Assembly (NCBI GenBank): GCA_024743255.1 | Contig: JANSWY010000006.1 | Coordinates: 11,610 to 75,609, forward strand | DNA from: a bacterium | Lineage (GTDB): Bacteria > Bacteroidota > Bacteroidia > Cytophagales > Cyclobacteriaceae | Reading direction: 5' to 3' | Length of the DNA stretch: 64,000 nucleotides | Part shown: positions 1 to 64,000 of the stretch, piece by piece | How positions within the stretch are numbered: position 1 is the first letter of the stretch | Layout of the letters: each line of letters opens with the position of its first letter | Translations under genes and position numbers: made by a program | Notes under the pieces: model-generated | What the model was told of the DNA's origin: nothing | Seen by the model: the letters and a program-made list of their open reading frames with translations, nothing else | The model's database searches: none

Positions 1-464
1 CCCATAAATTGAAACTGGTAATTGAGCTGTCTAAGGAACATTTTGTTACTAACCAAACTGTTATATTCCTTCACCAACGACTTCAAAGGAGCTAACCTAA
101 CATCAGGGTGACCATCGTTAAAACCAAACCTTAATGAATATTCAGGAGTAAACTCAGGTGCAACTGGTGCAGACGCATTATCCAGAAGTTTAGAAGCCTG
201 TACAATTGGCAGGTCTTTGTTAACATAAGTTCCAGATCCTGTTTTGGTCTCTGCCCATCCCTGTACAATTAACTCGTCGTATGCCGCTATAACTGTCTTC
301 CTATGTATGTTAAGTACCTCAGAAAGTTTCCTTGAGCTTGGAAGCCTCATACCAGGAGCCAATGTTCCCTCAGTCATTAACTGAATAAGTCTATTAGACA
401 CTTGTAAGTACAAAGGAGTGTCCCTATCAGGGTGTAATTGAATAAGGGTAGAATAAGGCAACAT
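1..464 (-). CDS. MocR/GntR-family transcriptional regulator, N-terminal part (gene runs off the window edge)
   Basis: Reverse-strand ORF starts at the ATG whose complement is at 462-464 and has no stop through position 1. Translation MLPYSTLIQLHPDRDTPLYLQVSNRLIQLMTEGTLAPGMRLPSSRKLSEVLNIHRKTVIAAYDELIVQGWAETKTGSGTYV is a classic GntR winged-HTH. It continues into an aminotransferase-like region, which is the MocR architecture. Confidence 0.6.
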   Translation of the reverse strand, partial: MLPYSTLIQLHPDRDTPLYLQVSNRLIQLMTEGTLAPGMRLPSSRKLSEVLNIHRKTVIAAYDELIVQGWAETKTGSGTYVNKDLPIVQASKLLDNASAPVAPEFTPEYSLRFGFNDGHPDVRLAPLKSLVKEYNSLVSNKMFLRQLNYQFQFM

Positions 465-544
465 AAATTGGTCCGTCCATTGATTTAAAATTGGACTATA
501 AAAGTAGTCCAATTTTATTTTACATTTGAAGAAAACGTCGAATA

Positions 545-1012
545 ATGTTAAACATAGCCCCTACCTCAAGTGAGGATTTGCCTTCTATAGTAGCTATGGA
601 AGCGCATGAAGACAACAAGCAATACATATTCCCATATGCTATTGAGAGACACCAAAAGGTGATTGACAACCATGATGAATATCACCTGAAGCTAGAAGAT
701 CAACAAGATGGACTGGTTGGGTTTGCAATCATGGTAGAATCCGACATGGAAACTGACTCATTAGAGTTCAGAAGACTGGTGATTCAGAAAAAGGGACATG
801 GGTACGGAAGAACCGCGATCAAGTGGGTAAAGAGGTACTGTTTTGAAGAGAAGCGGTATAAAAAACTTTGGTTAGATGTATTAGATACCAATACTAAAGC
901 TCAACAGCTCTATTTGTCCGAAGGGTTTAAGGAAAGCTTCCGAACCAGAGAATTCATCAACGGTGAATGGAAGAATCTTATAGTAATGACAATTGTAAAA
1001 GATCAAAAATGA
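545..1012 (+). CDS. GNAT-family N-acetyltransferase
   Basis: 155-aa ORF with the acetyl-CoA binding-like motif QKKGHGYGRTAIKWVKRY, typical of the GNAT fold. Confidence 0.55.
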   Translation: MLNIAPTSSEDLPSIVAMEAHEDNKQYIFPYAIERHQKVIDNHDEYHLKLEDQQDGLVGFAIMVESDMETDSLEFRRLVIQKKGHGYGRTAIKWVKRYCFEEKRYKKLWLDVLDTNTKAQQLYLSEGFKESFRTREFINGEWKNLIVMTIVKDQK

Positions 1013-1641
1013 AAGATAAAACCAAAGTAAAAAGAGTTCCCAAAAGAGGCCATTACGATAGTGAAACTATCCACAACATTCTAGACAAGGACTTCCTGTG
1101 TCATGTGGGATTTGTTCATGAAGGATACCCGGTGGTTATTCCAACACTTTATGGACGAGATGGAGATAAACTCTACATTCATGGGTCAATGGCCAGTAGA
1201 ATGATGAAAGACCTGGAAAAAGGAATTGAACTGAGTTTATCAGTTACCATGGTCAATGGTCTTGTACTTGCAAGGTCAGCATTTCACCATTCTGTTAACT
1301 ATGAATCGGTCGTTCTATTTGGAACAGCCTCATTAGTGGATAATGAAAATGAAAAAATGAGAGCTCTTGAAATTATTACAGATCATGTTTTAAAAAACAG
1401 ATGGAAAGAGACTAGAATTCCAAATCAAAAAGAATTGAAAGGAACCATGGTATTGAGTATTCCTTTGGATGCAGCATCTGCTAAAATAAGAACAGGAGGA
1501 CCTATTGATGATAAGGAGGATATGGATTTAGGGATTTGGGCAGGAACAATTCCAATCCATAAAACCTATGGAAGCCCAATAAAAGATGAATTAATGGATC
1601 CGGATATCACCACTCCCGAGTCTGTGAAAGCTATTATCTAA
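1009..1641 (+). CDS. Pyridoxamine 5'-phosphate oxidase-like FMN-binding (split-barrel) protein
   Basis: ORF track starts at 967. An internal ATG at 1009 overlaps the upstream stop (ATGA coupling), so the start was moved there. Sequence RGHYDSETIHNILDKDFLCHVGFVHEGYPVVIPTLYGRDGDKLYIHGS resembles the PNPOx-like / general stress protein 26 family. Confidence 0.5.
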   Translation: MKDKTKVKRVPKRGHYDSETIHNILDKDFLCHVGFVHEGYPVVIPTLYGRDGDKLYIHGSMASRMMKDLEKGIELSLSVTMVNGLVLARSAFHHSVNYESVVLFGTASLVDNENEKMRALEIITDHVLKNRWKETRIPNQKELKGTMVLSIPLDAASAKIRTGGPIDDKEDMDLGIWAGTIPIHKTYGSPIKDELMDPDITTPESVKAII

Positions 1642-1679
1642 TCCCAATATTTTCTTAGATTAGTGGCAAAAATTCCTGA

Positions 1680-2279
1680 ATGAAAAAGAAACTAAGAGAT
1701 CTCGGATTAGATTTACTGGTAGTATTCATAGGTGTTTTTGCCGCTTTTCAATTGAGTGACATCAAAGATTCCAGAAAAGACAGAACCACCAAGCTCAAAT
1801 ACTTCGAAAGCTTCAAAATGGAGTTAACCAACGTGAATAATGATGTTCTGGCTCTTAAGGATAGCATTGATAACATCATCAGTTATTATGAAGAAGGAAT
1901 TTCAAGAAATGAGAAACCGGAATTGATTGTAAGAAGAAACATGTTCTTCATGGCTAAACCACATATTGTGGAATCTGCATTTGATTCTGATATATTCAGC
2001 AACATGCATCCTGGATACCTTGTTAGTATCAGTCGTGGCTCAAACTTATTCTATTGGATTGATCAGAAGCTTAAGAATTATGACTCCCGATGTAAGGATT
2101 TATTGTATAACTCTGATGTGGATTCAGATTACTACTACAACAAGAACGGATTAAAAACTCAATTTAAGTGGTATCTTGACGATCTTAAAGAATTGAGTGT
2201 GCTATTAGGTTCACTCAACCAATCGATTGAGCAAGGAGCTATCCCTGGTACGGAACGGCAAATTGAAAGTATGAAATAA
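1680..2279 (+). CDS. Hypothetical protein with N-terminal transmembrane anchor
   Basis: 199-aa ORF with N-terminal hydrophobic helix LGLDLLVVFIGVFAAF. No recognisable domain. Confidence 0.35.
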   Translation: MKKKLRDLGLDLLVVFIGVFAAFQLSDIKDSRKDRTTKLKYFESFKMELTNVNNDVLALKDSIDNIISYYEEGISRNEKPELIVRRNMFFMAKPHIVESAFDSDIFSNMHPGYLVSISRGSNLFYWIDQKLKNYDSRCKDLLYNSDVDSDYYYNKNGLKTQFKWYLDDLKELSVLLGSLNQSIEQGAIPGTERQIESMK

Positions 2280-2663
2280 GAACTGGACTAAACCAATCCC
2301 AATTTCATCTTAACCACAAAAACTACTCTTTTTGGAATTGATACGATAGAGTGGGCGATAATATTAACTATGTTTTCGATAACTGACATTTTTCTAGCTG
2401 TTTAGTGTAGTACTAAATAACGGGTTTTCCAGCTCAATTCCACATGCCATTCGACGAACCGGAATAAATCACTATTGATTGGGAATAATTCATCGATAAA
2501 TCAGGGTAGGGAAATACGGCCTATCTCTGTCTATTCACAGAAATCATCAATTGTAGACATTTTAGACTAACAATTGTTAGTAAAATAGTTCCTGAAAAAT
2601 GATTAAATTATTATATTGACAGGCAGAAACAACAATTTTTTATACCCAAAAATAGATTAGGAG

Positions 2664-2966
2664 ATGATACAGGCGATTCTCAAGGAACATTACATCTACA
2701 GTGATCAATATGGACCTAGACAAGGAGTGAAAGAGGAAGTATTAGAAACCAGATACTTCAGCAGTGAAGAAAAGTTTAAGCAGTGGTATAATTCGTTCAA
2801 GGATAAGTTATGGGAAGATGTCCCAGGCTCAAAGGATTTGTGTGAAGGAATCTTTGTAGAGAAACATTATATCCCAATGGACAATATGGCTCCTCCAAAA
2901 GAACTTCAAAAACATGCCACTTTCAGAAAGGGCGTTTCAAGATACTACGCAAATATTCACGATTAA
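2664..2966 (+). CDS. Hypothetical small protein
   Basis: 100-aa ORF with ATG start, followed by a hairpin plus T-tract. Confidence 0.3.
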   Translation: MIQAILKEHYIYSDQYGPRQGVKEEVLETRYFSSEEKFKQWYNSFKDKLWEDVPGSKDLCEGIFVEKHYIPMDNMAPPKELQKHATFRKGVSRYYANIHD

Positions 2967-2969
2967 AGG

Positions 2970-3000
2970 ATAAGGTCAGCAATGCTGGCCTTTTTATTTT
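2970..3000 (+). terminator. Putative Rho-independent terminator (possibly bidirectional, overlaps the CotH stop)
   Basis: ggtcagcaatgctggcc hairpin followed by tttttatttt. Confidence 0.4.
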
Positions 3001-4505
3001 ACCACCAACTTCCTGGCAACACCATTATTCAACAAAACCATATAAAGTCCCGGCTGAGGACTTGTTGAAAACATTACAGAATGCTCACCATAACTCAGTT
3101 CTTGGACTTCAAATCCTATTGACCCACCCCTGCTGTCTATTATTTCGACTGGCTCGACATCTCCAATTATTAAAAACCGATTGTTTATTAATGGATTTGG
3201 AAAGAGAGAAAACTCATTCAGTTCCTGATCTGAATCTGTAATGGTAATTCCAGCTATCTGATCTTCGGTCATTTCTATTCTTCTTTCTATGAAATTCTCT
3301 ATTCCATACGGCAAGTGATTAGCAACAAAATTCTCGGAGTATGCATCTTCAAAATCCTCAATATCAAACCCAAATGTTAAAGGATAGTAAACATCAGCTG
3401 CCATTGATGGTCTCAATACCGAAGGATAATTATTCAGAATAGGTTGAAAATAATTAACGCTAAAAGTGGTTTCAAGAAGATTTCTTAATTCTCGAACATA
3501 CTGAATGAAGAATGCTTCATTCTCCAACATCCTGGTCACCAGGGGTCTTGGATCACCATGTTTAGGCCAATCCAACACATCTCTTTCTGCCCAATCCCGG
3601 TTAACCCAATCAATACCAAATGTATTATCAACATCGTATGGAATAAACTCTATTAATCCATTTTCGGGATTTTCATATAAGTAAAAGTTATTCTTGTTAT
3701 AACTATAACCATCCCAATGTCCAACCAGCGCCTCTACAGCAAAATATCTGATCAAGCCATCAACATTAATGGTTCTTTCCATTTCGAACGGAAAGGTCGT
3801 TGAACCTGAATTATTTAAGACCCGAACAAAGTTCTCCAGCACTGCCCGATTGTTTTCTTCTTCATTGGTCTTCAATTCATATGTCCAATCGTTCCAGATA
3901 GTTCCATTATCTTCCAAAGTGGCACCCCAATAACATTTATAAATGTTGCCATTGTCATTACCAAATCGCAATTCCACAAATTCATCATCAATTTGCTCCA
4001 CATTTAAATAAAGTCCCATATACTCCTCGTTGATGTATAACTCCACATGAGAAGATCTTGCGGCTGGAATGTTAGCTTTTCTGAAAACCTGTAGAGCCAA
4101 ATGCTCCCTTAGCATGCTCGGATCATTGTTCTCAGCTTTTAGATTGAATTTCTTAAGATCATGAAATTTGGGACCACCGAATTCCCGAAAGTCAATTTTA
4201 AAGGATCTTTTAGGTTGATATCTTGAAGTATTGCCCCTTAGACGAATTCCAACGTTTTGAGCCAATTCATTTACTTCTGAATTAACGAAATGGAAATCAC
4301 ACTGTAAATACACATTGCTGTCTACATTTTCATCAGCCAATAAAAACTGTTTATCAGCTTCGTCCATAGTAATTCTAATCGTAGCAACTTCTCCCGACTT
4401 ATATATCTCATTATCAGCTGGATTAACATTTTGTGCAAATGTTGAGGCAACCTGTAGTAGGACAAGAAGCATTATAGTAATGCGTGCAGCCATGTTATTC
4501 TTCAT
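2994..4505 (-). CDS. CotH-family (atypical kinase-like) secreted protein with T9SS C-terminal sorting domain
   Basis: Signal peptide MKNNMAARITIMLLVLLQVASTFAQ. CotH hallmark block NNFYLYENPENGLIEFIPYDVDNTFG. C-terminal roughly 80 aa (…GEHSVMFSTSPQPGLYMVLLNNGVARKLVVK) looks like a Por/T9SS secretion tail. Confidence 0.7.
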   Translation of the reverse strand: MKNNMAARITIMLLVLLQVASTFAQNVNPADNEIYKSGEVATIRITMDEADKQFLLADENVDSNVYLQCDFHFVNSEVNELAQNVGIRLRGNTSRYQPKRSFKIDFREFGGPKFHDLKKFNLKAENNDPSMLREHLALQVFRKANIPAARSSHVELYINEEYMGLYLNVEQIDDEFVELRFGNDNGNIYKCYWGATLEDNGTIWNDWTYELKTNEEENNRAVLENFVRVLNNSGSTTFPFEMERTINVDGLIRYFAVEALVGHWDGYSYNKNNFYLYENPENGLIEFIPYDVDNTFGIDWVNRDWAERDVLDWPKHGDPRPLVTRMLENEAFFIQYVRELRNLLETTFSVNYFQPILNNYPSVLRPSMAADVYYPLTFGFDIEDFEDAYSENFVANHLPYGIENFIERRIEMTEDQIAGITITDSDQELNEFSLFPNPLINNRFLIIGDVEPVEIIDSRGGSIGFEVQELSYGEHSVMFSTSPQPGLYMVLLNNGVARKLVVK

Positions 4506-4687
4506 TTTTTACATTCCTGCCAAATATAACAAGTGCCGCAACTAATTCATTCTATGGTCACCCCTGCCAGGTGATTTAATTGTAAAATTTTGTAAAATCG
4601 GACTCAATAGAAATGTAATTTCAAAGTTACCTTAGTGTTAACTTAAAATTAAACTATCTTCAAGTCCCGAAAATGAAGTAACTAATA

Positions 4688-5950
4688 ATGGTATTTAAAA
4701 TGAGTGCAGTAAAAAACCTTGCGCTGGTCGCAGGTATGTTCGTTTTCGTGTTTTTAATTTCATGTGGTAAAGATGACGATTCACCTCCAGTAGATTCAGA
4801 TATTGAATTATTCATCAACGAAATTCATCCAACAGGTGGACCCGATTGGTTAGAGATATACAATCCTGGAAACTCAGAGATTGATTTGACAGGCTTTTTC
4901 ATTTACGATGATGCTGATAATAAATATGAAGTTCCAAGTGGAATAACCATTCCTGCCTCTGGGTTCTTAGTTTTCATTTGTGATGATCAAGGCACTGGTG
5001 TTAATACTAACTTCAGATTATCATCAGGAGGAGAAACTGTGACTTTAGAATCAGATATCGGTGAGTTGATTGATCAGGTTGCTTTCCCGGAAATTGCAGA
5101 TGGAGCAGTATATGCAAGATTTGGAGATGGAGAAGCAAACTTTCAGATATCAAGTAATCCCACACAAGGTTCATCAAATGGTACCTCTCCCAACGTAGCG
5201 ATAAATAGTGTAAGTCAAGATCCTGAAGTAGTTACTCTCAATGATGATGTAACTATAACTGTAACCCTCTCTTCCTCCGCAATTAGCGATATCGAAATTG
5301 TCTACACAGTGGATTCTGGTACTGAGCAAACTATAGACATGGCCAATTCTGGCACTCAGGAGTATTCAGCTTCGATTCCAGCATTAAACGGAGCTGGTGA
5401 AGTCAATTACTTTATCAGAGTTACTGACAATGAAAATTTTGAATCCAGAAGCCCTTCTGACAGTGAGGAATTCTACAATTATATAGTGACTACCGATGAA
5501 TTACCAGAACTTTATATCAACGAGTTTATGGCTTCCAACAGCTCCTGTTGCCCAGATACAGATGGTGAAGAAGCTGAGTTTGATGACTGGATAGAAATCT
5601 ACAATGCAAGTTCAGAAGCAGTTGATATTGGTGGCTTTTACATAACCGATAATATCGACGATCCATTCAGCTTCCAGATACCCGACGACCAACCTTCATT
5701 AACAACAATTCCTGCTGGTGGCTTCATCGTATTATGGGCCGACAATGATGAAGATCAGGGGCCTTTGCATTTGGGATTTGGACTTAGTGCCGATGGAGAG
5801 GATATCAGCTTAAATTATATTGATGGGCGTACCATCGATTCTCATAGTTTTAGTGTCCAGACTACAGATGTTTCTCAAGGAAGAATCACTGATGGAGGAG
5901 ACACATGGACTTCTTTCACCACTCCTACTCAAGGTGCAAGTAATAATTAA
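4688..5950 (+). CDS. Lipoprotein with two lamin-tail (LTD) domains
   Basis: Lipobox-like FLISCG. Two copies of the LTD-type block: ELFINEIHPTGGPDWLEIYNPGNSEIDLTGFFIYDD and ELYINEFMASNS…DDWIEIYNASSEAVDIGGFYITDN. LTD proteins are commonly encoded next to CotH. Confidence 0.55.
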   Translation: MVFKMSAVKNLALVAGMFVFVFLISCGKDDDSPPVDSDIELFINEIHPTGGPDWLEIYNPGNSEIDLTGFFIYDDADNKYEVPSGITIPASGFLVFICDDQGTGVNTNFRLSSGGETVTLESDIGELIDQVAFPEIADGAVYARFGDGEANFQISSNPTQGSSNGTSPNVAINSVSQDPEVVTLNDDVTITVTLSSSAISDIEIVYTVDSGTEQTIDMANSGTQEYSASIPALNGAGEVNYFIRVTDNENFESRSPSDSEEFYNYIVTTDELPELYINEFMASNSSCCPDTDGEEAEFDDWIEIYNASSEAVDIGGFYITDNIDDPFSFQIPDDQPSLTTIPAGGFIVLWADNDEDQGPLHLGFGLSADGEDISLNYIDGRTIDSHSFSVQTTDVSQGRITDGGDTWTSFTTPTQGASNN

Positions 5951-5955
5951 GATTT

Positions 5956-6633
5956 ATGTTTGAATTATTCCCGGACCAACCTGTAAGCGAATTCCCAACA
6001 TTGATCAATGTGATCTATGCCATGATATGGGCATTTGTTTTGGCTTCCTTGATTGCGATTACTCATAAATTAACTTTCAAGGGAAAGCAATATCCTTCAA
6101 ACTTCTTTCAGGCTCTTGTACTTGGGGCAATTGTTACTTCAATGGTGATGATGGCCGTTGGTGATAGTCTGGCGCGAGGACTTGGTGTATTTGGTGCTAT
6201 GGCCATTATTAGGTTCCGAACCAGAATTGAAGATCCAAGAAATGTGCTATTTCTATTTGCTGCATTGAGTGTTGGTTTGGCAATCGGGGTTTATGGGTAC
6301 ACCATAGCATTTGCCGGAACTGTTGTTTTCTGTGCAGTTTCATTTCTGTTACATTTCTCAGGGTTTCAAATGAATGGACAGAGAGGAAAGATCAACTTCA
6401 CGCTATTGAATTCTTCAGAGTTACCTGGTGTACTGAACATCGCAAAAGAATATTGCTCAGAACTCCATAATGTGAATATGACTGCTGATTCCAGAGAAGA
6501 CAGAGGGATTGTTAAGTATCAATATCAGTTTACACTGGGTAAAGGAAAAAGCAAGGATGACCTTTTTCAAAGACTTCAGGATAACACTCCTGTTATTCAA
6601 TTAAGAATTTCAATGGATAACGATCTTAACTAG
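5956..6633 (+). CDS. DUF4956-like integral membrane protein
   Basis: Multi-TM protein with the conserved AIIRFRTRIEDPRN block. DUF4956 genes are known neighbours of CotH and VTC genes. Confidence 0.5.
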   Translation: MFELFPDQPVSEFPTLINVIYAMIWAFVLASLIAITHKLTFKGKQYPSNFFQALVLGAIVTSMVMMAVGDSLARGLGVFGAMAIIRFRTRIEDPRNVLFLFAALSVGLAIGVYGYTIAFAGTVVFCAVSFLLHFSGFQMNGQRGKINFTLLNSSELPGVLNIAKEYCSELHNVNMTADSREDRGIVKYQYQFTLGKGKSKDDLFQRLQDNTPVIQLRISMDNDLN

Positions 6634-6640
6634 TGCTGAA

Positions 6641-7612
6641 ATGAGTAAATACGCATCATATTACATTGGTACTGGACTACTTTTCGTGGGTTTGTTGATA
6701 TTCAATGGCTATTTCTTCAGAGGAGGAAAAAAGTATCTTGGAGTTACCTATGCCAAAGAATATAAAGTCACAAGTGATAAATCAGCAACTGTCAAATCGG
6801 TACATGTTGTTCCTGGACAATCCATAAAGAAGGGAGATTTACTGGTGGAACTCACTAATGACGAAGCGCTGATTGAGATCAACAAGCTACAAAACAGGAT
6901 AAGTGCAGCCGTATCTGATAGAGATAGCAAATCAGCTTTAGTGCAGAATAAGTTAGATTACTTAAAAACTCAAAAACAATTAAAGGTTAAAGAAATCAAC
7001 GACGATTTAGCAGAACTGCAGATTGATTTAGCCAATAAATCGAAGCTGCTCAAATCATTGGGAGAGCAACTTGATTCTACTGAGTTCTTGGTCAAATCAA
7101 GATCTCTGGAAGCCAGAAAAAACCTGGAAATAAAGTCATCAAACCTCAAGATCAATGACCTCTCAAATGATCATGATGCTGAGATCAAAACATTAAATAC
7201 CAAGTTGGAACTTCTAGAAAAGGAATTGCAACTACTTTTAGATGAACAGAAGAAAATGAATAAATACGCAGTATTTGATGGTGTTATAGCGAATGTCTAC
7301 ATCAAGCCGACTGAGTTGGTGCCCGCATTTGCTAATCTGGTTTCTATTAATCCTTCAAACCCTACATCTGTTGTCGGCTATTTAAGTACAAACAAAAATG
7401 GATCATCCGAAATTGGTTCAAAAGTCAATGTTGCTTTGTATGATAAGAGAAGTATTCAGTGTGAAGGAACGATAATTGGATTAGGAGCAGTAACAGAGTT
7501 GCCAGATATCTTACAAAAGTCTACTGCTGTAAAAGCGTATGGTCAGGAGGTGTTTGTTCAATTGGAGGGGAACAACCAGTTTACTGTGGGTGAAAAAGTG
7601 GTAATAGAATAG
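6641..7612 (+). CDS. HlyD-family periplasmic adaptor (membrane fusion protein)
   Basis: N-terminal TM helix, biotin-lipoyl-like motif VHVVPGQSIKKGDLLVELTN, long coiled-coil, C-terminal beta-barrel region. Confidence 0.55.
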   Translation: MSKYASYYIGTGLLFVGLLIFNGYFFRGGKKYLGVTYAKEYKVTSDKSATVKSVHVVPGQSIKKGDLLVELTNDEALIEINKLQNRISAAVSDRDSKSALVQNKLDYLKTQKQLKVKEINDDLAELQIDLANKSKLLKSLGEQLDSTEFLVKSRSLEARKNLEIKSSNLKINDLSNDHDAEIKTLNTKLELLEKELQLLLDEQKKMNKYAVFDGVIANVYIKPTELVPAFANLVSINPSNPTSVVGYLSTNKNGSSEIGSKVNVALYDKRSIQCEGTIIGLGAVTELPDILQKSTAVKAYGQEVFVQLEGNNQFTVGEKVVIE

Positions 7613-7613
7613 T

Positions 7614-8822
7614 ATGAAAATCTCCGGTTTGATCATATCAATTCTATTGAGTACTTATTGCTATGCACAAATAAGTACAGACGAATATTTATTGGGAGCG
7701 GCAGAAGAGCTTGGTGTTTTAACCTACCAGGAACAGCTAAACTATTTAAATGATAAGCCTTACAAACTTGCTCCACTGAGAAGAGTGCAGTTTAGAACTG
7801 AGAATGACCAATTGGCTGAAGAGCAGCAGGAATATGCATTGAGAATTCATCCAAGTAATCCCTGGTTAGTTAAAAGAAATAATACACTTTTTGAATCCCA
7901 AAAATCGATACTGGACCTTGAAGCTAATATTGCTTATAAAGAAGAGCTTGTTAAACGATATGAGGATATTATAGATTATTGTTTCCAGAAAAAGGAAGTA
8001 GAACTGGATTCAGCACTGCTTGCCTACCTCAAACAAGAGCACGAAGTATTAATCACCATTACCTCCGACCGAAATTTCAATACGGATAGATTAGTTGATG
8101 TGAAGATAGAATCCCTCGAGCAGCTATTAAAACTGGAAGAAACTCAATCTCAATGGTTGAATACAACCAATAAAATAAGAAGCTCCATAAATACAGAATT
8201 GGCCATTTCATGGACATACGATGATTTAATCAATCCAGATTCCATGAAATATATGATAGACCAATTGAGTAATTCCGCTGATTATTCAGTAGAACTGGAT
8301 TTGCAACAAAGGAAAATTGAGCTGGTTAAGAACGAAATAGCAATAGAGAAATCAATCGACAACCTTGGGTTTATTCAAACCGACTATAATCCATGGCGGA
8401 ACAATGGAAATTTCTTTGGAGTAAGCCTAGGTATAACAGTTCCAATATTCAATCCTAATAAAGCAGATGTTGCTGAAAGGAATTTAGAGCTCATGGAAGA
8501 ACAAAGTGAGTTAGAGCTTGATAAACGAAAGCTAAATGCAGAAAAACAGAATTTGGTAATGAATTTCAATAATACCCATGATCGTTACCAAAAATTCAAG
8601 AATGAGATCAGCACCCTTCTTTCACAGGAAACACTGGATGCATACCTGAAACAAAAAGACCAGAATCCATTAAAAGTTTTGAAGATTAGAAGCACAAAGA
8701 CAAAATTGGACACAAAACTCCTGAAGTATGAACTGGAGCTGTATAAGCTTTATATCCAGACCCTCGCATCATTTGATGTGCTGCAGCAATTACCCTTCAA
8801 AAATCATTTGAGCAGTAACTAA
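7614..8822 (+). CDS. TolC-like outer-membrane efflux protein
   Basis: Signal peptide MKISGLIISILLSTYCYAQ. 402 aa and alpha-helix rich, with the two-repeat architecture typical of the OEP family. Starts 2 nt after the HlyD stop. Confidence 0.45.
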   Translation: MKISGLIISILLSTYCYAQISTDEYLLGAAEELGVLTYQEQLNYLNDKPYKLAPLRRVQFRTENDQLAEEQQEYALRIHPSNPWLVKRNNTLFESQKSILDLEANIAYKEELVKRYEDIIDYCFQKKEVELDSALLAYLKQEHEVLITITSDRNFNTDRLVDVKIESLEQLLKLEETQSQWLNTTNKIRSSINTELAISWTYDDLINPDSMKYMIDQLSNSADYSVELDLQQRKIELVKNEIAIEKSIDNLGFIQTDYNPWRNNGNFFGVSLGITVPIFNPNKADVAERNLELMEEQSELELDKRKLNAEKQNLVMNFNNTHDRYQKFKNEISTLLSQETLDAYLKQKDQNPLKVLKIRSTKTKLDTKLLKYELELYKLYIQTLASFDVLQQLPFKNHLSSN

Positions 8823-9283
8823 TTATCTCCTCCAAACACCATATCAGTACTTGTGTATGAAGTTCCATAAGTTTGGGATAGTCGTGCCACTTGCCTGATA
8901 GCATCTTTAAACTGTTCAACTGTAAGTTCGCCCAGAGGGTGAGTATAAGTAGACCACAGCACATCCTGAAACAAAGAGTATTTTGCGTCAAGTGCTCTAT
9001 CAAAATTTGCTTCAAGTAGTAATTCCAAATCCTGTTGTTTGAGGTCTTTCTTTTCTGCCACTGGAGTTATGATTCGCATCCTGTTGTGAACGCTATCGGT
9101 GATTATAAAAAGTGGCATTTCTTTGTATGTAACCTGCCAGTTTCCAGAGCCACCTTTCACATTTGATGTCTCTCTAAGCAGAATTTTGTTCATCTTTTGA
9201 TTAGTCATTTTATCAAAAGAAGATTGTGATTTTGCGGCCATTGCTACACCACAAAAGACGATGATTAGAATAATTGATCTCAC
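8819..9283 (-). CDS. Hypothetical secreted protein
   Basis: Signal peptide MRSIILIIVFCGVAMAAKSQ. No known domain recognised. Converges on and overlaps the TolC-like stop. Confidence 0.35.
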   Translation of the reverse strand: MRSIILIIVFCGVAMAAKSQSSFDKMTNQKMNKILLRETSNVKGGSGNWQVTYKEMPLFIITDSVHNRMRIITPVAEKKDLKQQDLELLLEANFDRALDAKYSLFQDVLWSTYTHPLGELTVEQFKDAIRQVARLSQTYGTSYTSTDMVFGGDN

Positions 9284-9316
9284 AAGAGTATAGTTATAGT
9301 TCGTCTAGTAAATTAA

Positions 9317-10666
9317 TCAATAATTCATTTTTCGCTTCATCCATTCGGTAAATTGGACTACATATGGGTTGATTTTAATGGCTTTTGCGGGAATTGGTGA
9401 TGACAATACAAGTCCCTCAAAAGAAGTGCATCTCGATAGTGCCACATAAACCTGCCCCTCTGAGAATGACTTTTCGAGATCCGCAATTACATAATCGAAT
9501 GTGAGTCCCTGACTTTTATGTACAGTAATAGCCCAGGCTAATCTCAAAGGAAACTGTTTCCATGTACCGATTACTTTCTTTTTGATCTTTTGGTCTTTAT
9601 CGTCCCATTCATATTTGATATTTTCCCACTCCTCCCTATCAACATGAATCACTTCGTGAATTTTGGTCTTCACTACAATCTTGTTCTTTGACAACTCTGT
9701 TACTGTGCCTATAGTACCATTAAAATATCGTCTCTCATCTCCACCATCATTTCTTACAAACATAACCTGAGAACCTTCTTTCAATTCAAGGATTTTCTCA
9801 GTTGGTGCTGCAGAATCCGCAAAGTCTCCACTTATCTGCGCTTTGTAGAAAAATGGATCTGTTTCTAGTTGGTCAAGTTTAACGCTATTTATAGTATTGA
9901 CTGAGTTATTGTGAGTGGCAAGAATCACATACTGCTGATCGTCTTCTACAATCTTGTCGGCAGAACTATTGAGATGTTCCAAATCATACTCGGAAAGTTC
10001 ATTTACCCTTATATTATTCAGCAAATCAATAAACTGAGGATCGCTTTGTCGATAAACCTTTTCCAGCTCATAGTAATGAAACCCGGTCTTTTTAAAAGCC
10101 TCTGAACTGAAGAAAAATGGACTCCTGTAAAACGAGGACAGCAAACCCCACTCCTCTCTATTCACAACTGGTGGCAACTGAAAAACATCTCCAATTAATA
10201 ATGTTTGTACTCCTCCAAATGGCTCATAACTATTCCGATAAGTCATCAAAATTTTGCTTACCATATCCAAGAGGTCTGCACGAACCATTGAGACTTCATC
10301 AATGATTAATAACTCCAGGCTGTTGAGGAGCTCAATTTTCTTTTTATTGTATTTAAAATGCTTTCTTAAATTATCTACATCGTATTCCTTATCATTGGGA
10401 AGTAATGGCCCAAATCCAATTTTGAAGAATGAATGAATGGTTTGACCTCCTGCGTTAATCGCTGCAACTCCTGTAGGCGCCAAGACTACCATTGTTTTAT
10501 CAACAGATATCTTAAGGTGCTTCAAAAATGTAGTTTTTCCAGTCCCTGCTTTACCGGTGAGGTAAATGGATTGTCCTCTATCAACAACTGTATTCAGGGC
10601 CTCATTAAATACCCTATTGTCCCTATCTATTTCCTGAAATGTTTCGATGAAGCTAAGATATACTGA
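9317..10666 (-). CDS. PIF1/RecD-like superfamily-1 DNA helicase (N-terminus extended beyond the ORF-track start)
   Basis: ORF track begins at a TTG (10525) that lies after the Walker A motif. In the same frame upstream, with no stop until TAA (complement of 10667-10669), the translation reads …FIETFQEIDRDNRVFNEALNTVVDRGQSIYLTGKAGTGKTTFLKHL…. Downstream motifs LLIIDEVSM, LIGDVFQLPPV and QGLTFDYV…VYVALSR are PIF1/RecD-like. Confidence 0.65.
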   Translation of the reverse strand, partial: SVYLSFIETFQEIDRDNRVFNEALNTVVDRGQSIYLTGKAGTGKTTFLKHLKISVDKTMVVLAPTGVAAINAGGQTIHSFFKIGFGPLLPNDKEYDVDNLRKHFKYNKKKIELLNSLELLIIDEVSMVRADLLDMVSKILMTYRNSYEPFGGVQTLLIGDVFQLPPVVNREEWGLLSSFYRSPFFFSSEAFKKTGFHYYELEKVYRQSDPQFIDLLNNIRVNELSEYDLEHLNSSADKIVEDDQQYVILATHNNSVNTINSVKLDQLETDPFFYKAQISGDFADSAAPTEKILELKEGSQVMFVRNDGGDERRYFNGTIGTVTELSKNKIVVKTKIHEVIHVDREEWENIKYEWDDKDQKIKKKVIGTWKQFPLRLAWAITVHKSQGLTFDYVIADLEKSFSEGQVYVALSRCTSFEGLVLSSPIPAKAIKINPYVVQFTEWMKRKMNY

Positions 10667-10685
10667 TTAGTAATGGAAATTGATC

Positions 10686-12242
10686 TTATCCGTTCTTTTG
10701 ATCTGTAACATCACGTAAAAATGCCGCTGCTCCGATCGGCCTGCCATTTTTATCTGTGATAGGATTAAAATAACATTCGAAATGAATCATACCTCCGGAT
10801 TTGTCTTCAAATTCAAGATCTAACTGCACTCTTTCACCATCAATTACTTTGTTAAATACATCTTTGTAATATTCTTCCTTCTCCGGTATAAATTCATAAT
10901 TTCCGCCGACCTGAGGAGCTTCCCCTGTTCTTTTTTCGTATATGTCCCTGTATGCTGAATTGAAGTAAATAAACTTTCTGGATTTATCAACTGCAAAAAT
11001 AAAATCCCGTGTATTCTCCATCATACTGCTTAATACAGCACCATTCCTCTCAAGTTGTTCCTGAATTTCTTTTCTTCCTGAAATATCTCTTGTATTGGAC
11101 TGGAAGGATACTTCCACTCCATCCTCAATTACTTTTTTGTTTACCGTTTCTACCCAAACATAAGTATCGTCTTTCCTTCTAAACCGATATTGGGCCGAAC
11201 TTAGAAACGAATTTTCAAATCGTGATTCCTCTTTTATTCTTTGAAGATCATCTGGATGAAAGTAAGAGTAGCCATTTTTTCCAACCAGCTCTTCAGGCTC
11301 ATATCCTAATAATTCTTTACTGTAAGGAGAAACGTAAATAAAGGTTCCATCCAATTCCGTAAGACAAGTAAGGTCTCTGGAATTTTCTGTCACCAATCGG
11401 TAAAGCTCTTCACTTTTCAACAGAGAATCTCGTAATTCCACAATATCTGAGATATCCCTGGCAACAGCACTTACCCTATCAAGTTCCCCATTTTGGTAGT
11501 GAAAAGTCACATTCTGCCCGATCCAGATAACGTCACCTTTTCGGGATTTTATCCTGAACTCCTGATATCCTGTATTCCTTCCCTGACTAATGATTTTTCG
11601 GTGATAAGCTCTAACCGAATCAATATCATCTTCATGAACTATTTGCCTATAATTCATTTGCAAAAGCTCATTTGTTGAATAACCAGAAAAGGCTCTGAAT
11701 CTACTATTTACTGTGATGTAATTACCCTTTCCATCCATCTCATAGATGATATCAACAACATGCTCTATAAGGTTCTTATATATCTTTAGCTTGGCGTTTA
11801 TCAGCGCAGACGATACTTGATTAGTCAATATTTGAAGGGACTTACTTTGAGCAGAATTCAATTTAGAAATGACATCATCAATAACACATAACAATCCTAC
11901 CACATTATTTTCTGCATCAAACACCTTATATCCTGCCATGTAGGAAAAGACACTATCTCCACAGGAAAAAGGGTGTCCAAGGATTTCAAGGTGCTCGCTC
12001 TTTGAACCACGATTGTTTGAAATCACCTCTCTGTTCCAGACACATTCTTTGTGCCGATCTATACCAAAGGAAGAATGGATTTTTTGATTATTCCCATCAA
12101 AACTAATGATTACAGCAGCGGACACTCCGCAGCTTTGAGTTGCGAGATAGCATATGTCATTAAATGAAATGGTTCTTAAAACCGTACCATCTCTATCTAG
12201 GTGCTCTGTTTGGTGACTTTCTGAAGCATCGGATTGGCCCAT
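10686..12242 (-). CDS. GAF plus triple-PAS sensor protein with no output domain
   Basis: N-terminal GAF-like region, then three PAS/PAC-like repeats (for example YITVNSRFRAFSGYSTNELLQMNYRQIVHEDD and FIYVSPYSKELLGYEPEELVGKNGYSYFHPDD). No kinase, GGDEF or HTH domain. Confidence 0.6.
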   Translation of the reverse strand: MGQSDASESHQTEHLDRDGTVLRTISFNDICYLATQSCGVSAAVIISFDGNNQKIHSSFGIDRHKECVWNREVISNNRGSKSEHLEILGHPFSCGDSVFSYMAGYKVFDAENNVVGLLCVIDDVISKLNSAQSKSLQILTNQVSSALINAKLKIYKNLIEHVVDIIYEMDGKGNYITVNSRFRAFSGYSTNELLQMNYRQIVHEDDIDSVRAYHRKIISQGRNTGYQEFRIKSRKGDVIWIGQNVTFHYQNGELDRVSAVARDISDIVELRDSLLKSEELYRLVTENSRDLTCLTELDGTFIYVSPYSKELLGYEPEELVGKNGYSYFHPDDLQRIKEESRFENSFLSSAQYRFRRKDDTYVWVETVNKKVIEDGVEVSFQSNTRDISGRKEIQEQLERNGAVLSSMMENTRDFIFAVDKSRKFIYFNSAYRDIYEKRTGEAPQVGGNYEFIPEKEEYYKDVFNKVIDGERVQLDLEFEDKSGGMIHFECYFNPITDKNGRPIGAAAFLRDVTDQKNG

Positions 12243-12307
12243 AGTTCTCTAGTATGATTCCAACAATTTGAATCATTCCATTTTCCTGTAGCTTCTGCAA
12301 ATCTAAT

Positions 12308-12643
12308 TTATTTTTTCTTTCCTCTGAATTTTGCTATTCTCTCGTCTGTTCTTGACAGTAGGTACCACCACTCCTCATCGTCCTTGTAGGTTCTAACAGC
12401 ACCGGCTCTAACAAGGATTTTCCGAAGCTCATTTTCCTCATCATCCCAACCTCCAAGAGTTTTCTTAATCGCCTCAAAACTGCGGTCAATATAACCCTTA
12501 TGCTTTAATAACCGCTTTGCAGCTTTTTCAGCCATTATGTTGGTTTTATGGGCATTGAGATCCTGCTTCAACTTCATATAAGCTAGAGTAGTACTTAGAA
12601 TAGCTGGAATTGACGAAATAATAATTGTCTCAGTAAAGGTCAT
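12308..12643 (-). CDS. Hypothetical protein with N-terminal TM helix
   Basis: 111-aa ORF. N-terminal TM helix IIISSIPAILSTTLAY and a charged C-terminus. Confidence 0.3.
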   Translation of the reverse strand: MTFTETIIISSIPAILSTTLAYMKLKQDLNAHKTNIMAEKAAKRLLKHKGYIDRSFEAIKKTLGGWDDEENELRKILVRAGAVRTYKDDEEWWYLLSRTDERIAKFRGKKK

Positions 12644-12665
12644 TGGTTAATAATTTGTGTGGTAA

Positions 12666-13244
12666 TTAGTTCAGTGCTTTTTGTACTATGCTGGTTTCTT
12701 CATCAGTTAATGGTAATTGCAACGCCAATTCATGCCCTTTTGCAGTCATTTTACCCCATGTCTTCCTTACGATATCAATTACTTTCTCCTCTCCGTGCTT
12801 AGGAATAAATTCACCAAAATAGTATTTCAGAAAGACGAGGCAAACGACATCTTCCAACTCTTTGCTCTCATCATCTGTTTTAAGCTTTTTCTTTGTGACA
12901 AGTGTTGCTACCCTTTCAATCTCATCTGCTCCGTATCCTTCGCCCTGCATGATTTCAGAAAGGATCTCAGCATGTTTTAATTTCAATTGAGTCCGCCATT
13001 TTAGATATCCCTTTCTATCCATAGAGAACTCATCTCTGCTGATCATCCATCGTTTAATGTGTTGACCTCTGGCTGCAATTTGTAATACCTCAGATGATTC
13101 TTCATTGTAGAACTTGAGCATTTCTGTCATTCTTTGTCCGTAGATTAATTCCTTTGCCTCCTCCTTGTCTCCTACTTTAATCTTATTGGGATCTTCAGAA
13201 TTGATCTCGTCAATCCTATCGAATACAGATAATAATTTGCTCAT
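12666..13244 (-). CDS. Hypothetical protein (tentatively DUF4202-like)
   Basis: 192 aa. Block QIAARGQHIKRWMISRDEFSMDRKGYLKWRTQLKLKHAEIL resembles my recollection of DUF4202. Not verified. Confidence 0.35.
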   Translation of the reverse strand: MSKLLSVFDRIDEINSEDPNKIKVGDKEEAKELIYGQRMTEMLKFYNEESSEVLQIAARGQHIKRWMISRDEFSMDRKGYLKWRTQLKLKHAEILSEIMQGEGYGADEIERVATLVTKKKLKTDDESKELEDVVCLVFLKYYFGEFIPKHGEEKVIDIVRKTWGKMTAKGHELALQLPLTDEETSIVQKALN

Positions 13245-13467
13245 AACTTATCCTGAATTTGGTACGGGAAGTTATTAAAATCCGGTTATTAAACTATCTC
13301 TAATCTCTATTTTTGAATAATTAGACTGCATTTTACAGCAGAAAACGTTATATTTAGATAGCCCATCGAATGAAATCAGCTATTCATCTAAATAAAGGAC
13401 GAACTCAGGTAAAAGATGATTTAATTTGTTTTGACTAATAAACATTTAACCAGCATTATAAAAAATC

Positions 13468-14601
13468 TTGGAAGTAAAAACTGACACACCGCAATCTACC
13501 GAGAAGAAAAGGAATTTTAAGGTATACGACATCCTGATCATTGAGGATGATCCGATTCAAACCTTATTGCTTAAAAAGTTATTCCAAACTTATGAGCACA
13601 TTTATAATCCTATCTTCAAGGATTCAATAGCCTCTGCTTCAACATTTCTGGAGAAGAATGAGGTAAATGCGATTGTTTCGGATTACAATCTCCCAGATGG
13701 TACAGGTAGCGATCTCATCTATTACGAGCCAGATGTTCCTATAATCATTATGACTGCTACAAAAGACATTGATCTTGTAGTGGAACTAATGAAGAATGAT
13801 GAGATATACGATTTCGTTCTTAAGGAATATGAGAAGAACTTCATAGAAATTCTTCACAGGACACTTCAAAGAGCAATCAAGAAGTTTCAGCTTAGTATCG
13901 CTCTTGAGAACCAAAAAGCTCTTTTCAAGCAATTAGTTGAAAATATCAATGACGTTATTATCGAAACTAATGCTGCCGGGCAAATTAAGTACACCAATGC
14001 TCAGGTGTTTGAGCTGACTGGATACAAATCATTAGAGTTACACAGCAAAAGCTTCACTAATCTGATTGATTCTGAAGTTGCTAAAAGCATTGAAGAGTTT
14101 TATCAGACCCAGGAAACAGAAAAATCCGATCATTCATATTACGAGTTTCCTATCACTACTAAGTCCGGCGAAACAAAATGGGTTGGACAAACTGCTAAGA
14201 TCAGATTAAACGGTCAGGGTGAGTTTGCGGGATTCTTATTTGTGACCAGAGACATTACTGCCAAGAAAACTCAAGAAGATAAGATTAAGGAACAGAATAA
14301 TCAATTACAACGTCAGAATGAGGAGATCAAGAGAAACTACGAGGAGCTAGCAAAAGCACGATCAAGTAGAAAAGCCCTCGGTATCACACTAGTCTTAGCG
14401 ATTTTCTTATTTATCGTTTCTGAAGCATTCCTTGAACCAATAATTGAAAGCCAAACAGGAAATAGCTTGACGGGTCTTGCAATGAAAGGTGTAATTGCAT
14501 TACTACTGAAGCCATTTGACAATATAGTTGAAAGATTCCTGGTAAAAAGGCAAATCAAGAAGAATAAGGCCAGAATGGAAGAAGAGGGAATTAATTCCTA
14601 A
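13468..14601 (+). CDS. Response-regulator receiver + PAS protein with C-terminal membrane segment
   Basis: REC signature ILIIEDDPIQ…VSDYNLPDGTG…IIIMTATKD; PAS block IIETNAAGQIKYTNAQVFELTGY; C-terminal hydrophobic helix. Only a TTG start is available upstream of the REC domain. Confidence 0.55.
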   Translation: MEVKTDTPQSTEKKRNFKVYDILIIEDDPIQTLLLKKLFQTYEHIYNPIFKDSIASASTFLEKNEVNAIVSDYNLPDGTGSDLIYYEPDVPIIIMTATKDIDLVVELMKNDEIYDFVLKEYEKNFIEILHRTLQRAIKKFQLSIALENQKALFKQLVENINDVIIETNAAGQIKYTNAQVFELTGYKSLELHSKSFTNLIDSEVAKSIEEFYQTQETEKSDHSYYEFPITTKSGETKWVGQTAKIRLNGQGEFAGFLFVTRDITAKKTQEDKIKEQNNQLQRQNEEIKRNYEELAKARSSRKALGITLVLAIFLFIVSEAFLEPIIESQTGNSLTGLAMKGVIALLLKPFDNIVERFLVKRQIKKNKARMEEEGINS

Positions 14602-14743
14602 TCCAAACCAGGTTACCCATATTCCAAGCATTTTAATCACTGGAGCAAATCAGACTCAGTATATCTTTGGAGCAATCTTGTCCAAGATGATTTCAGAATT
14701 TGATTCAAAATTCTATTTTTACAGCCTCTAAAATTCTAATACT

Positions 14744-15514
14744 ATGCTGGATAACCTGTTTACCCTTGTAATGCTAATCCTTCTCCAAGCAGTCCTTGGA
14801 TTTGATAACTTATTGTATATTTCAATTGAGTCAAAAAGAGCTCCAATTGAGAAGCAGCCAATGGTGCGAATGTGGGGTATTGGAATTGCAATTGTGCTCA
14901 GGTTAGGGCTTCTTTTCTTGTTAGTTAACCTCCTTCCCTATTTCCAAAATTCGATCTTACCAATTCATGTAGGGTTCATTGATGCCGAGTTTACTATACA
15001 TAGTCTTATCGTACTGGGTGGTGGTGTGTTCATCATGTATACTGCAGTGAAAGAAATCTGGCATATGGTTTATCTGGAAGAAAGTGAAGAAACCGAGGGG
15101 AAATCAAAATCTTCTATCGGGAATGTGATCTTATGGATCGTGATTATGAATATCATTTTCTCATTTGATTCAATTCTTAGTGCAATGGCACTTAGTGATG
15201 TATTCTGGGTAATGGCAACAGCAATCGTCATTAGTGGAGTAATGATGATCTGGTTATCAGGTACAGTATCGACTTTCCTTCATAAAAACCGACTATATGA
15301 AGTTTTGGGTCTTTTCATCTTACTGCTGGTTGGAGTGATGTTGATTTCTGAAGGAGGACATTTGGCAGAATTAGTTCTATTTGGTGGCCATGTAACACCT
15401 CTAAGCAAAACCACATTCTACTTTGTGATCTTCTTCCTGGTTGTTACTGATATCGTGCAGGGCAGATATCAAAGAAAGCTCCTGAAAAAACGTGAAAGCA
15501 AGCAAAATGCTTAA
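14744..15514 (+). CDS. TerC-family integral membrane protein
   Basis: MLDNLFTLVMLILLQAVLGFDNLLYISIE… is the characteristic TerC N-terminus. Multi-TM. Confidence 0.6.
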   Translation: MLDNLFTLVMLILLQAVLGFDNLLYISIESKRAPIEKQPMVRMWGIGIAIVLRLGLLFLLVNLLPYFQNSILPIHVGFIDAEFTIHSLIVLGGGVFIMYTAVKEIWHMVYLEESEETEGKSKSSIGNVILWIVIMNIIFSFDSILSAMALSDVFWVMATAIVISGVMMIWLSGTVSTFLHKNRLYEVLGLFILLLVGVMLISEGGHLAELVLFGGHVTPLSKTTFYFVIFFLVVTDIVQGRYQRKLLKKRESKQNA

Positions 15515-15707
15515 CATTCCGGTTTTGTACTTTTAGAAGAAGATTCCCAAGTCATATGAATACCTTCATAGAGTAGAAATATTCATTTATCGGGATAAAA
15601 TATCACTTCATCGATAATCCAGTGAAGTTGTTTTGAATATGGCTGTTTTGAGGCATTTTTGTACTATATTACTGTAGAGGAAATTAACACGGACACTCAA
15701 TTTAGCT

Positions 15708-16277
15708 ATGCATTTTAAACAATCAGTTTACATTTTTTTCGGTTTCTTGGCCATTCTTTGTTTGCCATCACTCTCTTATGCACAAGACGAAGAGGAGAAC
15801 CTGACTGAAAAATTTGATGATGTTAGCTACCGTTGGGATCTCATTGCCGAAATGCTGGAAGAATACTCTGGACTAAACGCCTACTGCAAAGTAGATAGCT
15901 TTAGAATTGAGGTAATTTCAGTATTGAATGACATTCATCACTATGACACTTTAATCTACAGAAGACTGGTGCAGCTTTCGTACTATGAAAATAATCACGA
16001 AATCAAAAAGACACTAGAGCAAATCAAGCAATTTGAAAAAGAATTTAGTGCAGCTAAGTTCATCCACCACTTAAATGCTGAGTGCAAGGACAGTCGGGAG
16101 ATTGAACATAACAAGAAAAATACATTAGGTAATATTGGCGATGAAAGTTACAGTGGCCAGATATTGAATGTTCAGAATGCTGCTTATCGCTATATCCATC
16201 ACATTACAAAATTAGTAGATCATATTCGAGATCACGTGCATCACTTGCACGTGGATGATATCAGTGCGAACTATTAA
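15708..16277 (+). CDS. Hypothetical secreted protein with His-rich C-terminus
   Basis: Signal peptide; C-terminal HHITKLVDHIRDHVHHLHVDD. Confidence 0.35.
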   Translation: MHFKQSVYIFFGFLAILCLPSLSYAQDEEENLTEKFDDVSYRWDLIAEMLEEYSGLNAYCKVDSFRIEVISVLNDIHHYDTLIYRRLVQLSYYENNHEIKKTLEQIKQFEKEFSAAKFIHHLNAECKDSREIEHNKKNTLGNIGDESYSGQILNVQNAAYRYIHHITKLVDHIRDHVHHLHVDDISANY

Positions 16278-16337
16278 TACCTCATAATTTACATTTGGGC
16301 TTTATGATCTTTTGAGCAAGGTCATTATATTAACAGC

Positions 16338-18074
16338 ATGAAACCATTGCTGGCGGTCTTACTATTGATTTTTGTCACAGAATCCAACGCACAGGACTCT
16401 CTGACCAAGAAAATTGAATATGCTCATAAGCTGGCAAATTCAAACCCGGATTCCGCTCTTATCATTTACGATCAAATAATTGATCAGACACACCCTGATT
16501 CACTACTTCATATCAAAGCCTTCACAGGGAAGGGTAATGCTTTCTATTTCAAATCAGAATATGACAGCTCATTATCATGGCGACTTAAAGCATTAAAACT
16601 TTCGGAGGAAAAAGGGTTTACAAAAGAGGCTGCATCCAACAGGAATAATCTTGGTTCATTTTATATGACACTTGGTAAGCTCCAAAAGGCATCAGAATAT
16701 TTAGATCAGGCCTACATTGATTTCACAAATCTGAAAGACACTGTTTGGCTTACTCGTGTGATTATCAATCAAGCTGGTGTCGATTTTATGTCGGGAAGAA
16801 CTGATCCGTCTCTTGAGAAACTAAAAAAAGCAGCACAATTATGCAAGCTCACTGGCAATGTCCAATCTGAAGGAGGAACTTACACTAACATTTCAATTGT
16901 ATATAGATCTCTGGGCAAGGTTGACAGTGCTCTGACTTATGTTGACAAAGGAATTCAGCTACTGGAAGAGCAAGGAGATCAAAGAGCTATTGTATTGAGT
17001 CTTAAAGAAAAAGGCAACCTCCTTCTACAATTCAATCGGTTAGAAGATGCAAAACAGGAGTTCCTCAAGATGAATAAAAAGGCTTCTGAAATGGACTACA
17101 AAGTTGGAGTGATGGAGAGTTTTAATCTTCTGGCTCAAACAGAAAAAACTCAAAATGAATATCAATCGGCATTTCAAAACCTTGAAAATGCTATGAAATG
17201 GAAAGATAGTGTACTAACAGAAAAAAATATTGAAGTAGTAAGCGAATTAGAAGCCAAATATGAATCCGACAAAAAAGATTCAGAAATTGAATTACTCTCT
17301 AAGGAAAATGCTCTTCAGGAGTCTGAGAAAAACACATACATCGCAATGTCCGCAGGTATTTTATCTATTACACTGCTGGTGTTGGTGCTATTCATTCAAA
17401 AGCAGCGAGTCAACAAAGTATTATCCGAAAAGAATAATACAATTTCAAAATCACTTGCAGAAAGGGAGTTATTATTAAAAGAGATACACCATCGGGTAAA
17501 GAACAATTTACAGATTGTAAGTAGCCTGTTAAATGTACAATCGCGGTTTCTTCCAGATGCTGAATCTAAGAAAGCAATCCAGGAAGGAAGAAACAGAGTT
17601 CAATCCATGGCTTTAGTTCATCAAAAGCTTTATCAGAATGAAGATTTAGCCAAAATCGAAATCCCTGAATATCTTGGCCAATTGAGCGAAACGCTATTCA
17701 ACTCTTACAACATAGATGAAGAAAGAATACAACTCAACACCAATATTGAGCCTGTTCAGTTAGATTTGGATACTACAATCTATTTGGGTCTGATGGTTAA
17801 CGAGCTTGTTTCAAATGCTTTAAAATATGCTTTTCCTGATTCTATGGAAGGAAAAATTGAAGTCTCCCTCCGGAAAAACAATGATTCTATCCAGCTTCAA
17901 GTTTCCGATAATGGAGTAGGATCCAGTGCATTATCAAATGAAACCGGTTACGGAACCAGATTGATTCAAACGCTTTCGAGAGGATTAAAGGCGACAGTAG
18001 AGACCTTACAAAAAGATGGTACAACAATTTCAGTAACTTTTAGAAACCATGAGCCTATCATTGCTAATAGTTGA
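16338..18074 (+). CDS. TPR-repeat sensor histidine kinase (HisKA_2-type)
   Basis: Signal peptide, TPR-like repeats, one TM helix, HHRVKNNLQIVSSLLNVQSRF (HisKA_2 H-box), HATPase_c motifs (NALKYAFP, DNGVG). Confidence 0.7.
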   Translation: MKPLLAVLLLIFVTESNAQDSLTKKIEYAHKLANSNPDSALIIYDQIIDQTHPDSLLHIKAFTGKGNAFYFKSEYDSSLSWRLKALKLSEEKGFTKEAASNRNNLGSFYMTLGKLQKASEYLDQAYIDFTNLKDTVWLTRVIINQAGVDFMSGRTDPSLEKLKKAAQLCKLTGNVQSEGGTYTNISIVYRSLGKVDSALTYVDKGIQLLEEQGDQRAIVLSLKEKGNLLLQFNRLEDAKQEFLKMNKKASEMDYKVGVMESFNLLAQTEKTQNEYQSAFQNLENAMKWKDSVLTEKNIEVVSELEAKYESDKKDSEIELLSKENALQESEKNTYIAMSAGILSITLLVLVLFIQKQRVNKVLSEKNNTISKSLAERELLLKEIHHRVKNNLQIVSSLLNVQSRFLPDAESKKAIQEGRNRVQSMALVHQKLYQNEDLAKIEIPEYLGQLSETLFNSYNIDEERIQLNTNIEPVQLDLDTTIYLGLMVNELVSNALKYAFPDSMEGKIEVSLRKNNDSIQLQVSDNGVGSSALSNETGYGTRLIQTLSRGLKATVETLQKDGTTISVTFRNHEPIIANS

Positions 18075-18759
18075 GGATGAAGCAATCATCGCGGATGACC
18101 TTTCAATGATACTCGAGGATATCGGTTATCATATTGCTGGAATTGCAAGCTCTTTTGAAGAAGCAACTGAACTACTGGAGTCAGAAGCTCCTGACATGGT
18201 ACTATTAGACATCATGCTTAAGGGTGAAAAAACAGGAATTGACATTGCTGGGTTGATAAAAGAAAAGTATGATCTACCTTTTGTTTTTATCACTTCATTG
18301 TACGACAAATCAACAGTGGAGAAAGCCAATAAAACTAGACCATCAGGATATCTGGTGAAGCCATTCAAAGAATCAGATTTACAAGTCACACTGCAGTTAG
18401 CCTGGAAAAAGCACAAAGAATCGAAGGCAAAGGGTACTGAGAATAATGCCCAAAAAATATTCATCCGACATAATGGAGCAATGGTTCCTCTTGTTCCTGA
18501 TGAAATTCTTTATGTCGAAGCTTCCGACAATTACGCGATCTTCTATACTCAAGAAAAGCAATTTGTAGTGACGCAAACTCTAAAAAGTGTTGAAGATCAA
18601 TTAAATGGAACCGATTTTTGCAGAATTCATAAAACATACCTAATCAACCTCTCGAAAATTGACCTGATTGAACACAGTGTTGTTTTTATCAATGGGAAGG
18701 CCCTTCCAATCGGCAAAGTGTACAAGAAGGATTTATTGGAAAAAATTACTGTATTCTAA
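18049..18759 (+). CDS. LytTR-family response regulator
   Basis: REC domain (LLIVEDEAII…LLDIML) plus C-terminal LytTR DNA-binding domain. Overlaps the kinase gene by 26 nt. Confidence 0.8.
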   Translation: MSLSLLIVEDEAIIADDLSMILEDIGYHIAGIASSFEEATELLESEAPDMVLLDIMLKGEKTGIDIAGLIKEKYDLPFVFITSLYDKSTVEKANKTRPSGYLVKPFKESDLQVTLQLAWKKHKESKAKGTENNAQKIFIRHNGAMVPLVPDEILYVEASDNYAIFYTQEKQFVVTQTLKSVEDQLNGTDFCRIHKTYLINLSKIDLIEHSVVFINGKALPIGKVYKKDLLEKITVF

Positions 18760-18933
18760 ACCAGACGTTTACCATTACAATTCGATACTTACCACCAATA
18801 AATTGATCGTTCACCATGATTGATCCCCCCCTCTTGTAACGTGCTTGCTAGATTTATTCACATAATCACTAGTAGTAAAAGAAATTTAATTCCTAATTGA
18901 ACATTCCCAGTTATTTTCAAAACTGGTTCCTAA

Positions 18934-18966
18934 AAGGTCAACGGCATCCCGTTGGCCTTTTTTTTG
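18934..18966 (+). terminator. Rho-independent terminator
   Basis: ggtcaacggcatcccgttggcc hairpin followed by T8. Confidence 0.6.
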
Positions 18967-19252
18967 AGTTGTGAGTTTTGAGTTGAGCACGGTCGGAAAG
19001 GCTTGTTGAAATTATTTAGCCTCTTTCCATTTTGGGTGTGAGAATTAACAGAAATGGCAGCAACAATAAAAAGTCAAGTCAAAAGAGGTAGCATCCAATA
19101 AAACAAAACCCCAATTCAAAAATCCAAACTCAGAATTCAAAACTCAGAATTCATTAACTCCATCCATCCTTAGATTTTTAATTAATGATTGATTATATTT
19201 CATAAGTGATAGCCAGCTACACACCACACAGTAACTACTAGAATTACAACAA

Positions 19253-19273
19253 GATACCTATTAATTAGGTATC
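19253..19273. promoter_or_regulatory. Perfect palindromic candidate operator 18 nt upstream of the hybrid kinase gene
   Basis: gataccta-ttaa-ttaggtatc: 8-bp perfect inverted repeat around a TTAA core. Confidence 0.4.
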
Positions 19274-19290
19274 TGGTAACAAACGATCAA

Positions 19291-21054
19291 TTGGCAGGAA
19301 CCACGAACTTTAAATTTCTCAAAACAGTAGGTAAACCTATTGAATACCGATTATTCGAAATCGTGAATTCAATTGCGGTAATTCTCATGGCATTTTGGGT
19401 TGTGTATGGAATCATTGTAGGATATGAAACTCCAATAATGATTATTTACACTAGTGCGTTAGTGATATTCCTGGCTCTTTGGTTAGCATTTCGAAACAAC
19501 ATCAATTTCCGAATAGTTACAGGCATATTCTATCTATTTAGTGCTATAGCCATAGCTTTTGCATGGTTTCCTTCTGGAGGTTCGTATGGGGCCATTATGC
19601 ACTCTTTTGTATTGATTTATATTTCGGGCTTATTAATTCTTAAACCTCGTGCATTTCTCACTTATAGTGTAGTAATGGTGAGTATTGCTATCGCAGCTTC
19701 AGTTTTAGAATACATTAACCCGGATCTTGCGGCACCATATGTCGACACCAAACAACGAATAATGGATATTGGAATTGCCAATGTTGCCATGTTGATTATT
19801 GTTTCATTGTGCATATTCCTTTTCAAAAGAGCTAATGACCTTGATCGTAATAAGATAGAAGATCTATTCCAAAATCTGGAGAAAGAGAAAACCAAAGCTG
19901 AATCAGCAGATCACGCTAAATCTCAGTTCCTTGCTACTATTAGCCATGAAATGAGAACTCCACTAAATGGTATCCTGGGTATCTCAGAGCTGCTAAATCA
20001 AACAGAATTAAATGAGGAACAATCTCAATTAGTGAGAAATCTCATTGTAAGTAGTGAAATGCTTCATAATCTAGTTAGCGATGTGCTTGACCTCACTCAA
20101 ATTGAAGACAATAAACTTGTATTACATGAAGTAGATTTTGATCTCTCTTACGAAATTAAAAATATTAAAAGCATCTTCGTAGATAGAATTAAGAGGGAGG
20201 ACAAGAATGTTGAGCTCGTTTTTGATTTTGACGATAAGATTGATGTTGTGCTTACGGGAGATGTCTTAAGATTAAAGCAAGTCATCATTAATCTGGTTAA
20301 CAATGCTCTCAAGTTCACTGAAAGAGGTATGATCAAAGTATCAACTGAACTTCTGGAAGAACGAGAAAAAGAACTTTTGATTAATGTTTCAGTAAGAGAT
20401 ACCGGAATAGGAATTCCGAAAGATCAATTAAAGAAACTTTTTAACAAGTTTTCTAAAATTGATACCCCTGAACACAACCGCAAAGACGGTACTGGACTTG
20501 GACTGGTGATTACCAAAAATATCGTTGAGGCAATGCAAGGTGAAGTAAGGGTAAGTAGTGAATTTGGAGTTGGTTCCGTTTTCAGTTTTATTGCGCCTTT
20601 CAAGATTGCGGAGAATCAGGAATTGGAGCAAGCAAATGTTGAGGACATAGACTTAAGTCCACATAAATTAAAAGTATTGATTGCAGAGGATTACGAAATA
20701 AATAGATTGGTAGCCACTAAAACATTATTGAATTTAGGGATTGCAGAAGTAGAAACGGCAATTGATGGAATGGAAGCTTATGAAAAAGCTGTTATAGGAA
20801 GTCCGGATTTTATTTTGATGGATATGAAAATGCCGGAACTTGATGGTCTTGGAGCTACAGAACTTATTTTGGATAAATACAGGGAGGATCATCGCACTCC
20901 TCCGGTAATAATTGCTACTACTGCTAATGCATTAAAAGAAGACATTGACGCATGTTTACAGGTTGGAATGTCACATTTCGTTTCAAAACCATATAACCAA
21001 CAAACCATTTATAACGCCTTTAAGCGTTTTCTAACCAACGGCCATAATAATTAA
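19291..21054 (+). CDS. Hybrid sensor histidine kinase / response regulator
   Basis: N-terminal multi-TM sensor, HisKA (SHEMRTPLNGILG), HATPase_c (DTGIGIP…GTGLGL), C-terminal REC (LIAEDYEINR…DMKMPELDG). The ORF-track start is a TTG; the true start could be the internal ATG at MAFWVV. Confidence 0.75.
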   Translation: MAGTTNFKFLKTVGKPIEYRLFEIVNSIAVILMAFWVVYGIIVGYETPIMIIYTSALVIFLALWLAFRNNINFRIVTGIFYLFSAIAIAFAWFPSGGSYGAIMHSFVLIYISGLLILKPRAFLTYSVVMVSIAIAASVLEYINPDLAAPYVDTKQRIMDIGIANVAMLIIVSLCIFLFKRANDLDRNKIEDLFQNLEKEKTKAESADHAKSQFLATISHEMRTPLNGILGISELLNQTELNEEQSQLVRNLIVSSEMLHNLVSDVLDLTQIEDNKLVLHEVDFDLSYEIKNIKSIFVDRIKREDKNVELVFDFDDKIDVVLTGDVLRLKQVIINLVNNALKFTERGMIKVSTELLEEREKELLINVSVRDTGIGIPKDQLKKLFNKFSKIDTPEHNRKDGTGLGLVITKNIVEAMQGEVRVSSEFGVGSVFSFIAPFKIAENQELEQANVEDIDLSPHKLKVLIAEDYEINRLVATKTLLNLGIAEVETAIDGMEAYEKAVIGSPDFILMDMKMPELDGLGATELILDKYREDHRTPPVIIATTANALKEDIDACLQVGMSHFVSKPYNQQTIYNAFKRFLTNGHNN

Positions 21055-21272
21055 TGGATCCAAAAATCTTAATTGAACTAACGAAGTTCAAAATGCCTTT
21101 CGGGAAATATAAAGACAGAGTAATATGCGACCTCCCCTCCTACTACCTGGAATGGTTTCATGGGCAAGGTTTTCCGCCAGGAAAATTGGGAATGCTTTTA
21201 TCTACCATGTACGAGATCAAAATCAATGGTCTCGATTATTTGCTTGAACCGATAAAGGCTAATAGATTGTAA
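21054..21272 (+). CDS. DUF3820-like small protein
   Basis: MPFGKYKDRVICDLPSYYLEWFHGQGFPPGKLG resembles the DUF3820 signature. ATG overlaps the upstream stop (TAATGG). Confidence 0.45.
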   Translation: MDPKILIELTKFKMPFGKYKDRVICDLPSYYLEWFHGQGFPPGKLGMLLSTMYEIKINGLDYLLEPIKANRL

Positions 21273-22302
21273 ATCGTACAGGATCAGTAAGCCTAATTGA
21301 ACCATCAGGCAGTTTGACTCTGAGTTGAATGAAGAATAAGTCATTTTGATTCAGCCCATTTAGAAACCTTCTTTGCGCTGGACTGATAATCAAACTCTTA
21401 GTACGATAATTAGATACGCCAAATTGATCCCCTGATACAATAAGATCTAGTATTTCGACTTCATCCTTGCTCATCGAAACATACCAATCAAATTCAACTC
21501 TCTGAAGTTGATTCAACCGACTTTTGGAAATGAAGCCTCCAGCGAATCCTCCCAATTTAGGAATAGGAGATGGTAGTTCAATTACCATAAATTCTGTTGT
21601 ATCCGACTCCTGCATGATACTGTCATTATCGAAAGTACTTGATATGATTTTTGCGCTACCCTTCTCACTTGGAACTGCAAGAAACTGACCTTCTCTTTCT
21701 ATAATTTCTCCATTAGTAATATTAACATCCAAATAGCCATTATCCACAGCAGCCATTGCTACAGTAACCGGGTTTTCAATATTCATATACAAAACCTCTG
21801 TTATGGAATCATTTGTTACTCTATGATCCAATACCGCAACAGTATCTTGCACTACCATTGATAAAACACCCAAAGCACACCCCTTTTTACCTTCTTTAAA
21901 AGAGGATAAAAATGTGTAGGTTTTTGTTACCTCCGGAGTATACTCAAATCTTTGATTATCAACTTTGGACTCTACATCGAAAGTACTTCCCAGCACATTA
22001 TTCCTATCCATTAGTTGCATAATCAACTGACCTTCAAATTCAGGATTATTAGTAACTGTAAGTCGGTAAGTAACACCAGAGTCAAGCTGAGTTCGGAATT
22101 TTTGAAACCTAACGGGTGACTTCATGGTACCTGCCTTTAGTTTCACCTTGAAGTCGCTGAGGTAAAATGCATCAATACCAGCCTCTTTCAATGCCTGTTC
22201 CCTGATGGATTCATGACATTGGGCAAAAACTTGCTGACTGCTAATTATTAGCAATAGCAGCACAAGTAATAGTAATGGGCGATATGTTAATATTTTATTC
22301 AA
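21259..22302 (-). CDS. Hypothetical secreted protein
   Basis: Signal peptide MNKILTYRPLLLLVLLLLIISSQQVFAQ. No domain recognised. Confidence 0.4.
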   Translation of the reverse strand: MNKILTYRPLLLLVLLLLIISSQQVFAQCHESIREQALKEAGIDAFYLSDFKVKLKAGTMKSPVRFQKFRTQLDSGVTYRLTVTNNPEFEGQLIMQLMDRNNVLGSTFDVESKVDNQRFEYTPEVTKTYTFLSSFKEGKKGCALGVLSMVVQDTVAVLDHRVTNDSITEVLYMNIENPVTVAMAAVDNGYLDVNITNGEIIEREGQFLAVPSEKGSAKIISSTFDNDSIMQESDTTEFMVIELPSPIPKLGGFAGGFISKSRLNQLQRVEFDWYVSMSKDEVEILDLIVSGDQFGVSNYRTKSLIISPAQRRFLNGLNQNDLFFIQLRVKLPDGSIRLTDPVRFTIY

Positions 22303-23451
22303 TTATTCAACTAATACATCTACTGAAATTAAAACATCAAAGGGCTGATCCAGCTGAAACCAGGTCCGTGATAATGAATAGTGCCAGGTCCTATATTTTT
22401 TTGACTTCTTATATCCTAATTTTTGACCATACGACAAAATTTGTTGCATTGCGGCCTGTCTTCTCTTCATTATTCTATTGGAGCGTTTTGGTGGGTTCAT
22501 TTGAATGAATGCCTCATAATCATTTGGATAAACACCTTCCATAGCCACAAAAAACCCACCCTCCGGAATATCTAAATCATATTCCCAAACATTGATTTCA
22601 TACCATCCTCTGGTAACATCCGGTTGCACTACAAGAAACTGTTTCAGAATATCCTTGCCAGGACCACTTGTGATAGTATCTACATCATAAACCCTCACTC
22701 TAAAAGGAGCATTGGTATTACCTTTTTCTGATAGAAAGTATCGGATTTTCTCAATTTTACCAATCTTAGATTCTGTCTCAATAAATAGAGCTGTTTGTTG
22801 GCCATGAGTATCCATATATAGCTCTCCCTTGGCTTTTTTAGCATCCAAACCAAGAACCTGACTTTTGTATCCTTTTGATTCTACTTCAAGCGTAGGAAGT
22901 AAATACTGCTTTGGTTTCAAATCGATTGTGTCTGGGTTTTGTGAATAACTGGTGAATACAAACTTTTCATAACCCATTGACGATACCTGGATAGTATCAT
23001 TTTTAAACTCAATTGGCACTTCAAGAAGATAAACTCCTCTATAATCACAAATTGCTCCTACGAGTTTTCCCTTTACTTCAACAGTTGCATAGGGTACTCC
23101 TAAACCAGAATTAGCATCTCTGATAACACCTGTAATAATAGTAGGAGTTTCCACCTGTTTGAGCCTGAGGATAATGATATCATCTTTGTAAAAGAATTCA
23201 ATCGCTGTATTTCGTAGAATCACTGAGAGTATTTCCGGTGGAGTTTTACCTTTGAATTTGCCTGAAACAATCACATTTTGTGCCTCAAGCATATTGCTGG
23301 AATAGGAAAAGTTAATATTATATGTATCGTGTAATTGACTAATAACTTCCGGTAAACTAGCATTATCAAATTCTATCAAAGTAGTATCAGTCTGGCAAAA
23401 TGCCAGTGACTTTAATAGGATTAGCGATATGGTAGTTAGGAATAGCTTCAA
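22303..23451 (-). CDS. STN + carboxypeptidase-regulatory-like domain protein (N-terminal module of a TonB-dependent receptor, with no barrel)
   Basis: Signal peptide; STN-like region (LPEVISQLHDTYNINFSYSS…PEILSVIL); CarboxypepD_reg-like block ITGVIRDANSGLGVPYATVEVKG. Only 382 aa, so no plug or barrel. Confidence 0.5.
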   Translation of the reverse strand: MKLFLTTISLILLKSLAFCQTDTTLIEFDNASLPEVISQLHDTYNINFSYSSNMLEAQNVIVSGKFKGKTPPEILSVILRNTAIEFFYKDDIIILRLKQVETPTIITGVIRDANSGLGVPYATVEVKGKLVGAICDYRGVYLLEVPIEFKNDTIQVSSMGYEKFVFTSYSQNPDTIDLKPKQYLLPTLEVESKGYKSQVLGLDAKKAKGELYMDTHGQQTALFIETESKIGKIEKIRYFLSEKGNTNAPFRVRVYDVDTITSGPGKDILKQFLVVQPDVTRGWYEINVWEYDLDIPEGGFFVAMEGVYPNDYEAFIQMNPPKRSNRIMKRRQAAMQQILSYGQKLGYKKSKKYRTWHYSLSRTWFQLDQPFDVLISVDVLVE

Positions 23452-23457
23452 AAAATG

Positions 23458-24405
23458 TTATGATGTACTGATTACGTACTTATTGTTGACAAATTCAACT
23501 TTTAAATTAACTGTTAAAGAAATGATATCAAGGATTTGCTGAATATTCTTGTTTTCGAACCTACCTGAATATTTGAGCTCTTCTGAAACACTTTCTAATT
23601 GAATTGGCTTCCCATAATACTTAGTAAGATCTTTGACAACCTCAGAAAGCTTAACATCATTGAACTCTAAAACCCCGGTTTGCCAGAATAGATGATTTGA
23701 ATTTTCAACAGTTGCCACGGCAATCTGATCGCTTGATTTCTCAACTTTCGCACTCTGTCCTTTAATTAAAATCTCAGAACTTGCACCTTTACTGAAAGAT
23801 ACCTTGCCTTCATCGACTAGAATTATGATATCCTCCTGATTCTTTTCTGCTGTCAAATTAAAAGCTGTGCCAAGCACCTTGGTTTGAGTCCCGAGTGCTT
23901 CAATTACAAATGGGTGATCCGGATCTCGCTTCACCTGAAAGTAAGCATCTCCAACTAATTGCAATGTACGGTTCTCTACAAAATCTTCAGCATAGCTAAT
24001 CTCACTATTCATACTCAACCACACTTTGGTTCCATCTTTCAACTCATGCAGTACTCCTGGTTTTTCAGCTTTGAAAGAAATCAAGATCTCTTCTTTTGGT
24101 GCAAAAAAAGTAGTATATAAGAGCCCTATAAATAAGAATAGTGCCAAAACAGCAGCTAAACGATAATACCAAGGGAACCTCACTTGATTGTCACTATCAC
24201 CCAAAATTTCATTCAGAATTTCATTCCCCTTGCGATCTAGTTCCTCGTCTTGCTTTTTATTGGTGTGCCAGGTAGCTAAAAACAATTGAAACTCTCTCTC
24301 ATTCTCCTGAGATTCATTTCTCCAATCTGTGATAACTTTCTTCTCCTGTTCAGAGCACTCTCCAACTAAATACTTCCCAATCAATTCATACGGAATACTT
24401 TCCAT
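23458..24405 (-). CDS. FecR-family anti-sigma factor
   Basis: N-terminal cytoplasmic region, one TM helix (LAAVLALFLFIGLLY), FecR domain, C-terminal DUF4974-like region. Confidence 0.65.
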   Translation of the reverse strand: MESIPYELIGKYLVGECSEQEKKVITDWRNESQENEREFQLFLATWHTNKKQDEELDRKGNEILNEILGDSDNQVRFPWYYRLAAVLALFLFIGLLYTTFFAPKEEILISFKAEKPGVLHELKDGTKVWLSMNSEISYAEDFVENRTLQLVGDAYFQVKRDPDHPFVIEALGTQTKVLGTAFNLTAEKNQEDIIILVDEGKVSFSKGASSEILIKGQSAKVEKSSDQIAVATVENSNHLFWQTGVLEFNDVKLSEVVKDLTKYYGKPIQLESVSEELKYSGRFENKNIQQILDIISLTVNLKVEFVNNKYVISTS

Positions 24406-24415
24406 TCTTCTGTCT

Positions 24416-24979
24416 TTACGCCATCATGAAATCTGATAGCTGTGGCTTTAATATTTCTCTTAACTTCTTTAATGCAATCCCCATTTGATTCTCGACGGTC
24501 TTCTCCGAAACCTCCAAAAATTCGGCTATTTCAGAATAAGTAAGTCCATCCTCCTTAGCCAGCCTGTAAATTTGCCGGCACTTGTTGGGTAATTGCTGAA
24601 TGGCGTCATTCACAAGACGCCCAAAATCTAAAGACTCCTGATCATTAAAATATTCATAGGCCTGAAAGGACTCTTCTATATAGTCCGTTTCATACCGCAT
24701 TCTGGTATTGCTTGCTTTTATTTGATTGTAACTTTCATTCTTTGCAGAAGTAAGCAAATATGAGCTTACTGACTTCACAATAAACAGGTTTTCACGCTTT
24801 TCCCAAAGCTTTACAAATACCTGTTGAACAATATCTACAGCCAAATCCTGAGATCTTACAATGGACATTACAAATGCACAGACCCGATTAAAGTATCGTT
24901 TAAACAATGCCCTAAAAGCGCCGTGATCTCCATTTTTAATCTCGGCAAATAATTCCTGATCAGAAGCTTCTTCTTTCAA
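24416..24979 (-). CDS. ECF (sigma-70 family) RNA polymerase sigma factor
   Basis: Sigma-70 region 2 (FRALFKRYFNRVCAFVMSIV) and region 4 HTH (LTYSEIAEFLEVSEKTVENQM). Confidence 0.75.
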   Translation of the reverse strand: MKEEASDQELFAEIKNGDHGAFRALFKRYFNRVCAFVMSIVRSQDLAVDIVQQVFVKLWEKRENLFIVKSVSSYLLTSAKNESYNQIKASNTRMRYETDYIEESFQAYEYFNDQESLDFGRLVNDAIQQLPNKCRQIYRLAKEDGLTYSEIAEFLEVSEKTVENQMGIALKKLREILKPQLSDFMMA

Positions 24980-25056
24980 TGATGTTAGATTTAGTGAATT
25001 GGTTGACCGGTAGACAGCCGCCGATTTTATCCCCCCTAAAAATATTTGAATATTTT

Positions 25057-27801
25057 TTATTTCTCATATTGAATGAATTGCAATAGCTCGCTAAAACATT
25101 CATCCTGATCAAAAAACCAATATGAATAGGGCATTGGAAATGTAGGTAAACCTGCCCGTTTTAAGATTTTTAATTCATCGACACTCAGGACAGCCTCGAA
25201 TTCTCCTGGATACCCAATGAGGTTAACCCCATAAAACTTATCATCTACCTCAAGGACGATATCCACCATCATTCCAGCTATTTCATAACCTGGCCAGTAT
25301 TTAATTTGACGCTCATCTAATCTGGATTGAACCTGCGCGAGAAATTCATCGTGGATTTTTTCTGATACGACCTCATTTGACGTATTATTAATGATAGAAG
25401 ACAAATACCTACTAACATAATGACCAAACCGATTAATCTCTTTGAAAGATTTTAGAATATACTGTTTAGACCGTGCTCTTGTGATCGCAACATTAAAGAC
25501 ATCTGCCTTATTCATATGGTAAATGGCAGTGCTATGCGCATCATCATCTAAAGTCAAAGTTAGAAACATCACATCTCTTTCCTCTCCCTGGAAACCATAA
25601 GGAGTACTGCACAGCATATTATGCCTTTCAATGAGTGTTATATCAAAAGCTTTCATCAATTCAGTATTAATATAATCCACCTGATCCCGGAACGGAGAAA
25701 TAATACCAATACTCTGAACTATATCTGAATTAAAATTGAGCTGACTATTAACCAGATGATGAATCATTGCCATTATCCTGTTCGCCTCTACTTGATTCAC
25801 TCCTTTTGATGATCTTTTACCATCCAAATCGATTAATTCAAGACTTTTTAAATATTTTCTGGCTGGAATTGAAGTCATCAACCTAAGTGCATCCTCATAA
25901 AATTCAGTATTGCTAAATTGGATCAGGTCTGGGTTGCTTCTGAAGTGTTCATTAAGAAAGATCACCTGATTTTGATTCTTAATTCGGTTATTCACCAAAT
26001 CCAATATGCTTAGATTTCGATAATCAAACATCATGTCGTCTTCATGTAGATTATGTCTGTTTCTTAATGTCTGTTGTATAGATTCAGATAAGAATGAGAG
26101 GTGACGTAATTGCTTCGGGTCTCCCACAACTACTACCCTTTTGGCTCTGAAAAAGATAGGAAGACTACTTGCTATATCACACTGACTGGCCTCATCTATT
26201 ATGGCAAGATCAAATTGCTCATTCACCATCGGAAGGAAATCATGGATGTCAGACATATTTACAAGCCAAATCGGAAGGGTCCCAAATAGAACTGAATAAT
26301 CAACTTCCCTGAACAACTGCTGCTGTTTAGAACTATACCTACTGCTGATAGCACTCAGAAACTTCCTGAAGACGGACCTATTTAGAATAATAGATCTCTT
26401 AATTTGATCCTCAAACCCCAAAGAAACATGATCCTTGATTAACCTGATTTTTGCTTCAAGGTGTTCGAATAAATCAGAAACCACTTTCCAGTGTGGATTT
26501 TGTAATCCGTTTCTCCAATTGATATACTTTTTACCAATAGAAACAAACAAGCCCTTCTTATGCCCTTTTTCAGCCAAATAGGAAGCCCAATCCAATTCTT
26601 TGTCGGATTGCGCAATAAAATCATCTTCCAGCGTACTAAGTGAGTGCGACCTCATTCTTAATTCTCTTTCTATCACCAGAAGTTCATCCTCATTTGTGCT
26701 CTTAATCTTTCTTGCCCTAATACTTGACAACCGGTTTTCCAATCTCGACTTCAGCTCCTTTTGGTAATTCCGCTTTCCTGCCCTGGTAGTAACCCCAGTC
26801 ACGTTGAGATCTTTTTCAATCTTGTCAGCAATGACATCAACAGCCTGATTTGTCTTAGAAGAAATTAGCACCGACTTCCCCTTACTCATAAACTCAACTG
26901 CAAGTGCCGCTATGCTGTAAGACTTACCAGTTCCTGGAGGACCTACCACCATGGTGAGATAATTGGAATTAACAGACTCGATAATTCGTTCCTGAGAAGC
27001 ATTTAATACAGTTGGCACATACCCTCTTTCAAGAGTATCCGGAATTCTATTAAAGTCTGGTTCCAGCAACTGCTTTAAAGGTCTGGAGGCAGTTTTATTA
27101 ATGGCAATCTCTTCCAGCTCATTCAGTATACCTAAAGTATAGTTTGATTTCTTGATAACCCCTAAAGTCAAAGTAGACAGAATCCGAAAGCCGACATTTT
27201 TGGCAAGGTTCTTCGGTTGAAGAATTCTTTTCAATGCAGATTCCTTAATCAGGTCTGGATATTCAAGTATCTCCTCACCATTAAAATCGTGCAACTCTGT
27301 CTCCAGAATTCGTTTAATCTTCCCAGCTGATTCAAACGACAGAATATCTCTTGGAACCTCTTTATTAATCACCTCAAAGAGATCCATTTTTTCATTATTC
27401 TTGAGAGTAGAGAGGAAATTAATATTCAGGATTCTCTTATTCTGGTTGATTTCAACAAAATGCAATTCCTTCTCTTCAATCAGTCTTGCCGGATAGAAAA
27501 ACAAAGGCGCACAGATTTTATGAGATTTTTCATCAGAGTCTTCTGAAGTTCCAATTATAAAAAATGCACAAGCATAAAGCTCCTTTTCCTTTTTATAGAG
27601 ATTAAGATTTTTAGAAACCTCATCATAATAATCAGATGTCACTGGCAAATAAGGCAGATGCCCATTTAGCAATTCATCCTCTCCCTCCACAACAAACTTA
27701 TTTTCAACCTTCGACGAAAAGAAATTAGTCAAAGACAATGTCCTGGTATCTGCCTGATAACAATCACGAAAGTATGAGATGATGTTTGAGAAGTTGGTCA
27801 T
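25057..27801 (-). CDS. SF1 (Upf1/DNA2-like) helicase fused to a C-terminal PD-(D/E)xK-like nuclease-fold domain
   Basis: Walker A VVGPPGTGKSYSI, Walker B LAIIDEASQ, VVVVGDPKQL, C-terminal helicase motifs (GFQGEERDVMFLTL…VAITRAR). The C-terminal roughly 100 aa (GMMVDIVLEVDDKFYGVNLIGYP) resemble a DUF559/Vsr-like nuclease fold. Confidence 0.6.
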   Translation of the reverse strand: MTNFSNIISYFRDCYQADTRTLSLTNFFSSKVENKFVVEGEDELLNGHLPYLPVTSDYYDEVSKNLNLYKKEKELYACAFFIIGTSEDSDEKSHKICAPLFFYPARLIEEKELHFVEINQNKRILNINFLSTLKNNEKMDLFEVINKEVPRDILSFESAGKIKRILETELHDFNGEEILEYPDLIKESALKRILQPKNLAKNVGFRILSTLTLGVIKKSNYTLGILNELEEIAINKTASRPLKQLLEPDFNRIPDTLERGYVPTVLNASQERIIESVNSNYLTMVVGPPGTGKSYSIAALAVEFMSKGKSVLISSKTNQAVDVIADKIEKDLNVTGVTTRAGKRNYQKELKSRLENRLSSIRARKIKSTNEDELLVIERELRMRSHSLSTLEDDFIAQSDKELDWASYLAEKGHKKGLFVSIGKKYINWRNGLQNPHWKVVSDLFEHLEAKIRLIKDHVSLGFEDQIKRSIILNRSVFRKFLSAISSRYSSKQQQLFREVDYSVLFGTLPIWLVNMSDIHDFLPMVNEQFDLAIIDEASQCDIASSLPIFFRAKRVVVVGDPKQLRHLSFLSESIQQTLRNRHNLHEDDMMFDYRNLSILDLVNNRIKNQNQVIFLNEHFRSNPDLIQFSNTEFYEDALRLMTSIPARKYLKSLELIDLDGKRSSKGVNQVEANRIMAMIHHLVNSQLNFNSDIVQSIGIISPFRDQVDYINTELMKAFDITLIERHNMLCSTPYGFQGEERDVMFLTLTLDDDAHSTAIYHMNKADVFNVAITRARSKQYILKSFKEINRFGHYVSRYLSSIINNTSNEVVSEKIHDEFLAQVQSRLDERQIKYWPGYEIAGMMVDIVLEVDDKFYGVNLIGYPGEFEAVLSVDELKILKRAGLPTFPMPYSYWFFDQDECFSELLQFIQYEK

Positions 27802-27803
27802 TT

Positions 27804-27849
27804 TTTGGCTGTTAGCTATTTGGCTGTTTAGCTTTTGGCTTTTTTAGCT
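27804..27849. repeat. Three tandem imperfect 15-16 bp direct repeats in the leader of the helicase-nuclease gene
   Basis: tttggctgttagcta / tttggctgtttagct / tttggcttttttagct, starting 3 nt from the start codon (its complement is at 27799-27801). Confidence 0.7.
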
Positions 27850-27963
27850 TTCAATTACATTGCAACTAAGATAACGTCATTCCTGAATTTCTGGAGCGAC
27901 ACAGAAAAGTATTACAACAAGATAATAAACTCGCTTGTCCGCCGAAGCTTAAGCGAAGGTGGA

Positions 27964-28737
27964 CTACCCAAACAACTTCTTCTCAATCTCCTGCAACCTT
28001 CTCTCCATCAACATCACCTTCTCCTCCAATACTTTTGGCGGATTAAGATAAGTACTAAAGACTCCCTTCACCTCCCAACATTCTAATATCTTTTTATGAG
28101 GAATATCAAGCTCAGGATAATTAGGGTCATCAGAACCCAGTTTGAGACTTGTCTTGGTGACTTCAGTAATTCTGTGAGTTTCTAATTGTTGTTCAGTAAC
28201 TACCACCACAATCTGTCCGGCCTTCAATTGAGCCTTGGCTAATTGATGACACATCAGAATATCACCATGATGTAATCCTTGCTGGTGATACTCCATCTCA
28301 GACCCATTCATTTCAAATGCTCTTATGGTTCCTTTCATCTTCACAGGTAAATGGACCCTCTCCAAATTGTTGATGAAGTCTTTATTTTTATGCTGAACCA
28401 TATACTCAACATATTTTTTTACGCTTACAAAAGGAACCCCACCCTGATTCGCAATTGGAGCTGCACTATCAGGAAGCTTATGTGCCTTGCTTAATTTTTT
28501 ATTGAGAATATCAATATTGTAAAGGTCATTTACTGATAATTCTTTACTCAAAAGCACATCAATTGATAAGCCAAAATAATTGGCAATTGAAATTATTGTA
28601 TCAATCTTAGGTTCAGCACGTTCTTCTTCGTATGCACCCACACTTGTACGAGAAAGCTCGAAAATCTCCGCAAATTGCATCTGAGACAGCTTTTTCATAC
28701 TTCTTATCTTCTTTATATTTCTACCTACAAAAGACAT
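27964..28737 (-). CDS. XRE-family HTH regulator with C-terminal S24 (LexA/cI-like) peptidase-like domain
   Basis: N-terminal HTH_3 (KKLSQMQFAEIFELSRTSVGAYEEERAEPKIDTIISIANYFGLSIDVL). C-terminal roughly 120 aa resemble a LexA/cI-type autoproteolytic domain. Confidence 0.55.
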   Translation of the reverse strand: MSFVGRNIKKIRSMKKLSQMQFAEIFELSRTSVGAYEEERAEPKIDTIISIANYFGLSIDVLLSKELSVNDLYNIDILNKKLSKAHKLPDSAAPIANQGGVPFVSVKKYVEYMVQHKNKDFINNLERVHLPVKMKGTIRAFEMNGSEMEYHQQGLHHGDILMCHQLAKAQLKAGQIVVVVTEQQLETHRITEVTKTSLKLGSDDPNYPELDIPHKKILECWEVKGVFSTYLNPPKVLEEKVMLMERRLQEIEKKLFG

Positions 28738-29048
28738 TTTTAATTTTTTTTGCCAAAAAAATGAGCAATTCCAAAACTATTGTCATAAAGCTACCGTATA
28801 TTTACTTGTATCACAAACAAAAACTTGAATAACGCGACTATGAACTCATTAAATAAATTAAAAATAAAACCATCTGGCTGACTTAAGCCCACCAAAGGTC
28901 AAATACTCAAATAAAAGGATTACTATATACTCATTAACATCAACCACTGTCTTTTAATAAAAAATAATTCGGGCGGAACTCTAAGGTCAAAAACGTATTA
29001 ATTAAATTAGCAAAAACTCAGATTATCGACCAAACAAAAATAGACACT

Positions 29049-29441
29049 ATGAACAATTACTTTCAGAAAGTAAAAGACTACCTACTCGAGCTAGATTTTA
29101 GCATTGTACAAGAAGATGAAAATGATGGGATTATTGTAGTAGATAACGAAGAAGATGGAATTAAAAACCTGGTCTTAGTTATAGCTGACCCATTACTAAT
29201 TGTAGAACAATACATATTTGAAGTGAACAATGGCACTCCGGATATTTACAAGCAACTTCTACAAAAGAGCAGAGACATTATACACGGGGCATTCGTACTG
29301 GATGACACGGGATCCAAGGTAATCTTTAGAAACACACACGAACTAGAAAACCTTGATTTAAACGAAATTGAAGCCACATTTAATTCATTGGCTTTATTAC
29401 TAAGCGAATACTCGCAAGACTTAATTGAATTTTCAAAATAA
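29049..29441 (+). CDS. Small acidic cytoplasmic protein, possibly YbjN/YjfI-like
   Basis: 130 aa, strongly acidic. Encoded immediately upstream of PspA, as yjfI precedes yjfJ in E. coli. Fold assignment is tentative. Confidence 0.3.
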   Translation: MNNYFQKVKDYLLELDFSIVQEDENDGIIVVDNEEDGIKNLVLVIADPLLIVEQYIFEVNNGTPDIYKQLLQKSRDIIHGAFVLDDTGSKVIFRNTHELENLDLNEIEATFNSLALLLSEYSQDLIEFSK

Positions 29442-29458
29442 AAAGATAACATACTACG

Positions 29459-30178
29459 ATGAATGTATTTAAGAGAATATTTAAGATAGGAGAAGCTGAA
29501 GCACATTCTGCGATAGACAAACTTGAAGACCCTATTAAAATGACTGAGCAAGGTATCAGAGACCTCAAAAAGGACCTTGATAACAGCTTGAAGGCATTGG
29601 CTGAAGTAAAAGCCATGGGAATCAGATCTAAGAATGATGCTCAGAACTATACCAACAAGGCTAAAGATTACGAAAACAAAGCCATGTTGATTCTAAAGAA
29701 AGCACAAAGTGGCGATATGGATGCAGGTGAAGCTGACAGATTAGCAAGTGAAGCGCTTGTTAAGAAAGAAGAGGCTACTGCAAGTGCCAATCAAGCCAAA
29801 GCTGAGCAAGATAGATTCGAGAAAAACATAGCTCAATTGGATGCTAATGTTAAAAAGATCAGATCTAATATCAGCAAATACGAAAATGAATTGAGAACGC
29901 TGAAAGCAAGAGTTAGAGTGAGTGAAACCACTAAAAAGCTCAACAAGCAAATGTCTCAGATCGATTCTACCGGAACTGTCTCTATGTTAGAGAGAATGAA
30001 AGAGAAAGTAGAGCAAGAAGAAGCATTGGCAGAAGCTTACGGTGACATAGCTAACGAAAGCAGAAGCCTCGACGAAGAGCTTGACGATGCAATTGGCGAA
30101 GGTGCAGCTGAAGCAAAAGCCTCAGATGACCTTGCAGCACTCAAAGCGAAATTAGGAATGGATAAGAAGGAGGAATAA
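29459..30178 (+). CDS. pspA: PspA/IM30 (phage-shock protein A / Vipp1) family protein
   Basis: MNVFKRIFKIGEAEAHSAIDKLEDPIKMTEQGIRDLKKDL… is the canonical PspA N-terminus. Fully coiled-coil, 239 aa. Confidence 0.8.
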   Translation: MNVFKRIFKIGEAEAHSAIDKLEDPIKMTEQGIRDLKKDLDNSLKALAEVKAMGIRSKNDAQNYTNKAKDYENKAMLILKKAQSGDMDAGEADRLASEALVKKEEATASANQAKAEQDRFEKNIAQLDANVKKIRSNISKYENELRTLKARVRVSETTKKLNKQMSQIDSTGTVSMLERMKEKVEQEEALAEAYGDIANESRSLDEELDDAIGEGAAEAKASDDLAALKAKLGMDKKEE

Positions 30179-30187
30179 TTCCTCCTT
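30167..30187 (+). promoter_or_regulatory. Hairpin spanning the pspA stop codon (aaggagg-aataatt-cctcctt)
   Basis: Perfect 7-bp stem. The loop contains the TAA stop. Followed by a U-rich but not canonical tract. Confidence 0.4.
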
Positions 30188-30253
30188 TCCTTTCAAATTT
30201 GTCCATTTTCCTTGACCATAATTCTAAATGAACCACTAAACACCATCCCATAC

Positions 30254-30913
30254 ATGCAAGAAATTCTGGACCACTCTATTAACTCTGTCAATATAATACC
30301 AACCACTATTCTGATTTTTTGTATCCTTTACTGGATAATAGTAATGCTAGGTTTTATTGATATTGATTCATTAGATATCGATGCGGATTTTGATGCTGAT
30401 ATTGACGTTGATGTTGATGCAGACGTGGATGTTGATGGCCCTGATAGTGGATCAATAGGATGGTTAAATCAAGTACTTGTCTTTTTCAACATCTCACATG
30501 TTCCGCTAATGATCTTCTTGAGTTTCTTTGCTCTTTCAACCTGGTTTGCTTCAATGGCTACCAACTACTATTTGAATAATCAAAACTTTCTGTTGAGTTT
30601 GGTTTTCTTAGTTCCGATTTTGCTTGGTAGTTTGTTTGTTGCAAAGTTTGCAACAATACCATTCGTGAAACTTTTCAGACATCTGTCAAGTGGAGAGATC
30701 AGCATCGAATCTTATATTGGTAAAATTTGCAGGGTCATTTTAGTTGCTAAAGAAGGAATCAAAGGGCAAGCTGAAATTAAGATTGAAGGAGGCTCGTATT
30801 TAATCAACACCAAAACTCAACCGGGTGTAACGATATCAAAAGGAGAGAACGGCCTTATCATAGATTATGATGAGCAAGATAAAAGTTATTTAATTGAACC
30901 TTATTACGAATAA
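30254..30913 (+). CDS. YqiJ-like membrane protein with C-terminal NfeD-type OB-fold
   Basis: ORF track starts at TTG 30212; the first ATG is at 30254 (MQEILDH…). Two or more TM helices, acidic DxD repeat, C-terminal GKICRVILVAKEGIKGQAEIKIEGGSYLINTKT (NfeD OB-fold-like). Directly followed by the flotillin gene, as in E. coli yqiJK. Confidence 0.55.
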   Translation: MQEILDHSINSVNIIPTTILIFCILYWIIVMLGFIDIDSLDIDADFDADIDVDVDADVDVDGPDSGSIGWLNQVLVFFNISHVPLMIFLSFFALSTWFASMATNYYLNNQNFLLSLVFLVPILLGSLFVAKFATIPFVKLFRHLSSGEISIESYIGKICRVILVAKEGIKGQAEIKIEGGSYLINTKTQPGVTISKGENGLIIDYDEQDKSYLIEPYYE

Positions 30914-30916
30914 AAT

Positions 30917-33085
30917 ATGGAATTTTTTATTGAACTATTGAAGTCCGGCGGCCTCTTGGTAGCACTTTTCGTTATTGGAGCATTCGTCATCATTATCCGA
31001 ATGTACAAAAAAGCCCGCCAGGGTGAAGCCATTGTCACAACAGGTGCTGGAGGAACCAAAGTATATTTCAGTGGAGCTGTTGTTATCCCTGTCCTAAATA
31101 AAATGGAACTAATGGATATAACTCTCAAAACTGTCCAAATCAACAGAACTGGAGGTGAAGGTCTAGTCTGTAAGGATAACATGAGAGCAGATATTAAGGT
31201 TACATTCTTCGTTAGGGTAAATCAAACAAAGGAAGACGTTAAGCAAGTTGCTCAGGCGATTGGGTGTGAAAGAGCATCAGACCAACAGCAGTTAGAATTA
31301 CTATTCGATGCTAAATTCTCAGAAGCTCTTAAAACTGTGGGTAAGCAATTTGATTTCGTTGAACTTTACAACTCCAGAGATGATTTCAAACAACAAATAT
31401 TAAATACAATCGGCACAGATTTGAATGGGTATGTGCTTGATGATTGTGCAATAGACTACCTAGAACAGACACCTATTCATTCCATGGATGAAAACAACAT
31501 TCTGGATTCCGAAGGTATAAAGAAAATTATTGAACTTACTTCTGCTCAAAAAATTCTTGCAAATGGGATTGAGAAGGAGAAAGAAAAAACCTTGACTAAG
31601 CAAAATGTTGAGGCCAAAGAAACTGTACTTGAGTTAGAAAAGCAGTTAGCTGAAACAGAAGCTAAGCAGAAAAGAGAAGTCGAAACAATTCAAGCCAGAG
31701 AACAAGCGGAAACCGATAAGGTTAGAGAAGAAGAAAGGCTAAAAGCTGAAAAAGCAAGAATTACTGCTGAAGAAGAAATCCAGGTCAGTGAAGAAAATAA
31801 GCTAAGAGAAATTCTAGTTGCAGCGAAAAACAAAGAGAAAACAGACGCTGTAGAAACTGAAAGAGTACAGCAGGCTCAGCTTCTTGAAGCGACTGAAAAA
31901 GAGAAAATCGTAGAGTTAGCTCAAATCGAGAAACTGAAAGCAGTTGAAGAAGAAAAGAGAAAGATTCAGGATGTTATCCGCGAAAGAGTAGCTATTGAGA
32001 AAACAGTAGTGGAAGAAGAAGAAAGCATGAAAAACACACGTGCTTTCGCTGAAGCAGACAGAACAAAGAAAGTTGCTATAACCCTAGCTGAGAAAGAAGC
32101 TGAAGAGGCTTTAGTTAAGCAAATCAAAAGTGCAGAAGCTGCTAAAGAAGCTTCCGAACACCTTGCAAAACAGAAGCTTATTGATGCTCAGGCTGCCGAA
32201 ACAGCAGCAACTCACGAGGCATCTGCGAAGAAAACAATGGCTGACGCTCAAGCTGCAGAAGCCGCAGCAATCGGTTTGTCAGAAGCACAGGTAATGGAAG
32301 CAAAAGCTGATGCTCTAGAGAAACAAGGAGACGCTGAAGCATCTATGATTGAAGCTAAAATGGCAGCTGAAGCGAAAGGTATTGAAATGAAGGGAGACGC
32401 GCAGGCATCTGCTAACGAACAAATCGGTATGGTGCAGGCGAAGGTTAATCTGGAGCAAGGATCTTCTCAAGCGAAAGTAATCGCTCTAAAAGCAGACGCT
32501 GAACAAAAAATGGGTATGGCTGAAGCTAAGGTGATGGCAGAAAAATATGCAGCAGATGCAAAAGGTATCTCTGAAAAAGCCAAAGCAATGCAAGAACTTG
32601 ACGGTGTAGGAAGAGCACATGAAGAATTCAAATTGAAACTTGAGGTCGATAAGGAAATAGAGTTGGCGAAGATCAATATCCAGAAAGAAATCGCTGCGGC
32701 TCAGGCTAATGTGATCTCAGAAGCACTGAAAGCTGCTAACATCGATATTGTGGGTGGAGAAACCATGTTCTTCGACCAGATTGTGGGATCCATCACAAAA
32801 GGTAAATCGGTGGATCAATTGATGAGCCACAGTGAAGTGCTGACTCAAGTGAAGGACACATTCTTCGACACTGAGACAGGTGGAAACTTCAAAGATAAAC
32901 TTCAACAATTCACTGCTCAGTTTGGTATTAGTGCCAGTGAGTTAAGAGAATTAAGCATATCAGCTCTATTGATTAAGATGATGGGCTTGTCGAGTGACAG
33001 TGACACCAAAGGAATACTCGGACAGCTTAAAACAGCTGCTGAGGCCCTTGGAATCTCTGAGCAGAGTGCAAGTTCTTTAATCTAA
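30917..33085 (+). CDS. Flotillin-like SPFH/band-7 protein (YqiK type) with long Ala/Glu-rich coiled-coil
   Basis: N-terminal TM helix, SPFH domain (…GEAIVTTGAGGTKVYFSGAVVIPVLNKMELMDITLKTVQINRTGGEGLVCKDNMRADIKVTFFVRV), then roughly 350 aa of EA-rich coiled-coil. Confidence 0.8.
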   Translation: MEFFIELLKSGGLLVALFVIGAFVIIIRMYKKARQGEAIVTTGAGGTKVYFSGAVVIPVLNKMELMDITLKTVQINRTGGEGLVCKDNMRADIKVTFFVRVNQTKEDVKQVAQAIGCERASDQQQLELLFDAKFSEALKTVGKQFDFVELYNSRDDFKQQILNTIGTDLNGYVLDDCAIDYLEQTPIHSMDENNILDSEGIKKIIELTSAQKILANGIEKEKEKTLTKQNVEAKETVLELEKQLAETEAKQKREVETIQAREQAETDKVREEERLKAEKARITAEEEIQVSEENKLREILVAAKNKEKTDAVETERVQQAQLLEATEKEKIVELAQIEKLKAVEEEKRKIQDVIRERVAIEKTVVEEEESMKNTRAFAEADRTKKVAITLAEKEAEEALVKQIKSAEAAKEASEHLAKQKLIDAQAAETAATHEASAKKTMADAQAAEAAAIGLSEAQVMEAKADALEKQGDAEASMIEAKMAAEAKGIEMKGDAQASANEQIGMVQAKVNLEQGSSQAKVIALKADAEQKMGMAEAKVMAEKYAADAKGISEKAKAMQELDGVGRAHEEFKLKLEVDKEIELAKINIQKEIAAAQANVISEALKAANIDIVGGETMFFDQIVGSITKGKSVDQLMSHSEVLTQVKDTFFDTETGGNFKDKLQQFTAQFGISASELRELSISALLIKMMGLSSDSDTKGILGQLKTAAEALGISEQSASSLI

Positions 33086-33104
33086 AAATCAAGCAAATCA
33101 TTAC

Positions 33105-33131
33105 TTCCTCCTTCTATTATGGAAGGAGGAA
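33105..33131 (+). promoter_or_regulatory. Hairpin between the flotillin and giant ATPase genes (ttcctcctt-ctattatgg-aaggaggaa)
   Basis: Perfect 9-bp stem with the same sequence as the pspA-stop hairpin, arms in opposite order. No T-tract. Confidence 0.4.
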
Positions 33132-33166
33132 ACTGAATTGACAATTTTTCATGTCAAAAACCACTT

Positions 33167-36100
33167 ATGGCTGAAAACGAAGAAAATATAAATCAACAAC
33201 AGGAGCAATCCGTGGAACTTGAAGCGGGTACTTATGAAGTACTGAGAAATCGTCTCAAGCAAAACGGAGCTGATCTCCTCAACACTGTCAACCAACTCAA
33301 TTCGGCACGTAAAGAAGTCTTTGGAACCATAGAAACTGAACTGGTTCACACTGACAGAATCACAACGGCCAACAATTGTGTTCCGTGGGATATGGTGCCA
33401 ATAGGATCCAATTTCATCTTTGGATACAACGTGCACATGGGTCTTAAAGTAGAGACCAACCTTGAAGATGTTTTTAGTATCTACAAATTCGAAAACAACG
33501 CATTCCACGAACAACCACTCGACCTGTTAAAAGGTAAAACATTTGAAGCTGACTTCAAGCAACTATATAAATACTACAAAGACACTGTATTTGTAAAGTT
33601 CGCCAAGATTGGACCTCACCTTCATATGGTCTTCAGAATTGGTAAGGAGGTAACAGATATAAAAACCTTCAAGTGGCAAATCAATGGTGATAAACTAAAG
33701 TACATCGACAATAGAAGTGCTCACGAGTTTATATTCCCTGAGCAACATCAATTCAGGTGGAAAAGAACAAGTAGAGAACATCACAGAGAAGGAAAACATC
33801 CACATATCTCGGTTGAAGATCAGGTGTTTGTAGAGACTGTTGGTGGAGATTTAACCATCAAAATTGAGGATAATACTGATGACGGAAAGGGAATCTATAG
33901 AGAACCTGTTGAGCATCAGGAGCAAACGTTAACCGATAGTGAGATCCAATACACAATCATTGGAAACCTCATTATTCTAAAGATAAGACCATACCAGGAA
34001 GATTATAGGTACCTGGTATTTAATTCCAAACTGGAGAAAGTCCAAAGAATTGATGCCTTATCAGAATCATGTATTCTTTTGCCCGATGATCATGGAATTA
34101 TATTTAGCAATGGTTATTACCTGCAAAATGGAGAATTCAAGCAATTCGATAATGATCTAAGTAATATGATCTTCGAGAAGCGTATTGATGCTCCAAATGG
34201 TGAAGACTACCTTTATGTGTTCTACAATCGTCTGGAAGGGATTTACTTATTATTGAATTACAATCTGATCAATCAAAGTGTAGAAAGTCCATTGATGTGT
34301 CATGGGTTTTCAATATTTGATGATGGTACCATGTGCCTGTTCCGCGGCGATAAAGATCCGAAGAAACACCACGTAGTTCAAATTTGGAAAACGCCATTTA
34401 CCAACTCAGATTTCGAACAACCAACTAAAAACACTTCCCTGATCAGCAAAATCGGGAATAAGGAAATTGTAAGAGCAATGGCTGAATGCCATGAGGTGCT
34501 CAACTACATCAATCGGGATGAGGTTTTCTCTTCATTGTACATTGATTTAATTAAGATGACTTCAGATATTCTTGATAGTTATCATTGGTTGAACAAAGAG
34601 GAAGTATTTACCATCTCCTCCCCTCTTCAGGCTGTTAAAGAAACTGCGTCTTCCACAGTAGATGAGTTTGAAAAAGTAACCCGAATCAAAAAAGATACGG
34701 CAGAAAAGCTGGAAGAAACAGGAGCAAAAGCTGATGAAGTAATCAAGAATGTCAAAAAACTTCACGCTAAAGACATCAATGATTATGTAGCCATTCTTAA
34801 TGAACTCAGAATTGCTCGAGGAGAAGTAATATCACTAAAAGAACTTCGATACATTGATCTTGACAGAGTAGAAAAATATGATGCTCTATTAGCAGAATAT
34901 GCTGATGACATTTCAAAGCGATGCGTTAATTTCCTACTAAGAGATAATTCGCTGAAACCATATATCGATCGAGTTGATAATCTTTCTAAATCCATTGAGG
35001 AAATCAAGAAAGTGAAAGCTGCGGATGAGACAAGTGAGCAAATTGACACAGTATCTGAGGATTTAAAAATGCTAATTGATACAGTCAGTAATCTGGCAAT
35101 CGATGATGCTACTGAAACAACTCGAATCATCGATGAGATTTCCAATATATACTCTGAAATCAACAAGGTAAAAGCGGAACTAAGGAAGAAAAGAAAGTCG
35201 CTTAGAAGTTCCGAGGGAAAAGCTGAGTTTAATGCACAGTTAAAACTTGTAGATCAGGCAGTTATCAACTTCCTGGATCTTTGTGACACACCTGAGAAAT
35301 GTGAGGAATATCTCACCAAATTGATGGTTCAGTTAGAAGAGCTGGAAGGTCGTTTCTCTGAGTTTGATGAGTTCATTGCGAAGATCGCTGAAAAGCGTGA
35401 TGATGTATACAATGCATTTGAATCTAAAAGAGTCAATCTACTAGAAGCCAGAAATAAAAGAGCCGCAGTGCTCCAACAATCTGGTGAAAGGATCATTAAG
35501 TCCATAAAATCTAGAATCTCCAGGTTTGAATCAGTCAATGAAATCAATGGTTACATGGCCTCTGATTTGATGATTGAGAAACTTAGAAAGATTGTAGAGG
35601 ATCTTAACGAAATTGGAGATACCGTAAAGGCAGAAGATCTTAACTCCAAGCTCAAAACAACCAGAGAAGATGCATTAAGACAATTAAAAGATCGATCTGA
35701 GTTATACGCTGATGGAGATCATTTGATCAAGTTTGGAACTTACCAGTTTGCTGTTAACACTCAGAATCTGGATCTGACCATTGTTCCTAGAAATGGTGAA
35801 ATGTACTACCACCTTACTGGTACCGACTTCTTCGAAATCATCAGGAACGAAAATTTTGAGAGAACCAAACCTGTTTGGAATCAGGATCTGATTTCCGAGA
35901 ACAATGAGGTTTACAGATCAGAATATCTGGCGTATTCGATAATCTCCAAGGCCAGAGCTAAGGAAAACAGATTGCTTGAAAAGGGTGATTTTGAATTTCT
36001 GACAACTAAGGAGCTTTACGAATTAGATGAAAAAGGACTACTGGATTATGTTCAGCGATTCATGGCTTTAAGGTACAATGAAGGATACCTAAAAGGAGTT

Positions 36101-38158
36101 CATGATTTCGATGCTTCACAGATCCTGGCGACTTTATTGGATCTGTTACAAACAGCAGACCTTCTTAGATATTCCTCAATTTCAAGAGCTTTTGGAGCTT
36201 TGTTCTGGAAAGTCTTTGTAACTGAAGAGCAAAAATTAGTTCTTGACAATCAAATAAAAGGTGCCGGTTTGATACTTAACATCTTCCCGGATACCAGAGA
36301 ATTCAGTAATATTCTTGAGGATATCAAAATAGAACTCAGCAGCTTTCTGGAGAGACATCCATTATTTGAAGCTGAATTGGTTGACGAAACGGCGTACTAT
36401 CTATTTTACGAATTAGCACGTGGTAACCAATTCATCATTGATAAAGAAACAGCAGCATTTGAAACTGCATTTAAAGAAGAACTAAACAAAAGCAAGGCCA
36501 CTAAGAAGTTCAAGGATTCAATCAAAGAGTTGGCTGAACATCCTGAATTGGAATACAGATTGATCAGAAAATGGTTAAATGCGTTCATTGATCAACATTC
36601 AAAAGAACAGTGGAGAGAATATGTAGATGAGTGTGCCATACTATTAATGATGGGTGATTCTAACCCGAATCGTATTGTACACACCAATCTAAAAGTATCG
36701 ATTGATAACCTTAGAGGAGATCATGTCTTAATCGATAATGGCAGTTATCATCTTGATTACAACCACTTTATGATTAAGCTTAATCATTTCCAAAACCATA
36801 CCGTGCAGTTGTACAATCAGTTTTTGGAATTGAAAAAGACTTTAGCTGCTGATTTTGCGGATGACCTTAGATTAAGCGAATTTAGACCGAGGATACTTTC
36901 TTCTTTTGTGAGAAATCAATTGATTAATGAAGTCTATCTTCCATTGATTGGTTCAAACTTAGCGAAGCAAATAGGAACAGCCGGAGAACAAAAAAGAACC
37001 GACTTAAATGGACTTTTACTTTTGATCTCCCCTCCTGGTTATGGTAAGACAACTTTGATGGAATACATCGCCAATCGTCTTGGAATCATCTTCATGAAGA
37101 TAAACGGTCCGGCACTTGGGCATTCTATCATCTCACTCGATCCGGGAGAAGCTCCAAACGCTACTTCGAAAGAAGAACTGGAGAAGCTAAACCTGGCTTT
37201 TGAGATGGGCGACAATGTAATGATATATTTGGATGATATTCAGCATTGTAATCCGGAGTTACTTCAGAAGTTCATTTCACTTTGTGATGCACAGCGAAAA
37301 ATTGAAGGGGTTTATAAAGGTAAGACCAAGACCTATGACTTCCGAGGCAAGAAGGTATGTGTGGTGATGGCGGGAAATCCATACACAGAAAGTGGAGAGA
37401 AATTCCAGATTCCTGATATGCTCGCAAACAGAGCTGACATCTACAACCTTGGTGATATCATTGGCGACACAGACGATGTGTTCAACATGAGCTATATAGA
37501 AAATAGCCTTACGTCAAATCCAGTGTTAGCAAAAGTTGCCGGCAAAAGTCATAAAGATGTTCTAAAGTTTGTAGAAATAGCTGAAACCGGCAAACAAGAA
37601 GGAATAGAGTTCGAAGCAAGTCATTCTCCTGAGGAACTAAGCGAAGCTGTTGAGATATTGAAGAAAGTTATTGTTGTTCGAAATATTATTACAAACGTAA
37701 ATCAGCTATATATCAAATCAGCTGCTCAGTCAGACGAATACAGAACAGAGCCTTCATTCAAATTACAGGGGTCTTACAGGGATATGAATAAAATTTCTGA
37801 GAAAATCGTCTCAGTAATGAACGATGAAGAATTGGATACACTCATCATGTCTCACTACGAGAATGAGTCCCAAACACTTACCAGTGGTGCTGAATCCAAT
37901 CTATTAAGGTTTAAGCAGTTGATTGGAAAGATGAATGATCAGGAAACTGAAAGATGGAGCAGTATTGTAGAAACCTTCCAGAAGCAGCAAAAGATGAAAG
38001 GATACGGTCAGGACAGCCAGGTAGGGCTGGTTATTGAACAAATGGAAGCCATTTCACAAGGTCTGAATGGCATTAAGGAAGAAATACTCGATAAAATGCG
38101 TGTCTACAGTGTAGCAAGCAGAACTAAAACTCAAAGAAAGAAAAATGACACTAAATGA
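33167..38158 (+). CDS. 1663-aa protein with a single C-proximal MoxR/dynein-type AAA+ (AAA_5-like) ATPase domain
   Basis: Uninterrupted 4992-nt ORF. P-loop LLLLISPPGYGKTTLMEY. Walker B/arginine region IYLDDIQHCNPELLQKF (compare MoxR LDEINRAPPEVQNAL). Sensor region VVMAGNPYTESGEKFQIPDMLANRADIYNL (compare ATQNP…LPEAQLDRF). The N-terminal roughly 1250 aa were not recognised; residues 480-800 are coiled-coil rich. Confidence 0.6.
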   Translation: MAENEENINQQQEQSVELEAGTYEVLRNRLKQNGADLLNTVNQLNSARKEVFGTIETELVHTDRITTANNCVPWDMVPIGSNFIFGYNVHMGLKVETNLEDVFSIYKFENNAFHEQPLDLLKGKTFEADFKQLYKYYKDTVFVKFAKIGPHLHMVFRIGKEVTDIKTFKWQINGDKLKYIDNRSAHEFIFPEQHQFRWKRTSREHHREGKHPHISVEDQVFVETVGGDLTIKIEDNTDDGKGIYREPVEHQEQTLTDSEIQYTIIGNLIILKIRPYQEDYRYLVFNSKLEKVQRIDALSESCILLPDDHGIIFSNGYYLQNGEFKQFDNDLSNMIFEKRIDAPNGEDYLYVFYNRLEGIYLLLNYNLINQSVESPLMCHGFSIFDDGTMCLFRGDKDPKKHHVVQIWKTPFTNSDFEQPTKNTSLISKIGNKEIVRAMAECHEVLNYINRDEVFSSLYIDLIKMTSDILDSYHWLNKEEVFTISSPLQAVKETASSTVDEFEKVTRIKKDTAEKLEETGAKADEVIKNVKKLHAKDINDYVAILNELRIARGEVISLKELRYIDLDRVEKYDALLAEYADDISKRCVNFLLRDNSLKPYIDRVDNLSKSIEEIKKVKAADETSEQIDTVSEDLKMLIDTVSNLAIDDATETTRIIDEISNIYSEINKVKAELRKKRKSLRSSEGKAEFNAQLKLVDQAVINFLDLCDTPEKCEEYLTKLMVQLEELEGRFSEFDEFIAKIAEKRDDVYNAFESKRVNLLEARNKRAAVLQQSGERIIKSIKSRISRFESVNEINGYMASDLMIEKLRKIVEDLNEIGDTVKAEDLNSKLKTTREDALRQLKDRSELYADGDHLIKFGTYQFAVNTQNLDLTIVPRNGEMYYHLTGTDFFEIIRNENFERTKPVWNQDLISENNEVYRSEYLAYSIISKARAKENRLLEKGDFEFLTTKELYELDEKGLLDYVQRFMALRYNEGYLKGVHDFDASQILATLLDLLQTADLLRYSSISRAFGALFWKVFVTEEQKLVLDNQIKGAGLILNIFPDTREFSNILEDIKIELSSFLERHPLFEAELVDETAYYLFYELARGNQFIIDKETAAFETAFKEELNKSKATKKFKDSIKELAEHPELEYRLIRKWLNAFIDQHSKEQWREYVDECAILLMMGDSNPNRIVHTNLKVSIDNLRGDHVLIDNGSYHLDYNHFMIKLNHFQNHTVQLYNQFLELKKTLAADFADDLRLSEFRPRILSSFVRNQLINEVYLPLIGSNLAKQIGTAGEQKRTDLNGLLLLISPPGYGKTTLMEYIANRLGIIFMKINGPALGHSIISLDPGEAPNATSKEELEKLNLAFEMGDNVMIYLDDIQHCNPELLQKFISLCDAQRKIEGVYKGKTKTYDFRGKKVCVVMAGNPYTESGEKFQIPDMLANRADIYNLGDIIGDTDDVFNMSYIENSLTSNPVLAKVAGKSHKDVLKFVEIAETGKQEGIEFEASHSPEELSEAVEILKKVIVVRNIITNVNQLYIKSAAQSDEYRTEPSFKLQGSYRDMNKISEKIVSVMNDEELDTLIMSHYENESQTLTSGAESNLLRFKQLIGKMNDQETERWSSIVETFQKQQKMKGYGQDSQVGLVIEQMEAISQGLNGIKEEILDKMRVYSVASRTKTQRKKNDTK

Positions 38159-38297
38159 TACTCTTAAAGGAATAATAGTACTGATTGTACTGTTTTTCGT
38201 TTTTGGATTTTTATTCAATTTCCTGTTTAAGGTAGGGATAATCGCTATATTGGTACTAGGTATAGTTTACCTCTACAAAAGAATATTCGTCGATTAG
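38145..38297 (+). CDS. Unannotated 50-aa two-TM micro-protein overlapping the stop of the giant ATPase gene
   Basis: ATG at 38145 (ATGACACTAAATGA overlaps the upstream TGA). Translation MTLNDTLKGIIVLIVLFFVFGFLFNFLFKVGIIAILVLGIVYLYKRIFVD; stop TAG at 38295-38297. Absent from the ORF track only because it is under 60 aa. Confidence 0.4.
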   Translation: MTLNDTLKGIIVLIVLFFVFGFLFNFLFKVGIIAILVLGIVYLYKRIFVD

Positions 38298-38395
38298 AAA
38301 TAACAAATCTCAAAATACAAATAACAAATAATTACACCGTATTTTGATTTTTGGAAATTGAAATTTGAAATTTAATTTTTGAAAAAAATTACGAC

Positions 38396-38950
38396 ATGGG
38401 ACTTTTTGATATGTTTAAAAAGAAGGAGAAGTTAAGTTATGATCCTAACAACGTGAAGGTCACGGATTTGGATTTCAACTTCATCCTTGATTATGATATG
38501 AAATCCTGGAAAGTTACAGAAGTATGGGAGTACGACTGGGGTGACAATAACTTTACATGGGAATACAAAATTGATGCAGGTGATGACGCAGCTTTTCTTC
38601 ATGTAGATGATGATGTACAGCTTACCTTGACGCTTACAAGACCTGTCAAAATTAGAAAAATAGATGAGGATCTTGTAGAGACTATAGTTAAGGATGAGAA
38701 GCCACCAAACAAGCTATTCTGGGAAGGTGAAAAATACTATTTGGATACTGATAGCGCTGGATACTGCAAAGATCACTCTAAAGAAACCAATGACTGGGAA
38801 GAATTCATCATGTGGGATTACTACAATGAAGATGAAACAAAAGTACTTTCCATAACTCAGTGGGATGAAAGAAATTTTGATGCGTATGCAGGAGAAGTAG
38901 TGCAGGAATTCCAGATAGAAAACATCATTCCGGCAGACCCAGAAGATTGA
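38396..38950 (+). CDS. Small Trp/Asp-rich soluble protein (tentatively DUF4178-like)
   Basis: 184 aa. WKVTEVWEYDWGDNNFTWEYKIDAGDDAAFLHVDDD…WEGEKYYLD. Family assignment not verified. Confidence 0.35.
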   Translation: MGLFDMFKKKEKLSYDPNNVKVTDLDFNFILDYDMKSWKVTEVWEYDWGDNNFTWEYKIDAGDDAAFLHVDDDVQLTLTLTRPVKIRKIDEDLVETIVKDEKPPNKLFWEGEKYYLDTDSAGYCKDHSKETNDWEEFIMWDYYNEDETKVLSITQWDERNFDAYAGEVVQEFQIENIIPADPED

Positions 38951-39038
38951 TTCTGAAACAAGGATTTCTCTGCTCACAGGATTTCACTATATTTAAGCAA
39001 CTTTATAATTGTGCTGTCACAAGAAATTGAAAACTAAA

Positions 39039-39767
39039 ATGAAACTCGCTAAACTATTTATTGCATCCATTGTAATATTATCCTTATCAGCCTGCGGTGG
39101 TAGCAAAAGGTTTCAAAAAAACCCAATTGATGATATTATCAAAGAAATTCCTACAGATCGCGTTTTTTCGATCATCCTACATGATATGGACGTTCAGGGT
39201 AATTTTTCTGATGCCTACTATCATCAGTATAAAATCATAGAAGAAGTAACTCCGGGAGAGCCTGAAGAAAGAATCACAGACTGGAAAAAAGTACCTGAGA
39301 CTGTTTTCAATATGCACATGAACAACATGGGTATGGAGATTGCTTCCAGAGGGGAAGATGGCAAATTGAGTAAAGCTGCAACACCTCCGGGATACAATAA
39401 CTACGTAGGTAACCCAAAATACGGGACCTGGAGACAGAGAGACGGATATAGCTTCTGGGAATTTTATGGACAATATGCTTTCATGAGAAGCATGTTCGGA
39501 TATGGTGGATATCCGGTTAGAAGATCATACTATGACGACTGGAGAGGTAATTATTACGGTACTGGAAGAACTTACTATGGGCCGACTTATGGAGGCACAA
39601 CTTACTACGGAACGTCTAGTAGCTACAACAGATCTTCAAGACCAAATTCTACCTGGAATAGTAAGCCTAACACCTTCAAGCAACGAGTTGCCAACCGAAC
39701 TTCAAGATCAAGTAGCAGATACAGTAGCTCAAGTTCAAGATCTCGTGGAGGAGGATTTGGTAAATAA
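39039..39767 (+). CDS. Lipoprotein with Tyr/Gly/Ser/Arg-rich low-complexity C-terminal tail
   Basis: ORF track starts at 39009; the ATG at 39039 gives MKLAKLFIASIVILSLSACGG (classic lipobox LSAC). The tail reads …GYGGYPVRRSYYDDWRGNYYGTGRTYYGPTYGGTTYYGTSSSYNRSSR…SRSSSRYSSSSSRSRGGGFGK. Confidence 0.5.
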   Translation: MKLAKLFIASIVILSLSACGGSKRFQKNPIDDIIKEIPTDRVFSIILHDMDVQGNFSDAYYHQYKIIEEVTPGEPEERITDWKKVPETVFNMHMNNMGMEIASRGEDGKLSKAATPPGYNNYVGNPKYGTWRQRDGYSFWEFYGQYAFMRSMFGYGGYPVRRSYYDDWRGNYYGTGRTYYGPTYGGTTYYGTSSSYNRSSRPNSTWNSKPNTFKQRVANRTSRSSSRYSSSSSRSRGGGFGK

Positions 39768-39829
39768 TTATCAGAGTTCAGAAAAAGAAATTAACCATAG
39801 CCAAATAGCTAAAACTTAACCTTAACACT

Positions 39830-40696
39830 ATGCATCCTATATTAGATGGAATTCTAACAACGATCGTTTACATCGCGGTTGCTTTTGTGCTTTTCTTTAT
39901 TGGTAAAGTCGTTTACCAACTGTTTAATCCCAAAATCAAAGTTGGACACGAGCTTGTCGAGAATGACAATTTTGCCTTTGCTATAGCATATGTTGGATAC
40001 TTTGGTGGTTTACTGCTCGCAATCGGAAGTGCCGTAATGGGTGAGTCGAGTGGATTTTTAGTTGATGACCTAATCGATATCGGTATTTACGGAGCATTGT
40101 CAATCCTATTATTGAACCTGTCCATTATTATCAATGACAAGGTAATCCTTTCAAAGTTCAATGTAAAAAAGGAGATCATTGAAGATAAAAATATAGGAAC
40201 GGGTGTTGTACAGGGTGCAAACTCAATAGCTACTGGTTTGATTATCTTAGGAGCTATCCACGGTGAAGGACACGGTGATGGTGGACCAATAATTACTGCA
40301 ATCATGTATTGGTTGCTAGGTCAGGGAATCATGTTTATTACCTCATTGGTTTACAACCTTATCACCCCTTATGATATTCATGAGCACATTGAGAAAAATA
40401 ATGCAGCAGTTGGTATTGGATATGCAGGAGCAATAATAGCAATAGCCAACCTTATCAGATTTGCTTTGATGCACGATTTTGAGAGCTGGGTTATTACATT
40501 AGAAGATGTTGGAATTGATGTCGCAATTGGACTTGTATTCCTACCGATAGTTAGAACACTAACTGACAAAATATTACTCCCTGGACAAAAACTTACTGAT
40601 GAAATTGTGAACCAGGAGCACCCGAATCACGGAGCTGCTATGGTTGAAGCTTTTGCTTACATAGGAGGTTCAGTATTAATTTGCTGGAGCCTGTAA
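39830..40696 (+). CDS. Glycine-rich multi-TM membrane protein with two homologous halves (tentatively DUF350-type repeats)
   Basis: 288 aa, roughly 8 TM helices, internal duplication (AFAIAYVGYFGGLLLAIGSAVMGE / AAVGIGYAGAIIAIANLIRFALMHD). Confidence 0.4.
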   Translation: MHPILDGILTTIVYIAVAFVLFFIGKVVYQLFNPKIKVGHELVENDNFAFAIAYVGYFGGLLLAIGSAVMGESSGFLVDDLIDIGIYGALSILLLNLSIIINDKVILSKFNVKKEIIEDKNIGTGVVQGANSIATGLIILGAIHGEGHGDGGPIITAIMYWLLGQGIMFITSLVYNLITPYDIHEHIEKNNAAVGIGYAGAIIAIANLIRFALMHDFESWVITLEDVGIDVAIGLVFLPIVRTLTDKILLPGQKLTDEIVNQEHPNHGAAMVEAFAYIGGSVLICWSL

Positions 40697-40786
40697 AGAA
40701 ATTAGGACGGAAAACCGGAGACCGAAGACTGAAGTTAAAATTAAACTCCGGTCTTCGGTCTTCCGTCTTCTGACCCATACCCATCA

Positions 40787-42328
40787 ATGAAGATCCACTC
40801 TCATATCCTTAAAATAGCGCTATTTGCCACCGGGCTGTCTGGTATTGTAGCAGAATATGTGCTTTCAACCCTTGCCACATACTTCCTTGGAGATTCAGTT
40901 TTTCAGTGGACGATGATTGTGTCTATCATGCTGTTCTCAATGGGATTGGGAAGCAGAATTAGTAAGTATCTTCTTAAGAACCTTATTGAGAAATTCGTCC
41001 TTATCGAATTTGTGCTTTCATTTCTGGCTGCCTTTGTTTCGGTAATTACTTATTTGTCAGCAGCATTTATTGGTATTGAAGGTTTGGTAATCTATTCATT
41101 AAGTGTGATAATCGGATTGCTTATAGGAATGGAAATTCCTTTAGTGATTAGACTCAATGATAAATATGAAGCACTGAGATCCAATATTTCCAGCGCTATG
41201 GAAAATGATTATTATGGAAGTCTATTAGGTGGAGTATTCTTTGCATTTGTTGGCCTCCCCTATCTTGGACTGACTTATACTCCTTTCATTCTGGGCACAG
41301 TAAATCTTTGTGTGGCACTCACATTGATGTTTATGCTATGGAAACAGCTGGAAAAGAAGACCCGAGTAAAGCTTGGAAGTGCTGCTGTGATAGTAGTGCT
41401 GCTGCTAACTACAGGTTCAATGTTTGCTAAAAGAACAATTGAATATGGTGAAAACAGAAGGTATGCAGATAAAGTCATCTACACTGAGCAGACGCCTTAT
41501 CAAAGAATAACAATTACACAATCTCACGGAGAGTTTTGGTTATTTATCAACGGAAACCAACAACTTAGCACCATAGATGAAGTGATGTATCACGAACCTC
41601 TGGTTCATCCTGTTATGAGACTTTCTCCAGATGCTAAAGACATACTGGTTCTTGGGGGCGGTGACGGTGGAGCAGTCAGGGAAATATTAAAATACAATAC
41701 AGTCAAATCCATCACACTGGTAGATTTAGATCCTGCAATGACTCAACTGGGGCAAACCTATCCCCTGCTTGTGGAGATGAATCAAAATGCTATGAATCAT
41801 CCAATGGTTGAGATCATCAATACCGACGGTTACAATTATCTTGAAGATTCCAAAAAGTTCTTTGATGCGATTATAATTGACCTGCCTGATCCAAAATCAA
41901 TAGAGCTTGGGAGGTTATATTCTTATGAATTCTATAAGATCTGTTATCGCCAATTAAGACCTCATGGAATAATCATTACTCAGGCTGGAAGTCCCTATTA
42001 CGCTGCAAAAGCTTTCAATTGTATCGACAAAACAATGGAGGAAGCAGGTTTCACTACTGCTCCATTACACAATCAGGTGGTAACACTTGGTGAATGGGGC
42101 TGGGTACTAGGTGCAAAGGAAATCGCTAAATCCAGGCTTAAAGAGAAACTGCAAGAATTAGATTTTGAAGGAGTAGAAACGCGATGGATCAATAAAGATG
42201 CAATGACGCTGATTACTTCCTTTGGCAAGGCTGCATTTCCAGAAGCTACTGACTCAGTTGAGATCAATAAGATTCACAATCCGGTCCTTTACAAGTATTA
42301 CCTGGATGGGAAGTGGGACTTATATTAG
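40787..42328 (+). CDS. speE: Membrane-anchored spermidine-synthase-like polyamine aminopropyltransferase (N-terminal multi-TM domain + SpeE fold)
   Basis: Roughly 200-aa N-terminal domain with 6-7 TM helices. SpeE core motifs ILVLGGGDGGAVREILKY, ITLVDLDPAMT, FDAIIIDLPDP. Confidence 0.7.
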   Translation: MKIHSHILKIALFATGLSGIVAEYVLSTLATYFLGDSVFQWTMIVSIMLFSMGLGSRISKYLLKNLIEKFVLIEFVLSFLAAFVSVITYLSAAFIGIEGLVIYSLSVIIGLLIGMEIPLVIRLNDKYEALRSNISSAMENDYYGSLLGGVFFAFVGLPYLGLTYTPFILGTVNLCVALTLMFMLWKQLEKKTRVKLGSAAVIVVLLLTTGSMFAKRTIEYGENRRYADKVIYTEQTPYQRITITQSHGEFWLFINGNQQLSTIDEVMYHEPLVHPVMRLSPDAKDILVLGGGDGGAVREILKYNTVKSITLVDLDPAMTQLGQTYPLLVEMNQNAMNHPMVEIINTDGYNYLEDSKKFFDAIIIDLPDPKSIELGRLYSYEFYKICYRQLRPHGIIITQAGSPYYAAKAFNCIDKTMEEAGFTTAPLHNQVVTLGEWGWVLGAKEIAKSRLKEKLQELDFEGVETRWINKDAMTLITSFGKAAFPEATDSVEINKIHNPVLYKYYLDGKWDLY

Positions 42329-42673
42329 AGTTTGGAGCAGTCCAATCTTGCTCAATCAAGTCTAAAGATAGAAAGATAAACTGACAACCGTCAGCCGTCA
42401 ACAGACAACTACTAAAACAACCTCAACTACAGTATTGGCACACTTATCTATACAATTCAGACACTAATCGAATATCTCTAAATAATACCGTTCTATGCAT
42501 TACTTTAGTATTGTATTCACGTAGAATACAAGGACAACAAGCGGTACAATTAGTTGAATTTGAGAGATTTATTGGACAGGACAAACTAACTAAACTCAAA
42601 TTCTAAGACGAAAATATAGGTACATTAACGAGCACTTATTTAGTAGAAATCTTCGGATTAATATTATGGTTGA

Positions 42674-42700
42674 AAGAGAAGCGTTCTGGGCTTCTCTTTT
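42674..42700 (+). terminator. Rho-independent terminator
   Basis: gagaagcgttctgggcttctc hairpin followed by ttttttatt. Confidence 0.5.
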
Positions 42701-42703
42701 TTA

Positions 42704-43951
42704 TTATCTGTACCTCACTTTAGTAAACCACACATCAAGTAGCGAAACACTCAAAGAGAACTTGGAATAGTTATCCTTGTAGAAGTCGCCCAAATCCTGC
42801 CCCCTATTTGTGTATTCATAAATAAATCGAATCATTGCCTTATTTCGTACGGGAAAACCAAACCCGCCAGTAAATCCTCTACTAACAATCTGTTCTTCAT
42901 CCAGAATCAAATAAGAGTCCTGCCTAAAAACTCCAAACCCATAATTCACTCTGCTAAACCAACTTTCTTCATTATACTTTGGTAATCTTTCCATACCAAA
43001 TGCCCAGCGATGACTATTGGTAAGCTGATATCCTTGCCCGGAGATATCGGTATCTGACCACATTTGCAAGTCATAATCCCCAGACACTTTGAACAGATCC
43101 CTCAAATTCCAGGAAATACCAACACCAAAGGATTGTGGAAGCGAGTATCCTATTTCGTCTATATCTTCAATAGTTACAGTATCATATGGCAACAGCGTAC
43201 TGGGATCCAGGTTGGAAACTATTAATTCCCGGTCTTCATTGAGAGAAGTACCAGGGTTATAAACTGCTCCTAATACAACTTCTGATCTATTTACAGGTAT
43301 CTTAATCTGAATACCTAAATCATAATTCAATGAGCTCAAAAACAGTTGATCATCAATACCGATATTATATCCCAATTGTGATGAGATAATCTTTTGATCA
43401 TTCTGAAGCGATCCGAAGATATAAGAACCATGAGCCCCAATTGAAATTGTATTCCAAAACTCTCGAGCGAACCCAAAATAGACTTCATTCAGCCCACCGC
43501 TCCCTTGGTAGTCAATGATATAATCCCCATTGATTCCACTAAAACTACTTTCTCCAAGAATAGAATAGTTCACATTGCTAAACTTCCTCAAACCAAAAGA
43601 AGCTCCAGAATTCTTACCTGTTTTAAATCCCATTGCCAAATAAGGAAATTGCATTTCAGATTGATAGCTGGTTTGATCTCCTTCTTTAGAAGTTCCGGTA
43701 GAAACATTTAATCCCCATTCAGTAATGGTATTGATCCTCCTAAAAGAACTGTAGGAAGCCGGATTTATATTATTTAGTGAAAATGGATTTCGGGAGGCAA
43801 TTCCTGTACCTCCAGTGATCATTTGTTGACCAAAACCTTTATGATATATATCTCCAATACCAAAATACGAATATGCTGAGCCATTCACATTCTGACCAGC
43901 CAATCGAACGGAAAACAATAATAGTAATGCTAAAAAGATGGATTTCTGCAT
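42704..43951 (-). CDS. Outer-membrane beta-barrel protein (porin/FadL-like)
   Basis: ORF track starts at 44023; the signal peptide begins at the internal Met (MQKSIFLALLLLFSVRLAGQ), giving start 43951. Rich in alternating aromatic/Gly strands. Confidence 0.45.
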   Translation of the reverse strand: MQKSIFLALLLLFSVRLAGQNVNGSAYSYFGIGDIYHKGFGQQMITGGTGIASRNPFSLNNINPASYSSFRRINTITEWGLNVSTGTSKEGDQTSYQSEMQFPYLAMGFKTGKNSGASFGLRKFSNVNYSILGESSFSGINGDYIIDYQGSGGLNEVYFGFAREFWNTISIGAHGSYIFGSLQNDQKIISSQLGYNIGIDDQLFLSSLNYDLGIQIKIPVNRSEVVLGAVYNPGTSLNEDRELIVSNLDPSTLLPYDTVTIEDIDEIGYSLPQSFGVGISWNLRDLFKVSGDYDLQMWSDTDISGQGYQLTNSHRWAFGMERLPKYNEESWFSRVNYGFGVFRQDSYLILDEEQIVSRGFTGGFGFPVRNKAMIRFIYEYTNRGQDLGDFYKDNYSKFSLSVSLLDVWFTKVRYR

Positions 43952-44165
43952 GCTTAATTTAATTTGAGTAAGCAAACTATCCGCACTTGTCAGAATTCTA
44001 AAAAAATCTCTACATCCAACCACATTTTATCTACCAAACCTATAATTCAATATAAAATTAGCTATAGAATTTGGTTAAAGGCAAAACATCTGATTTGGTC
44101 TAGAATATTGACCATCTCATCTATATTATTTTAAGAGCTTATTCATCCATATCAGCTTTGAGGTA

Positions 44166-45440
44166 ATGAATTTGACAAGAATCAGCATATTCCTCATCGC
44201 AGTAATACCATTTGTATGGTCATGCGAAAGCCCTTCATCTATTGGAGAGGACTTTGTACAGAATGAAATCGTAGATATCGTTTTTACAGATACTACAACA
44301 ATCAACATGTCAACCATATTATTTGATTCAATATCAACAACCAATACAGGACGATATCTGATTGGTTATCATGAGGACAATCAAATGGGAACAATTGAAT
44401 CTCAAGCCTATTTTAAGCTTGGGTTGGACTCAATTTCTACTTTTCCAGATGATGATGCAACTTATTTGTATACGGAGCTAGTATTATTTTATGACGACTA
44501 TTCTTACTATGATACGCTTCAAAGTATCTCTATAATGTTGTATCAATTGGATGAAGTATTAGAACCAATTGAGGATGACCTATTTTATAATACAGATGAG
44601 TTTGAATACAGCTCTGATCCTCTGGTTATGAACTCATTTACTCCAAGACCAAATCAAAGAGAAGAGCAGACTTTCACATTGAATGACCAGGAATTTGGGA
44701 GAGCTATATTTGAAGCTGCAAAAGAGCCTTTGGAATTCGCCGAAGATTATGAAGATTTATTAAAGGGTTTTGTTCTTAAAACAGATGGGCTCAATTCTGG
44801 AGCATTTATTGGATTTTCAGCAGGGTCATATATCGTAATCCATTTCAGAGAGGATGGTGAGGATAGGGAATTGAAACTTGCAGGACCAACCGAATCCCAT
44901 TTCAATAGTATTTTAACAGATCGCTCTGGTACCTATATCAGTCAGTTAGAAGGCGGAACCACTACCCTTTCTACATTCGAAAGTAATAATGTTGGCTATT
45001 TACAAGGTGGTTCTGGAGTTGGTTTGAAGATTGATTTACCAGGTGTTAGAAACATGCTTGAGGCAATTGACCCAGGCTATATCATAGATGCAAAGCTTTA
45101 TCTCACACCCATCAAAGGTAGCTACGAAGATGAAACTCCTTTGATCAACAATCTGGCCATCTATCAGGTGGATAAACTGAACAGAATCATCATTGACACA
45201 GAACTTGATTACACCCTCCAAATAGACAAGGAGTTTGAAGAGGACACAAATTATGAGGTTGACCTTCTTCCCTATATACAGTTAAAGTTACTTTCAGAAA
45301 CAGAGAATACTGATGGGCTTCTATTTCTGCCCGCAGCTACGGAAATGGGGAGATCGGTTGACCGCATGTACATCGGTGATCAGGTCAATGGTTATCGGGC
45401 CTCAGTTAAGATTTTTTTATTGGACTATATCGTTAATTAA
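44166..45440 (+). CDS. Hypothetical lipoprotein
   Basis: Signal peptide/lipobox IPFVWSC. No domain recognised. Confidence 0.4.
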   Translation: MNLTRISIFLIAVIPFVWSCESPSSIGEDFVQNEIVDIVFTDTTTINMSTILFDSISTTNTGRYLIGYHEDNQMGTIESQAYFKLGLDSISTFPDDDATYLYTELVLFYDDYSYYDTLQSISIMLYQLDEVLEPIEDDLFYNTDEFEYSSDPLVMNSFTPRPNQREEQTFTLNDQEFGRAIFEAAKEPLEFAEDYEDLLKGFVLKTDGLNSGAFIGFSAGSYIVIHFREDGEDRELKLAGPTESHFNSILTDRSGTYISQLEGGTTTLSTFESNNVGYLQGGSGVGLKIDLPGVRNMLEAIDPGYIIDAKLYLTPIKGSYEDETPLINNLAIYQVDKLNRIIIDTELDYTLQIDKEFEEDTNYEVDLLPYIQLKLLSETENTDGLLFLPAATEMGRSVDRMYIGDQVNGYRASVKIFLLDYIVN

Positions 45441-45445
45441 TATTT

Positions 45446-46453
45446 ATGAAAAACTTAAAAACAGCCATTTATTTTAGCATCTCACTTTTCTCAATATTCA
45501 TTCTCAGCTCTTGCGAAAATGATGGGGATAGTGATGACACAGTTGGCAACTGGGTTGAAAGCTCAGACTTTGAAGGTGATAAACGCTCCAATGCCGTCTC
45601 ATTCGTTATTGGTCAAATCGCATATGTTGGAACTGGCTATAACGGCACAGAAGATGAATACTATAACGACTTTTGGGCTTATGATTACAACCTTCAGTTC
45701 TGGAGAAGAGTTGCAGACTTTCCGGGAGCTCCAAGAACCGCAGCTGTAGCTTTCTCAATTGATGGTATCGGATATGTTGGAACGGGTTACGACGGAGATG
45801 ATGAATTAACAGATTTCTACAGTTATGACCCAGATACAGATTCATGGACTCAAATATCAGATTTTGCAGGTGAGAAACGTAGAGACGCAACGGCATTTGC
45901 AGTAGCTGGAAATGGTTATGTTGGCACTGGTTATGATGGTAGCAGCTTTAAAGATTTTTGGCAATATGACCCTTCAAATGATCACTGGGAGCAAATCCCA
46001 AGCCTCGGAGGTGGTAAAAGAAGACGGTCAATTTCATTTGTGATAGGTGACAAGGCATACGTAGGTACCGGAGATGATAATGGAGCATACGAATTTGATT
46101 TCTGGGAATTTGACCCGTCTCTCCTACCAGACTTTCCATGGACCAAGAAGTTAGATCTTGATGATGATGACGACTATTCAATTGCAAGGTCTGAAGCGGT
46201 TGCTTTTACTGTTGATGGGCTAGGTTATGTTGCAACAGGAAGTAACTCTTCTAATTTAAGTTCAATATGGGAATATAACCCCGGTTCTGATGTTTGGACT
46301 GAAATGACTGCTTTGGAGGGTGCTTCAAGAAGTGATGCTGTTGCATTTGTAATAAACAATGAAGCTTTCATTGCTACAGGTAAGAATGGAGCAACCTATT
46401 TTGATGATTTATGGAGATTCCAGCCTTTAGCAGAATTGGATGAAGATGATTAA
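45446..46453 (+). CDS. Lipoprotein with six roughly 47-aa beta-propeller-type (kelch-like) repeats
   Basis: Lipobox LSSC. Six repeats of the pattern AF.I.G.GYVGTGYDG…DFW.YD. Confidence 0.5.
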   Translation: MKNLKTAIYFSISLFSIFILSSCENDGDSDDTVGNWVESSDFEGDKRSNAVSFVIGQIAYVGTGYNGTEDEYYNDFWAYDYNLQFWRRVADFPGAPRTAAVAFSIDGIGYVGTGYDGDDELTDFYSYDPDTDSWTQISDFAGEKRRDATAFAVAGNGYVGTGYDGSSFKDFWQYDPSNDHWEQIPSLGGGKRRRSISFVIGDKAYVGTGDDNGAYEFDFWEFDPSLLPDFPWTKKLDLDDDDDYSIARSEAVAFTVDGLGYVATGSNSSNLSSIWEYNPGSDVWTEMTALEGASRSDAVAFVINNEAFIATGKNGATYFDDLWRFQPLAELDEDD

Positions 46454-47483
46454 CACTCAAAAAATGGGGATTTACAGGCTAGTATTTCATATCATAGTAC
46501 TGGCCTGTGTCCTTGTACCTCAAATACTTTTTATTGAAAGAGTAGGTCTGGATACTTTTCAATTTTCCACTATCCTACTTTTATGCTCAATCATAATTTT
46601 CCATTTTGGCCATATCTACTTTCTAATCCCAAGGCTGCTCAAGAAGCATCATAATAAAGCATACATTCTCTCAGTTATTGCTATTCTCTTAGCATTCTTT
46701 CTTACGGTATTCAACACATTTGATTTGTCCGGAGATACCATTATGCTAATGAGAAATAATGAGATCATAAGAACTTTCAAGCCCCAACCAATTCCTCCCG
46801 TTATTCCAATGGTGCTGCTAATTCTTGTAGGGCTGGTCTTTGAACTGATACTAGATAGAGAAGCACAAAGAAGAAAAGTCCTTGAATCAGAACAGGATAA
46901 ACTGCAGGTGGAATTAAAACTATTGAGATCTCAAATCAATCCTCATTTCTTCTTCAACACACTGCATAACATTTACTCGCTGGTTGTTTGCAAATCAGAG
47001 CAGGCAGAAGATGCGATACTTTTACTATCCGATTTGATGAGGTATGTTTTGTATGAAAACATCAATGGAAAAATTCATCTGAGTAAAGAAATTACATTTA
47101 TAGAAAATTACCTGGCTCTTCAAAGGTTGAGGGCGGATGAGTCTAATCAACCGGTAGTTTCATTTCAAAAAAAGAGTGCAGGTCATAAATTTCATATTGA
47201 ACCAATGTTATTGATGCCATTTGTAGAAAATGCGTTTAAACACAGTAAAAAAACATCCGAATCCAGCGTTTTAATTAAGCTTAAGGTTGTTAATAACGTA
47301 TTGATTTTCAACATTATAAATAGCATTAGCACAAACAATTACTCTTCCAACAAAACCTTCTCAGGCATTGGTCTGGCCAACATGAAAAGGCGCCTGAGTA
47401 TACTTTATCCCAACAAACACGATTTAATTATTCACAATAACGGAGAAACCTTCAGCGTAGAATTGTCATTGATATTGATATGA
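46440..47483 (+). CDS. LytS/YehU-type sensor histidine kinase (His_kinase PF06580-like)
   Basis: Multi-TM N-terminus, QINPHFFFNTLHNIYSL H-box, HATPase region. Confidence 0.7.
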   Translation: MKMINTQKMGIYRLVFHIIVLACVLVPQILFIERVGLDTFQFSTILLLCSIIIFHFGHIYFLIPRLLKKHHNKAYILSVIAILLAFFLTVFNTFDLSGDTIMLMRNNEIIRTFKPQPIPPVIPMVLLILVGLVFELILDREAQRRKVLESEQDKLQVELKLLRSQINPHFFFNTLHNIYSLVVCKSEQAEDAILLLSDLMRYVLYENINGKIHLSKEITFIENYLALQRLRADESNQPVVSFQKKSAGHKFHIEPMLLMPFVENAFKHSKKTSESSVLIKLKVVNNVLIFNIINSISTNNYSSNKTFSGIGLANMKRRLSILYPNKHDLIIHNNGETFSVELSLILI

Positions 47484-48196
47484 GATGTATCATTATTGAT
47501 GATGAGCCGCTGGCCATCAAATTGTTGGAGAATTATATTAAGAAAGTATCTAATCTGGAGTTGGTTGGCAAGTTTACTAACCCATATGATGCCTGGGAAT
47601 CTTTGATGCAACTACAAATTGATATCATATTACTGGATATCAACATGCCTGGACTTAGTGGTATTCAATTACTAAAATCAATTGACCTATCACATTCAAA
47701 AGTTATCTTCACAACCGGACATTCTGAATACGCCATTGAGGGTTTTAATCACGATGCTGCAGATTACCTACTCAAGCCATTTTCATTTGAGAGGTTTCTA
47801 AAGGCCGTTCATAAAGTTAAAAGACTCACTGCCACATCTCAAAGAACAATTGATAAACCTGAACAGGAAACATCATTGAACTTCATTCTTGTAAAATCGG
47901 AGCACAAAATTTTAAAAGTAGATCTAAAGGACATTCAATACATAGAAGGTTACAAGGATTACGTAAAAATTCACACACAGGAACAACGTCCTTTAATGAC
48001 CCTAAAAAGCATTAAGTCTCTCGAGGATCAATTAGTTACATCAGACTTCATAAGAATCCATAAATCCTATTTAATCTCGATCGATAAAATAAAAGAGATG
48101 CGAAATGGCAAAGTAAAAGTAAAGGATAAGTACTTGCCTATCAGCGACAGCTATAAATCTATATTCAATGAAAAAGTATTAATGGGACGGACTTAA
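47480..48196 (+). CDS. LytTR-family response regulator
   Basis: REC (MRCIIIDDEPLAI…LLDINMPGLSG) plus LytTR domain. Overlaps the kinase stop. Confidence 0.8.
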   Translation: MRCIIIDDEPLAIKLLENYIKKVSNLELVGKFTNPYDAWESLMQLQIDIILLDINMPGLSGIQLLKSIDLSHSKVIFTTGHSEYAIEGFNHDAADYLLKPFSFERFLKAVHKVKRLTATSQRTIDKPEQETSLNFILVKSEHKILKVDLKDIQYIEGYKDYVKIHTQEQRPLMTLKSIKSLEDQLVTSDFIRIHKSYLISIDKIKEMRNGKVKVKDKYLPISDSYKSIFNEKVLMGRT

Positions 48197-48555
48197 AGCC
48201 ATTCCTGATCATTGTTTGTCTTTTCATGCTCAACATCACCTGTATGAAGTGTGTTCTTTGGTTCAAATAGTAGACAAAACACTTCTTCATTGTTCTTAGT
48301 CTTTGGTAGATGCTCAACTCCTTTCGGAACAATGTACATCTCCCCCTCTCCTACTTCCACCGTTTTGTCCCTCATTTCCAGGATAAGAGTTCCTTTAAAA
48401 ACCATGAATAATTCATCTTCATTTTCATGGCTATGCCAGACTAGCTCACCCTGAAGTCTCGCTAGTTTAACATATTGACCATTTAGCTCTCCTACTATTC
48501 TAGGAGACCATTGTTCGGTGAATTTTCCGAAGTGCTCTAAAATGTCAATGCTCAT
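48193..48555 (-). CDS. Cupin-domain protein
   Basis: 120 aa with cupin motifs (…GELVWHSHENEDELFMV… GEMYIVPKGVEH). Confidence 0.55.
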   Translation of the reverse strand: MSIDILEHFGKFTEQWSPRIVGELNGQYVKLARLQGELVWHSHENEDELFMVFKGTLILEMRDKTVEVGEGEMYIVPKGVEHLPKTKNNEEVFCLLFEPKNTLHTGDVEHEKTNNDQEWL

Positions 48556-48690
48556 AAAATTCCTACATTTTTCAAATTCAAATAGAATGAAGAATGGTAT
48601 TAACGAAAATATTTAACATCAGTTTTAGGGGGGAATAATCTGACAGAAGTCTTAAGGCAAAGAATTTCTCATCTTCCATCATATCTGTTG

Positions 48691-48719
48691 AAGGCATCAC
48701 GTTTGTTGATGCCTTTTTT
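48691..48719 (+). terminator. Orphan plus-strand Rho-independent terminator
   Basis: aaggcatca-cgtttgt-tgatgcctt perfect 9-bp stem followed by T6. No annotated plus-strand gene lies upstream. Confidence 0.5.
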
Positions 48720-48724
48720 ATGCC

Positions 48725-48755
48725 AAAAACCACCTCTATTTCGCAATAGAGGTGG
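48725..48755 (-). terminator. Minus-strand Rho-independent terminator
   Basis: ccacctctatt-tcgc-aatagaggtgg, 11-bp perfect stem. Preceded on the plus strand by A5, which is T5 after the stem on the minus strand. Confidence 0.5.
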
Positions 48756-49032
48756 CGGCTGGTGTGTTAATTAAAAAAAGCTGATATACCTCTTCAACTT
48801 TTTTCGCAGATAGCTGAATAAAAAACCTTTTAAATCTGACTATTTGCGTGTTAGTTTAATCATGTTTGTTGCGCCTTAACCAGCCGCCATCTCATTGTGC
48901 CTAAACGGCTAATTATGCTTCAAATATGGTACTTGTATTGTGAGTGTCGAAATTTGATGTGTAAACGACAGGATTCATGAGTGAACGACACGAAAAAACA
49001 TGTGAATGAATATGAGGTTTTCAGGTAGTAGG

Positions 49033-49809
49033 TTACCTCATAAAAGCCTGAAGAAAATCCGCTTTCTTTTTAGGTGCTACTTCAAGTTCTTTTTCATTCT
49101 CCATTGTGACATATCCTCCTTTTCCTTTCGTATATCTAATGACATAGTGAAGGTTAATCATGTGGGATCGGTGAATCCTAATAAATGGCTCATCAGTTAA
49201 CGTTTCCTCAAAATATTTAAGAGTTCTGCAAATCAGCAATTCTCTTTTATCTGCTAAATGAAACCTAGTAAAATTATCATCAGCCTCGCAATAAATGATA
49301 TCTGAAATGGATACAATTTCAAACCCCTCCATGGTAGGTAGCATGATTTTTTTGGGTTTATCACCTTCCTTGAGATTATCCAATAAAATCTTTGCATGGA
49401 GAATAGGGTCTTCTTGATTTAGTTCAGTAGAGATCTTTTCTACAGCCGCTATAAGCTCCTCAATATCAATTGGTTTAAGTAAATAATAAGCTGCACTTTG
49501 GTTCAAGGCTTTGACGGCATAATTGTCATATGCAGTCACAAAGACGGTTTCAAAATTAACATTGCCTACCTGATCCAGTAAGTCAAACCCATTCCCATAT
49601 GGCATTTCAATATCCAGAAATACGATTTTAGGTTGGTGTTTTGATATTGCTTCCAGACCTGATTTTACGGAATCACATTTCGCCAGCAGCTCTACCTGAG
49701 GGCAATACTTATCGAGATATCTGGAAAGAATGTCTCTACTATCCTGTTCATCATCTACTAAAATGGCTGGAAATTTATTCATGATGGTTGGTATTTTGTG
49801 GTAATTCAA
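49033..49809 (-). CDS. LytTR-family response regulator
   Basis: REC (ILVDDEQDSRDIL…FLDIEMPYGNG) plus LytTR domain. Confidence 0.8.
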   Translation of the reverse strand: MNYHKIPTIMNKFPAILVDDEQDSRDILSRYLDKYCPQVELLAKCDSVKSGLEAISKHQPKIVFLDIEMPYGNGFDLLDQVGNVNFETVFVTAYDNYAVKALNQSAAYYLLKPIDIEELIAAVEKISTELNQEDPILHAKILLDNLKEGDKPKKIMLPTMEGFEIVSISDIIYCEADDNFTRFHLADKRELLICRTLKYFEETLTDEPFIRIHRSHMINLHYVIRYTKGKGGYVTMENEKELEVAPKKKADFLQAFMR

Positions 49810-51739
49810 TAGTTACCAACGTTCCCTCATGTTCATTTAGATCACTCACTGAAACGTTGTAATTCTTGTGATATACTTTATTGATTATTGACACTCTCTC
49901 CTGAGTATTACTAATTCCAGTTGATTTATGGCTTTTCTGATTCGTAGTTTTCAGTTCAGCTGATTTCTTTCTTCCGATACCATTATCTGCTATTTCAACG
50001 ATGATTTTCTGATCTTTCAAAGAGAATCTAACATCCAATTGACCAATCTCCTCTTTATATCTTAATCCATGCCATATGGCGTTTTCAATATATGGCTGAA
50101 TTAGCATTGGCGGTATCTCAACACTATCCAATGTTATTTCATCGTCTACTTCAAACGTGTAATTGAATTTATCCCGGAACCTGTTGTGCTCTAGTTTCAG
50201 ATAAAGTGATATAATTTCCTGTTCCTCTGCAAGGGTAATGAAGTCCTTTTGTGAGTTATCCAATACGAGTCTCATCAGTTTTGAGAAGTCTGAGAGGAAC
50301 TTGTTTGCGGCCCTTTCGTCATTCACTGCGATGAATTGATTTACAGAATTCAAGGCATTAAATATGAAATGAGGATTCATTTGTGAGCGCAAGGACTTAA
50401 GAGCTAGCATTTCGCTCATAGTTTTACTTTTCCTGGCGTTTTTCAGAATAAAATACACCGAAATAAATGCTCCAAAAAGAAGAAAAAGTAATCCATATAT
50501 AGCTATTCGCTGGAGAAACAGTTGGTTTTCCTGAAGGTTGTATCTGCTCTCATCCAGAGCCAATTCACTGGAAAGTGAAAAGATATCTTGTTGTTTCTTC
50601 AAAATACCTTCCTTCTCTTGCTGCTGTAAAATCCTTTGTTGTTCAACTTCATTAATGGCTTGCCGGTAATTTCGATAAGCTTCAACCGATTCTTCGGTAT
50701 TTCCAGCTTCGAAATAGGCGTCACCCAAAGCCTCAAAAGCAGAGGCCCTTTCCACTGGATCGCTACTCTTTGAAGCAAGGACAGCAGCGTCTTCCAATTC
50801 CTTTATTGCAGCTGACGTATTACCAATATCTATTAAAGTCTTGCTGAGAGCGACTTTTTCCTTTGACACTTCCTTTGATCTACCCCTGCTACTATTGTCA
50901 GCAATAGATTGGTTTCTTAGTTGAATTTCTTCATCCACTCTATTTTGCCTGCTGTAGGCATTGATCAATTCTTCTTTGGTTTCTTCCAATGAGACTTCAT
51001 TCAAAGTATTTTGAACTCCAATTGAATCCAATGCAATGTTGAATGATTGACTCTGTTGATAGAAATCCACAGCCTCATCTACGTTATCCTGCTGTGCTAA
51101 CAACTTTGCCCTTATTGCTTGAGAGCGTATTTGAAGAATTTGTAATGATTCCTTTGAAATAATGTCATCTGCATTGTCCAAGGAACCCTCAGTATTCTCA
51201 TAGTTACCAGCTTTTAAATGATTGTCTGCCAAGTCCAGGTAAGTAGATGCTTTGTCTTCAGAAATGTCAACAGCATTTAGTTTTTTATCAAGAACGCTAA
51301 TAGCATCTGAATAGCGCTCCAACTGCTCATATGAATTTGCCATTCCGCTGAGTGCTTCCACGTATTGCAAACTTTCAGGGAAAGATGACTCCAGAATAAT
51401 CAATGCTGATTGATAACTATTAACCGATAAATCCCATTCTTCAATGTTCTGATTGATACTTCCCAACAATAAGTAACACTTAGCTTCCTGAAGTTTATCT
51501 TCATCAGTAATACTTATTGCCAAGGCCTCCTGTACCTTGTCGAGCGCTACAGAATTGTTGTTTCCCATCAACTCAGAAGCCTCCTCAAGCAACTGATCCA
51601 CGGATCGGTCGAGCCGGATGTTCCTTTTGGAAATACTGTTGTAGTTTTGGCTCCTCTCCAGCTTCTTGCTCTTTTGTGCAGTTAGCAGAAAGGGTAAAAC
51701 CAGGAAACTACTTATTAATATGAGTTTTAAACACTTCAT
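49775..51739 (-). CDS. TPR-repeat LytS-type sensor histidine kinase
   Basis: Signal peptide, TPR-like repeats, one TM helix, H-box MNPHFIFNALNSVNQF, HATPase region. Confidence 0.7.
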   Translation of the reverse strand: MKCLKLILISSFLVLPFLLTAQKSKKLERSQNYNSISKRNIRLDRSVDQLLEEASELMGNNNSVALDKVQEALAISITDEDKLQEAKCYLLLGSINQNIEEWDLSVNSYQSALIILESSFPESLQYVEALSGMANSYEQLERYSDAISVLDKKLNAVDISEDKASTYLDLADNHLKAGNYENTEGSLDNADDIISKESLQILQIRSQAIRAKLLAQQDNVDEAVDFYQQSQSFNIALDSIGVQNTLNEVSLEETKEELINAYSRQNRVDEEIQLRNQSIADNSSRGRSKEVSKEKVALSKTLIDIGNTSAAIKELEDAAVLASKSSDPVERASAFEALGDAYFEAGNTEESVEAYRNYRQAINEVEQQRILQQQEKEGILKKQQDIFSLSSELALDESRYNLQENQLFLQRIAIYGLLFLLFGAFISVYFILKNARKSKTMSEMLALKSLRSQMNPHFIFNALNSVNQFIAVNDERAANKFLSDFSKLMRLVLDNSQKDFITLAEEQEIISLYLKLEHNRFRDKFNYTFEVDDEITLDSVEIPPMLIQPYIENAIWHGLRYKEEIGQLDVRFSLKDQKIIVEIADNGIGRKKSAELKTTNQKSHKSTGISNTQERVSIINKVYHKNYNVSVSDLNEHEGTLVTIELPQNTNHHE

Positions 51740-51931
51740 AATTGCTTATACGGGCAATTTAACAATATATATACACAAGCAAAGGAGTGTTTACCAGCCG
51801 TATAACCACCTTCACCAATTGACCTTGCCTCCTTACTTAGTGAAATGGGCTCCTCACTAATTCCAGACATTTTTTTCCCGATTATCACGTGAAATTAGAT
51901 GTAACAATTTGAGAAACTAAAGTCCAAAAAC

Positions 51932-53104
51932 ATGAACTCTAAACCAATCACATACATAAGATACGGAACTTTCGTACTATTCTTCTTCTTAGGAATTAGC
52001 TGCAGCTCATCATATTCCCATCCAGAGCAGGTTCAGCAGACCAATCAAAAAGAAATTGAATCAAACAAACAAAAAATTATGTTGGCACTATTGCTTGACA
52101 CATCCAATAGTATGGATGGTCTGATCGATCAGGCAAAGTCCCAATTATGGACCATTGTCAATGAATTAGCCGCTGCAAAAAGTGAAGATGGAGAAAGGCC
52201 TGATGTGGAGATTGCATTGTTCGAGTATGGAAATGATGGCCTTCCTTCTTCCGAAGGGTATATCAGAATGGTAACAAACCTCACCACTGATTTAGATGAA
52301 ATTTCAGAAAACCTGTTTAAACTCACTACGAACGGTGGCGATGAATATTGCGGTCAGGTAATTAAAAAGTCCATTGATAAGCTGGATTGGTCAGAATCTA
52401 AAGCTGATCTTAAGATGATTTTTATTGCTGGAAACGAACCATTCACACAAGGTAAGGTAGCTTATACTACGGCTTGTAGTCTGGCAAAGGATAATGACAT
52501 TGTAGTCAATACAATTTTCTGTGGAAATCACGACGAAGGGATCAGTACTTCATGGAAAAAAGGTGCAACACTTACAGGGGGATCATATATGAGTATAGAG
52601 CAGGATAGAAAGACGGTGTATGTTAAAACACCTTATGATGATAAAATCGATAAGCTGAATGATGATTTGAATAAGACATACATCTATTACGGTTCTCAAG
52701 GACGCTCGAAAAAAGAAATGCAGATGTTACAAGATAGCAATGCTGAATCTTACAGTCAGGCCAACAAAGTGAAACGAGCAATATCTAAAAGCTCGCATGT
52801 TTACAAAAATAGCAGCTGGGATTTAGTGGATGCTGCGAAAGATGATGATAAGGCTATAGAAGAAGCTGATGAACGTTACTTACCAGAAGAAATGAAAGGT
52901 ATGACTACAGCACAAAGGAAAGCCTATGTTACCACACAGGCTACTAAAAGAAAGCTATTACAAAAAGAAATCCTTGAACTAAGCACCAAGAGAAAGCAAT
53001 ACATCACTGAAAACCAACCAGTTGATAACGAAGGAATGTTAGACGATGCGATGATCAACTCCATCAAAGAAGTAGCTGCCACCAAGCAATTAATATTTGA
53101 CTAA
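51932..53104 (+). CDS. von Willebrand factor A (vWA) domain lipoprotein
   Basis: Signal/lipobox GISCS. MIDAS motif LLLDTSNSMDG. Confidence 0.55.
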   Translation: MNSKPITYIRYGTFVLFFFLGISCSSSYSHPEQVQQTNQKEIESNKQKIMLALLLDTSNSMDGLIDQAKSQLWTIVNELAAAKSEDGERPDVEIALFEYGNDGLPSSEGYIRMVTNLTTDLDEISENLFKLTTNGGDEYCGQVIKKSIDKLDWSESKADLKMIFIAGNEPFTQGKVAYTTACSLAKDNDIVVNTIFCGNHDEGISTSWKKGATLTGGSYMSIEQDRKTVYVKTPYDDKIDKLNDDLNKTYIYYGSQGRSKKEMQMLQDSNAESYSQANKVKRAISKSSHVYKNSSWDLVDAAKDDDKAIEEADERYLPEEMKGMTTAQRKAYVTTQATKRKLLQKEILELSTKRKQYITENQPVDNEGMLDDAMINSIKEVAATKQLIFD

Positions 53105-53129
53105 CTCCACATAACCAAGACTGTCAAAC

Positions 53130-53166
53130 AAGGGTGAAGTGAACATAAACTTCACCCTTTTTTTGT
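53130..53166 (+). terminator. Rho-independent terminator
   Basis: gggtgaagtgaacataaacttcaccc hairpin followed by tttttttg. Confidence 0.6.
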
Positions 53167-53272
53167 TAAAAAAATATAAATCTTAAAAACCTACTTGCAT
53201 ATTAATTGTATTTCATAGTACTTTGTATTTCAAAGTACTTTTATAAAACAAATGAGAATTTGGCCATAAATT

Positions 53273-53722
53273 ATGCACAAGCTGAAGAGAATAGCTACAA
53301 AATATCTACCATCAACTCTGTTTTTAGTTTTTATAGGTTGGATTATTTACGATGCGGATCTAGGAAGGGATAACCTATTTCTTTCCATTGGTGAAAAAGT
53401 GCCTTTCGGTGATAAGTTTGGTCACTTTTTCATCTTTGGATTGCTCTGTTATTTGGTTAACCATATCTTCAATAAAAAGAGTTTGAAAATATTCAATGCC
53501 AAAGTCTATCTGGCCAGCATTCTAGTTTTGAGCTTTGCTATACTTGAAGAATTCACACAGCTGGCATTTGAAGACCGGAATTTTGATGTGTTTGATATGA
53601 TATGTGATGTTTTCGGAGTAGCAGCATTTACAATTCTATATAATATTAAGGAAATGCTTATTCGAATTCCCAAACCGGTTTGGAAAAGAATTAGAAGGGA
53701 AATGTTGAGAGGTCTCTATTAA
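53273..53722 (+). CDS. VanZ-family membrane protein
   Basis: 4-TM, 149 aa, GDKFGHFFIFGLL motif. Confidence 0.55.
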   Translation: MHKLKRIATKYLPSTLFLVFIGWIIYDADLGRDNLFLSIGEKVPFGDKFGHFFIFGLLCYLVNHIFNKKSLKIFNAKVYLASILVLSFAILEEFTQLAFEDRNFDVFDMICDVFGVAAFTILYNIKEMLIRIPKPVWKRIRREMLRGLY

Positions 53723-53725
53723 TAT

Positions 53726-54526
53726 TTAATTTGTAACGATTGGAATATTATCACCTTTTAACCAATGTTTCATCAATTCTTCATTTCGAGTAATTGCCCC
53801 CAGATAATAATCAAAAGAATAATAGAATGCCTCTGAATAACTAGCTAGTTCAATTACCACCTCATTTGGAAATCCATAATTAGAGTGAAGGAAGAACACC
53901 TCTCCCATAGTATAATATATAAACCCAACATGATTGCTAAGGCCAACAATGTACAGACCTTCAGGTAACAACTTGATCTTTTCAATTACGTCTGCGGACT
54001 GCACACTACGAAAAGCATGATATTCATTCTTTCCTACTACAGTTTTCACTTCATGCAAAGAAGCTTGTTGCGCCATTTTATAACGATTCCAATTAATCCC
54101 CATATGTTTCATAGTAGTTGAAACAAAATAACCGCAAGCGATAAATCCTTCATTAGGCTTATCGGTGTACCCGTCAAAATCCCATGGTGTACCATACCAA
54201 TGTGGAATAATGGAATTGACAAGCGTTTGTTCAAAGTAGCGGCTTACTGAATCAATTGTGATCTCACCAGATTCATACAAGGCTTTCATCTTTAAACGGT
54301 CTTGATCGATTTTGGCCTTTAAGGAATTGTAGGAGCCTTCCGGTGCATCAATTATGATGTTATATTTTTCAAAATTGACTTCTTCGAATTCTGGTTTTGG
54401 CGTGTAAGATTGATGATTTGAAAAATCTACCTGGGCCCAAAATGCTTCGATAGAATCAGTTTGGGCCTTCGCCATAGTAACTACGAGTAACAAAAGGACC
54501 AGAGAGAGGTGTGGTTCTTTACGCAT
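53726..54526 (-). CDS. Hypothetical secreted protein
   Basis: Signal peptide MRKEPHLSLVLLLLVVTMAKAQ. No domain recognised. Confidence 0.35.
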   Translation of the reverse strand: MRKEPHLSLVLLLLVVTMAKAQTDSIEAFWAQVDFSNHQSYTPKPEFEEVNFEKYNIIIDAPEGSYNSLKAKIDQDRLKMKALYESGEITIDSVSRYFEQTLVNSIIPHWYGTPWDFDGYTDKPNEGFIACGYFVSTTMKHMGINWNRYKMAQQASLHEVKTVVGKNEYHAFRSVQSADVIEKIKLLPEGLYIVGLSNHVGFIYYTMGEVFFLHSNYGFPNEVVIELASYSEAFYYSFDYYLGAITRNEELMKHWLKGDNIPIVTN

Positions 54527-54798
54527 AACACAATAAAATCGAGTTTACAAAATAAGTAGGCTCAGGTAGGGATTACTCACATAACGTGCTTTGAAGTTTC
54601 TTTATTGAATAAAGACCTAATTATGAGGATCAAAGAAATCCATTTTGGTCTTTTCATACTGAAGATGTGTTGTGTAGCGGTTTGAGATTTTGTTAAAGTT
54701 TGCATCTTAAGTTTTTTGATTTTCAACTATAGGATGCAGGTGGAATTGGGATTCCATAAAACTTTAATAAAAAAGAAAAATATTTTTTCTATGACCTA

Positions 54799-56115
54799 TT
54801 AGAAAAGCATCATTATATCTTGTATCACAACAAATACCATCAAGCCAATTATTAAAACAAATGGTACCAGACGAACCTTTCTAAAAGCGGCTGCACTCAT
54901 GGCCCTTTTGCTAAAAAACTCATATATAAGTGGAATAACTTCCATGATTGCTGCTTTAGGAATAGGTAGAAGATTATAGAATAATGTGATCATAAGAAAT
55001 AAGCCAGTTATTCTCAAAAAACGAATCCAATCAATCCCGTCTTTTCCACCATATATCTTAGCAATTGATATAGGGCCATTTACATTTTTTCTTGGATCTA
55101 CGTCACCAACAAACATTATTCTAAGTGCCCGAACATTTACATATATAATTGAAAATGCTTCCTTCGTCCCATGAAAACATGCTTGTAGAACTGATCTTTG
55201 AACCGACTCAGGTTCAATCAATCTATTAATGAAAAATCCAATTTTCCCATCTTCATCAACCAAAACATCTAATTCCAAAACTTCACCAGATCGGTTAATA
55301 GTTAATTTCGCTGTATCTAATGATTTTTCTTCAAGTATTTCACTGAAAGGTGGCAATCCAGCTACAGGACTATTGTCAATCTCGATAATTTTATCACCCT
55401 TTTCAAGACCTGCGATTGCGGCATTTGTGTACTCCGGAACCATTCCTACTTCAAATGGATAATTGAGTTCAAAGACAGATCGATAACCATGGTCTAACCC
55501 CGAGCCATCAAAAGTAATTTCCAAAGTATCGGTTCCTCTTAATATGGTATAATTAGCCCTGTTTGAATTAATAACATGTGGTGAAATCAGGTCATCAAAC
55601 CTTTCGTATTCTTCACCATTCAACTTTATAACCTTATCACCACTTTTGAACCCAACCTCTTTGCCAAATTCTCCCGGGTGAATACCCATATCGATTGTAT
55701 GGGCCCGAGAATAATACGTGTCTTTTGTTAGGTAGGAAAGCACAACAAATATTAAAACACCAATGAATAAAGAGGCTATCATTCCTCCAAATGTCGCAAT
55801 TAACCTCTTCCAGATTGGAGTCTCATGGAATTCCCAAGGCAACCCCAGTTTGTGCTTTTCTCCATCTACGACAGCATACAATTTTGCTAACCAGGGAAGA
55901 GGAATAAAAAATCCCACAGATACTTCAACTCCCTTGTATTTAAAGCCAAAAAGCTTTTTCCCGAATCCCAGAAATATGTGTTCATCAATTGTATAGAACC
56001 AAAACGAGAATAACAATCTTCCCAAAAAATAGACGGTTCCTAAAATGGAGATTCCAAGAAGATATTGAATTACAAGTATTGTAGAGTCTGACATTGGCAA
56101 TGAAATTTGCCACAA
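54799..56115 (-). CDS. RseP-family (site-2 protease, M50) homolog with both zinc-binding motifs replaced; two PDZ domains
   Basis: GPISIAK block is identical to E. coli RseP. An ungapped alignment places TVYFLGR where RseP has TVHEFGH, 21 residues before the conserved GFGK. NLLPIPKAAIMEV sits where RseP has NLFPLPVLDGGHL. Two PDZ-like segments (GDKVIKLNGEEY, GDKIIEIDNSPVAG). Confidence 0.6.
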   Translation of the reverse strand: MWQISLPMSDSTILVIQYLLGISILGTVYFLGRLLFSFWFYTIDEHIFLGFGKKLFGFKYKGVEVSVGFFIPLPWLAKLYAVVDGEKHKLGLPWEFHETPIWKRLIATFGGMIASLFIGVLIFVVLSYLTKDTYYSRAHTIDMGIHPGEFGKEVGFKSGDKVIKLNGEEYERFDDLISPHVINSNRANYTILRGTDTLEITFDGSGLDHGYRSVFELNYPFEVGMVPEYTNAAIAGLEKGDKIIEIDNSPVAGLPPFSEILEEKSLDTAKLTINRSGEVLELDVLVDEDGKIGFFINRLIEPESVQRSVLQACFHGTKEAFSIIYVNVRALRIMFVGDVDPRKNVNGPISIAKIYGGKDGIDWIRFLRITGLFLMITLFYNLLPIPKAAIMEVIPLIYEFFSKRAMSAAAFRKVRLVPFVLIIGLMVFVVIQDIMMLF

Positions 56116-56133
56116 TGATAGTAAAAGTTTAAA

Positions 56134-57651
56134 TCAATCCTGCATCACTCTGACAGCTTCCAATCCACTATCAACAGCTTCCATCAAAATAGGTAACCTG
56201 GCATTATCTACCCCGGCAAAGGCGATCTTATTTTTAGCAGTTTCAATGTTTACATTTCTAAACAAATGTCCAGGTTTAGGTATTGCCATAGCATGTCCCA
56301 TAGCATTGATCAATACCGATTCTAGTCTTGGTTCTATTGATTCACCAAAGTAGGCGTCCAGGTATGACATTGTTTTCTGAACGATGACTTCTTTATTTTC
56401 AGAAACCTTGGATGCAAACTCTCTTTGGCCAGAAGGTAAGCAGTAATAAGCTGTCAGTACTTGTTTATCCTGAATCTTCCTATGTTGAACGTTTGAATTG
56501 ATGAATCCCAGGAATGATTGATCATCCACAATCATTTCATTTTGCCAGAAACCAAAATCATCAAATGGTTTGTGGAGCACAAAATTCATGACAAGCCATG
56601 GAGCGTATTCATTGTTAAAAAACAGTGGAGCATATTCCGGAGCAATAAACTTCAAAGCATGCTTCTGACCAGCATAAATTACCTTATCGCTTATTACCTT
56701 CTTGATCGTTCTATTTTGAACATCAATCACTTCAGCAATCCATTTCTCCCCTTCCCTCTCTAGTGATTTTACCACATGTCCGGTCAATAGCTGCTCTTTG
56801 GATATTCCATTTGACATTTTGTCAATGAAATAACTATTCCCTTGAGGTGGTGAAAAGAGCTGAACTATCTCCTTATAGTATGGCCGGCATTTGAAATAAT
56901 GTATTCCAGCTAATGCGCTGACCTGACTTGCTGTTCCTCCCCAATCATCTAGCATATGATAATCCAGACCCCTGATGAACGAGTCAGACAGCTTAATTTT
57001 CTCTTTTAAAAAATCTATGAAAGTAACATCATTCAGATAATGCAACGATTCGTCAACCAAACGAGTGGGCATTACCATTTGATCACTGAATTCGTCCATT
57101 AGTTTCAGAAAATCATCTTTTATTGGGCCTTCCTCTAATACATCCGCCCTAAATGTTCCATGATCGAAGCACTTATTTTTGATTCCGTCTGGGACCACAT
57201 ATTGTTCATCTGTAAAGGCCCAACTGTGCTTCCATGGTTGATGGTAAATAATGTCCTTCTCTTCGAATAGAGATAGGATATCATCACCATAGTTCTCAGG
57301 ATACTCCAAATCATAATGAGCCCCCTGAGCTATTTTCATATCGTTATAGTTAGCTGATGCAGATGTACCTCCAAGGCGACTTGAAAGCTCGCACAACACA
57401 AAATCTTTTCCCTTAATGGAAGCCGCAGCGCTAATTCCCGCTATTCCACCACCAACAATCAAATATTCTGTTTCTATACTAGATCCCACTGGTATTGAAT
57501 AATCTCCAAACACCATGTGGCCTGAGTTCATATCATTGAAAATTTGGATATCACCATTAAACCCTTGCTGATTATTAATATCACAAGACTGGAGAATTGC
57601 CGGTAATGTTGGAAAGGCTGCCGCCAACTTTAGAAAATATCTTCTATCCAC
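56134..57651 (-). CDS. Tat-exported FAD-dependent oxidoreductase (amine-oxidase-like)
   Basis: Twin-arginine signal MDRRYFLKLAAAFPTLPAIL. Rossmann dinucleotide motif YLIVGGGIAGISAA. Flavin amine-oxidase-like size (505 aa). Confidence 0.5.
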   Translation of the reverse strand: MDRRYFLKLAAAFPTLPAILQSCDINNQQGFNGDIQIFNDMNSGHMVFGDYSIPVGSSIETEYLIVGGGIAGISAAASIKGKDFVLCELSSRLGGTSASANYNDMKIAQGAHYDLEYPENYGDDILSLFEEKDIIYHQPWKHSWAFTDEQYVVPDGIKNKCFDHGTFRADVLEEGPIKDDFLKLMDEFSDQMVMPTRLVDESLHYLNDVTFIDFLKEKIKLSDSFIRGLDYHMLDDWGGTASQVSALAGIHYFKCRPYYKEIVQLFSPPQGNSYFIDKMSNGISKEQLLTGHVVKSLEREGEKWIAEVIDVQNRTIKKVISDKVIYAGQKHALKFIAPEYAPLFFNNEYAPWLVMNFVLHKPFDDFGFWQNEMIVDDQSFLGFINSNVQHRKIQDKQVLTAYYCLPSGQREFASKVSENKEVIVQKTMSYLDAYFGESIEPRLESVLINAMGHAMAIPKPGHLFRNVNIETAKNKIAFAGVDNARLPILMEAVDSGLEAVRVMQD

Positions 57652-58759
57652 TTATCAATACTTTTTTAACATAAGGGTTCTTGTCATTCCCTTTCCATAT
57701 GAATCCATCTAATATGTAATGAGTTGCCTGAGGAATTGTTAACAAAGCAATCCCAGCTGCCTGAAGCCAAGGATTAGATAGGGCCTCTTTAGTAAGAGGC
57801 AAAACACTTCCAAAAAACGCTTCATTGTCCCTGTAAATCCATGCATCCCAGAGATATTCTTCTCCGAAGGCCAGAATCAATATGACCAATAACATCATTG
57901 ATACATGAACGATTACCGGACCAGGCTTTATGGTTCTCTTTTCCTCTTTGATCAATTTCTTTCTTTCGACATAAAAAAACACCAGCGCCATGTATGGCAG
58001 ACCATGTGCTACCACATTTGTTAAGGTGAATACGAGATCAGAGTTAAAGAATACGATTCCTATATACCAATTTCCCGCAGTAGTCAACAGCCACAGGATT
58101 TTGCCCCATGGAATATTAGTTTGATTTGCGCGAATTTCCTGAACAACCCACCATATCAAGAATCCCCAATAAATGATATTAGCTACTAATGTTATTTGAT
58201 AAAATAGCTGTTCGGATACCAATTTGTCAAGCAAAAAGAAATCTCCTTCAACAAACCATTCAAATTCTCTTGCCGGACTAAGATGCCAGTAAATCACTGG
58301 GTACAACATGGATAAGTAGATCATCCATTCGTCCTTGAGTATCTGTTTATGTCCTGATTTGTGTTTTGCTTTATAGATTCTTAAAAATCCATATTGTTGC
58401 TTTATGAAATGGTAAAGAGCCAAATATGCCAATATCGACCAGAATAGCATTTGCGAATAGCTGGCAACAAGAAACACAACCAGGAAAACTAATATTGGAG
58501 ACATTATTAGTAGTCTCTTATGTTGTCCAAATTCTTCTTTATCCAGGTAAGTCCTGAAAATAGTACTCCAAACATGGCTTACATCTATTCCAACCACAAC
58601 TACTACCCAAACCCATATAGCCACATCAGCTTGCAAAGTTTCGGATGGAAGCACAAAACAAACCAACCACACGACCCACACAGGAACAAACAATAGCAAA
58701 ATATCGATTGACCTTCCAAAAAGCCATATGTTTTTATTTGAACTCATTAAAATGCCCAA
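57644..58759 (-). CDS. Hypothetical Trp-rich polytopic membrane protein
   Basis: 371 aa, roughly 9 TM helices. Overlaps both flanking genes, so it is operonic. Confidence 0.4.
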   Translation of the reverse strand: MGILMSSNKNIWLFGRSIDILLLFVPVWVVWLVCFVLPSETLQADVAIWVWVVVVVGIDVSHVWSTIFRTYLDKEEFGQHKRLLIMSPILVFLVVFLVASYSQMLFWSILAYLALYHFIKQQYGFLRIYKAKHKSGHKQILKDEWMIYLSMLYPVIYWHLSPAREFEWFVEGDFFLLDKLVSEQLFYQITLVANIIYWGFLIWWVVQEIRANQTNIPWGKILWLLTTAGNWYIGIVFFNSDLVFTLTNVVAHGLPYMALVFFYVERKKLIKEEKRTIKPGPVIVHVSMMLLVILILAFGEEYLWDAWIYRDNEAFFGSVLPLTKEALSNPWLQAAGIALLTIPQATHYILDGFIWKGNDKNPYVKKVLISG

Positions 58760-60159
58760 TTGCCCTTTATATAATATTGAAATATCACTGGGTTCTGAAT
58801 TGTGTTTATCTTAATTCCAGTGGTATCGCTAGTGATTTTTCCGAAGGCCATCATCATTTTCATAGCGTCATTATTAATCCAAACTGATGATGTATTAGAA
58901 AAGTCCGCTTGCTCCAATTTCTTTTTCAATTCTTCCTCCGTTCCATCTTTTATACCAACAAACCAACCCCACTCCCCCATTGTCAATACCTGATTATGAA
59001 ATGGAACTCTTGAGAAACCTGATGCTTTGACACTTTCTCCTATCGCGTAAAATGCTTTGGTAGCGAAGTATGGGCTACCTGCTTGAGTTACGATAACTCC
59101 TTGTTCAGAAAGTGAATTGTAACACAGGTCAAAGAACTCTTTAGTATAGTATTGATTGTACTCCAATGTGGTTGGATCAGGTAAATCACAAATAATCACA
59201 TCATATTGGTCATTATTGGTTGTGAGGAATTTAAACACACTGGATTTTCTTGCATTAATTCTATGATCAGAACCTCCATGACTTGAGATTATTGATGGTA
59301 ACTTCTCAGTTTGAAAGATTTCAAATAATTCAAAGTCATACGGCACAATAGTTACCGATTCCAAACTCTGGTATTTCAACACCTCTTTTAATGCACCTCC
59401 AGTTTCACCTCCTAATATCAATACTCTATTATGTTTTGAGATGTTCATTGCTGGATGTACCAATGGTTCGTGATAGAGCCAATCATCTAAAGAGCTAATT
59501 CTACTTTGTCCGTTTACGTAATACCAGTAGTGATTTCTCCATTTAGTAATGTCCAATTGGCTGGATCTGGTTTTATCTGCAGCTACAAGATGATCCTCAT
59601 ATTTTGTTTGCTTGGCAAGAATCTCCGGAGGTTCCACAAGTAAAAATCCAAGAATCAGCATAAATGCTGGAATAAGTCTAAACTTCCATTGTGTTGTTCT
59701 TAGACCTAGCAACAAGACTACTGTAAATAGTATGTATAAGTAAGTAACATTGAAAGTGAATTCTGCTAGTAGAAACCCAATAATAATCAATGCAAAATCG
59801 AGTATTTCAAACTTCCCTGATGGCTTGAGATGATAAGTCATAAATCCACCAATGAGAGCGGTAATCAAAACCAAGTTCCAGCTGAAGTAGCTAATATCTA
59901 CAAAGTACAATAGTAGAGGTTGACCTGTGAACCAAATAATAGGATAAAGGCAGAGACTCAGCAATAACCACTGTTTCTTCCTTCTGACGAAAAAGCCAAA
60001 TAGAAATCCCACAGAAGTCGCCAGTCCAATTAGCAGCAACTCTACCCACATTTTATCAGAAAACAAACGAACCCAATCTGATTGGTATTGAATAAAAAGA
60101 CCTAAGATAATTGCAGGCACCCAGGAGACATTACTATTTTTCCCAACCCTGGCAATCAT
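58747..60159 (-). CDS. speE: Membrane-anchored spermidine-synthase-like aminopropyltransferase (paralog of 40787-42328)
   Basis: N-terminal multi-TM domain. VLILGGETGGALKEVLKY, TIVPYD, YDVIICDLPDP. C-terminus NTIQNPVIFQYYIKGNWAF parallels NKIHNPVLYKYYLDGKWDLY of the first copy. Confidence 0.7.
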   Translation of the reverse strand: MIARVGKNSNVSWVPAIILGLFIQYQSDWVRLFSDKMWVELLLIGLATSVGFLFGFFVRRKKQWLLLSLCLYPIIWFTGQPLLLYFVDISYFSWNLVLITALIGGFMTYHLKPSGKFEILDFALIIIGFLLAEFTFNVTYLYILFTVVLLLGLRTTQWKFRLIPAFMLILGFLLVEPPEILAKQTKYEDHLVAADKTRSSQLDITKWRNHYWYYVNGQSRISSLDDWLYHEPLVHPAMNISKHNRVLILGGETGGALKEVLKYQSLESVTIVPYDFELFEIFQTEKLPSIISSHGGSDHRINARKSSVFKFLTTNNDQYDVIICDLPDPTTLEYNQYYTKEFFDLCYNSLSEQGVIVTQAGSPYFATKAFYAIGESVKASGFSRVPFHNQVLTMGEWGWFVGIKDGTEEELKKKLEQADFSNTSSVWINNDAMKMMMAFGKITSDTTGIKINTIQNPVIFQYYIKGNWAF

Positions 60160-60935
60160 TTCTTACCTTCCTTCTCTTTGTCTTTTTGTTCCATGGCACT
60201 TTCAAAACCTGAAGCAATGATACCGGCTGGTAAAGCAAACATACCCACGCCTAAAATCGCTATAAAAGCACCAAGAAGTCTGCCTAACGGTGTTATTGGA
60301 TATACATCACCATAGCCAACTGTAGTTAAGGTAGCAACTCCCCACCACATTGTCGCTGGTATACTAGTAAAGGCCTCCGGTTGTGCTTCATTCTCTACAT
60401 AGTACATCAAGCTGGAAGAGATAATTAGCATAATAATCACAATGGTAACTGAGATCACCAATTCCTCTCTCCGCTTTCTCAAAACCATAACAATAGATTG
60501 AAACGCGCTTGAATACCTTCCTAATTTGAAAATTCTAAACAGCCTAAAAAGTCTTAATACTCTTAAGAAGCGTCCATCAAGTGCTACAAATAACGGTAGG
60601 TAAAATGGTAAAATCGCCAACAAATCAATTAGCATAGAAAGAGTGAAAATGTATTTAATTCTACCCCATATCGGACTAGCATAGTATACATCAGCAGTAC
60701 ATGCCCATATCCTTACTAAATATTCAATCGTAAAAACCGCTACCGAAAAGTATTCAAAGTATTCGAAATACACTTTGTAAGGTTCATAGATGGAATCCAC
60801 AGTCTCAACCACAACAGCGATCACATTCAGAACAATTAGTGTCATGATAAAAAGGTCAAAATTACGGCTGACCTTGTCTTCTTCACTTTCGGCCTTATCA
60901 AGGGCCTGCATGATACTTTTACGGGTGATTTTCAT
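60156..60935 (-). CDS. Voltage-gated K+ channel (6TM, Kv-like)
   Basis: Selectivity filter TTVGYGDVYP. S4 voltage-sensor-like segment with Arg every third residue (RFLRVLRLFRLFRIFKLGR). Confidence 0.7.
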   Translation of the reverse strand: MKITRKSIMQALDKAESEEDKVSRNFDLFIMTLIVLNVIAVVVETVDSIYEPYKVYFEYFEYFSVAVFTIEYLVRIWACTADVYYASPIWGRIKYIFTLSMLIDLLAILPFYLPLFVALDGRFLRVLRLFRLFRIFKLGRYSSAFQSIVMVLRKRREELVISVTIVIIMLIISSSLMYYVENEAQPEAFTSIPATMWWGVATLTTVGYGDVYPITPLGRLLGAFIAILGVGMFALPAGIIASGFESAMEQKDKEKEGKK

Positions 60936-60954
60936 GGTTCAGTTGGTGTAGTAT

Positions 60955-61254
60955 TTAGGCAATAGTCTTATTTTCCTGATAGATCTTCAATAAAGATAAG
61001 AAATCTACATACATCTGGTGGTTGCAGCTACTAAGTTCGATATAGGTTTTGTTTTGCTCAGGAAAGGTATGAATTGCAAAATGGCTTTCAGCCAAAAGCC
61101 AGAGTCCGGTCCACCCTTGAGGTTCAAACCGGTGCTCCATAAAATTCAATATCCCAAACCCTGATTTTTGAAGCATTTCTTCAAATACATTTTTCAAAAC
61201 AGATGGCTCAGTTTCTTCAATCCACGTACTATGGTTGTCTATATGTGCTTCCAA
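60955..61254 (-). CDS. speD: S-adenosylmethionine decarboxylase proenzyme (small pyruvoyl-dependent class)
   Basis: 99 aa. LAESHFAIHTFPE matches the autoprocessing site (E-S cleavage, Ser becomes pyruvoyl) of small bacterial/archaeal AdoMetDC (…ESHISIHTWPE). Confidence 0.65.
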   Translation of the reverse strand: MEAHIDNHSTWIEETEPSVLKNVFEEMLQKSGFGILNFMEHRFEPQGWTGLWLLAESHFAIHTFPEQNKTYIELSSCNHQMYVDFLSLLKIYQENKTIA

Positions 61255-61259
61255 TATTC

Positions 61260-62108
61260 TTAAAAATTAAAATTATCTGGATCTGGTCCTACTCTTTCAT
61301 GTTTGTCTAATGAATCTATCAACTTCACATCCTCCTCAGAAATCTCGAAATCAAAAATTTTAGCATTATCTTCAATCCGCTCCTTTTTCACACTTTTTGG
61401 AATGGTAACAACACCCTTTTGAAGATTCCATCTAAGGACAAGTTGCACTACACTCTTCCCATATTTCTCAGAAAGCTCAACCATCTCAGGTACATCAAAT
61501 ATTTTACCTTGCATCAATGGGCTCCATGCTTCGTATCTTATGCCTTTTGAATGACAGAAGTCAACTAAATCCTGTTGAACCAATCTTGGATGAAATTCCA
61601 TTTGATTAATCATTGGGACAACATTAGCATCCTTAAGTAAATCCTCTACATGATGTTGTAGAAAATTACTGATTCCAATAGCTTTCACTCGCCCTTCTTC
61701 ATATATCTTTTCAAGTGCTTTCCAGGTTTCGGCAGACTTTTCCTTTGGCCAATGAATTAAGTATAAATCAAGATAATCTAAACCCAATCTATCAAGACTT
61801 GCATCATAAGCTTTTAAGGTTGAATCGTATCCCTGATCGCTATTCCAGACTTTGGATGTGATGAAAAGATCTTTTCTTTTTTGACCAGATTCCCTGATCC
61901 CTAGCCCTACTCCTTCTTCATTTTTATAAATGGCTGCAGTATCAATTGCCTTATATCCAGCATCTAATGCATACTTTACAGCATTTACTACTTCGTCCCC
62001 AGCTTTTGATTGAAAAACACCAAGTCCAAAATACGGCATCTCTAATCCGTTATTCAATGCTACTGTCCCTTGTAAATTCGTAATATTCATAGCACTAAAA
62101 TTAAACAT
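61260..62108 (-). CDS. Aldo/keto reductase
   Basis: AKR signatures (…DTAAIYKNEEGVG…, LYLIHWP, IGISNF). Confidence 0.7.
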   Translation of the reverse strand: MFNFSAMNITNLQGTVALNNGLEMPYFGLGVFQSKAGDEVVNAVKYALDAGYKAIDTAAIYKNEEGVGLGIRESGQKRKDLFITSKVWNSDQGYDSTLKAYDASLDRLGLDYLDLYLIHWPKEKSAETWKALEKIYEEGRVKAIGISNFLQHHVEDLLKDANVVPMINQMEFHPRLVQQDLVDFCHSKGIRYEAWSPLMQGKIFDVPEMVELSEKYGKSVVQLVLRWNLQKGVVTIPKSVKKERIEDNAKIFDFEISEEDVKLIDSLDKHERVGPDPDNFNF

Positions 62109-62261
62109 CCCTTTGAATTATATAGATGGATTGTTGTATTAATTAGTGATCTCTGAGGTTGAATTATTACAAAAGCCACAACAATATAGACTTAACAACA
62201 AAAAAAGCGACCAAGTATTGATCGCCTTAAACCTATTTAATCTATCTAATCAACTACAACT

Positions 62262-62675
62262 CTAGCGCAGATCGATTTGCAAATATCCTTCAGAAGGAAT
62301 CTCGAACTTTGAGTCTTCAAAAGAAGGAGGGCCAAACATTCCCATTGCGTTATTAGAAAATCCATATGGCTCCTTTGGTATCCCAACCATATTGGTGTCT
62401 AATTCCTGATTTCCATTCAAATCCTGAAAAACTGATATAGCATAAGTACCAGGCTCCAGGTCAAGTGATAACATCACTGAACCGTTTTCAACTGTTGCCT
62501 TGTATGATTTATATGTTTTGTTCATAAAGGCTTCTTCTGAATCATATACTGCGACATATACATCGCCTGTACTTTCTTTTACTGTTACTTTTAAGTCGGT
62601 TGCGCTTCCACCTGAAAGCAAAATCGAAAGACATAATACAATTAATCCCATATTCTTGATATTTTTATTTGACAA
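62262..62675 (-). CDS. DUF2141-like secreted protein
   Basis: Signal peptide. GTYAISVFQDLNGNQELDTNMVGIPKEPYGFSNN resembles DUF2141. Confidence 0.45.
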   Translation of the reverse strand: MSNKNIKNMGLIVLCLSILLSGGSATDLKVTVKESTGDVYVAVYDSEEAFMNKTYKSYKATVENGSVMLSLDLEPGTYAISVFQDLNGNQELDTNMVGIPKEPYGFSNNAMGMFGPPSFEDSKFEIPSEGYLQIDLR

Positions 62676-62764
62676 GTCAAAAGTGAATCAATTAGTCGGA
62701 GGATTAAATTACAATTGACTGACCTGTTGAATTCTAATGACGAATTGTAGCAAGATACGACCAG

Positions 62765-63850
62765 ATGAAACCTGCAAATAAATACAAACTCAAAAGGATC
62801 CTACCATTTGTGGTCATCTGGACCATTTCGGGAATATTATATGTAATCATTGAAAAGGGGTTGATGGGAGATTCAAAGACCTATCCATCTACGGGTAATA
62901 TTTATGAATTCGGAACTTCTGCATTCTTTACAATTTTTGGGACATTCATCATGGGAACTGTGATGGGAACCATTGAGATCACAGTACTTTCAAGAATGTT
63001 CAACAGGTCCTCTCTTGGTATCAAAATAATTCTTAAGTCAGTAACCTATATAGTTTCAATAGTAACCTTTCTTGTCATTCTAACTATGGTTAGTAATTCA
63101 ATAAGGATGGTTCAACCTGTTTTCAGTGCTGTAGTCTATACATCCATGAAGCAGTTCATATTCAATTTTGTGTTTTTGAGTATTGTCATCTATGCTGGGG
63201 TTTTTATAGTGATATCATTGTTTGTATCTGAAGTTACCACCAATATTGGCCAGAATGCCCTCCAAAATTTTCTAATTGGAAAATACCATACACCCAGGCA
63301 GGAAGAAAGGATTTTTATGTTTCTGGATTTGAAATCGTCTACAACAATTGCTGAAAAATTGGGCCACATTCAATACTTCAAACTTTTGAAAAGACTATTC
63401 CAGGATATATCACCAGCCATTATCAAATACTCAGGAGAAATTTATCAGTATGCCGGAGATGAAGTCATTGTTTCCTGGGATATGAATAAGGGTTTAAAAA
63501 ATGCTAACTGCATTCAGTGCTTCAAACATGTGGTTACTATAATGGAAACTAATAACTCCATGTATCAAAAGAAATATGAGACCACACCATCTTTCAAAGC
63601 GGGACTTCATTATGGAGAAGTGACTACTGGAGAAATCGGTTCATTGAAAAAAGAAATAGTGTTTACCGGGGATGTTTTAAATACCACTGCAAGAATTCAA
63701 GGGTCATGTAATCAATATGGTGTAAACAATCTTATTAGTGATGCGCTAAAACAGAGATTGCCACAGGACTCTGGTATTAAGTTTAAGGAAATTGGGATGG
63801 AAGAGCTTAGAGGGAAATCGCAAAAATTACTTCTTCATTCTGTTGAATAA
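62765..63850 (+). CDS. Membrane-anchored class III adenylate/guanylate cyclase
   Basis: Roughly 6 TM N-terminal domain. Cyclase homology domain (FMFLDLKSSTTIAEKLG… YAGDEVIVSW… FTGDVLNTTARIQ). Confidence 0.6.
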   Translation: MKPANKYKLKRILPFVVIWTISGILYVIIEKGLMGDSKTYPSTGNIYEFGTSAFFTIFGTFIMGTVMGTIEITVLSRMFNRSSLGIKIILKSVTYIVSIVTFLVILTMVSNSIRMVQPVFSAVVYTSMKQFIFNFVFLSIVIYAGVFIVISLFVSEVTTNIGQNALQNFLIGKYHTPRQEERIFMFLDLKSSTTIAEKLGHIQYFKLLKRLFQDISPAIIKYSGEIYQYAGDEVIVSWDMNKGLKNANCIQCFKHVVTIMETNNSMYQKKYETTPSFKAGLHYGEVTTGEIGSLKKEIVFTGDVLNTTARIQGSCNQYGVNNLISDALKQRLPQDSGIKFKEIGMEELRGKSQKLLLHSVE

Positions 63851-64000
63851 AACTTAAACAACCTGACGAACAAACAGTTGCCTATATAAAACTTACAAAA
63901 TTTATCTTTTTTAGAATTTAAATTTTGTATTTTACAAAACACGAAAGTTTATTCTTAGTGCAAAACCGAGATTTCACCCAGCTAGAAAAATTAGGTCTCA

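Follow-up and report, generated by a model that had tools for sequence, protein, structure and literature searches.

The stretch from 29049 to 42328 of the window (the whole 64,000-nucleotide sequence analysed here) raises the question of whether genes for PspA, a flotillin, a giant ATPase and a spermidine-synthase-like enzyme belong to one system, and whether such a system has been described. The reading that appears to fit best, with a probability of roughly 0.75, is a single repressor-controlled operon for envelope stress or membrane maintenance, which would have arisen by fusion of two described PspA cassettes behind one CesT/Tir-PspA dyad. The region is a new arrangement of known parts and not a new kind of system. 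The features are as follows.

27964-28737, - strand: divergent regulator with an HTH of XRE type, an S24 (LexA-like) domain whose catalytic site is degenerate, and a coiled-coil helix at the C terminus (Pfam, synteny)
28751-28800, no strand assigned: conserved promoter/operator block, predicted from 39 aligned regulator-CesT spacers
29049-29441, + strand: g1, CesT/Tir-like chaperone, 130 aa, first half of the dyad (CesT_Tir_1 PF22550, 2e-54, full length, Pfam)
29459-30178, + strand: g2, PspA/IM30 (ESCRT-III-like) of YjfJ type, 239 aa (PspA_IM30 2.7e-42, residues 2-231, Pfam)
30212-30913, + strand: g3, YqiJ/YuaF-like membrane protein with an acidic (D-x)n loop (profile against YqiJ, synteny)
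30917-33085, + strand: g4, YqiK-type flotillin, 722 aa (Band_7, similarity to YqiK)
33167-38158, + strand: g5, giant ATPase, 1663 aa (Pfam, AF2 models, motif alignment)
38145-38297, + strand: g6, two-TM micro-protein, 50 aa (translation MTLNDTLKGIIVLIVLFFVFGFLFNFLFKVGIIAILVLGIVYLYKRIFVD; conserved homologs)
38396-38950, + strand: g7, DUF4178 protein, 184 aa, predicted cytosolic and beta-rich (DUF4178 9.4e-20, Pfam)
39039-39767, + strand: g8, lipoprotein, 242 aa, with a Tyr/Gly/Ser/Arg-rich low-complexity tail (lipobox, position)
39830-40696, + strand: g9, YjfL-family membrane protein, 288 aa (two DUF350 repeats, 1.4e-56, Pfam)
40787-42328, + strand: g10, multi-TM N-terminal domain fused to a spermidine-synthase-like aminopropyltransferase, 513 aa (Spermine_synth)
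42672-42700, + strand: terminator-like hairpin followed by a T run

Transcription unit and control region

Ten co-oriented + strand open reading frames fill 29049-42328 exactly in the ORF listing of the window, and the coordinates bear out the dense packing first described. The spacers from g1 to g10 measure, in order, 17, 33-75, 3, 81, -14 (an overlap), 98, 88, 62 and 90 nt. The hairpin scan of 27800-42800 found no + strand terminator-like hairpin between any of the ten genes; the sole strong non-coding site on this strand is the hairpin at 42672-42700, which is also the first good terminator-like site 3' of g10. It probably ends the transcription unit and is shared with the convergent gene. 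Internal promoters could lie in the spacers of 81-98 nt; for Bacteroidota, the promoter scan applied here is not valid. Judged from its sequence, 29049-42328 is a real ten-gene operon.

The divergent gene very probably encodes the regulator, as had been proposed, since about 40 loci have a homolog in divergent orientation upstream of the CesT-PspA dyad, and a putative operator block is conserved. The term 'S24 repressor' holds for the domains (HTH_19 3e-12 and Peptidase_S24 3.4e-8 in Pfam; profile of the C-terminal domain to LexA in the PDB, E 0.002), but not for the catalytic site. By alignment, the S24-like domain is without the LexA Ser/Lys dyad: the S119 column of LexA is Glu or variable in the family, and the K156 column is His in the window regulator and Arg in most homologs. 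Its absence makes self-cleavage of the LexA type unlikely. The gene adjoining the regulator encodes an SF1 helicase (AAA_11/AAA_12) in the window and in L001, L005, L030, L040 and L113, the last of which additionally carries a KAP NTPase.

In the alignment of 39 regulator-CesT spacers, the block keeps a fixed distance to the regulator start codon. It contains a palindrome with the family consensus GCTCA-N5-TGAGC; the window carries a degenerate copy, GCCAAAAAAATGAGC at 28752-28766, with 2 mismatches, both within one half-site. Elements like AAACTTTG and then like CGTAAAGCTAC follow on its 3' side and may represent the -33/-7 boxes of Bacteroidota. The exact palindrome was found in 25 loci, one copy per locus; 3 of these are YqiJ-flotillin-ATPase operons without an adjacent regulator, and its presence 5' of such unlinked operons suggests a single regulon.

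The encoded proteins

The assignments to PspA, flotillin, AAA_5, DUF4178, DUF350 and Spermine_synth made in the original prediction pass the Pfam cut-offs. The first gene encodes a CesT/Tir-like chaperone of family PF22550; in a pairwise comparison with E. coli YjfI (DUF2170), similarity was undetectable. In related loci, homologs of g1 are invariably directly upstream of PspA. The product of g2 shows 24% identity to E. coli YjfJ over its full length (E 4e-7).

The YqiJ/NfeD call for g3 stands in its first half. The likely YqiJ identity rests on an hhalign comparison of the g3 family profile with E. coli YqiJ (probability 80%, E 1.4e-5) and on synteny, the homolog always being upstream of the flotillin gene in related loci. 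A direct NfeD-domain match is absent, and in Pfam YqiJ_N stays under the cut-off both in g3 (0.008) and in the 7 of 16 family members in which it is found (best 2e-4). The true start is likely ATG 30254, since Met M15 is invariant in 16 homologs; a tandem repeat at 30374-30437 is the coding sequence of the acidic loop. The flotillin g4 (TM segment, SPFH/Band-7 domain, long Ala/Glu-rich coiled coil, conserved C-terminal domain) is 32% identical to E. coli YqiK across 436 aa (E 1e-49) and exceeds it by 170 aa. Its homologs are annotated in the sources as 'flotillin family protein' or YqiK. Band_7 (6.6e-14) appears only if the N-terminal residues 1-224 are scanned alone, the whole-protein Pfam scan being blank.

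The giant ATPase g5 consists, in order, of an N-terminal helix, a beta-propeller (DUF3686, 8e-186), DUF7902 (4.5e-26), a long helical region, a single AAA+ module (AAA 2.4e-7, AAA_5 6.4e-6 in Pfam; Walker A at residues 1291-1296) and a helical tail. Modelled with AF2, residues 1-505 (pLDDT 80) match exclusively beta-propellers in the PDB, and residues 1181-1663 (pLDDT 77) have NorQ/CbbQ (MoxR), MCM, RuvB and ClpB as best fold matches. As to the AAA+ clade, sequence matches favour classical AAA, whereas fold matches favour MoxR, MCM and RuvB. An alignment of 20 homologs shows no variation in Walker A, the DD Walker B or the sensor-1 Asn. The YqiJ, flotillin and ATPase genes co-travel even without PspA.

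The micro-protein g6 proved to be a genuine gene: homologs of 47-59 aa, about 50% identical and with the motif FGFxFxxLFKxGI...LYLYKK, lie directly 5' of the DUF4178 gene in at least 14 loci, and in loci without the ATPase the homolog comes after PspA. By this gene context, g6 is a conserved member of the second, polyamine-type cassette, of which DUF4178 (g7) is likewise a conserved component in related loci. The signal peptide of g8 terminates in the lipobox LSAC (MKLAKLFIASIVILSLSAC); its start is ATG 39039, with a longer TTG alternative at 39009. No Pfam match was found for g8. Its homologs occupy the same position in related loci, and position and architecture are those of 'LipoSIG+Ctha_1186+Low-comp' in Table S3 of PMC11237479. 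Similarity of g9 to E. coli YjfL is seen at E 6e-6. In g10, Spermine_synth (2.7e-39, Pfam) covers residues 266-443, and the similarity of the C-terminal domain to solved aminopropyltransferases reaches E 3.6e-35. The alignment conserves YHE..LVHP, GGGDGG, VDLD, D-x-x-DP and TQAG; the aminopropyltransferase motifs are intact. As far as the nearest flanking genes tested show, the window has no AdoMet decarboxylase gene, which leaves the aminopropyl donor supply locally unaccounted for; a diamine-forming decarboxylase is likewise missing among them.

Recurrence in relatives and relation to described operons

The fused order recurs in nine loci besides the window (L001, L005, L030, L060, L062, L063, L113, L114 and L115; Roseivirga is included), with ATPases 60-99% identical to that of the window. 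Among informative loci, all are fused at 60% ATPase identity or above and none below. The full array from regulator to SpeE is present in L001, L005, L030, L113 and L114, and the loci with the fused order belong to a clade of Cytophagales. Because the same order is found in nine other loci, the arrangement is, as far as synteny can tell, beyond chance; fortuitous adjacency in one genome, the doubt attached to the original prediction, falls away. A homologous regulator adjoins the dyad in flotillin-only loci, mostly of Hymenobacter, and in the polyamine-cassette-only loci L065, L067, L068, L086 and L100. After the Roseivirga array come another Spermine_synth gene and genes for an amine oxidase and an ion channel; additional SpeE paralogs are located near several related loci.

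Most genomes hold the cassettes apart (30 loci of flotillin type with the dyad, 16 with YqiJ-flotillin-ATPase only, 12 of polyamine type with their own PspA), so physical or obligate functional coupling is not required. These counts, and a 98-nt g6-g7 spacer and other spacers of 60-90 nt that could harbour promoters, would suit two independent abutting operons, g1-g6 (PspA/flotillin/ATPase) and g7-g10 (polyamine-type), with their own promoters and functions and a meaningless adjacency. Such a reading is unlikely. Unfused polyamine-type cassettes with a readable upstream region have PspA directly 5' in all cases and a CesT gene in most, whereas the window cassette has neither of its own. The micro-protein, elsewhere part of the polyamine-type cassette, overlaps the ATPase stop codon in the window, by 14 nt, and also does so in L114. 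Furthermore, the fused order is kept down to 60% ATPase identity, the cassettes are juxtaposed in two further arrangements (L027 and L091), and a terminator-like site between them is absent.

The claim that the combination is not a described system was mostly wrong, since both halves are in PMC11237479 (Popp, Ravi et al. 2024; section 19, Table S3); it survives in that fusion behind one dyad is not explicit there. That paper describes a CesT/Tir-PspA + YqiJ + band-7/flotillin + beta-propeller-AAA+ operon, next to which Table S3 lists '<-cHTH+Protease' (example Dokdonia donghaensis ANH61663.1). The genes g1-g5 encode the same five protein types in identical order, next to a divergent cHTH+protease gene; the window operon, however, continues five genes beyond the ATPase, and the published description is computational only. 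A separate operon in PMC11237479 comprises CesT/Tir-PspA, DUF4178, lipoprotein, DUF350 and TM-spermine-synthase genes (example Shewanella oneidensis SO_3765), the last four being the protein types of g7-g10. In the window, the gene order differs from that of Shewanella, the RHH gene is absent, the CesT of the dyad is PF22550 and not DUF2170, PspA is separated from the micro-protein by the inserted YqiJ-flotillin-ATPase genes, and this conserved two-TM micro-protein, unmentioned in PMC11237479, stands 5' of DUF4178. New here are the fusion of both cassettes behind a single dyad and one repressor with one shared PspA, and also the cassette membership of the micro-protein, the conserved operator block and the S24-like domain without the Ser/Lys dyad.

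E. coli yjfIJKLMC forms a third group in PMC11237479. Like the window, it has a YjfJ-type PspA paralog encoded after a small protein resembling a chaperone, together with a lipoprotein, a membrane protein of the DUF350 family and an enzyme related to polyamines. The resemblance noticed earlier holds for g2-YjfJ and g9-YjfL, but not for g1. The window lacks DUF2491 (YjfK), DUF1190 (YjfM) and the ATP-grasp peptide-spermidine ligase (YjfC), its enzyme being an aminopropyltransferase. The predicted likeness to E. coli yqiJK (and B. subtilis yuaFG, NfeD-like + flotillin) is upheld by the comparisons of g3 and g4 given above: the pair is homologous to YqiJ-YqiK in the same order, but precedes the 1663-aa ATPase and sits inside a PspA operon. 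As in classical Psp (pspF-pspABC), a PspA/ESCRT-III-family effector gene lies beside a divergent regulator gene; PspF, PspB and PspC domains are, however, absent from the window locus by Pfam, and in place of a sigma-54 activator the regulator is a repressor-type HTH protein. As in ESCRT-III/Vps4, an AAA+ ATPase is encoded with a polymer-forming protein; unlike Vps4, g5 is without an MIT domain, has a beta-propeller and gives MoxR-like fold matches.

Proposed function and remaining alternatives

For the single fused operon, we infer each functional step from family knowledge and gene context. The XRE/S24-like protein, as a dimer, would bind the palindrome within the common control region, repressing the operon and probably itself too. 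Since the S24-like domain has lost its Ser/Lys dyad, derepression is more likely to occur by binding of a ligand or partner than by LexA-type self-cleavage; a partner switch with the CesT-like protein or PspA is one speculation. The CesT-like dimer may hold or target PspA, an ESCRT-III-type polymer that would bind and seal damaged inner membrane. YqiJ and the YqiK-type flotillin would form an SPFH scaffold, and the giant beta-propeller/coiled-coil/MoxR-like AAA+ protein may drive assembly or disassembly of this scaffold with ATP, possibly also of the PspA polymer. The micro-protein, DUF4178 protein, lipoprotein and DUF350 protein could build a membrane-spanning complex around the TM-anchored aminopropyltransferase. 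The latter would move aminopropyl from decarboxylated AdoMet to a membrane-proximal amine, either a polyamine or another substrate, altering local charge or stability.

The intact motifs of g10, its similarity to solved spermidine synthases, the genes following the Roseivirga array and the extra SpeE paralogs would also agree with an operon primarily for polyamine biosynthesis or homeostasis, in which g10, at the membrane, makes spermidine or a similar polyamine, with PspA and flotillin in accessory roles. This is improbable. TM-SpdSyn fusions reportedly gave no complementation of a spermidine-synthase mutant of E. coli, and the bacteria that carry them reportedly lacked spermidine. The local polyamine synthesis originally envisaged is unproven, and the part of PMC11237479 that cites Li et al. 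2019 raises the alternative that a substrate other than a polyamine is aminopropylated. Moreover, the two decarboxylases named above are missing among the flanking genes tested, and the dyad and regulator also serve loci entirely without a polyamine gene.

An anti-phage defence or abortive-infection island, with the XRE-type regulator over membrane-acting effectors and the SF1 helicase included, is very improbable. In its favour, the regulator belongs to the XRE/CI type, with an HTH recognised by PADLOC regulator models, the helicase adjoins the regulator gene in the loci named above, of which L113 also carries the KAP NTPase, and PspA is historically tied to phage stress; against it, PADLOC models match the structural genes only through generic coiled-coil, P-loop or methyltransferase folds, the helicase is missing from Hymenobacter, Roseivirga and polyamine-cassette-only loci, the cassettes are conserved over many species and several genera, unlike patchy defence islands, and the G+C of the locus (0.35-0.41) is similar to that of the remaining window (about 0.35-0.39).

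Gene content of the locus

The locus at 29049-42328 joins two PspA-CesT/Tir cassettes, both described computationally before, into a fused variant and does not form a new category; its additions, namely a micro-protein, a conserved operator with a putative regulon, and an S24 domain predicted to be inactive, are modest. To our knowledge, cassettes of this kind are known from comparative genomics only, and none has been studied experimentally. The limits of the ten-gene array described in the original prediction match those of the ORFs found on the + strand between 29049 and 42328 (n = 10). The array opens with the dyad (a CesT/Tir-like chaperone and PspA), continues with the first cassette (a YqiJ-like protein, a YqiK-type flotillin, and a giant ATPase), and ends with the second, polyamine-type cassette (a two-TM micro-protein, a DUF4178 protein, a lipoprotein, a DUF350 protein, and a TM-fused aminopropyltransferase). 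The spacers are 17 (within the dyad), 33 (or 75), 3, 81, -14, 98, 88, 62, and 90 nt, respectively. No terminator-like hairpin was found between the ten genes on the + strand; the first convincing one (42672-42700) lies past the last gene, beside the end of a convergent ORF. The G+C content of the locus (0.35-0.41) is near that of the remaining window. Locus L001, of the Cyclobacteriaceae metagenome-assembled genome OZ245848.1, is near-identical to the window (ATPase 99% identical).

Features in and around the locus in the window
25057-27801, - strand: SF1 helicase (AAA_11/AAA_12), 914 aa, next to the regulator gene on its far side, as also in the closest relatives of the window
27803-27851: 3.2 copies of a 16-nt unit, TTTTGGCTGTTTAGC, in the gap from the helicase start to the regulator 3' end (tandem-repeat scan)
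27964-28737, - strand: regulator gene, 257 aa, divergent from the CesT-type gene across a spacer of 311 nt
28837-28994: imperfect direct duplication of about 85 nt in the 5' leader, between the operator block and the CesT-type gene
30374-30437: 12/24-nt tandem repeat in the YqiJ-like gene, encoding an acidic (Asp-x)n loop DIDADFDADIDVDVDADVDVD
42704-44023, - strand: convergent ORF, 439 aa, downstream of the operon, 94% conserved in L001

Pfam CesT_Tir_1 covers the whole of the first protein (130 aa, 2e-54), which shows no similarity to YjfI. The second is a PspA/IM30 protein (PspA_IM30, 2.7e-42) with full-length 24% identity to E. coli YjfJ (E 4e-7). The third scores 0.008 against Pfam YqiJ_N, which is below threshold, and matches in 7 of 16 family members are likewise sub-threshold (best 2e-4); the family profile aligns with E. 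coli YqiJ in hhalign with a probability of 80% (E 1.4e-5), and in the comparison loci a gene of this type always lies ahead of the flotillin gene. Its true start is probably ATG 30254. The acidic repeat is kept in the family consensus, and the encoded loop could bind cations or polyamines. The flotillin carries a TM segment and a Band_7 domain and is homologous to E. coli YqiK (32% identity over 436 residues by BLASTP, E 1e-49). Pfam and PDB sequence searches with the whole protein gave no match. These blank results turned out to be an artefact of composition bias, as residues 1-224 scanned alone match Band_7 (6.6e-14) and the YqiK alignment is clear. The Pfam 'Flot' C-terminal model PF15975 finds no match in the C-terminal 160 aa at a threshold as loose as E 10.

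The giant ATPase (1663 aa) contains DUF3686 (8e-186), DUF7902, and one P-loop module that exceeds the cut-offs of both AAA and AAA_5. MoxR/AAA_5 ATPases have a P-loop module with a pre-sensor-1 beta-hairpin and usually a VWA partner; no VWA gene was found in the locus. In the AlphaFold model of residues 1-505 (pLDDT 80, pTM 0.80), a helix is followed by an all-beta domain whose PDB fold matches are beta-propellers only. The model of residues 1181-1663 (pLDDT 77) adopts an AAA+ fold in which a beta-hairpin separates the Walker-B helix from the sensor-1 strand. In structural comparison, it comes closest to NorQ and CbbQ of the MoxR family, followed by MCM, RuvB, and ClpB. The proposed AAA_5/MoxR class is thus reasonable on fold, whereas PF00004 AAA scores higher than AAA_5 (26.7 bits, cut-off 22), and PDB sequence matches favour Cdc48/p97 but span little past the Walker A region. 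All 20 homologs compared keep Walker A, the DD of Walker B, and the sensor-1 Asn unchanged. The protein is 100% identical to a database entry called 'DNA repair ATPase', a family name that echoes the Pfam description of DUF3686. The name may be a misnomer, because neither the invariable flotillin and YqiJ context nor the published neighbourhood analysis (PMC11237479) lends it support. No literature on DUF3686 was found.

The micro-protein is a two-TM hairpin of 50 aa. It proved to be a real gene, since at least 14 loci carry, directly 5' of DUF4178, a homolog of 47-59 aa that shows the motif FGFxFxxLFKxGI...LYLYKK. In both the window and the Roseivirga locus L114, the ATPase stop codon and the start of the micro-protein gene overlap. 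The micro-protein is a member of the second cassette: loci devoid of the ATPase also carry it, there placed after PspA, so in the fused array YqiJ-flotillin-ATPase can be viewed as an insertion that separates PspA from the micro-protein gene. It is a component previously unlisted for these cassettes. The next proteins are a DUF4178 protein (9.4e-20), a lipoprotein with the lipobox LSAC and a low-complexity tail seen in the sequence (no Pfam match), and a protein with two DUF350 repeats (1.4e-56). The last protein has a hydrophobic N-terminal stretch of 220 aa followed by Spermine_synth (residues 266-443, 2.7e-39). Alignment of its enzyme domain to aminopropyltransferases of solved structure (E 3.6e-35) shows that the motifs for binding dcAdoMet and the amine, GGGDGG and D-x-x-DP among them, are intact. 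Li et al. reportedly observed in 2019 that TM-fused SpdSyn-like proteins made no spermidine. No AdoMet decarboxylase gene was found among the flanking genes tested. In PMC11237479, a non-putrescine acceptor is raised for TM-fused spermine-synthase-like forms.

Published systems and distribution of the two cassettes

Popp, Ravi et al. (2024, mSystems) reported two overlapping genomic associations, called novel, that are built on the CesT/Tir-PspA dyad (PMC11237479). Features of their group 1 are present in the window: a CesT/Tir-like gene directly 5' of a yjfJ-type pspA, a YqiJ/YuaF-type multi-TM protein (by hhalign and kept position, with Pfam sub-threshold), and an ATPase combining a helix, a beta-propeller, and an AAA+ module (by Pfam and models). 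Group 2 adds a TM-fused spermine-synthase-like protein, a YjfL/DUF350 protein, a lipoprotein (Ctha_1186), and DUF4178. The window shares with it the TM-fused Spermine_synth, the DUF4178, and the YjfL-family DUF350 8-TM protein, and differs in that YqiJ, flotillin, and ATPase keep the dyad apart from the second cassette, with one dyad per ten genes. Group 3 is of the E. coli yjfIJKLMC type. The suggested likeness to that operon holds for the YjfJ and YjfL equivalents only, as none of the ten proteins has a Pfam match to DUF2170 (YjfI), DUF2491 (YjfK), DUF1190 (YjfM), or the ATP-grasp glutathionylspermidine-synthetase-like ligase (YjfC). Table S3 of the same paper places '<-cHTH+Protease' directly upstream in Dokdonia donghaensis. 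Earlier, Popp et al. (2022) had found PspA with band-7/FloT, NfeD, and HTH regulators in Acidobacteriota (PMC9239133). The halves and the regulator of the combination, taken in the original prediction to be undescribed, have therefore each been described; one operon with both halves behind a single dyad is not mentioned in the available text or tables of PMC11237479, and to this extent the claim stands.

The comparison covered 58 genome loci (ATPase homologs), 52 metagenome loci (aminopropyltransferase homologs), and 3 loci from database proteins, onto which all window proteins were mapped. The fused arrangement, with the ATPase directly followed by the micro-protein or DUF4178 and the remaining second cassette, appeared in 9 loci besides the window, Roseivirga metagenome-assembled genomes among them. 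The complete array from regulator to aminopropyltransferase is visible in five of the nine (L001, L005, L030, L113, and L114). The ATPases of the nine are 99, 86, 83, 67, 66, 62, 61, 61, and 60% identical to that of the window. All informative loci with an ATPase identity of at least 60% are fused, and no locus at 59% or less is. This pattern suggests that the fusion arose once and was passed on within one Cytophagales branch.

CesT-PspA-YqiJ-flotillin-ATPase without the second cassette was seen in 30 loci, mostly of Hymenobacter, and a homologous regulator lies divergently upstream in most of them. YqiJ-flotillin-ATPase alone occurs in 16 loci (Pontibacter, some Cyclobacteriaceae, and one Planctomycetaceae). 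PspA stands directly 5' of the second cassette in 12 loci; the CesT gene is also visible in most of these, and a homologous divergent regulator in five. Both cassettes are present but unfused in two loci. In L027, DUF4178-lipoprotein-DUF350 lies downstream of the regulator on the opposite strand, with the aminopropyltransferase 7 kb past the ATPase; in L091, an extra aminopropyltransferase gene is flanked by both cassettes, each with its own PspA. The synteny in relatives on which the original prediction depended is hence borne out, and a shared function is favoured because the cassettes come together in three or more arrangements. As the two cassettes of the fused lineage share one PspA, one chaperone, and one repressor, the flotillin/ATPase and aminopropyltransferase branches seem to serve the same response.

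A purely biosynthetic polyamine operon would leave unexplained why the same dyad and regulator serve loci without a polyamine gene. It is unlikely that two operons abut here by chance: the locus has one dyad only, the stop of the ATPase gene overlaps the micro-protein gene, relatives keep the fused order, and no terminator separates the cassettes. A defence island is unsupported, as PADLOC-DB 2.0 gave generic matches only (HTH, coiled-coil, P-loop, and methyltransferase-fold) and no system-specific model for the structural genes, and the neighbouring SF1 helicase is restricted to part of the clade. The helicase, which is missing from the Hymenobacter and Roseivirga loci, is for this reason probably a lineage-specific neighbour rather than a component.

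The divergent regulator and its predicted operator

The regulator combines an XRE-type HTH with a Peptidase_S24-like domain (Pfam, S24 3.4e-8). A PDB sequence search with the whole protein reached HTH proteins only, and it took a profile of the C-terminal domain by itself to reach LexA. LexA/CI-type S24 repressors self-cleave by means of a Ser nucleophile and a Lys general base (S119 and K156 in LexA). The profile of the C-terminal-domain family aligns with LexA chains in the PDB (E 0.002). In this alignment, S119 corresponds to Glu in the profile consensus and no Ser is conserved close by; at K156, most homologs have Arg and the window protein has His. The 'S24 repressor' assignment is supported as to fold, but the LexA Ser/Lys dyad is missing. 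As both columns lack Ser/Lys, the regulator is a predicted pseudo-protease for which LexA-type self-cleavage is unlikely, and the lost dyad predicts that it senses its signal in another way. The C-terminal helix is conserved and gives weak matches to designed coiled coils.

In an alignment of 39 regulator-CesT spacers (first 85 nt of each), the palindrome GCTCA-N5-TGAGC stands at an invariant position, followed at fixed distances by the elements AAACTTTG and CGTAAAGCTAC. In 25 loci, the exact palindrome occurs once per ~25-kb locus, the estimated chance expectation being about 0.02 per locus; the window copy, GCCAAAAAAATGAGC (28752-28766), has two mismatches. A pattern with N2 between 7-mers gave background matches only and was replaced by the N5 form. 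We infer that the flanking motifs are Bacteroidota -33/-7 promoter elements with the operator in their spacer. A sigma-70 promoter scan was at background (46 sites vs. 42 expected) and the strict Bacteroidota -33/-7 pattern had one irrelevant match, so neither scan places promoters here. Rfam, tRNA, and tandem-repeat scans of the locus found no RNA element.

The palindrome also precedes YqiJ-flotillin-ATPase operons that have neither an adjacent XRE/S24 gene nor a dyad.

Palindrome ahead of such operons
L026, 6777-6830
L049, 6821-6835
L011, 226-240

In L026, diverged but still recognisable copies of the flanking elements are present as well, and a PadR-like regulator with a MacB/FtsX permease occupies the divergent side. 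These three cases suggest one putative regulon even for unlinked cassettes, and the conserved predicted operator makes the regulon searchable genome-wide. The leader duplication of the window consists of ACTATGAACTCATTAA / ACTATATACTCATTAA and AAGGTCAAATAC / AAGGTCAAAAAC, and parts of it were also found in L005 and L030. Regulator-CesT spacers above 300 nt are confined to the window's close relatives L001, L005, and L030, plus L095, the others being of 121-285 nt.

Proposed mode of action and neighbouring genes

The following model draws on family knowledge and context, and builds on the observed gene content, kept order, conserved operator, and intact ATPase and aminopropyltransferase motifs. 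An HTH/S24-like dimer would repress the operon at the palindrome and be released by a non-proteolytic signal. A CesT-like dimer would act as a chaperone of PspA, an ESCRT-III-type membrane-binding polymer. YqiJ and flotillin would build an SPFH scaffold remodelled by the propeller-AAA+ giant, a role proposed because 16 loci contain these three genes but no PspA. The membrane aminopropyltransferase, surrounded by the micro-protein, DUF4178, lipoprotein, and DUF350 proteins, would act on a membrane-proximal amine. The original interpretation of a composite membrane-stress/polyamine system is borne out in part. The fused lineage offers a compact genetic handle, with one promoter and one predicted operator, and hence a useful experimental entry point to an uncharacterised family of systems.

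A bolder possibility, which we consider improbable, is that the fusion reflects one physical machine rather than co-regulation, with the scaffold, the aminopropylation complex, PspA, and the pseudo-protease switch working together. The YqiJ/flotillin scaffold, with the giant MoxR-like ATPase as its remodeller, may corral a complex of micro-protein, DUF350 protein, lipoprotein, and aminopropyltransferase. The enzyme may attach aminopropyl groups covalently to some part of the membrane (a lipid head group or a lipoprotein, for example) at the sites sealed by PspA. The pseudo-protease repressor may switch all of this on by sensing free CesT-like chaperone or PspA (a partner switch). If true, a bacterial ESCRT-III would be coupled to an enzymatic membrane-repair pathway of a new type.

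Several neighbouring genes deserve mention. The 439-aa convergent ORF has no Pfam match at E 0.01. An ECF sigma factor, two FecR-domain proteins, and a GldM-like-domain protein lie beside a hybrid histidine kinase (21259-24979, - strand; 19291-21054, + strand); this region is unrelated to the PspA locus. Helicase homologs were seen in L001, L005, L030, L040, L113, and L061; the L061 homolog (41% identical) is on the opposite side of the cassette, and in L113 the helicase is followed, after two small ORFs, by a KAP-family NTPase. Extra aminopropyltransferase paralogs, 26-53% identical, occur a few kb from homologs of the last gene in L062, L068, L085, L086, L090-L092, and L103.

Additional genes in fused comparison loci
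L113, 15988-16290: 100-aa ORF in the second cassette
L113, 17985-18530: 181-aa membrane protein in the second cassette
L114, 9731-9979: 82-aa ORF before the ATPase
L114, 19134-19925: 263-aa protein after the aminopropyltransferase; sole match DUF3592, sub-threshold
L114, 21615-24980, and L115, 12184-15549 (Roseivirga): amine oxidase, second Spermine_synth gene, and ion-channel gene, convergent after the fused array
L114, 3321-4007 (Roseivirga): PLDc_2 (HKD phospholipase D superfamily) gene after the regulator gene, same strand

Compared with PMC11237479, the Roseivirga amine oxidase, second Spermine_synth, and ion-channel genes resemble elements of group 3, and the PLDc_2 gene echoes the PLD-type hydrolase included in some proteobacterial flotillin cassettes.

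Follow-up and report, generated by a model that had tools for sequence, protein, structure and literature searches.

The gene at 33167..38158 (+) of the window, by which we mean the whole 64,000-nt stretch of Bacteroidota DNA analysed here, encodes an ordinary member of the already known DUF3686-DUF7902-AAA+ family, a protein of 1663 aa that is probably an ATP-driven helper of a flotillin-like scaffold and not a DNA repair enzyme, since genes of this family nearly always come immediately after a flotillin-like and an NfeD-like gene. The conserved core of these loci is the trio of NfeD-like, flotillin-like and ATPase genes, with PspA as a facultative addition. In agreement with the initial annotation of this DNA, the 4992-nt open reading frame runs from ATG to stop without interruption (the chance of zero stops in 1663 codons at the base composition of the window is ~1e-51) and the 192 kDa product contains one AAA+ domain near its C-terminus, as seen in both its Pfam AAA/AAA_5 matches and an AlphaFold2 model. 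The maximum 19-residue hydropathy of the product is 1.14, with no transmembrane segment, and it is therefore probably cytoplasmic. A database protein (P0001) that is 100% identical to it is named ‘DNA repair ATPase’, a name that is unsupported, the label being carried by the Pfam description of DUF3686 as ‘ATPase involved in DNA repair’. The family comprises >5400 clusters at 90% identity and is spread across Bacteroidota, Planctomycetota, Verrucomicrobiota, Clostridia, Gammaproteobacteria, Myxococcota, Actinomycetota and other groups, with the closest homologues (≥60% identity) in Bacteroidota such as Fulvivirga and Roseivirga. The architecture had at first been regarded as unusual, which is incorrect because the family is large, has existing Pfam models and is encoded in an operon already described by Popp et al. 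(2024).

The ATPase gene sits in a run of genes in the order CesT_Tir_1, PspA, YqiJ-like, flotillin-like (722 aa), ATPase, DUF4178, lipoprotein, DUF350 and spermine-synthase-like, and the features of this neighbourhood are as follows (window coordinates).

27964..28737 (−): divergent HTH_19 + Peptidase_S24 (LexA-like) gene (Pfam)
29049-29441 (+): CesT_Tir_1 chaperone-like gene (Pfam, E = 2.2e-54)
29459-30178 (+): PspA/IM30 gene (Pfam, E = 2.7e-42)
30212..30913 (+): YqiJ/YuaF-type (short NfeD-like) protein (weak YqiJ_N match; hydropathy)
30917..33085 (+): flotillin-like 722-aa protein (one N-terminal hydrophobic segment; Band_7 in orthologues)
33105..33131 (+): RNA hairpin with a 12-bp stem in the 81-nt flotillin-like/ATPase spacer (MFE)
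33167..38158 (+): DUF3686-DUF7902-AAA+ gene, complete, 1663 aa (ORF list and translation)
38396-38950 (+): DUF4178 gene (Pfam)
39009-39767 (+): lipoprotein (lipobox LSAC)
39830-40696 (+): DUF350/YjfL membrane protein (Pfam)
40787-42328 (+): spermine-synthase-like membrane protein (Pfam)

The flotillin/PspA neighbourhood is thus as the initial annotation gave it, with the qualification that the ‘flotillin’ label of the 722-aa neighbour is indirect and comes without a Pfam match of its own. In this protein an N-terminal transmembrane helix, with basic residues after it, leads into an SPFH/Band-7 region of divergent sequence; a long coiled coil rich in Glu and Ala comes next, and the C-terminal region is conserved. 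Searched alone against Pfam and the PDB it returned nothing; among its orthologues 4 of 32 match Band_7 (best E = 3.3e-13), the one from Saccharothrix has Band_7 on record, and the family profile gives a weak match to QmcA, so that the name is reasonable but indirect. Three segments of the YqiJ-like protein are hydrophobic, and its C-terminal domain is rich in beta structure. The CesT-PspA operon is probably regulated by the product of the LexA-like gene.

In 60 of 63 related loci the gene immediately before that of the ATPase, on its strand, is flotillin-like (the other three do not have this arrangement), and 57 of the 63 have a YqiJ/NfeD-like gene upstream. Loci with this conserved context span at least seven phyla or classes, the trio being found also in Halopseudomonas, Saccharothrix and Myxococcus (i.e. 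Gammaproteobacteria, Actinomycetota and Myxococcota) and in Clostridia. The CesT-PspA pair is present in about 22 of 61 related loci, Bacteroidota throughout, and is accompanied by the LexA-like gene in 21 of the 61; in Halopseudomonas a DUF2170-PspA cluster divergently adjoins the trio. An association of orthologues with both flotillin and PspA genes, which had been named as a point to check, therefore holds for the former and is facultative for the latter. Clustering of all ORFs in the 80 closest loci recovered no gene family other than the flotillin-like and YqiJ-like ones conserved in more than 23 of the 80, no neighbour family in a consistent position besides YqiJ-like, flotillin-like, PspA, CesT and LexA-like, and no further partners of the VWA or phospholipase D kind. 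The module from DUF4178 to the spermine-synthase-like gene (38396..42328) is a rare add-on, downstream in only 5 of 62 loci.

The family and its operon context were already published in 2024, when Popp et al. (mSystems; PMC11237479) described a ‘beta-propeller + coiled-coil + AAA+ ATPase’ in CesT/Tir-PspA-YqiJ/YuaF-Band-7/flotillin operons, used the same YqiJ/YuaF classification as is applied here to the NfeD-like protein of the window and offered the same contextual speculation on the ATPase. The domain order agrees with theirs, as does the gene order of Dokdonia donghaensis (their Table S3), including the divergent ‘cHTH+Protease’ gene, whereas the window continues into the DUF4178-lipoprotein-DUF350-spermine-synthase genes, which in their account form a separate second class of CesT-PspA operon. 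Flotillin-NfeD pairs are said to occur widely without this ATPase (Popp et al., 2024), which is therefore no general requirement of flotillins. What the present analysis adds is the trio core, the unsupported repair name, the invariant Asp-Asp Walker B in a RuvB/MoxR-like fold and a completed domain map. A second published point of comparison is the bacABCDEF / PA3732-PA3727 cluster of P. aeruginosa (PMC10948618, PMC13086221), which likewise has a CesT-like (DUF2170) gene, PspA, a short NfeD and an SPFH gene (PaFlo3) followed by two co-transcribed genes. There PA3728-PA3732 are co-induced, and PA3728 (PA14_16190, BacE), listed as ‘ATPase’, is co-transcribed with the PspA, NfeD and flotillin genes, so that by its published annotation it may be the counterpart of the 1663-aa ATPase. 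The two clusters differ in that the CesT-like protein is DUF2170 and not CesT_Tir_1, and in that control is by sigma-54 and not by a LexA-like neighbour. A search seeded with a Vibrio member had no P. aeruginosa entry among the 120 matches listed, and did have Halopseudomonas and other gammaproteobacteria.

Domains and motifs of the ATPase were mapped from Pfam matches and two AlphaFold2 models, one C-terminal (aa 850-1663; pLDDT 87) and one N-terminal (pLDDT 85), and are given here as window coordinates.

33338..34390 (+): beta-propeller, aa 58-408, inside the DUF3686 match (Pfam, AlphaFold2, Foldseek)
34439..35707 (+): helical-bundle/coiled-coil region, aa 425-847, including DUF7902 (nt 34949-35200)
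35723..35839 (+): small beta domain, aa 853-891 (strands at residues 4-42 of the C-terminal model)
35915..36973 (+): all-alpha domain, aa 917-1269 (model residues 68-420 helices only, pLDDT >90)
37016..37591 (+): AAA+ module, aa 1284-1475 (Pfam AAA/AAA_5; AlphaFold2 secondary structure; Foldseek)
37028..37054 (+): Walker A SPPGYGKTT, aa 1288-1296, near-invariant (68-72 of 72 per position in diverse representatives)
37217..37246 (+): Walker B strand and next motif VMIYLDDIQH, aa 1351-1360, acidic pair Asp-Asp, not Asp-Glu
37298..37339 (+): pre-sensor-1 beta-hairpin, aa 1378-1391 (model strands 529-534 and 537-542, between Walker B and beta4)
37355..37450 (+): sensor-1 strand and candidate arginine finger, VCVVMAGNPYTESGEKFQIPDMLANRADIYNL, aa 1397-1428, key residues N1404 and R1422
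37742..37786 (+): motif R.EPPFKLQGSYR.M, aa 1526-1540, in the C-terminal helical domain, invariant

In the models the beta-propeller comes first, then the spectrin-like helical bundles, the small beta domain, the all-alpha domain and the AAA+ core, and the chain ends in a helical tail. Some 1250 N-terminal residues had been described as unrecognised, and this does not stand: DUF3686 (PF12458) matches aa 37-473 over profile positions 2-448 of 448 (618 bits, E = 8.2e-186), DUF7902 (PF25472) matches aa 595-678 (91 bits, E = 4.5e-26) at a position that is the same in distant family members, and structure prediction resolved the propeller and helical bundles here as well as the helical tail at the other end. 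Both DUF3686 and DUF7902 are recognised by Pfam though uncharacterised. The propeller region, preceded by a long helix (aa 22-52), has ~27 strands in the model (pLDDT 85) and Foldseek matches to the beta-propellers of CyRPA, YncE, LGI1 EPTP, KLHDC3, IFT-A and Elp1 at E = 1e-7 to 1e-4; a PDB sequence search, with the single sequence and with the family profile, found nothing credible for the first 1200 aa. In the small beta domain G857, F861, N864, H882, G885 and T886 are invariant among close homologues. The all-alpha domain that follows (aa 917-1269) is the least conserved part of the protein, with a conservation of 0.26-0.48 per 50-aa window. A second, degenerate AAA+ module at this position was considered and rejected, the modelled region being purely helical.

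The AAA+ module consists of an alpha/beta core (beta1 to beta5, aa 1284-1427) and a helical lid (aa 1430-1474) and is the most conserved region of the protein (0.71-0.79). Pfam AAA matches aa 1284-1404 with 31.7 bits (cut-off 21.2; positions 1-109 of 131 of the PF00004 profile) and AAA_5 matches aa 1284-1409 with 26.7 bits (cut-off 22), nearly the whole profile being aligned; in distant family members AAA_5 straddles the cut-off at 19.7-25.1 bits, and one member is without any AAA match. The family motifs SPPGYGKTT, DDIQH, GNPYTE.G..F.IPDML.NR and EPPFKLQGSYR are all present in the 1663-aa protein and near-invariant in 72 representatives. D1356, D1357, Q1359 and H1360 each occur in 71 of the 72 and I1358 in 70, and all five are invariant in alignment A5. 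Residues G1403, N1404, P1405 and Y1406, and those of the segment P1416 D M L. N R1422, are invariant or nearly so, with N1404 and R1422, from their positions, the candidate sensor-1 residue and arginine finger respectively. Also invariant in A5 are R1526, P1529, F1531, Q1534, G1535, S1536, Y1537, R1538 and M1540 of the EPPFKLQGSYR motif, which could be a sensor-2-like or interface element. With overall identity at ~30%, the near-invariance of both Walker motifs, of sensor-1 and of the arginine argues for a working nucleotide site. No aromatic residue is present in GH.VTSLDP, the equivalent of pore loop 1, and this speaks against a threading unfoldase of the classical kind.

The subtype of the ATPase is ambiguous, with NorQ/CbbQ (MoxR type) and RuvB as the nearest folds. 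Foldseek matches to the core were RuvB, NorQ, CbbQ2, NVL, MCM and Lon, and PDB sequence matches of the C-terminus, from the single sequence and from the family profile, were limited to the P-loop region. The specific label ‘MoxR/dynein-type’ given earlier was not confirmed: AAA_5 is above its cut-off, the AAA profile scores higher, and concatenated modules of the dynein/midasin kind were not found, Pfam and the model both giving one alpha/beta P-loop core only. The classical AAA clade (Vps4, p97, FtsH) was rejected on the partial PF00004 match, the presence of the pre-sensor-1 hairpin in the model, PDB sequence matches confined to the P-loop region and, for Vps4, no MIT match in the Pfam scan. 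Likeness to the MoxR type is seen in the TM-scores to NorQ and CbbQ2 (0.51-0.61, normalised to the target), the best overlap of folds with the AAA+ core, and, on our reading of the sequence, in the resemblance of the GNP...G...P..L.NR pattern of the family to the MoxR sensor-1/arginine region, whereas sequence identity is 13-18%, the family has DD and not DE in Walker B, and between beta2 and alpha2 the model has a short helix and loop, with no evident sign of the hairpin that MoxR proteins insert in helix 2. MoxR proteins (NorQ, CbbQ, RavA) are stand-alone, of about 300 aa, and work with VWA/MIDAS partners, for which the genes are usually close by. No VWA partner stood out among the neighbour families in consistent positions at the 80 loci, and VWA genes occur near family loci only sporadically (L081, L084). 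RuvB also has a pre-sensor-1 hairpin; no other protein had Foldseek E-values as good (1.7e-6), and it alone was matched by sequence profile, over the P-loop and the GP motif after it. It differs in its TM-score to the target (0.35-0.40), in scoring 22.3 bits against a cut-off of 282 with the NCBIfam equivalogue and in an unrelated size and N-terminal architecture, and ruvA/ruvC families are absent from the conserved neighbours.

The best explanation of these observations as a whole, which we judge somewhat on the probable side, is that the ATPase remodels the flotillin/NfeD scaffold as a ring machine. It would form a ring through its AAA+ module, as is usual for AAA+ proteins, with the propeller and helical arm docking onto the coiled-coil dome that the flotillin/NfeD membrane scaffold presents to the cytoplasm; powered by ATP binding and probably slow hydrolysis (the Walker B being Asp-Asp), it would assemble, remodel or disassemble the scaffold or extract clients from it. 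In Bacteroidota, including the window, the trio is embedded in a CesT-PspA envelope-stress operon beside the divergent gene of a putative LexA-like repressor, and in the window it is joined also to the polyamine/YjfL module, so that it would come into play during membrane stress. A mechano-ATPase acting on PspA or flotillin assemblies, as first proposed, fits the gene order as regards flotillin; the link to PspA is facultative. SPFH cages are known to pair with AAA+ machines, HflK/C with FtsH and prohibitin with the m-AAA protease, and the window trio may be a parallel to these. Such pairings, cited in PMC2636767, likewise couple a membrane SPFH scaffold genetically and functionally to an AAA+ ATPase, the coupling here being one of gene order only. 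They differ in that FtsH and the m-AAA protease are membrane-anchored proteases of the classical clade, whereas the window ATPase lacks a transmembrane segment and a protease domain, its AAA+ core carries a pre-sensor-1 hairpin and its N-terminal arm is 1270 residues long. A 2009 paper on SPFH evolution does not mention an ATPase partner. As a conserved gene beside flotillins in many phyla, the ATPase is the most obvious experimental handle on how such scaffolds are built, turned over and coupled to stress. More tentatively, and with some doubt on our part, the family could be an ATP-driven machine dedicated to assembling and disassembling one subclass of the flotillin/NfeD cages of bacteria. 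It would be a ring of ~1.15 MDa whose propeller/spectrin-like arms grip the flotillin dome, with optional coupling to membrane repair by the ESCRT-III-like PspA and, through PilZ fusions in some lineages, to c-di-GMP. If true, bacterial membrane microdomains would have an energy-consuming turnover cycle comparable to that which Vps4 provides for ESCRT-III.

It is unlikely, although several features point that way, that the protein is instead a nucleotide-gated scaffold or switch, in which ATP binding controls oligomerisation of a propeller/spectrin-like arm tethering the flotillin/NfeD platform to cytoplasmic partners and little mechanical work is done. DnaA is one of the slow AAA+ proteins of switch-like behaviour that have an Asp-Asp Walker B. 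Its occurrence in 71 of 72 members means that the ATPase may be a switch rather than a motor, and more than 1200 residues of interaction-type folds (propeller and spectrin-like bundles), the pore-loop equivalent lacking an aromatic residue and the PilZ fusions carried by some members, which suggest regulation by a small-molecule signal, are in keeping with this. Set against it, Asp can still serve as a catalytic base, and the invariance of the sensor-1 Asn and the arginine-finger candidate suggests that hydrolysis matters. We consider it distinctly improbable that the ATPase is a bacterial counterpart of Vps4, an AAA+ disassemblase with the ESCRT-III-like PspA polymer as its main substrate and flotillin only as membrane platform: PspA is missing within 10 kb at about two thirds of the loci whereas a flotillin-like gene is found in nearly all, the Pfam scan gave no MIT-like domain, and the AAA+ core with its pre-sensor-1 hairpin resembles the RuvB/MoxR type and not classical-clade Vps4. 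This holds despite the shared operon of PspA, a CesT-like partner and the ATPase in the window and in 22 of 61 related loci, the PspA cluster beside the trio in Halopseudomonas, and the Snf7/VPS4 analogies that Popp et al. (PMC11237479) drew for PspA-linked AAA+ proteins.

There is very little chance that the complex is an anti-phage or stress-triggered defence effector, for which upregulation of PA3728-PA3732 in phage-infected P. aeruginosa, the giant ATPase with a propeller domain and a nearby Mokosh-like SF1 helicase and HTH-S24 regulator could be cited. Phage induction would be expected of a PspA-type envelope-stress operon anyway, the helicase is conserved in only five loci, the order of the trio is constant across many phyla, the Pfam scan contained no nuclease or toxin domain, and the base composition of the 64-kb window is uniform, without an island signature. 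PADLOC gave only a 17-bit generic P-loop match to mad8 and none for the flotillin-like or YqiJ-like proteins, results on which a known anti-phage defence system was rejected. The publicly annotated role in DNA repair, to which the NCBI name and the Pfam DUF3686 description, a weak P-loop similarity to RuvB and the nearby LexA-like and helicase genes would lend themselves, is the least credible and can practically be dismissed: the RuvB equivalogue match is of 22 bits and P-loop only, the conserved neighbours are membrane proteins, the LexA-like gene tracks CesT-PspA and not the ATPase, none of the papers searched mentions DUF3686 or PF12458, the Pfam scan showed no model recognisable as DNA-binding, and no SMC, RecF or ABC-type models were among Pfam matches at E ≤ 1 or NCBIfam matches at E ≤ 0.1, so that no profile places the ATPase in the SMC/RecF-type repair class that the initial annotation had named as an alternative.

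A scan for sigma-70 consensus promoters remained at background level, the consensus being unsuited to Bacteroidota. The spacer between the flotillin-like and ATPase genes folds strongly (MFE −22.7 kcal/mol, z = −4.8), and strongly folding spacers (z ≤ −3) were found in 18 of the 29 related loci having a spacer of 40-260 nt; such recurrent hairpins would be in keeping with the ATPase being made in smaller amounts than the scaffold.

The 1663-aa uninterrupted ORF of the initial annotation was borne out: it runs from ATG to stop codon and encodes a product of 192 kDa (pI 5.2), and at the base composition of the window a stop-free run of 1663 codons has P ~1e-51. An identical protein from a metagenome-assembled genome (MAG), named ‘DNA repair ATPase’, is present in the public databases, and a Cyclobacteriaceae MAG chromosome (OZ245848.1) shares 99% identity with the window, so that the ORF is real and a gene. 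That annotation was right only in part, since the ~1250 N-terminal residues it called unrecognised match two Pfam families, DUF3686 across its entire profile (aa 37–473, E = 8.2e-186) and DUF7902 (aa 595–678, E = 4.5e-26). For the C-terminal ATPase region Pfam and NCBIfam gave weak matches only, to AAA (31.7 bits; gathering score 21.2) and AAA_5 (26.7 bits; gathering score 22), with AAA_22 and RuvB_N under the cut-off (gathering score 27 for each) and a RuvB P-loop as the sole NCBIfam match (22 bits vs a cut-off of 282). Two AlphaFold2 models built on 76-sequence alignments (pLDDT 85 for aa 1–850, 87 for aa 850–1663) together complete the predicted domain map.

Domains of the ATPase in the AlphaFold2 models
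aa 1–20, disordered stretch
aa 22–52, long helix
aa 58–408, beta domain of ~27 strands
aa 425–847, long-helix bundles
aa 853–891, small beta domain
aa 917–1269, all-alpha domain
aa 1284–1427, single alpha/beta P-loop core
aa 1378–1391, beta-hairpin before the sensor-1 strand, inside the P-loop core
aa 1430–1474, helical lid
aa 1488–1660, helical tail

When the C-terminal model was searched with Foldseek, RuvB had the top E-value (1.7e-6) with a low target-normalised TM-score (0.35–0.40), and the MoxR-type proteins NorQ and CbbQ2 had the top TM-scores (0.51–0.61), followed by NVL, MCM, Lon and spastin, identity being 13–18% for all fold matches. PDB sequence and profile searches with the C-terminus gave alignments confined to the P-loop region. 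The classical AAA clade was ruled out because the model has a pre-sensor-1 hairpin. ‘MoxR/dynein-type’, the label first applied, is loose at best: no helix-2 hairpin insert is visible in the modelled core and no VWA partner stands out from neighbour-gene clustering (minor clusters taken without a Pfam check), which gave no further partner family at a consistent position. On these models the ATPase would be described as a divergent AAA+ protein of the pre-sensor-1-hairpin group, with MoxR-type proteins and RuvB nearest.

The gene is the fifth of nine on the + strand (CesT_Tir_1, PspA, YqiJ-like, flotillin-like, ATPase, DUF4178, lipoprotein, DUF350 and spermine-synthase-like), separated in order by 17, 33, 3, 81, 237, 58, 62 and 90 nt.

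Features of the operon and its flanks in the window
25057–27801, − strand, SF1 helicase (Upf1-like, AAA_11/AAA_12, 914 aa), adjoining the LexA-like gene
27964–28737, − strand, LexA-like gene (HTH_19 + Peptidase_S24), divergent, upstream of the operon
33105–33131 (also 33138–33157), + strand, RNA hairpin with a 12-bp stem, directly past the flotillin-like stop codon
33167–38158, + strand, ATPase ORF
38396–42328, + strand, DUF4178, lipoprotein, DUF350 (YjfL) and membrane spermine-synthase-like genes, starting 237 nt past the ATPase gene

Conservation of this order was assessed across 80 related loci from species-representative genomes, counting for each feature the loci with enough flank; ORF clustering across the 80 gave no further conserved neighbour family.

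Neighbours of the ATPase gene in related loci
flotillin-like gene directly upstream, same strand, 60/63
YqiJ-like gene upstream, 57/63
PspA, 22/61
CesT, 21/61
divergent LexA-like gene, 21/61
DUF4178-to-spermine-synthase module downstream, 5/62

The analysis shows the domain anatomy, a conserved nucleotide-binding site and a conserved gene trio (YqiJ-like, flotillin-like, ATPase). On the best-supported reading, the ATPase would work in the cytoplasm, dependent on ATP, as partner to a flotillin/NfeD membrane scaffold; that it partners and remodels this scaffold we judge, on balance, probable. The AAA+ module would drive ring formation, a propeller and spectrin-like arm would dock the ATPase on the scaffold, and the ATPase would then assemble, remodel or disassemble the scaffold or pull clients out of it; in Bacteroidota it may be deployed with PspA under envelope stress. 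SPFH scaffolds pair with AAA+ machines in HflK/C-FtsH and in prohibitin and the m-AAA protease, and the proposed arrangement would be analogous; both pairings are cited in PMC2636767. As such the finding is modest, and a flotillin-remodelling role, if demonstrated, would give it considerably greater interest.

The nucleotide-binding site was compared across 72 representatives with overall identity of only ~30%, in which Walker A (SPPGYGKTT), Walker B (hhhhDDIQH), the sensor-1/arginine region (MAGNPYTE.G..F.IPDMLANRAD.YNL) and a later motif, R.EPPFKLQGSYRNM, are nearly invariant. Walker B (window 37217–37246) carries Asp-Asp (DDIQH) and not Asp-Glu in 71 of 72 diverse members (among homologues P0241–P0390), a hallmark of the family that is unusual among AAA+ proteins. 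DDIQ is reminiscent of DnaA-type motifs. Asp-Asp could mean slow or regulated, switch-like hydrolysis. That the protein is itself a nucleotide-gated scaffold or switch is unlikely, and a PspA-directed analogue of Vps4 is more doubtful again.

Conserved synteny, the check proposed with the initial annotation, was strong in the case of the flotillin-like gene but partial in that of PspA, which among the loci compared co-travels with CesT and the LexA-like gene in Bacteroidota alone; the trio stands by itself in Acidaminobacter, Saccharothrix (its middle gene recorded as Band_7) and Myxococcus. The initial interpretation, an ATPase that could act on PspA or flotillin assemblies, is supported in part. 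In Halopseudomonas the trio adjoins a divergent DUF2170-PspA-DUF2491-DUF350-DUF1190 cluster (locus L082, 1–3949, − strand), yjfIJKLM-like, including an Ion_trans_2 channel and ~1.3 kb from the trio, apparently a second case, arisen independently, of PspA lying beside these three genes.

This operon class, with the ATPase, was described by Popp, Ravi, Aravind and colleagues (mSystems 2024, PMC11237479), who found abbreviated flotillin-YqiJ(-AAA+) operons to be more widespread, listed the same gene order in Dokdonia donghaensis, divergent HTH+protease gene included (Table S3), and assigned the DUF4178, lipoprotein, DUF350 and spermine-synthase genes to a second CesT-PspA operon class. The window differs in uniting both classes behind one CesT-PspA pair, as do four other loci (L003, L004, L009 and L054). 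In Pseudomonas aeruginosa, bacABCDEF (PA3732–PA3727) comprises a CesT-like gene, PspA, a short NfeD, the SPFH protein PaFlo3 and two more co-transcribed genes (PMC10948618, PMC13086221); PA3728, annotated ‘ATPase’, is a putative member of this family. PA3728–PA3732 are induced together when cells are infected by phage, and likewise in a mutant under stress. A defence system is a highly improbable reading. A literature search found no published biochemistry, structure or mutant phenotype of the ATPase itself, which is typical of its family, published though experimentally uncharacterised, and so already known. A DNA repair enzyme is scarcely credible: the database name has no support and goes back to how Pfam describes a domain whose function is unknown, perhaps also to the weak RuvB P-loop similarity, and the LexA-like neighbour follows CesT-PspA, not the ATPase.

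The YqiJ-like protein has three hydrophobic segments and a beta-rich domain. The 722-aa flotillin-like protein (30917–33085) begins with a transmembrane helix that basic residues follow; next come an SPFH-like segment, a Glu/Ala-rich coiled coil of ~350 residues, which appears long for a flotillin, and a conserved C-terminal region. No Pfam model matched it, even at E <= 10; Band_7 matched 4 of 32 orthologues (best E = 3.3e-13), and a weak match to QmcA came from the profile of the family. Opposite several orthologues lie antisense ORFs of ~700 aa, owing to the Glu/Ala-rich repeats. Folded as an 88-nt stretch, the 81-nt spacer between this gene and the ATPase gene reaches −22.7 kcal/mol (MFE; z = −4.8), and at the same position 18 of 29 related loci (spacers of 40–260 nt) fold at z <= −3, the structure recurring, as noted in L006, L014, L038, L041, L043, L046, L067 and L071, although the sequences are not conserved; several of the structured spacers resemble intrinsic terminators. 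The hairpin may set the scaffold:ATPase ratio through attenuation or differential mRNA stability, and would fit expression of the ATPase below scaffold level.

Within the 311-nt intergenic region upstream of CesT-PspA (28738–29048), two direct-repeat pairs spaced by ~85 nt (28837–28852 / 28922–28937 and 28895–28906 / 28983–28994) could be operator copies. The SF1 helicase matches Mokosh models (MkoA, E = 1e-46; MkoC, E = 7e-40) and is probably unrelated to the operon, because only 5 related loci keep it at this position.

Homologues of the ATPase form at least 5400 clusters at 90% identity (E <= 1e-5), and a search with the N-terminal 1200 aa alone (E <= 1e-30) retrieved 443 cluster representatives at 50% identity, the majority being collinear and 1600–1900 aa long. 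The family occurs in Bacteroidota, Planctomycetota, Verrucomicrobiota, Desulfobacterota, Kiritimatiellota, Omnitrophota, Fibrobacterota, Clostridia, Vibrio and other Gammaproteobacteria, Myxococcota, and Streptomyces and other Actinomycetota. Many non-Bacteroidota members (P0242, P0243, P0268, P0298, P0443, P0505 and others) carry a C-terminal extension of 100–190 aa, absent from the window ATPase, with a low-complexity linker and, in several, a similar helical segment, e.g. IPETFLLVMKQQFDLMKAWLEPM. PilZ (PF07238) accompanies DUF3686 and AAA in P0486, P0495, P0504, P0508, P0510–P0512, P0514 and P0524, N-terminal fusions being among the variants and several PilZ-bearing members being myxobacterial, and was also noted at the C-terminus of P0329; its presence suggests that c-di-GMP may control the ATPase of these lineages.

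What the first reader, a model, noticed from the sequence alone, without database searches (positions are those of the whole stretch)
54799..56115. RseP/site-2 protease homolog with both catalytic zinc-binding motifs replaced (likely pseudo-protease)
The protein is unmistakably M50/RseP-like (GPISIAK identical to E. coli RseP, two PDZ domains, matching TM topology). However, HEFGH is replaced by YFLGR and the LDG motif by AAI; the aligned blocks are quoted in the feature entry. Loss of both zinc ligand sets implies no proteolysis. It may be a regulatory or scaffolding pseudo-enzyme. It sits immediately downstream of the polyamine/K+ channel operon.
Basis: partly seen in the sequence, partly recalled or inferred. 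Interest (0 to 1): 0.6.

Follow-up and report, generated by a model that had tools for sequence, protein, structure and literature searches.

The report
Catalytically dead RseP-like membrane pseudoprotease
This gene encodes a full-length copy of the membrane protease RseP whose zinc-binding active site has been completely replaced, and it belongs to a large, apparently unnamed group of such 'dead' RseP copies in Bacteroidota that selection still maintains.

Summary
The ORF at 54799-56094(-) (431 aa from ATG; the ORF extends to TTG at 56115) has the full RseP fold. HExxH is replaced by YFLGR and PxLDGGH by PKAAIME.

It is not a decaying gene. dN/dS among three orthologues is 0.18-0.24, and only 0.03-0.13 in the segment holding the former active site.

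It is not an isolated oddity. An exhaustive HMMER search found at least 57 cluster representatives (50% identity) with the same loss. They form one clade (200/200 bootstraps) nested among Bacteroidota RsePs. Pfam and NCBIfam have no dedicated model for them.

The same MAG very probably also has a normal dxr-linked RseP, 1,407 protein accessions away. This is not proven.

The link to the polyamine operon is secondary. The closest relative has the same operon and flanks without this gene, and other clade members sit in unrelated contexts.

Most likely it binds but does not cleave membrane-protein segments, as a bacterial counterpart of iRhom or EGY3. That function is inferred, not shown.

The parts
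54799..56094 (-). Coding sequence of the degenerate RseP-like protein: 431 aa from ATG 56094, with the ORF open to TTG 56115. Predicted layout: TM1 (residues 3-32), beta-hairpin region (39-61), TM2 (94-122), PDZ tandem, PCT helices (302-348), TM3 (356-395), TM4 (401-430).
56017..56031 (-). YFLGR (residues 22-26) in TM1, at the position of the HExxH motif. Both His ligands and the catalytic Glu are lost. Tyr at the first position is present in 86% of the degenerate clade.
55960..55968 (-). GFG (residues 43-45). This is the C1N substrate-binding motif of RseP, and it is retained. It is part of the clade signature HYFLGFG.
55882..55905 (-). IPLPWLAK (residues 64-71), replacing the conserved IPLGG(F/Y)VK of the membrane-reentrant beta-loop region. 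The model still predicts beta strands here.
55201..55728 (-). PDZ tandem (residues 123-298), with the G(F/L)xxGD cores kept.
55057..55077 (-). GPISIAK (residues 340-346) in the PDZ-C-terminal helical region. It is identical to E. coli RseP.
54940..54975 (-). NLLPIPKAAIME (residues 374-385) in TM3. The NxxPxP kink is retained, and LDGGH (Asp is the third zinc ligand) is replaced.
56095..56133 (-). 39-nt gap to the upstream amine-oxidase gene. No terminator-like site was found here, so co-transcription is likely (inferred).
56134..57651 (-). Upstream FAD amine-oxidase gene, the last ancestral gene of the polyamine-type operon. In the nearest relative it is followed directly by the conserved spacer, with no M50 gene.
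54527..54798 (-). Conserved non-coding spacer downstream of the M50 gene. It marks the distal boundary of the insertion and aligns with the amine-oxidase-to-255aa spacer of L097.

Best explanation
The gene encodes a catalytically dead paralogue of the site-2 protease RseP (M50, group I). It belongs to an old, diverse, monophyletic clade of such proteins in Bacteroidota. The clade kept the whole RseP scaffold: four-TM core, GFG/beta-hairpin region, PDZ tandem, PCT helices and the TM3 NxxPxP kink. It replaced every residue of the zinc catalytic centre. The gene is expressed and maintained by purifying selection, which is strongest on the N-terminal membrane segment. Inferred mechanism: it still takes single-pass membrane-protein or peptide segments into the former active-site cleft but cannot cut them. 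It would then act as a non-cleaving receptor, decoy or holdase, or as a partner that modulates membrane-protein fate, possibly in competition with the organism's real RseP. In this lineage the gene was inserted behind a polyamine-type operon and is probably co-transcribed with it. That placement is secondary. Shown here: the fold, the loss of the catalytic centre, the selection, the clade and the insertion. Inferred: substrate binding without cleavage, and any regulatory role.
For: Fold: AF2 pLDDT 86, pTM 0.83; Foldseek TM 0.74 to Aquifex RseP and 0.69 to E. coli RseP. Catalytic loss: alignments to solved RsePs and to 95 intact homologues show HExxH, TM2 Asn, GMxDE and LDGGH all replaced, while GFG, PWEF, the PDZ cores, GPIxIA, NxxPxP, E392 and D426 are kept. 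Selection: dN/dS 0.18-0.24 overall against 0.06-0.12 in neighbouring genes, and 0.03-0.13 in residues 1-122. The replacement motifs are identical in the three orthologues. Clade: 57 of the top 150 exhaustive-HMMER representatives lack both motifs, with recurrent replacements Y-x-x-G-x and P-[KR]-S-A-F-W-E. 37 full-length members are monophyletic against 95 intact RsePs in 200/200 NJ bootstraps. Second intact RseP: P0371 = MCR9251549.1, '[bacterium]', in dxr-rseP context with HELGH and LDGGH. It is 1,407 accessions from MCR9250142.1, and its contigs have GC 0.375-0.387 against 0.372 for the window. Insertion: L097 has identical synteny on both sides without the gene, and the conserved spacer defines the junction. 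Precedents: EGY3 (PMC10978774) and iRhoms (PMC3149277). Substrate-handling elements of RseP: PMC7728848.
Against: No experiment bears on binding or function. Co-residence of the intact RseP in the same genome rests on accession proximity, the shared label and GC content; the Logan samples carrying the two proteins differ. The phylogeny is distance-based NJ, and long-branch attraction among fast-evolving sequences cannot be excluded. By raw distance the window protein is about as close to intact Cytophagales RsePs as to its nearest degenerate relative. Only five genomic contexts of the clade were seen and they share nothing, so context gives no functional hint. Selection is 2-3 times more relaxed than on neighbouring genes.
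Confidence: 0.7

Rival explanations
1. It is still an enzyme. The clade has built a new catalytic or metal site from residues it conserves on its own (Tyr22, His39, Tyr73, Lys80) together with retained Glu392 and Asp426. It would cleave or modify substrates by a non-canonical mechanism.
For: Clade-specific residues are strongly conserved: Y22 86%, H39 81%, Y73 92%, K80 86%, P140 97%. The N-terminal membrane segment has very low dN/dS, 0.03-0.13.
Against: All three zinc ligands, the general-base Glu and the conserved TM2 Asn are lost together. The positions aligned with E and the second H are variable within the clade. By predicted topology His39, Glu392 and Asp426 lie at different membrane depths; this is an inference, because model coordinates could not be inspected. 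I know of no M50 enzyme that works without HExxH (own knowledge).
Confidence: 0.08
2. It is a dedicated accessory of the polyamine/K+ channel operon. It could act as a membrane scaffold or chaperone for the membrane-anchored spermidine synthase, the 367-aa membrane protein or the exported amine oxidase.
For: It has the same orientation, lies 39 nt after the amine oxidase with no terminator-like site, and the arrangement is conserved in three genomes.
Against: Orthologous operons in the closest relatives (L097, L098, Roseivirga L099) lack it. The three genomes that share it are close relatives, so conservation there is weak evidence. Other clade members sit next to unrelated genes: cytochrome c/DUF7133, an M48 peptidase, MFS transporters and a bacteriocin-type ABC exporter.
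Confidence: 0.12
3. It is a decaying relic, meaning a duplicated rseP on its way to becoming a pseudogene, or it is the genome's own rseP after loss of function.
For: dN/dS is 2-3 times higher than in neighbouring genes. The score falls below the RseP equivalog cut-off.
Against: The full-length ORF is intact in three lineages separated by dS 0.2-0.4, with dN/dS about 0.2. The clade has dozens of full-length members at 25-39% identity with its own conserved signature. A separate intact dxr-linked RseP probably exists in the MAG.
Confidence: 0.05

Closest known systems
RseP / group I site-2 proteases (MEROPS M50B; E. coli RseP 7W6X, Aquifex aq_1964 9J82/9J83)
   Same: Same length and same predicted fold (TM 0.69-0.74). 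Same order of elements: TM1, C1N-GFG, beta-hairpin, TM2, PDZ-N, PDZ-C, PCT helices, TM3 with NxxPxP, TM4. GPISIAK is identical to E. coli RseP.
   Different: There is no HExxH, no LDG Asp, no TM2 Asn and no PLGG strand motif. The score is below the TIGR00054 cut-off. The gene is not next to dxr. It is presumably non-proteolytic.
EGY3 of Arabidopsis chloroplasts (S2P-family pseudoprotease; PMC10978774)
   Same: It is an S2P-family member lacking the HExxH zinc motif and classed as a pseudoprotease. It exists as a paralogue alongside active S2Ps.
   Different: EGY3 is a plant EGY-type S2P without PDZ domains (own knowledge). This protein is a bacterial RseP-type with a PDZ tandem, and it lost the LDG ligand as well. 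Nothing indicates the two share a common origin for the loss.
iRhoms / Derlins (rhomboid-family pseudoproteases; PMC3149277)
   Same: The concept is the same: an intramembrane protease scaffold that lost its catalytic residues, is conserved as a clade, and in the case of iRhoms binds clients to regulate their fate.
   Different: The fold and catalytic class are unrelated (serine rhomboid against zinc S2P). This is an analogy of mechanism only, and it was not tested here.
Housekeeping RseP of the same lineage (P0371, MCR9251549.1, dxr-rseP)
   Same: 38% identical, same architecture, and probably the same genome.
   Different: P0371 has HELGH and NFLPIPALDGGH intact and sits in the conserved dxr context.

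Membership tests
M50 / group I site-2 protease (RseP) | Four-TM core with a PDZ tandem between TM2 and TM3 and PCT helices before TM3 | tested here: met
   Pfam M50 plus PDZ. AF2 model pLDDT 86. Foldseek TM 0.74 and 0.69 to RseP structures.
M50 / group I site-2 protease (RseP) | HExxH zinc-binding/catalytic motif in TM1 | tested here: not met
   YFLGR lies at the aligned position, and no HExxH occurs in any frame.
M50 / group I site-2 protease (RseP) | NxxPxxxLDG motif in TM3, with Asp as the third zinc ligand | tested here: not met
   NLLPIP is retained, but LDGGH is replaced by AAIME.
M50 / group I site-2 protease (RseP) | Score at or above the curated equivalog cut-off of TIGR00054 (147.55 bits) | tested here: not met
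   111.3 bits. All 37 clade members hit the model; the best E-value is 4.1e-42.
M50 / group I site-2 protease (RseP) | dxr-rseP neighbourhood typical of Cytophagales orthologues | tested here: not met
   Intact homologues P0004, P0005, P0008, P0009 and P0371 all follow dxr. This gene follows an amine oxidase.
M50 / group I site-2 protease (RseP) | Zinc-dependent intramembrane proteolysis | not testable with these tools
   This needs biochemistry.
Degenerate RseP-like clade of Bacteroidota (no curated name found) | Shared derived signature: Tyr at the first His position, HYFLGFG, P-x-x-L-[AS]-[KR] for PLGGFVK, and LP-x-P-[KR]-[SA]-A for LPIPALD | tested here: met
   Motif table and alignment. 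Differential conservation analysis.
Degenerate RseP-like clade of Bacteroidota (no curated name found) | Groups with the other degenerate proteins to the exclusion of intact RsePs | tested here: met
   NJ tree with 37 degenerate and 95 intact sequences gives the clade in 200/200 bootstraps. The window trio falls in subgroup A with P0383, P0384, P0386, P0390, P0400, P0407 and P0432.
Pseudoprotease (in the sense of iRhom, EGY3) | Homologue of an active protease family with the catalytic residues missing | tested here: met
Pseudoprotease (in the sense of iRhom, EGY3) | Maintained by purifying selection, so not a pseudogene | tested here: met
   dN/dS 0.18-0.24 overall and 0.03-0.13 in residues 1-122.
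Pseudoprotease (in the sense of iRhom, EGY3) | A demonstrated non-catalytic function, such as client binding or regulation | not testable with these tools
   No experimental data. Genomic contexts are uninformative.
Component of the polyamine/K+ channel operon | Present in orthologous operons of related genomes | tested here: not met
   Absent from L097, L098 and L099, which carry the same operon. Present only in the three closely related genomes.

The most novel reading that the evidence does not exclude
Bacteroidota carry a widespread, ancient clade of RseP-derived intramembrane pseudoproteases. These keep the substrate-capturing apparatus (PDZ filter, GFG/beta-hairpin, TM3 kink) and act as non-cleaving receptors. 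They would control the fate of single-pass membrane proteins or antagonise regulated intramembrane proteolysis by the true RseP. That would be a bacterial counterpart of iRhoms, Derlins and EGY3, and I did not find it described in the literature I could search.
Probability: 0.3. Interest if true: 0.75.

Novelty: new variant of a known kind. Interest (0 to 1): 0.55.

Why it matters
Site-2 proteases are the central switch of transmembrane signalling to ECF sigma factors in bacteria. A recent review states that all S2Ps contain HExxH and LDG (PMC10202637), and a 2024 review of metallopeptidase pseudoenzymes does not mention M50 at all (PMC11266112).

A conserved, diverse clade of dead RseP paralogues would add a pseudoenzyme layer to bacterial intramembrane proteolysis. 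This is the layer that proved biologically important for rhomboids in eukaryotes.

It would also provide a natural 'substrate-trap' scaffold for studying how S2Ps recognise transmembrane segments.

On the practical side, annotation pipelines currently name these proteins 'RIP metalloprotease' or 'regulator of sigma E protease'. That wrongly implies catalytic activity.

Tried and rejected
1. The word-indexed homology search suggested only three degenerate sequences exist, with everything else intact. This was an artefact of the 5-mer index. The exhaustive HMMER search overturned it.

2. I first read the gene as a recent duplicate of the lineage's own rseP, because the best intact hit P0004 comes from the same assembly as the closest no-M50 relative. 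I rejected this after the clade analysis.

It did not return the window's genome, so it gave no direct same-genome test.

4. P0008, the most similar intact RseP, comes from unrelated samples.

5. The family alignments A3, A4 and A5 were too diverse for the metagenome scan. A6 worked but gave only four degenerate loci.

6. I looked for a neighbour gene shared by clade members and found none. The window's 266-aa secreted protein is ancestral to the locus, not linked to the M50 gene. M48 peptidases lie near two members, but the similarity is only in the catalytic domain and I judged it coincidental.

7. I considered a new metal site formed by H39, E392 and D426. By predicted topology this is unlikely, but I could not measure distances.

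8. The sigma-70 promoter and terminator scan was uninformative, with counts at or below the shuffle expectation.

9. The Rfam search and folding of the conserved spacer gave no family and z = -1.3. The covariation test is underpowered, with only two effective sequences.

10. The AFDB fold library was unavailable.

11. Kinch et al. 2006, the S2P classification paper, is not held. I could not check whether it mentions inactive bacterial members. MEROPS 'non-peptidase homologue' listings could not be consulted either.

Full report
**Observation.** The window has an ORF at 54799..56115 on the minus strand: 438 aa from TTG, 431 aa from the ATG at 56094. The 431-aa form is identical to NCBI protein MCR9250142.1, annotated 'MAG: RIP metalloprotease [bacterium]'.
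- It matches Pfam Peptidase_M50 (E 2e-18) and PDZ models. It matches the NCBIfam RseP equivalog TIGR00054 at 111 bits, below the curated cut-off of 147.55.
- Against solved structures the best matches are Aquifex aeolicus RseP (9J82/9J83, E 2e-21) and E. coli RseP (7W6X).
- In those alignments HEFGH lies over YFLGR, and NL(I/F)PxPxLDGG lies over NLLPIPKAAIM. GPISIAK is identical to the E. coli protein.
- No HExxH exists in any frame around the N-terminus, and only 39 nt separate the start from the upstream gene. No second M50 signature occurs in the window.

**Extent of the loss.** I compared 37 degenerate and 95 intact homologues column by column.
- Lost in the degenerate proteins: the three residues of HExxH, a TM2 Asn that is 100% conserved in intact proteins, the G-M-x-D-E segment after the beta-hairpin, the second Gly of PLGG, and L-D-G-G-H in TM3.
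- Retained: the GFG motif, PWEF, the WxRL/GG of TM2, both PDZ cores, GPIxIA, the NxxPxP kink of TM3, Glu392 and Asp426.
- According to PMC7728848, substrate handling in RseP involves the PDZ tandem, the C1N GFG motif, the membrane-reentrant beta-loop, the TM3 loop and the PCT amphiphilic helix. Most of these survive; the beta-loop region is kept in altered form, with PLGG(F/Y)VK replaced by PLPWLAK. The chemistry is gone.
- An AlphaFold2 model (pLDDT 86.2, pTM 0.83) has the full RseP layout. It superposes on Aquifex and E. coli RseP with TM-scores of 0.74 and 0.69.

**Not a decaying gene.** Two other lineages carry orthologues (P0002 and P0003, 85-87% identical) with identical replacement motifs and the same gene neighbourhood.
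- Nei-Gojobori dN/dS is 0.18-0.24 for this gene, against 0.06-0.12 for the four neighbouring genes, at dS of 0.2-0.5.
- Split by region, the N-terminal membrane segment holds the former HExxH position and the GFG/beta-hairpin. It is the most constrained part, with omega 0.03-0.13.
- The PDZ tandem (0.26-0.31) and the PCT helices (0.34-0.40) are looser.

**Not an isolated oddity.** The word-indexed search found only the three close sequences without motifs, and every hit at 38% identity or less was intact.
- The exhaustive HMMER search of 1.84 billion cluster representatives changed this. P0383 (325 bits) and P0384 (303 bits) outscore the best intact RseP (273 bits). In total, 57 of the top 150 representatives have neither motif.
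- The replacements recur: Tyr at the first His (86%), HYFLGFG, P-x-x-L-[AS]-[KR] for PLGGFVK, and LPLP-[KR]-S-A-F-W-E for LPIPALDGGH.
- In an NJ tree the 37 full-length degenerate proteins form one clade against 95 intact RsePs in 200/200 bootstraps. The clade sits on a long stem (0.41) and is nested among Bacteroidota sequences. The window protein falls in the smaller subgroup.
- Named members are from Bacteroidota MAGs. They are called 'M50 family metallopeptidase', 'PDZ domain-containing protein' or 'regulator of sigma E protease'.
- Pfam and NCBIfam have no dedicated model for the clade.

**A second, intact RseP.** The closest intact homologues all lie in a dxr-rseP arrangement, mostly preceded by a GH3 gene. 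A search seeded with P0004 recovered P0371, 'MAG: RIP metalloprotease RseP [bacterium]', accession MCR9251549.1.
- That accession is 1,407 numbers from MCR9250142.1.
- P0371 has HELGH and NFLPIPALDGGH intact and follows dxr.
- Its contigs have GC 0.375-0.387, close to the window's 0.372, whereas the other relatives are at 0.41-0.46.
- It shows the highest identity to the window protein of any intact RseP compared directly (38.4%).
- This makes co-residence in one MAG very likely. It is not proof, because the Logan samples that carry the two exact sequences differ.

**Relation to the polyamine operon.** Upstream, in the same orientation, lie AdoMet decarboxylase, an ion channel, a membrane-anchored spermidine synthase, a 367-aa membrane protein without family, and an FAD amine oxidase.
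- The amine oxidase has orthologues at 45-68% identity across Cytophagales.
- In the closest relative (L097, 68%) the synteny is identical on both sides, but no M50 gene lies between the amine oxidase and the ~260-aa gene. L098 and Roseivirga (L099) carry the same polyamine gene string and also lack it.
- The 272-nt spacer downstream of the M50 gene aligns with the amine-oxidase-to-255aa spacer of L097. The gene was therefore inserted exactly between the amine-oxidase stop and that spacer.
- Other clade members sit in unrelated settings: behind a DUF7133/cytochrome-c gene, behind an M48 peptidase and two unknown genes, behind an unannotated 287-aa gene, or convergent with a bacteriocin-type ABC exporter.
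- The operon link is therefore lineage-specific. It probably provides expression, since the gap is 39 nt with no terminator-like site, but not a function.

**Mechanism.** What is shown is an RseP scaffold without a catalytic centre, maintained by selection, old and diversified, and probably coexisting with an active RseP.
- I infer that it takes transmembrane segments into the former cleft and holds them rather than cutting them. It would act as a decoy, holdase or regulator.
- Precedents for the concept are EGY3, an Arabidopsis S2P-family pseudoprotease lacking HExxH (PMC10978774), and the iRhoms (PMC3149277).
- Rival readings are a neo-enzyme with a new site, a dedicated polyamine-operon accessory, and a decaying relic. 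I rate them at 0.08, 0.12 and 0.05, for the reasons given in their entries.

**Novelty.** The 2023 review of bacterial S2Ps states that all S2Ps contain HExxH and LDG and mentions no inactive members. The 2024 review of metallopeptidase pseudoenzymes does not mention M50, S2P or EGY3.
- I could not read Kinch et al. 2006 or consult MEROPS, so prior listing as 'non-peptidase homologues' cannot be excluded.
- I classify the finding as a new variant of a known kind: a bacterial, RseP-type pseudoprotease clade.

Noticed in passing
window 54527-54798 (read on the minus strand); also L002 9207-9478, L003 7199-7470, L097 10528-10794: This 272-nt non-coding spacer lies upstream of the 266-aa secreted-protein gene. 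It is nearly identical in three genomes whose flanking genes have dS 0.2-0.4. It aligns over about 240 nt with a genome whose proteins are only 51-68% identical. It has two 5' hairpins with invariant stems (GGAAU/AUUCC and CUGCAUC/GAUGCAG) and variable loops, plus blocks such as CACGTTATGT and CCTACCTGAGCCTA. There is no Rfam match, the fold z-score is -1.3, and the covariation test is underpowered. It may be a leader RNA, an sRNA or an operator region.
   Followed up: partly
window 57583-57651 (minus strand), the N-terminus of the amine oxidase gene 56134-57651: The FAD amine oxidase starts VDRRYFLKLAAAFPTLPAILQSC. This looks like a twin-arginine (RRxFLK) export signal followed by a lipobox-like LQSC, so the oxidase is probably exported with its cofactor and lipid-anchored outside the cytoplasm. 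This is read from the sequence only.
   Followed up: no
window 57644-58759 (minus strand): A 367-371-aa polytopic membrane protein lies between the spermidine synthase and the amine oxidase, overlapping both. It has no Pfam or NCBIfam match even at E = 1. It is highly conserved (dN/dS 0.06-0.08) and present in L097 and L098, but absent from the Roseivirga version of the operon (L099).
   Followed up: partly
L002 10431-13299, L003 8339-11288, L004 2911-5860, compared with window 53722-53726: The two sister lineages carry an M48 peptidase plus a DUF6770 gene between the 266-aa gene and the VanZ gene. In the window these two genes are absent and the 266-aa gene abuts VanZ. This is a second indel in the same small region.
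   Followed up: no
L097 17010-19482, L098 13142-17032, L099 11640-15992: Relatives carry a second, divergently oriented polyamine-type cluster (DUF4178 / DUF350 / 513-aa spermidine-synthase-like) a few kb from the amine-oxidase operon. I did not check whether the window's 513-aa ORF at 40787-42328 is its counterpart.
   Followed up: no
P0001, P0383, P0384, P0397 (database annotations): Public pipelines name members of the dead clade 'RIP metalloprotease', 'M50 family metallopeptidase' or 'regulator of sigma E protease'. These names imply catalytic activity, although the proteins lack all zinc ligands.
   Followed up: yes
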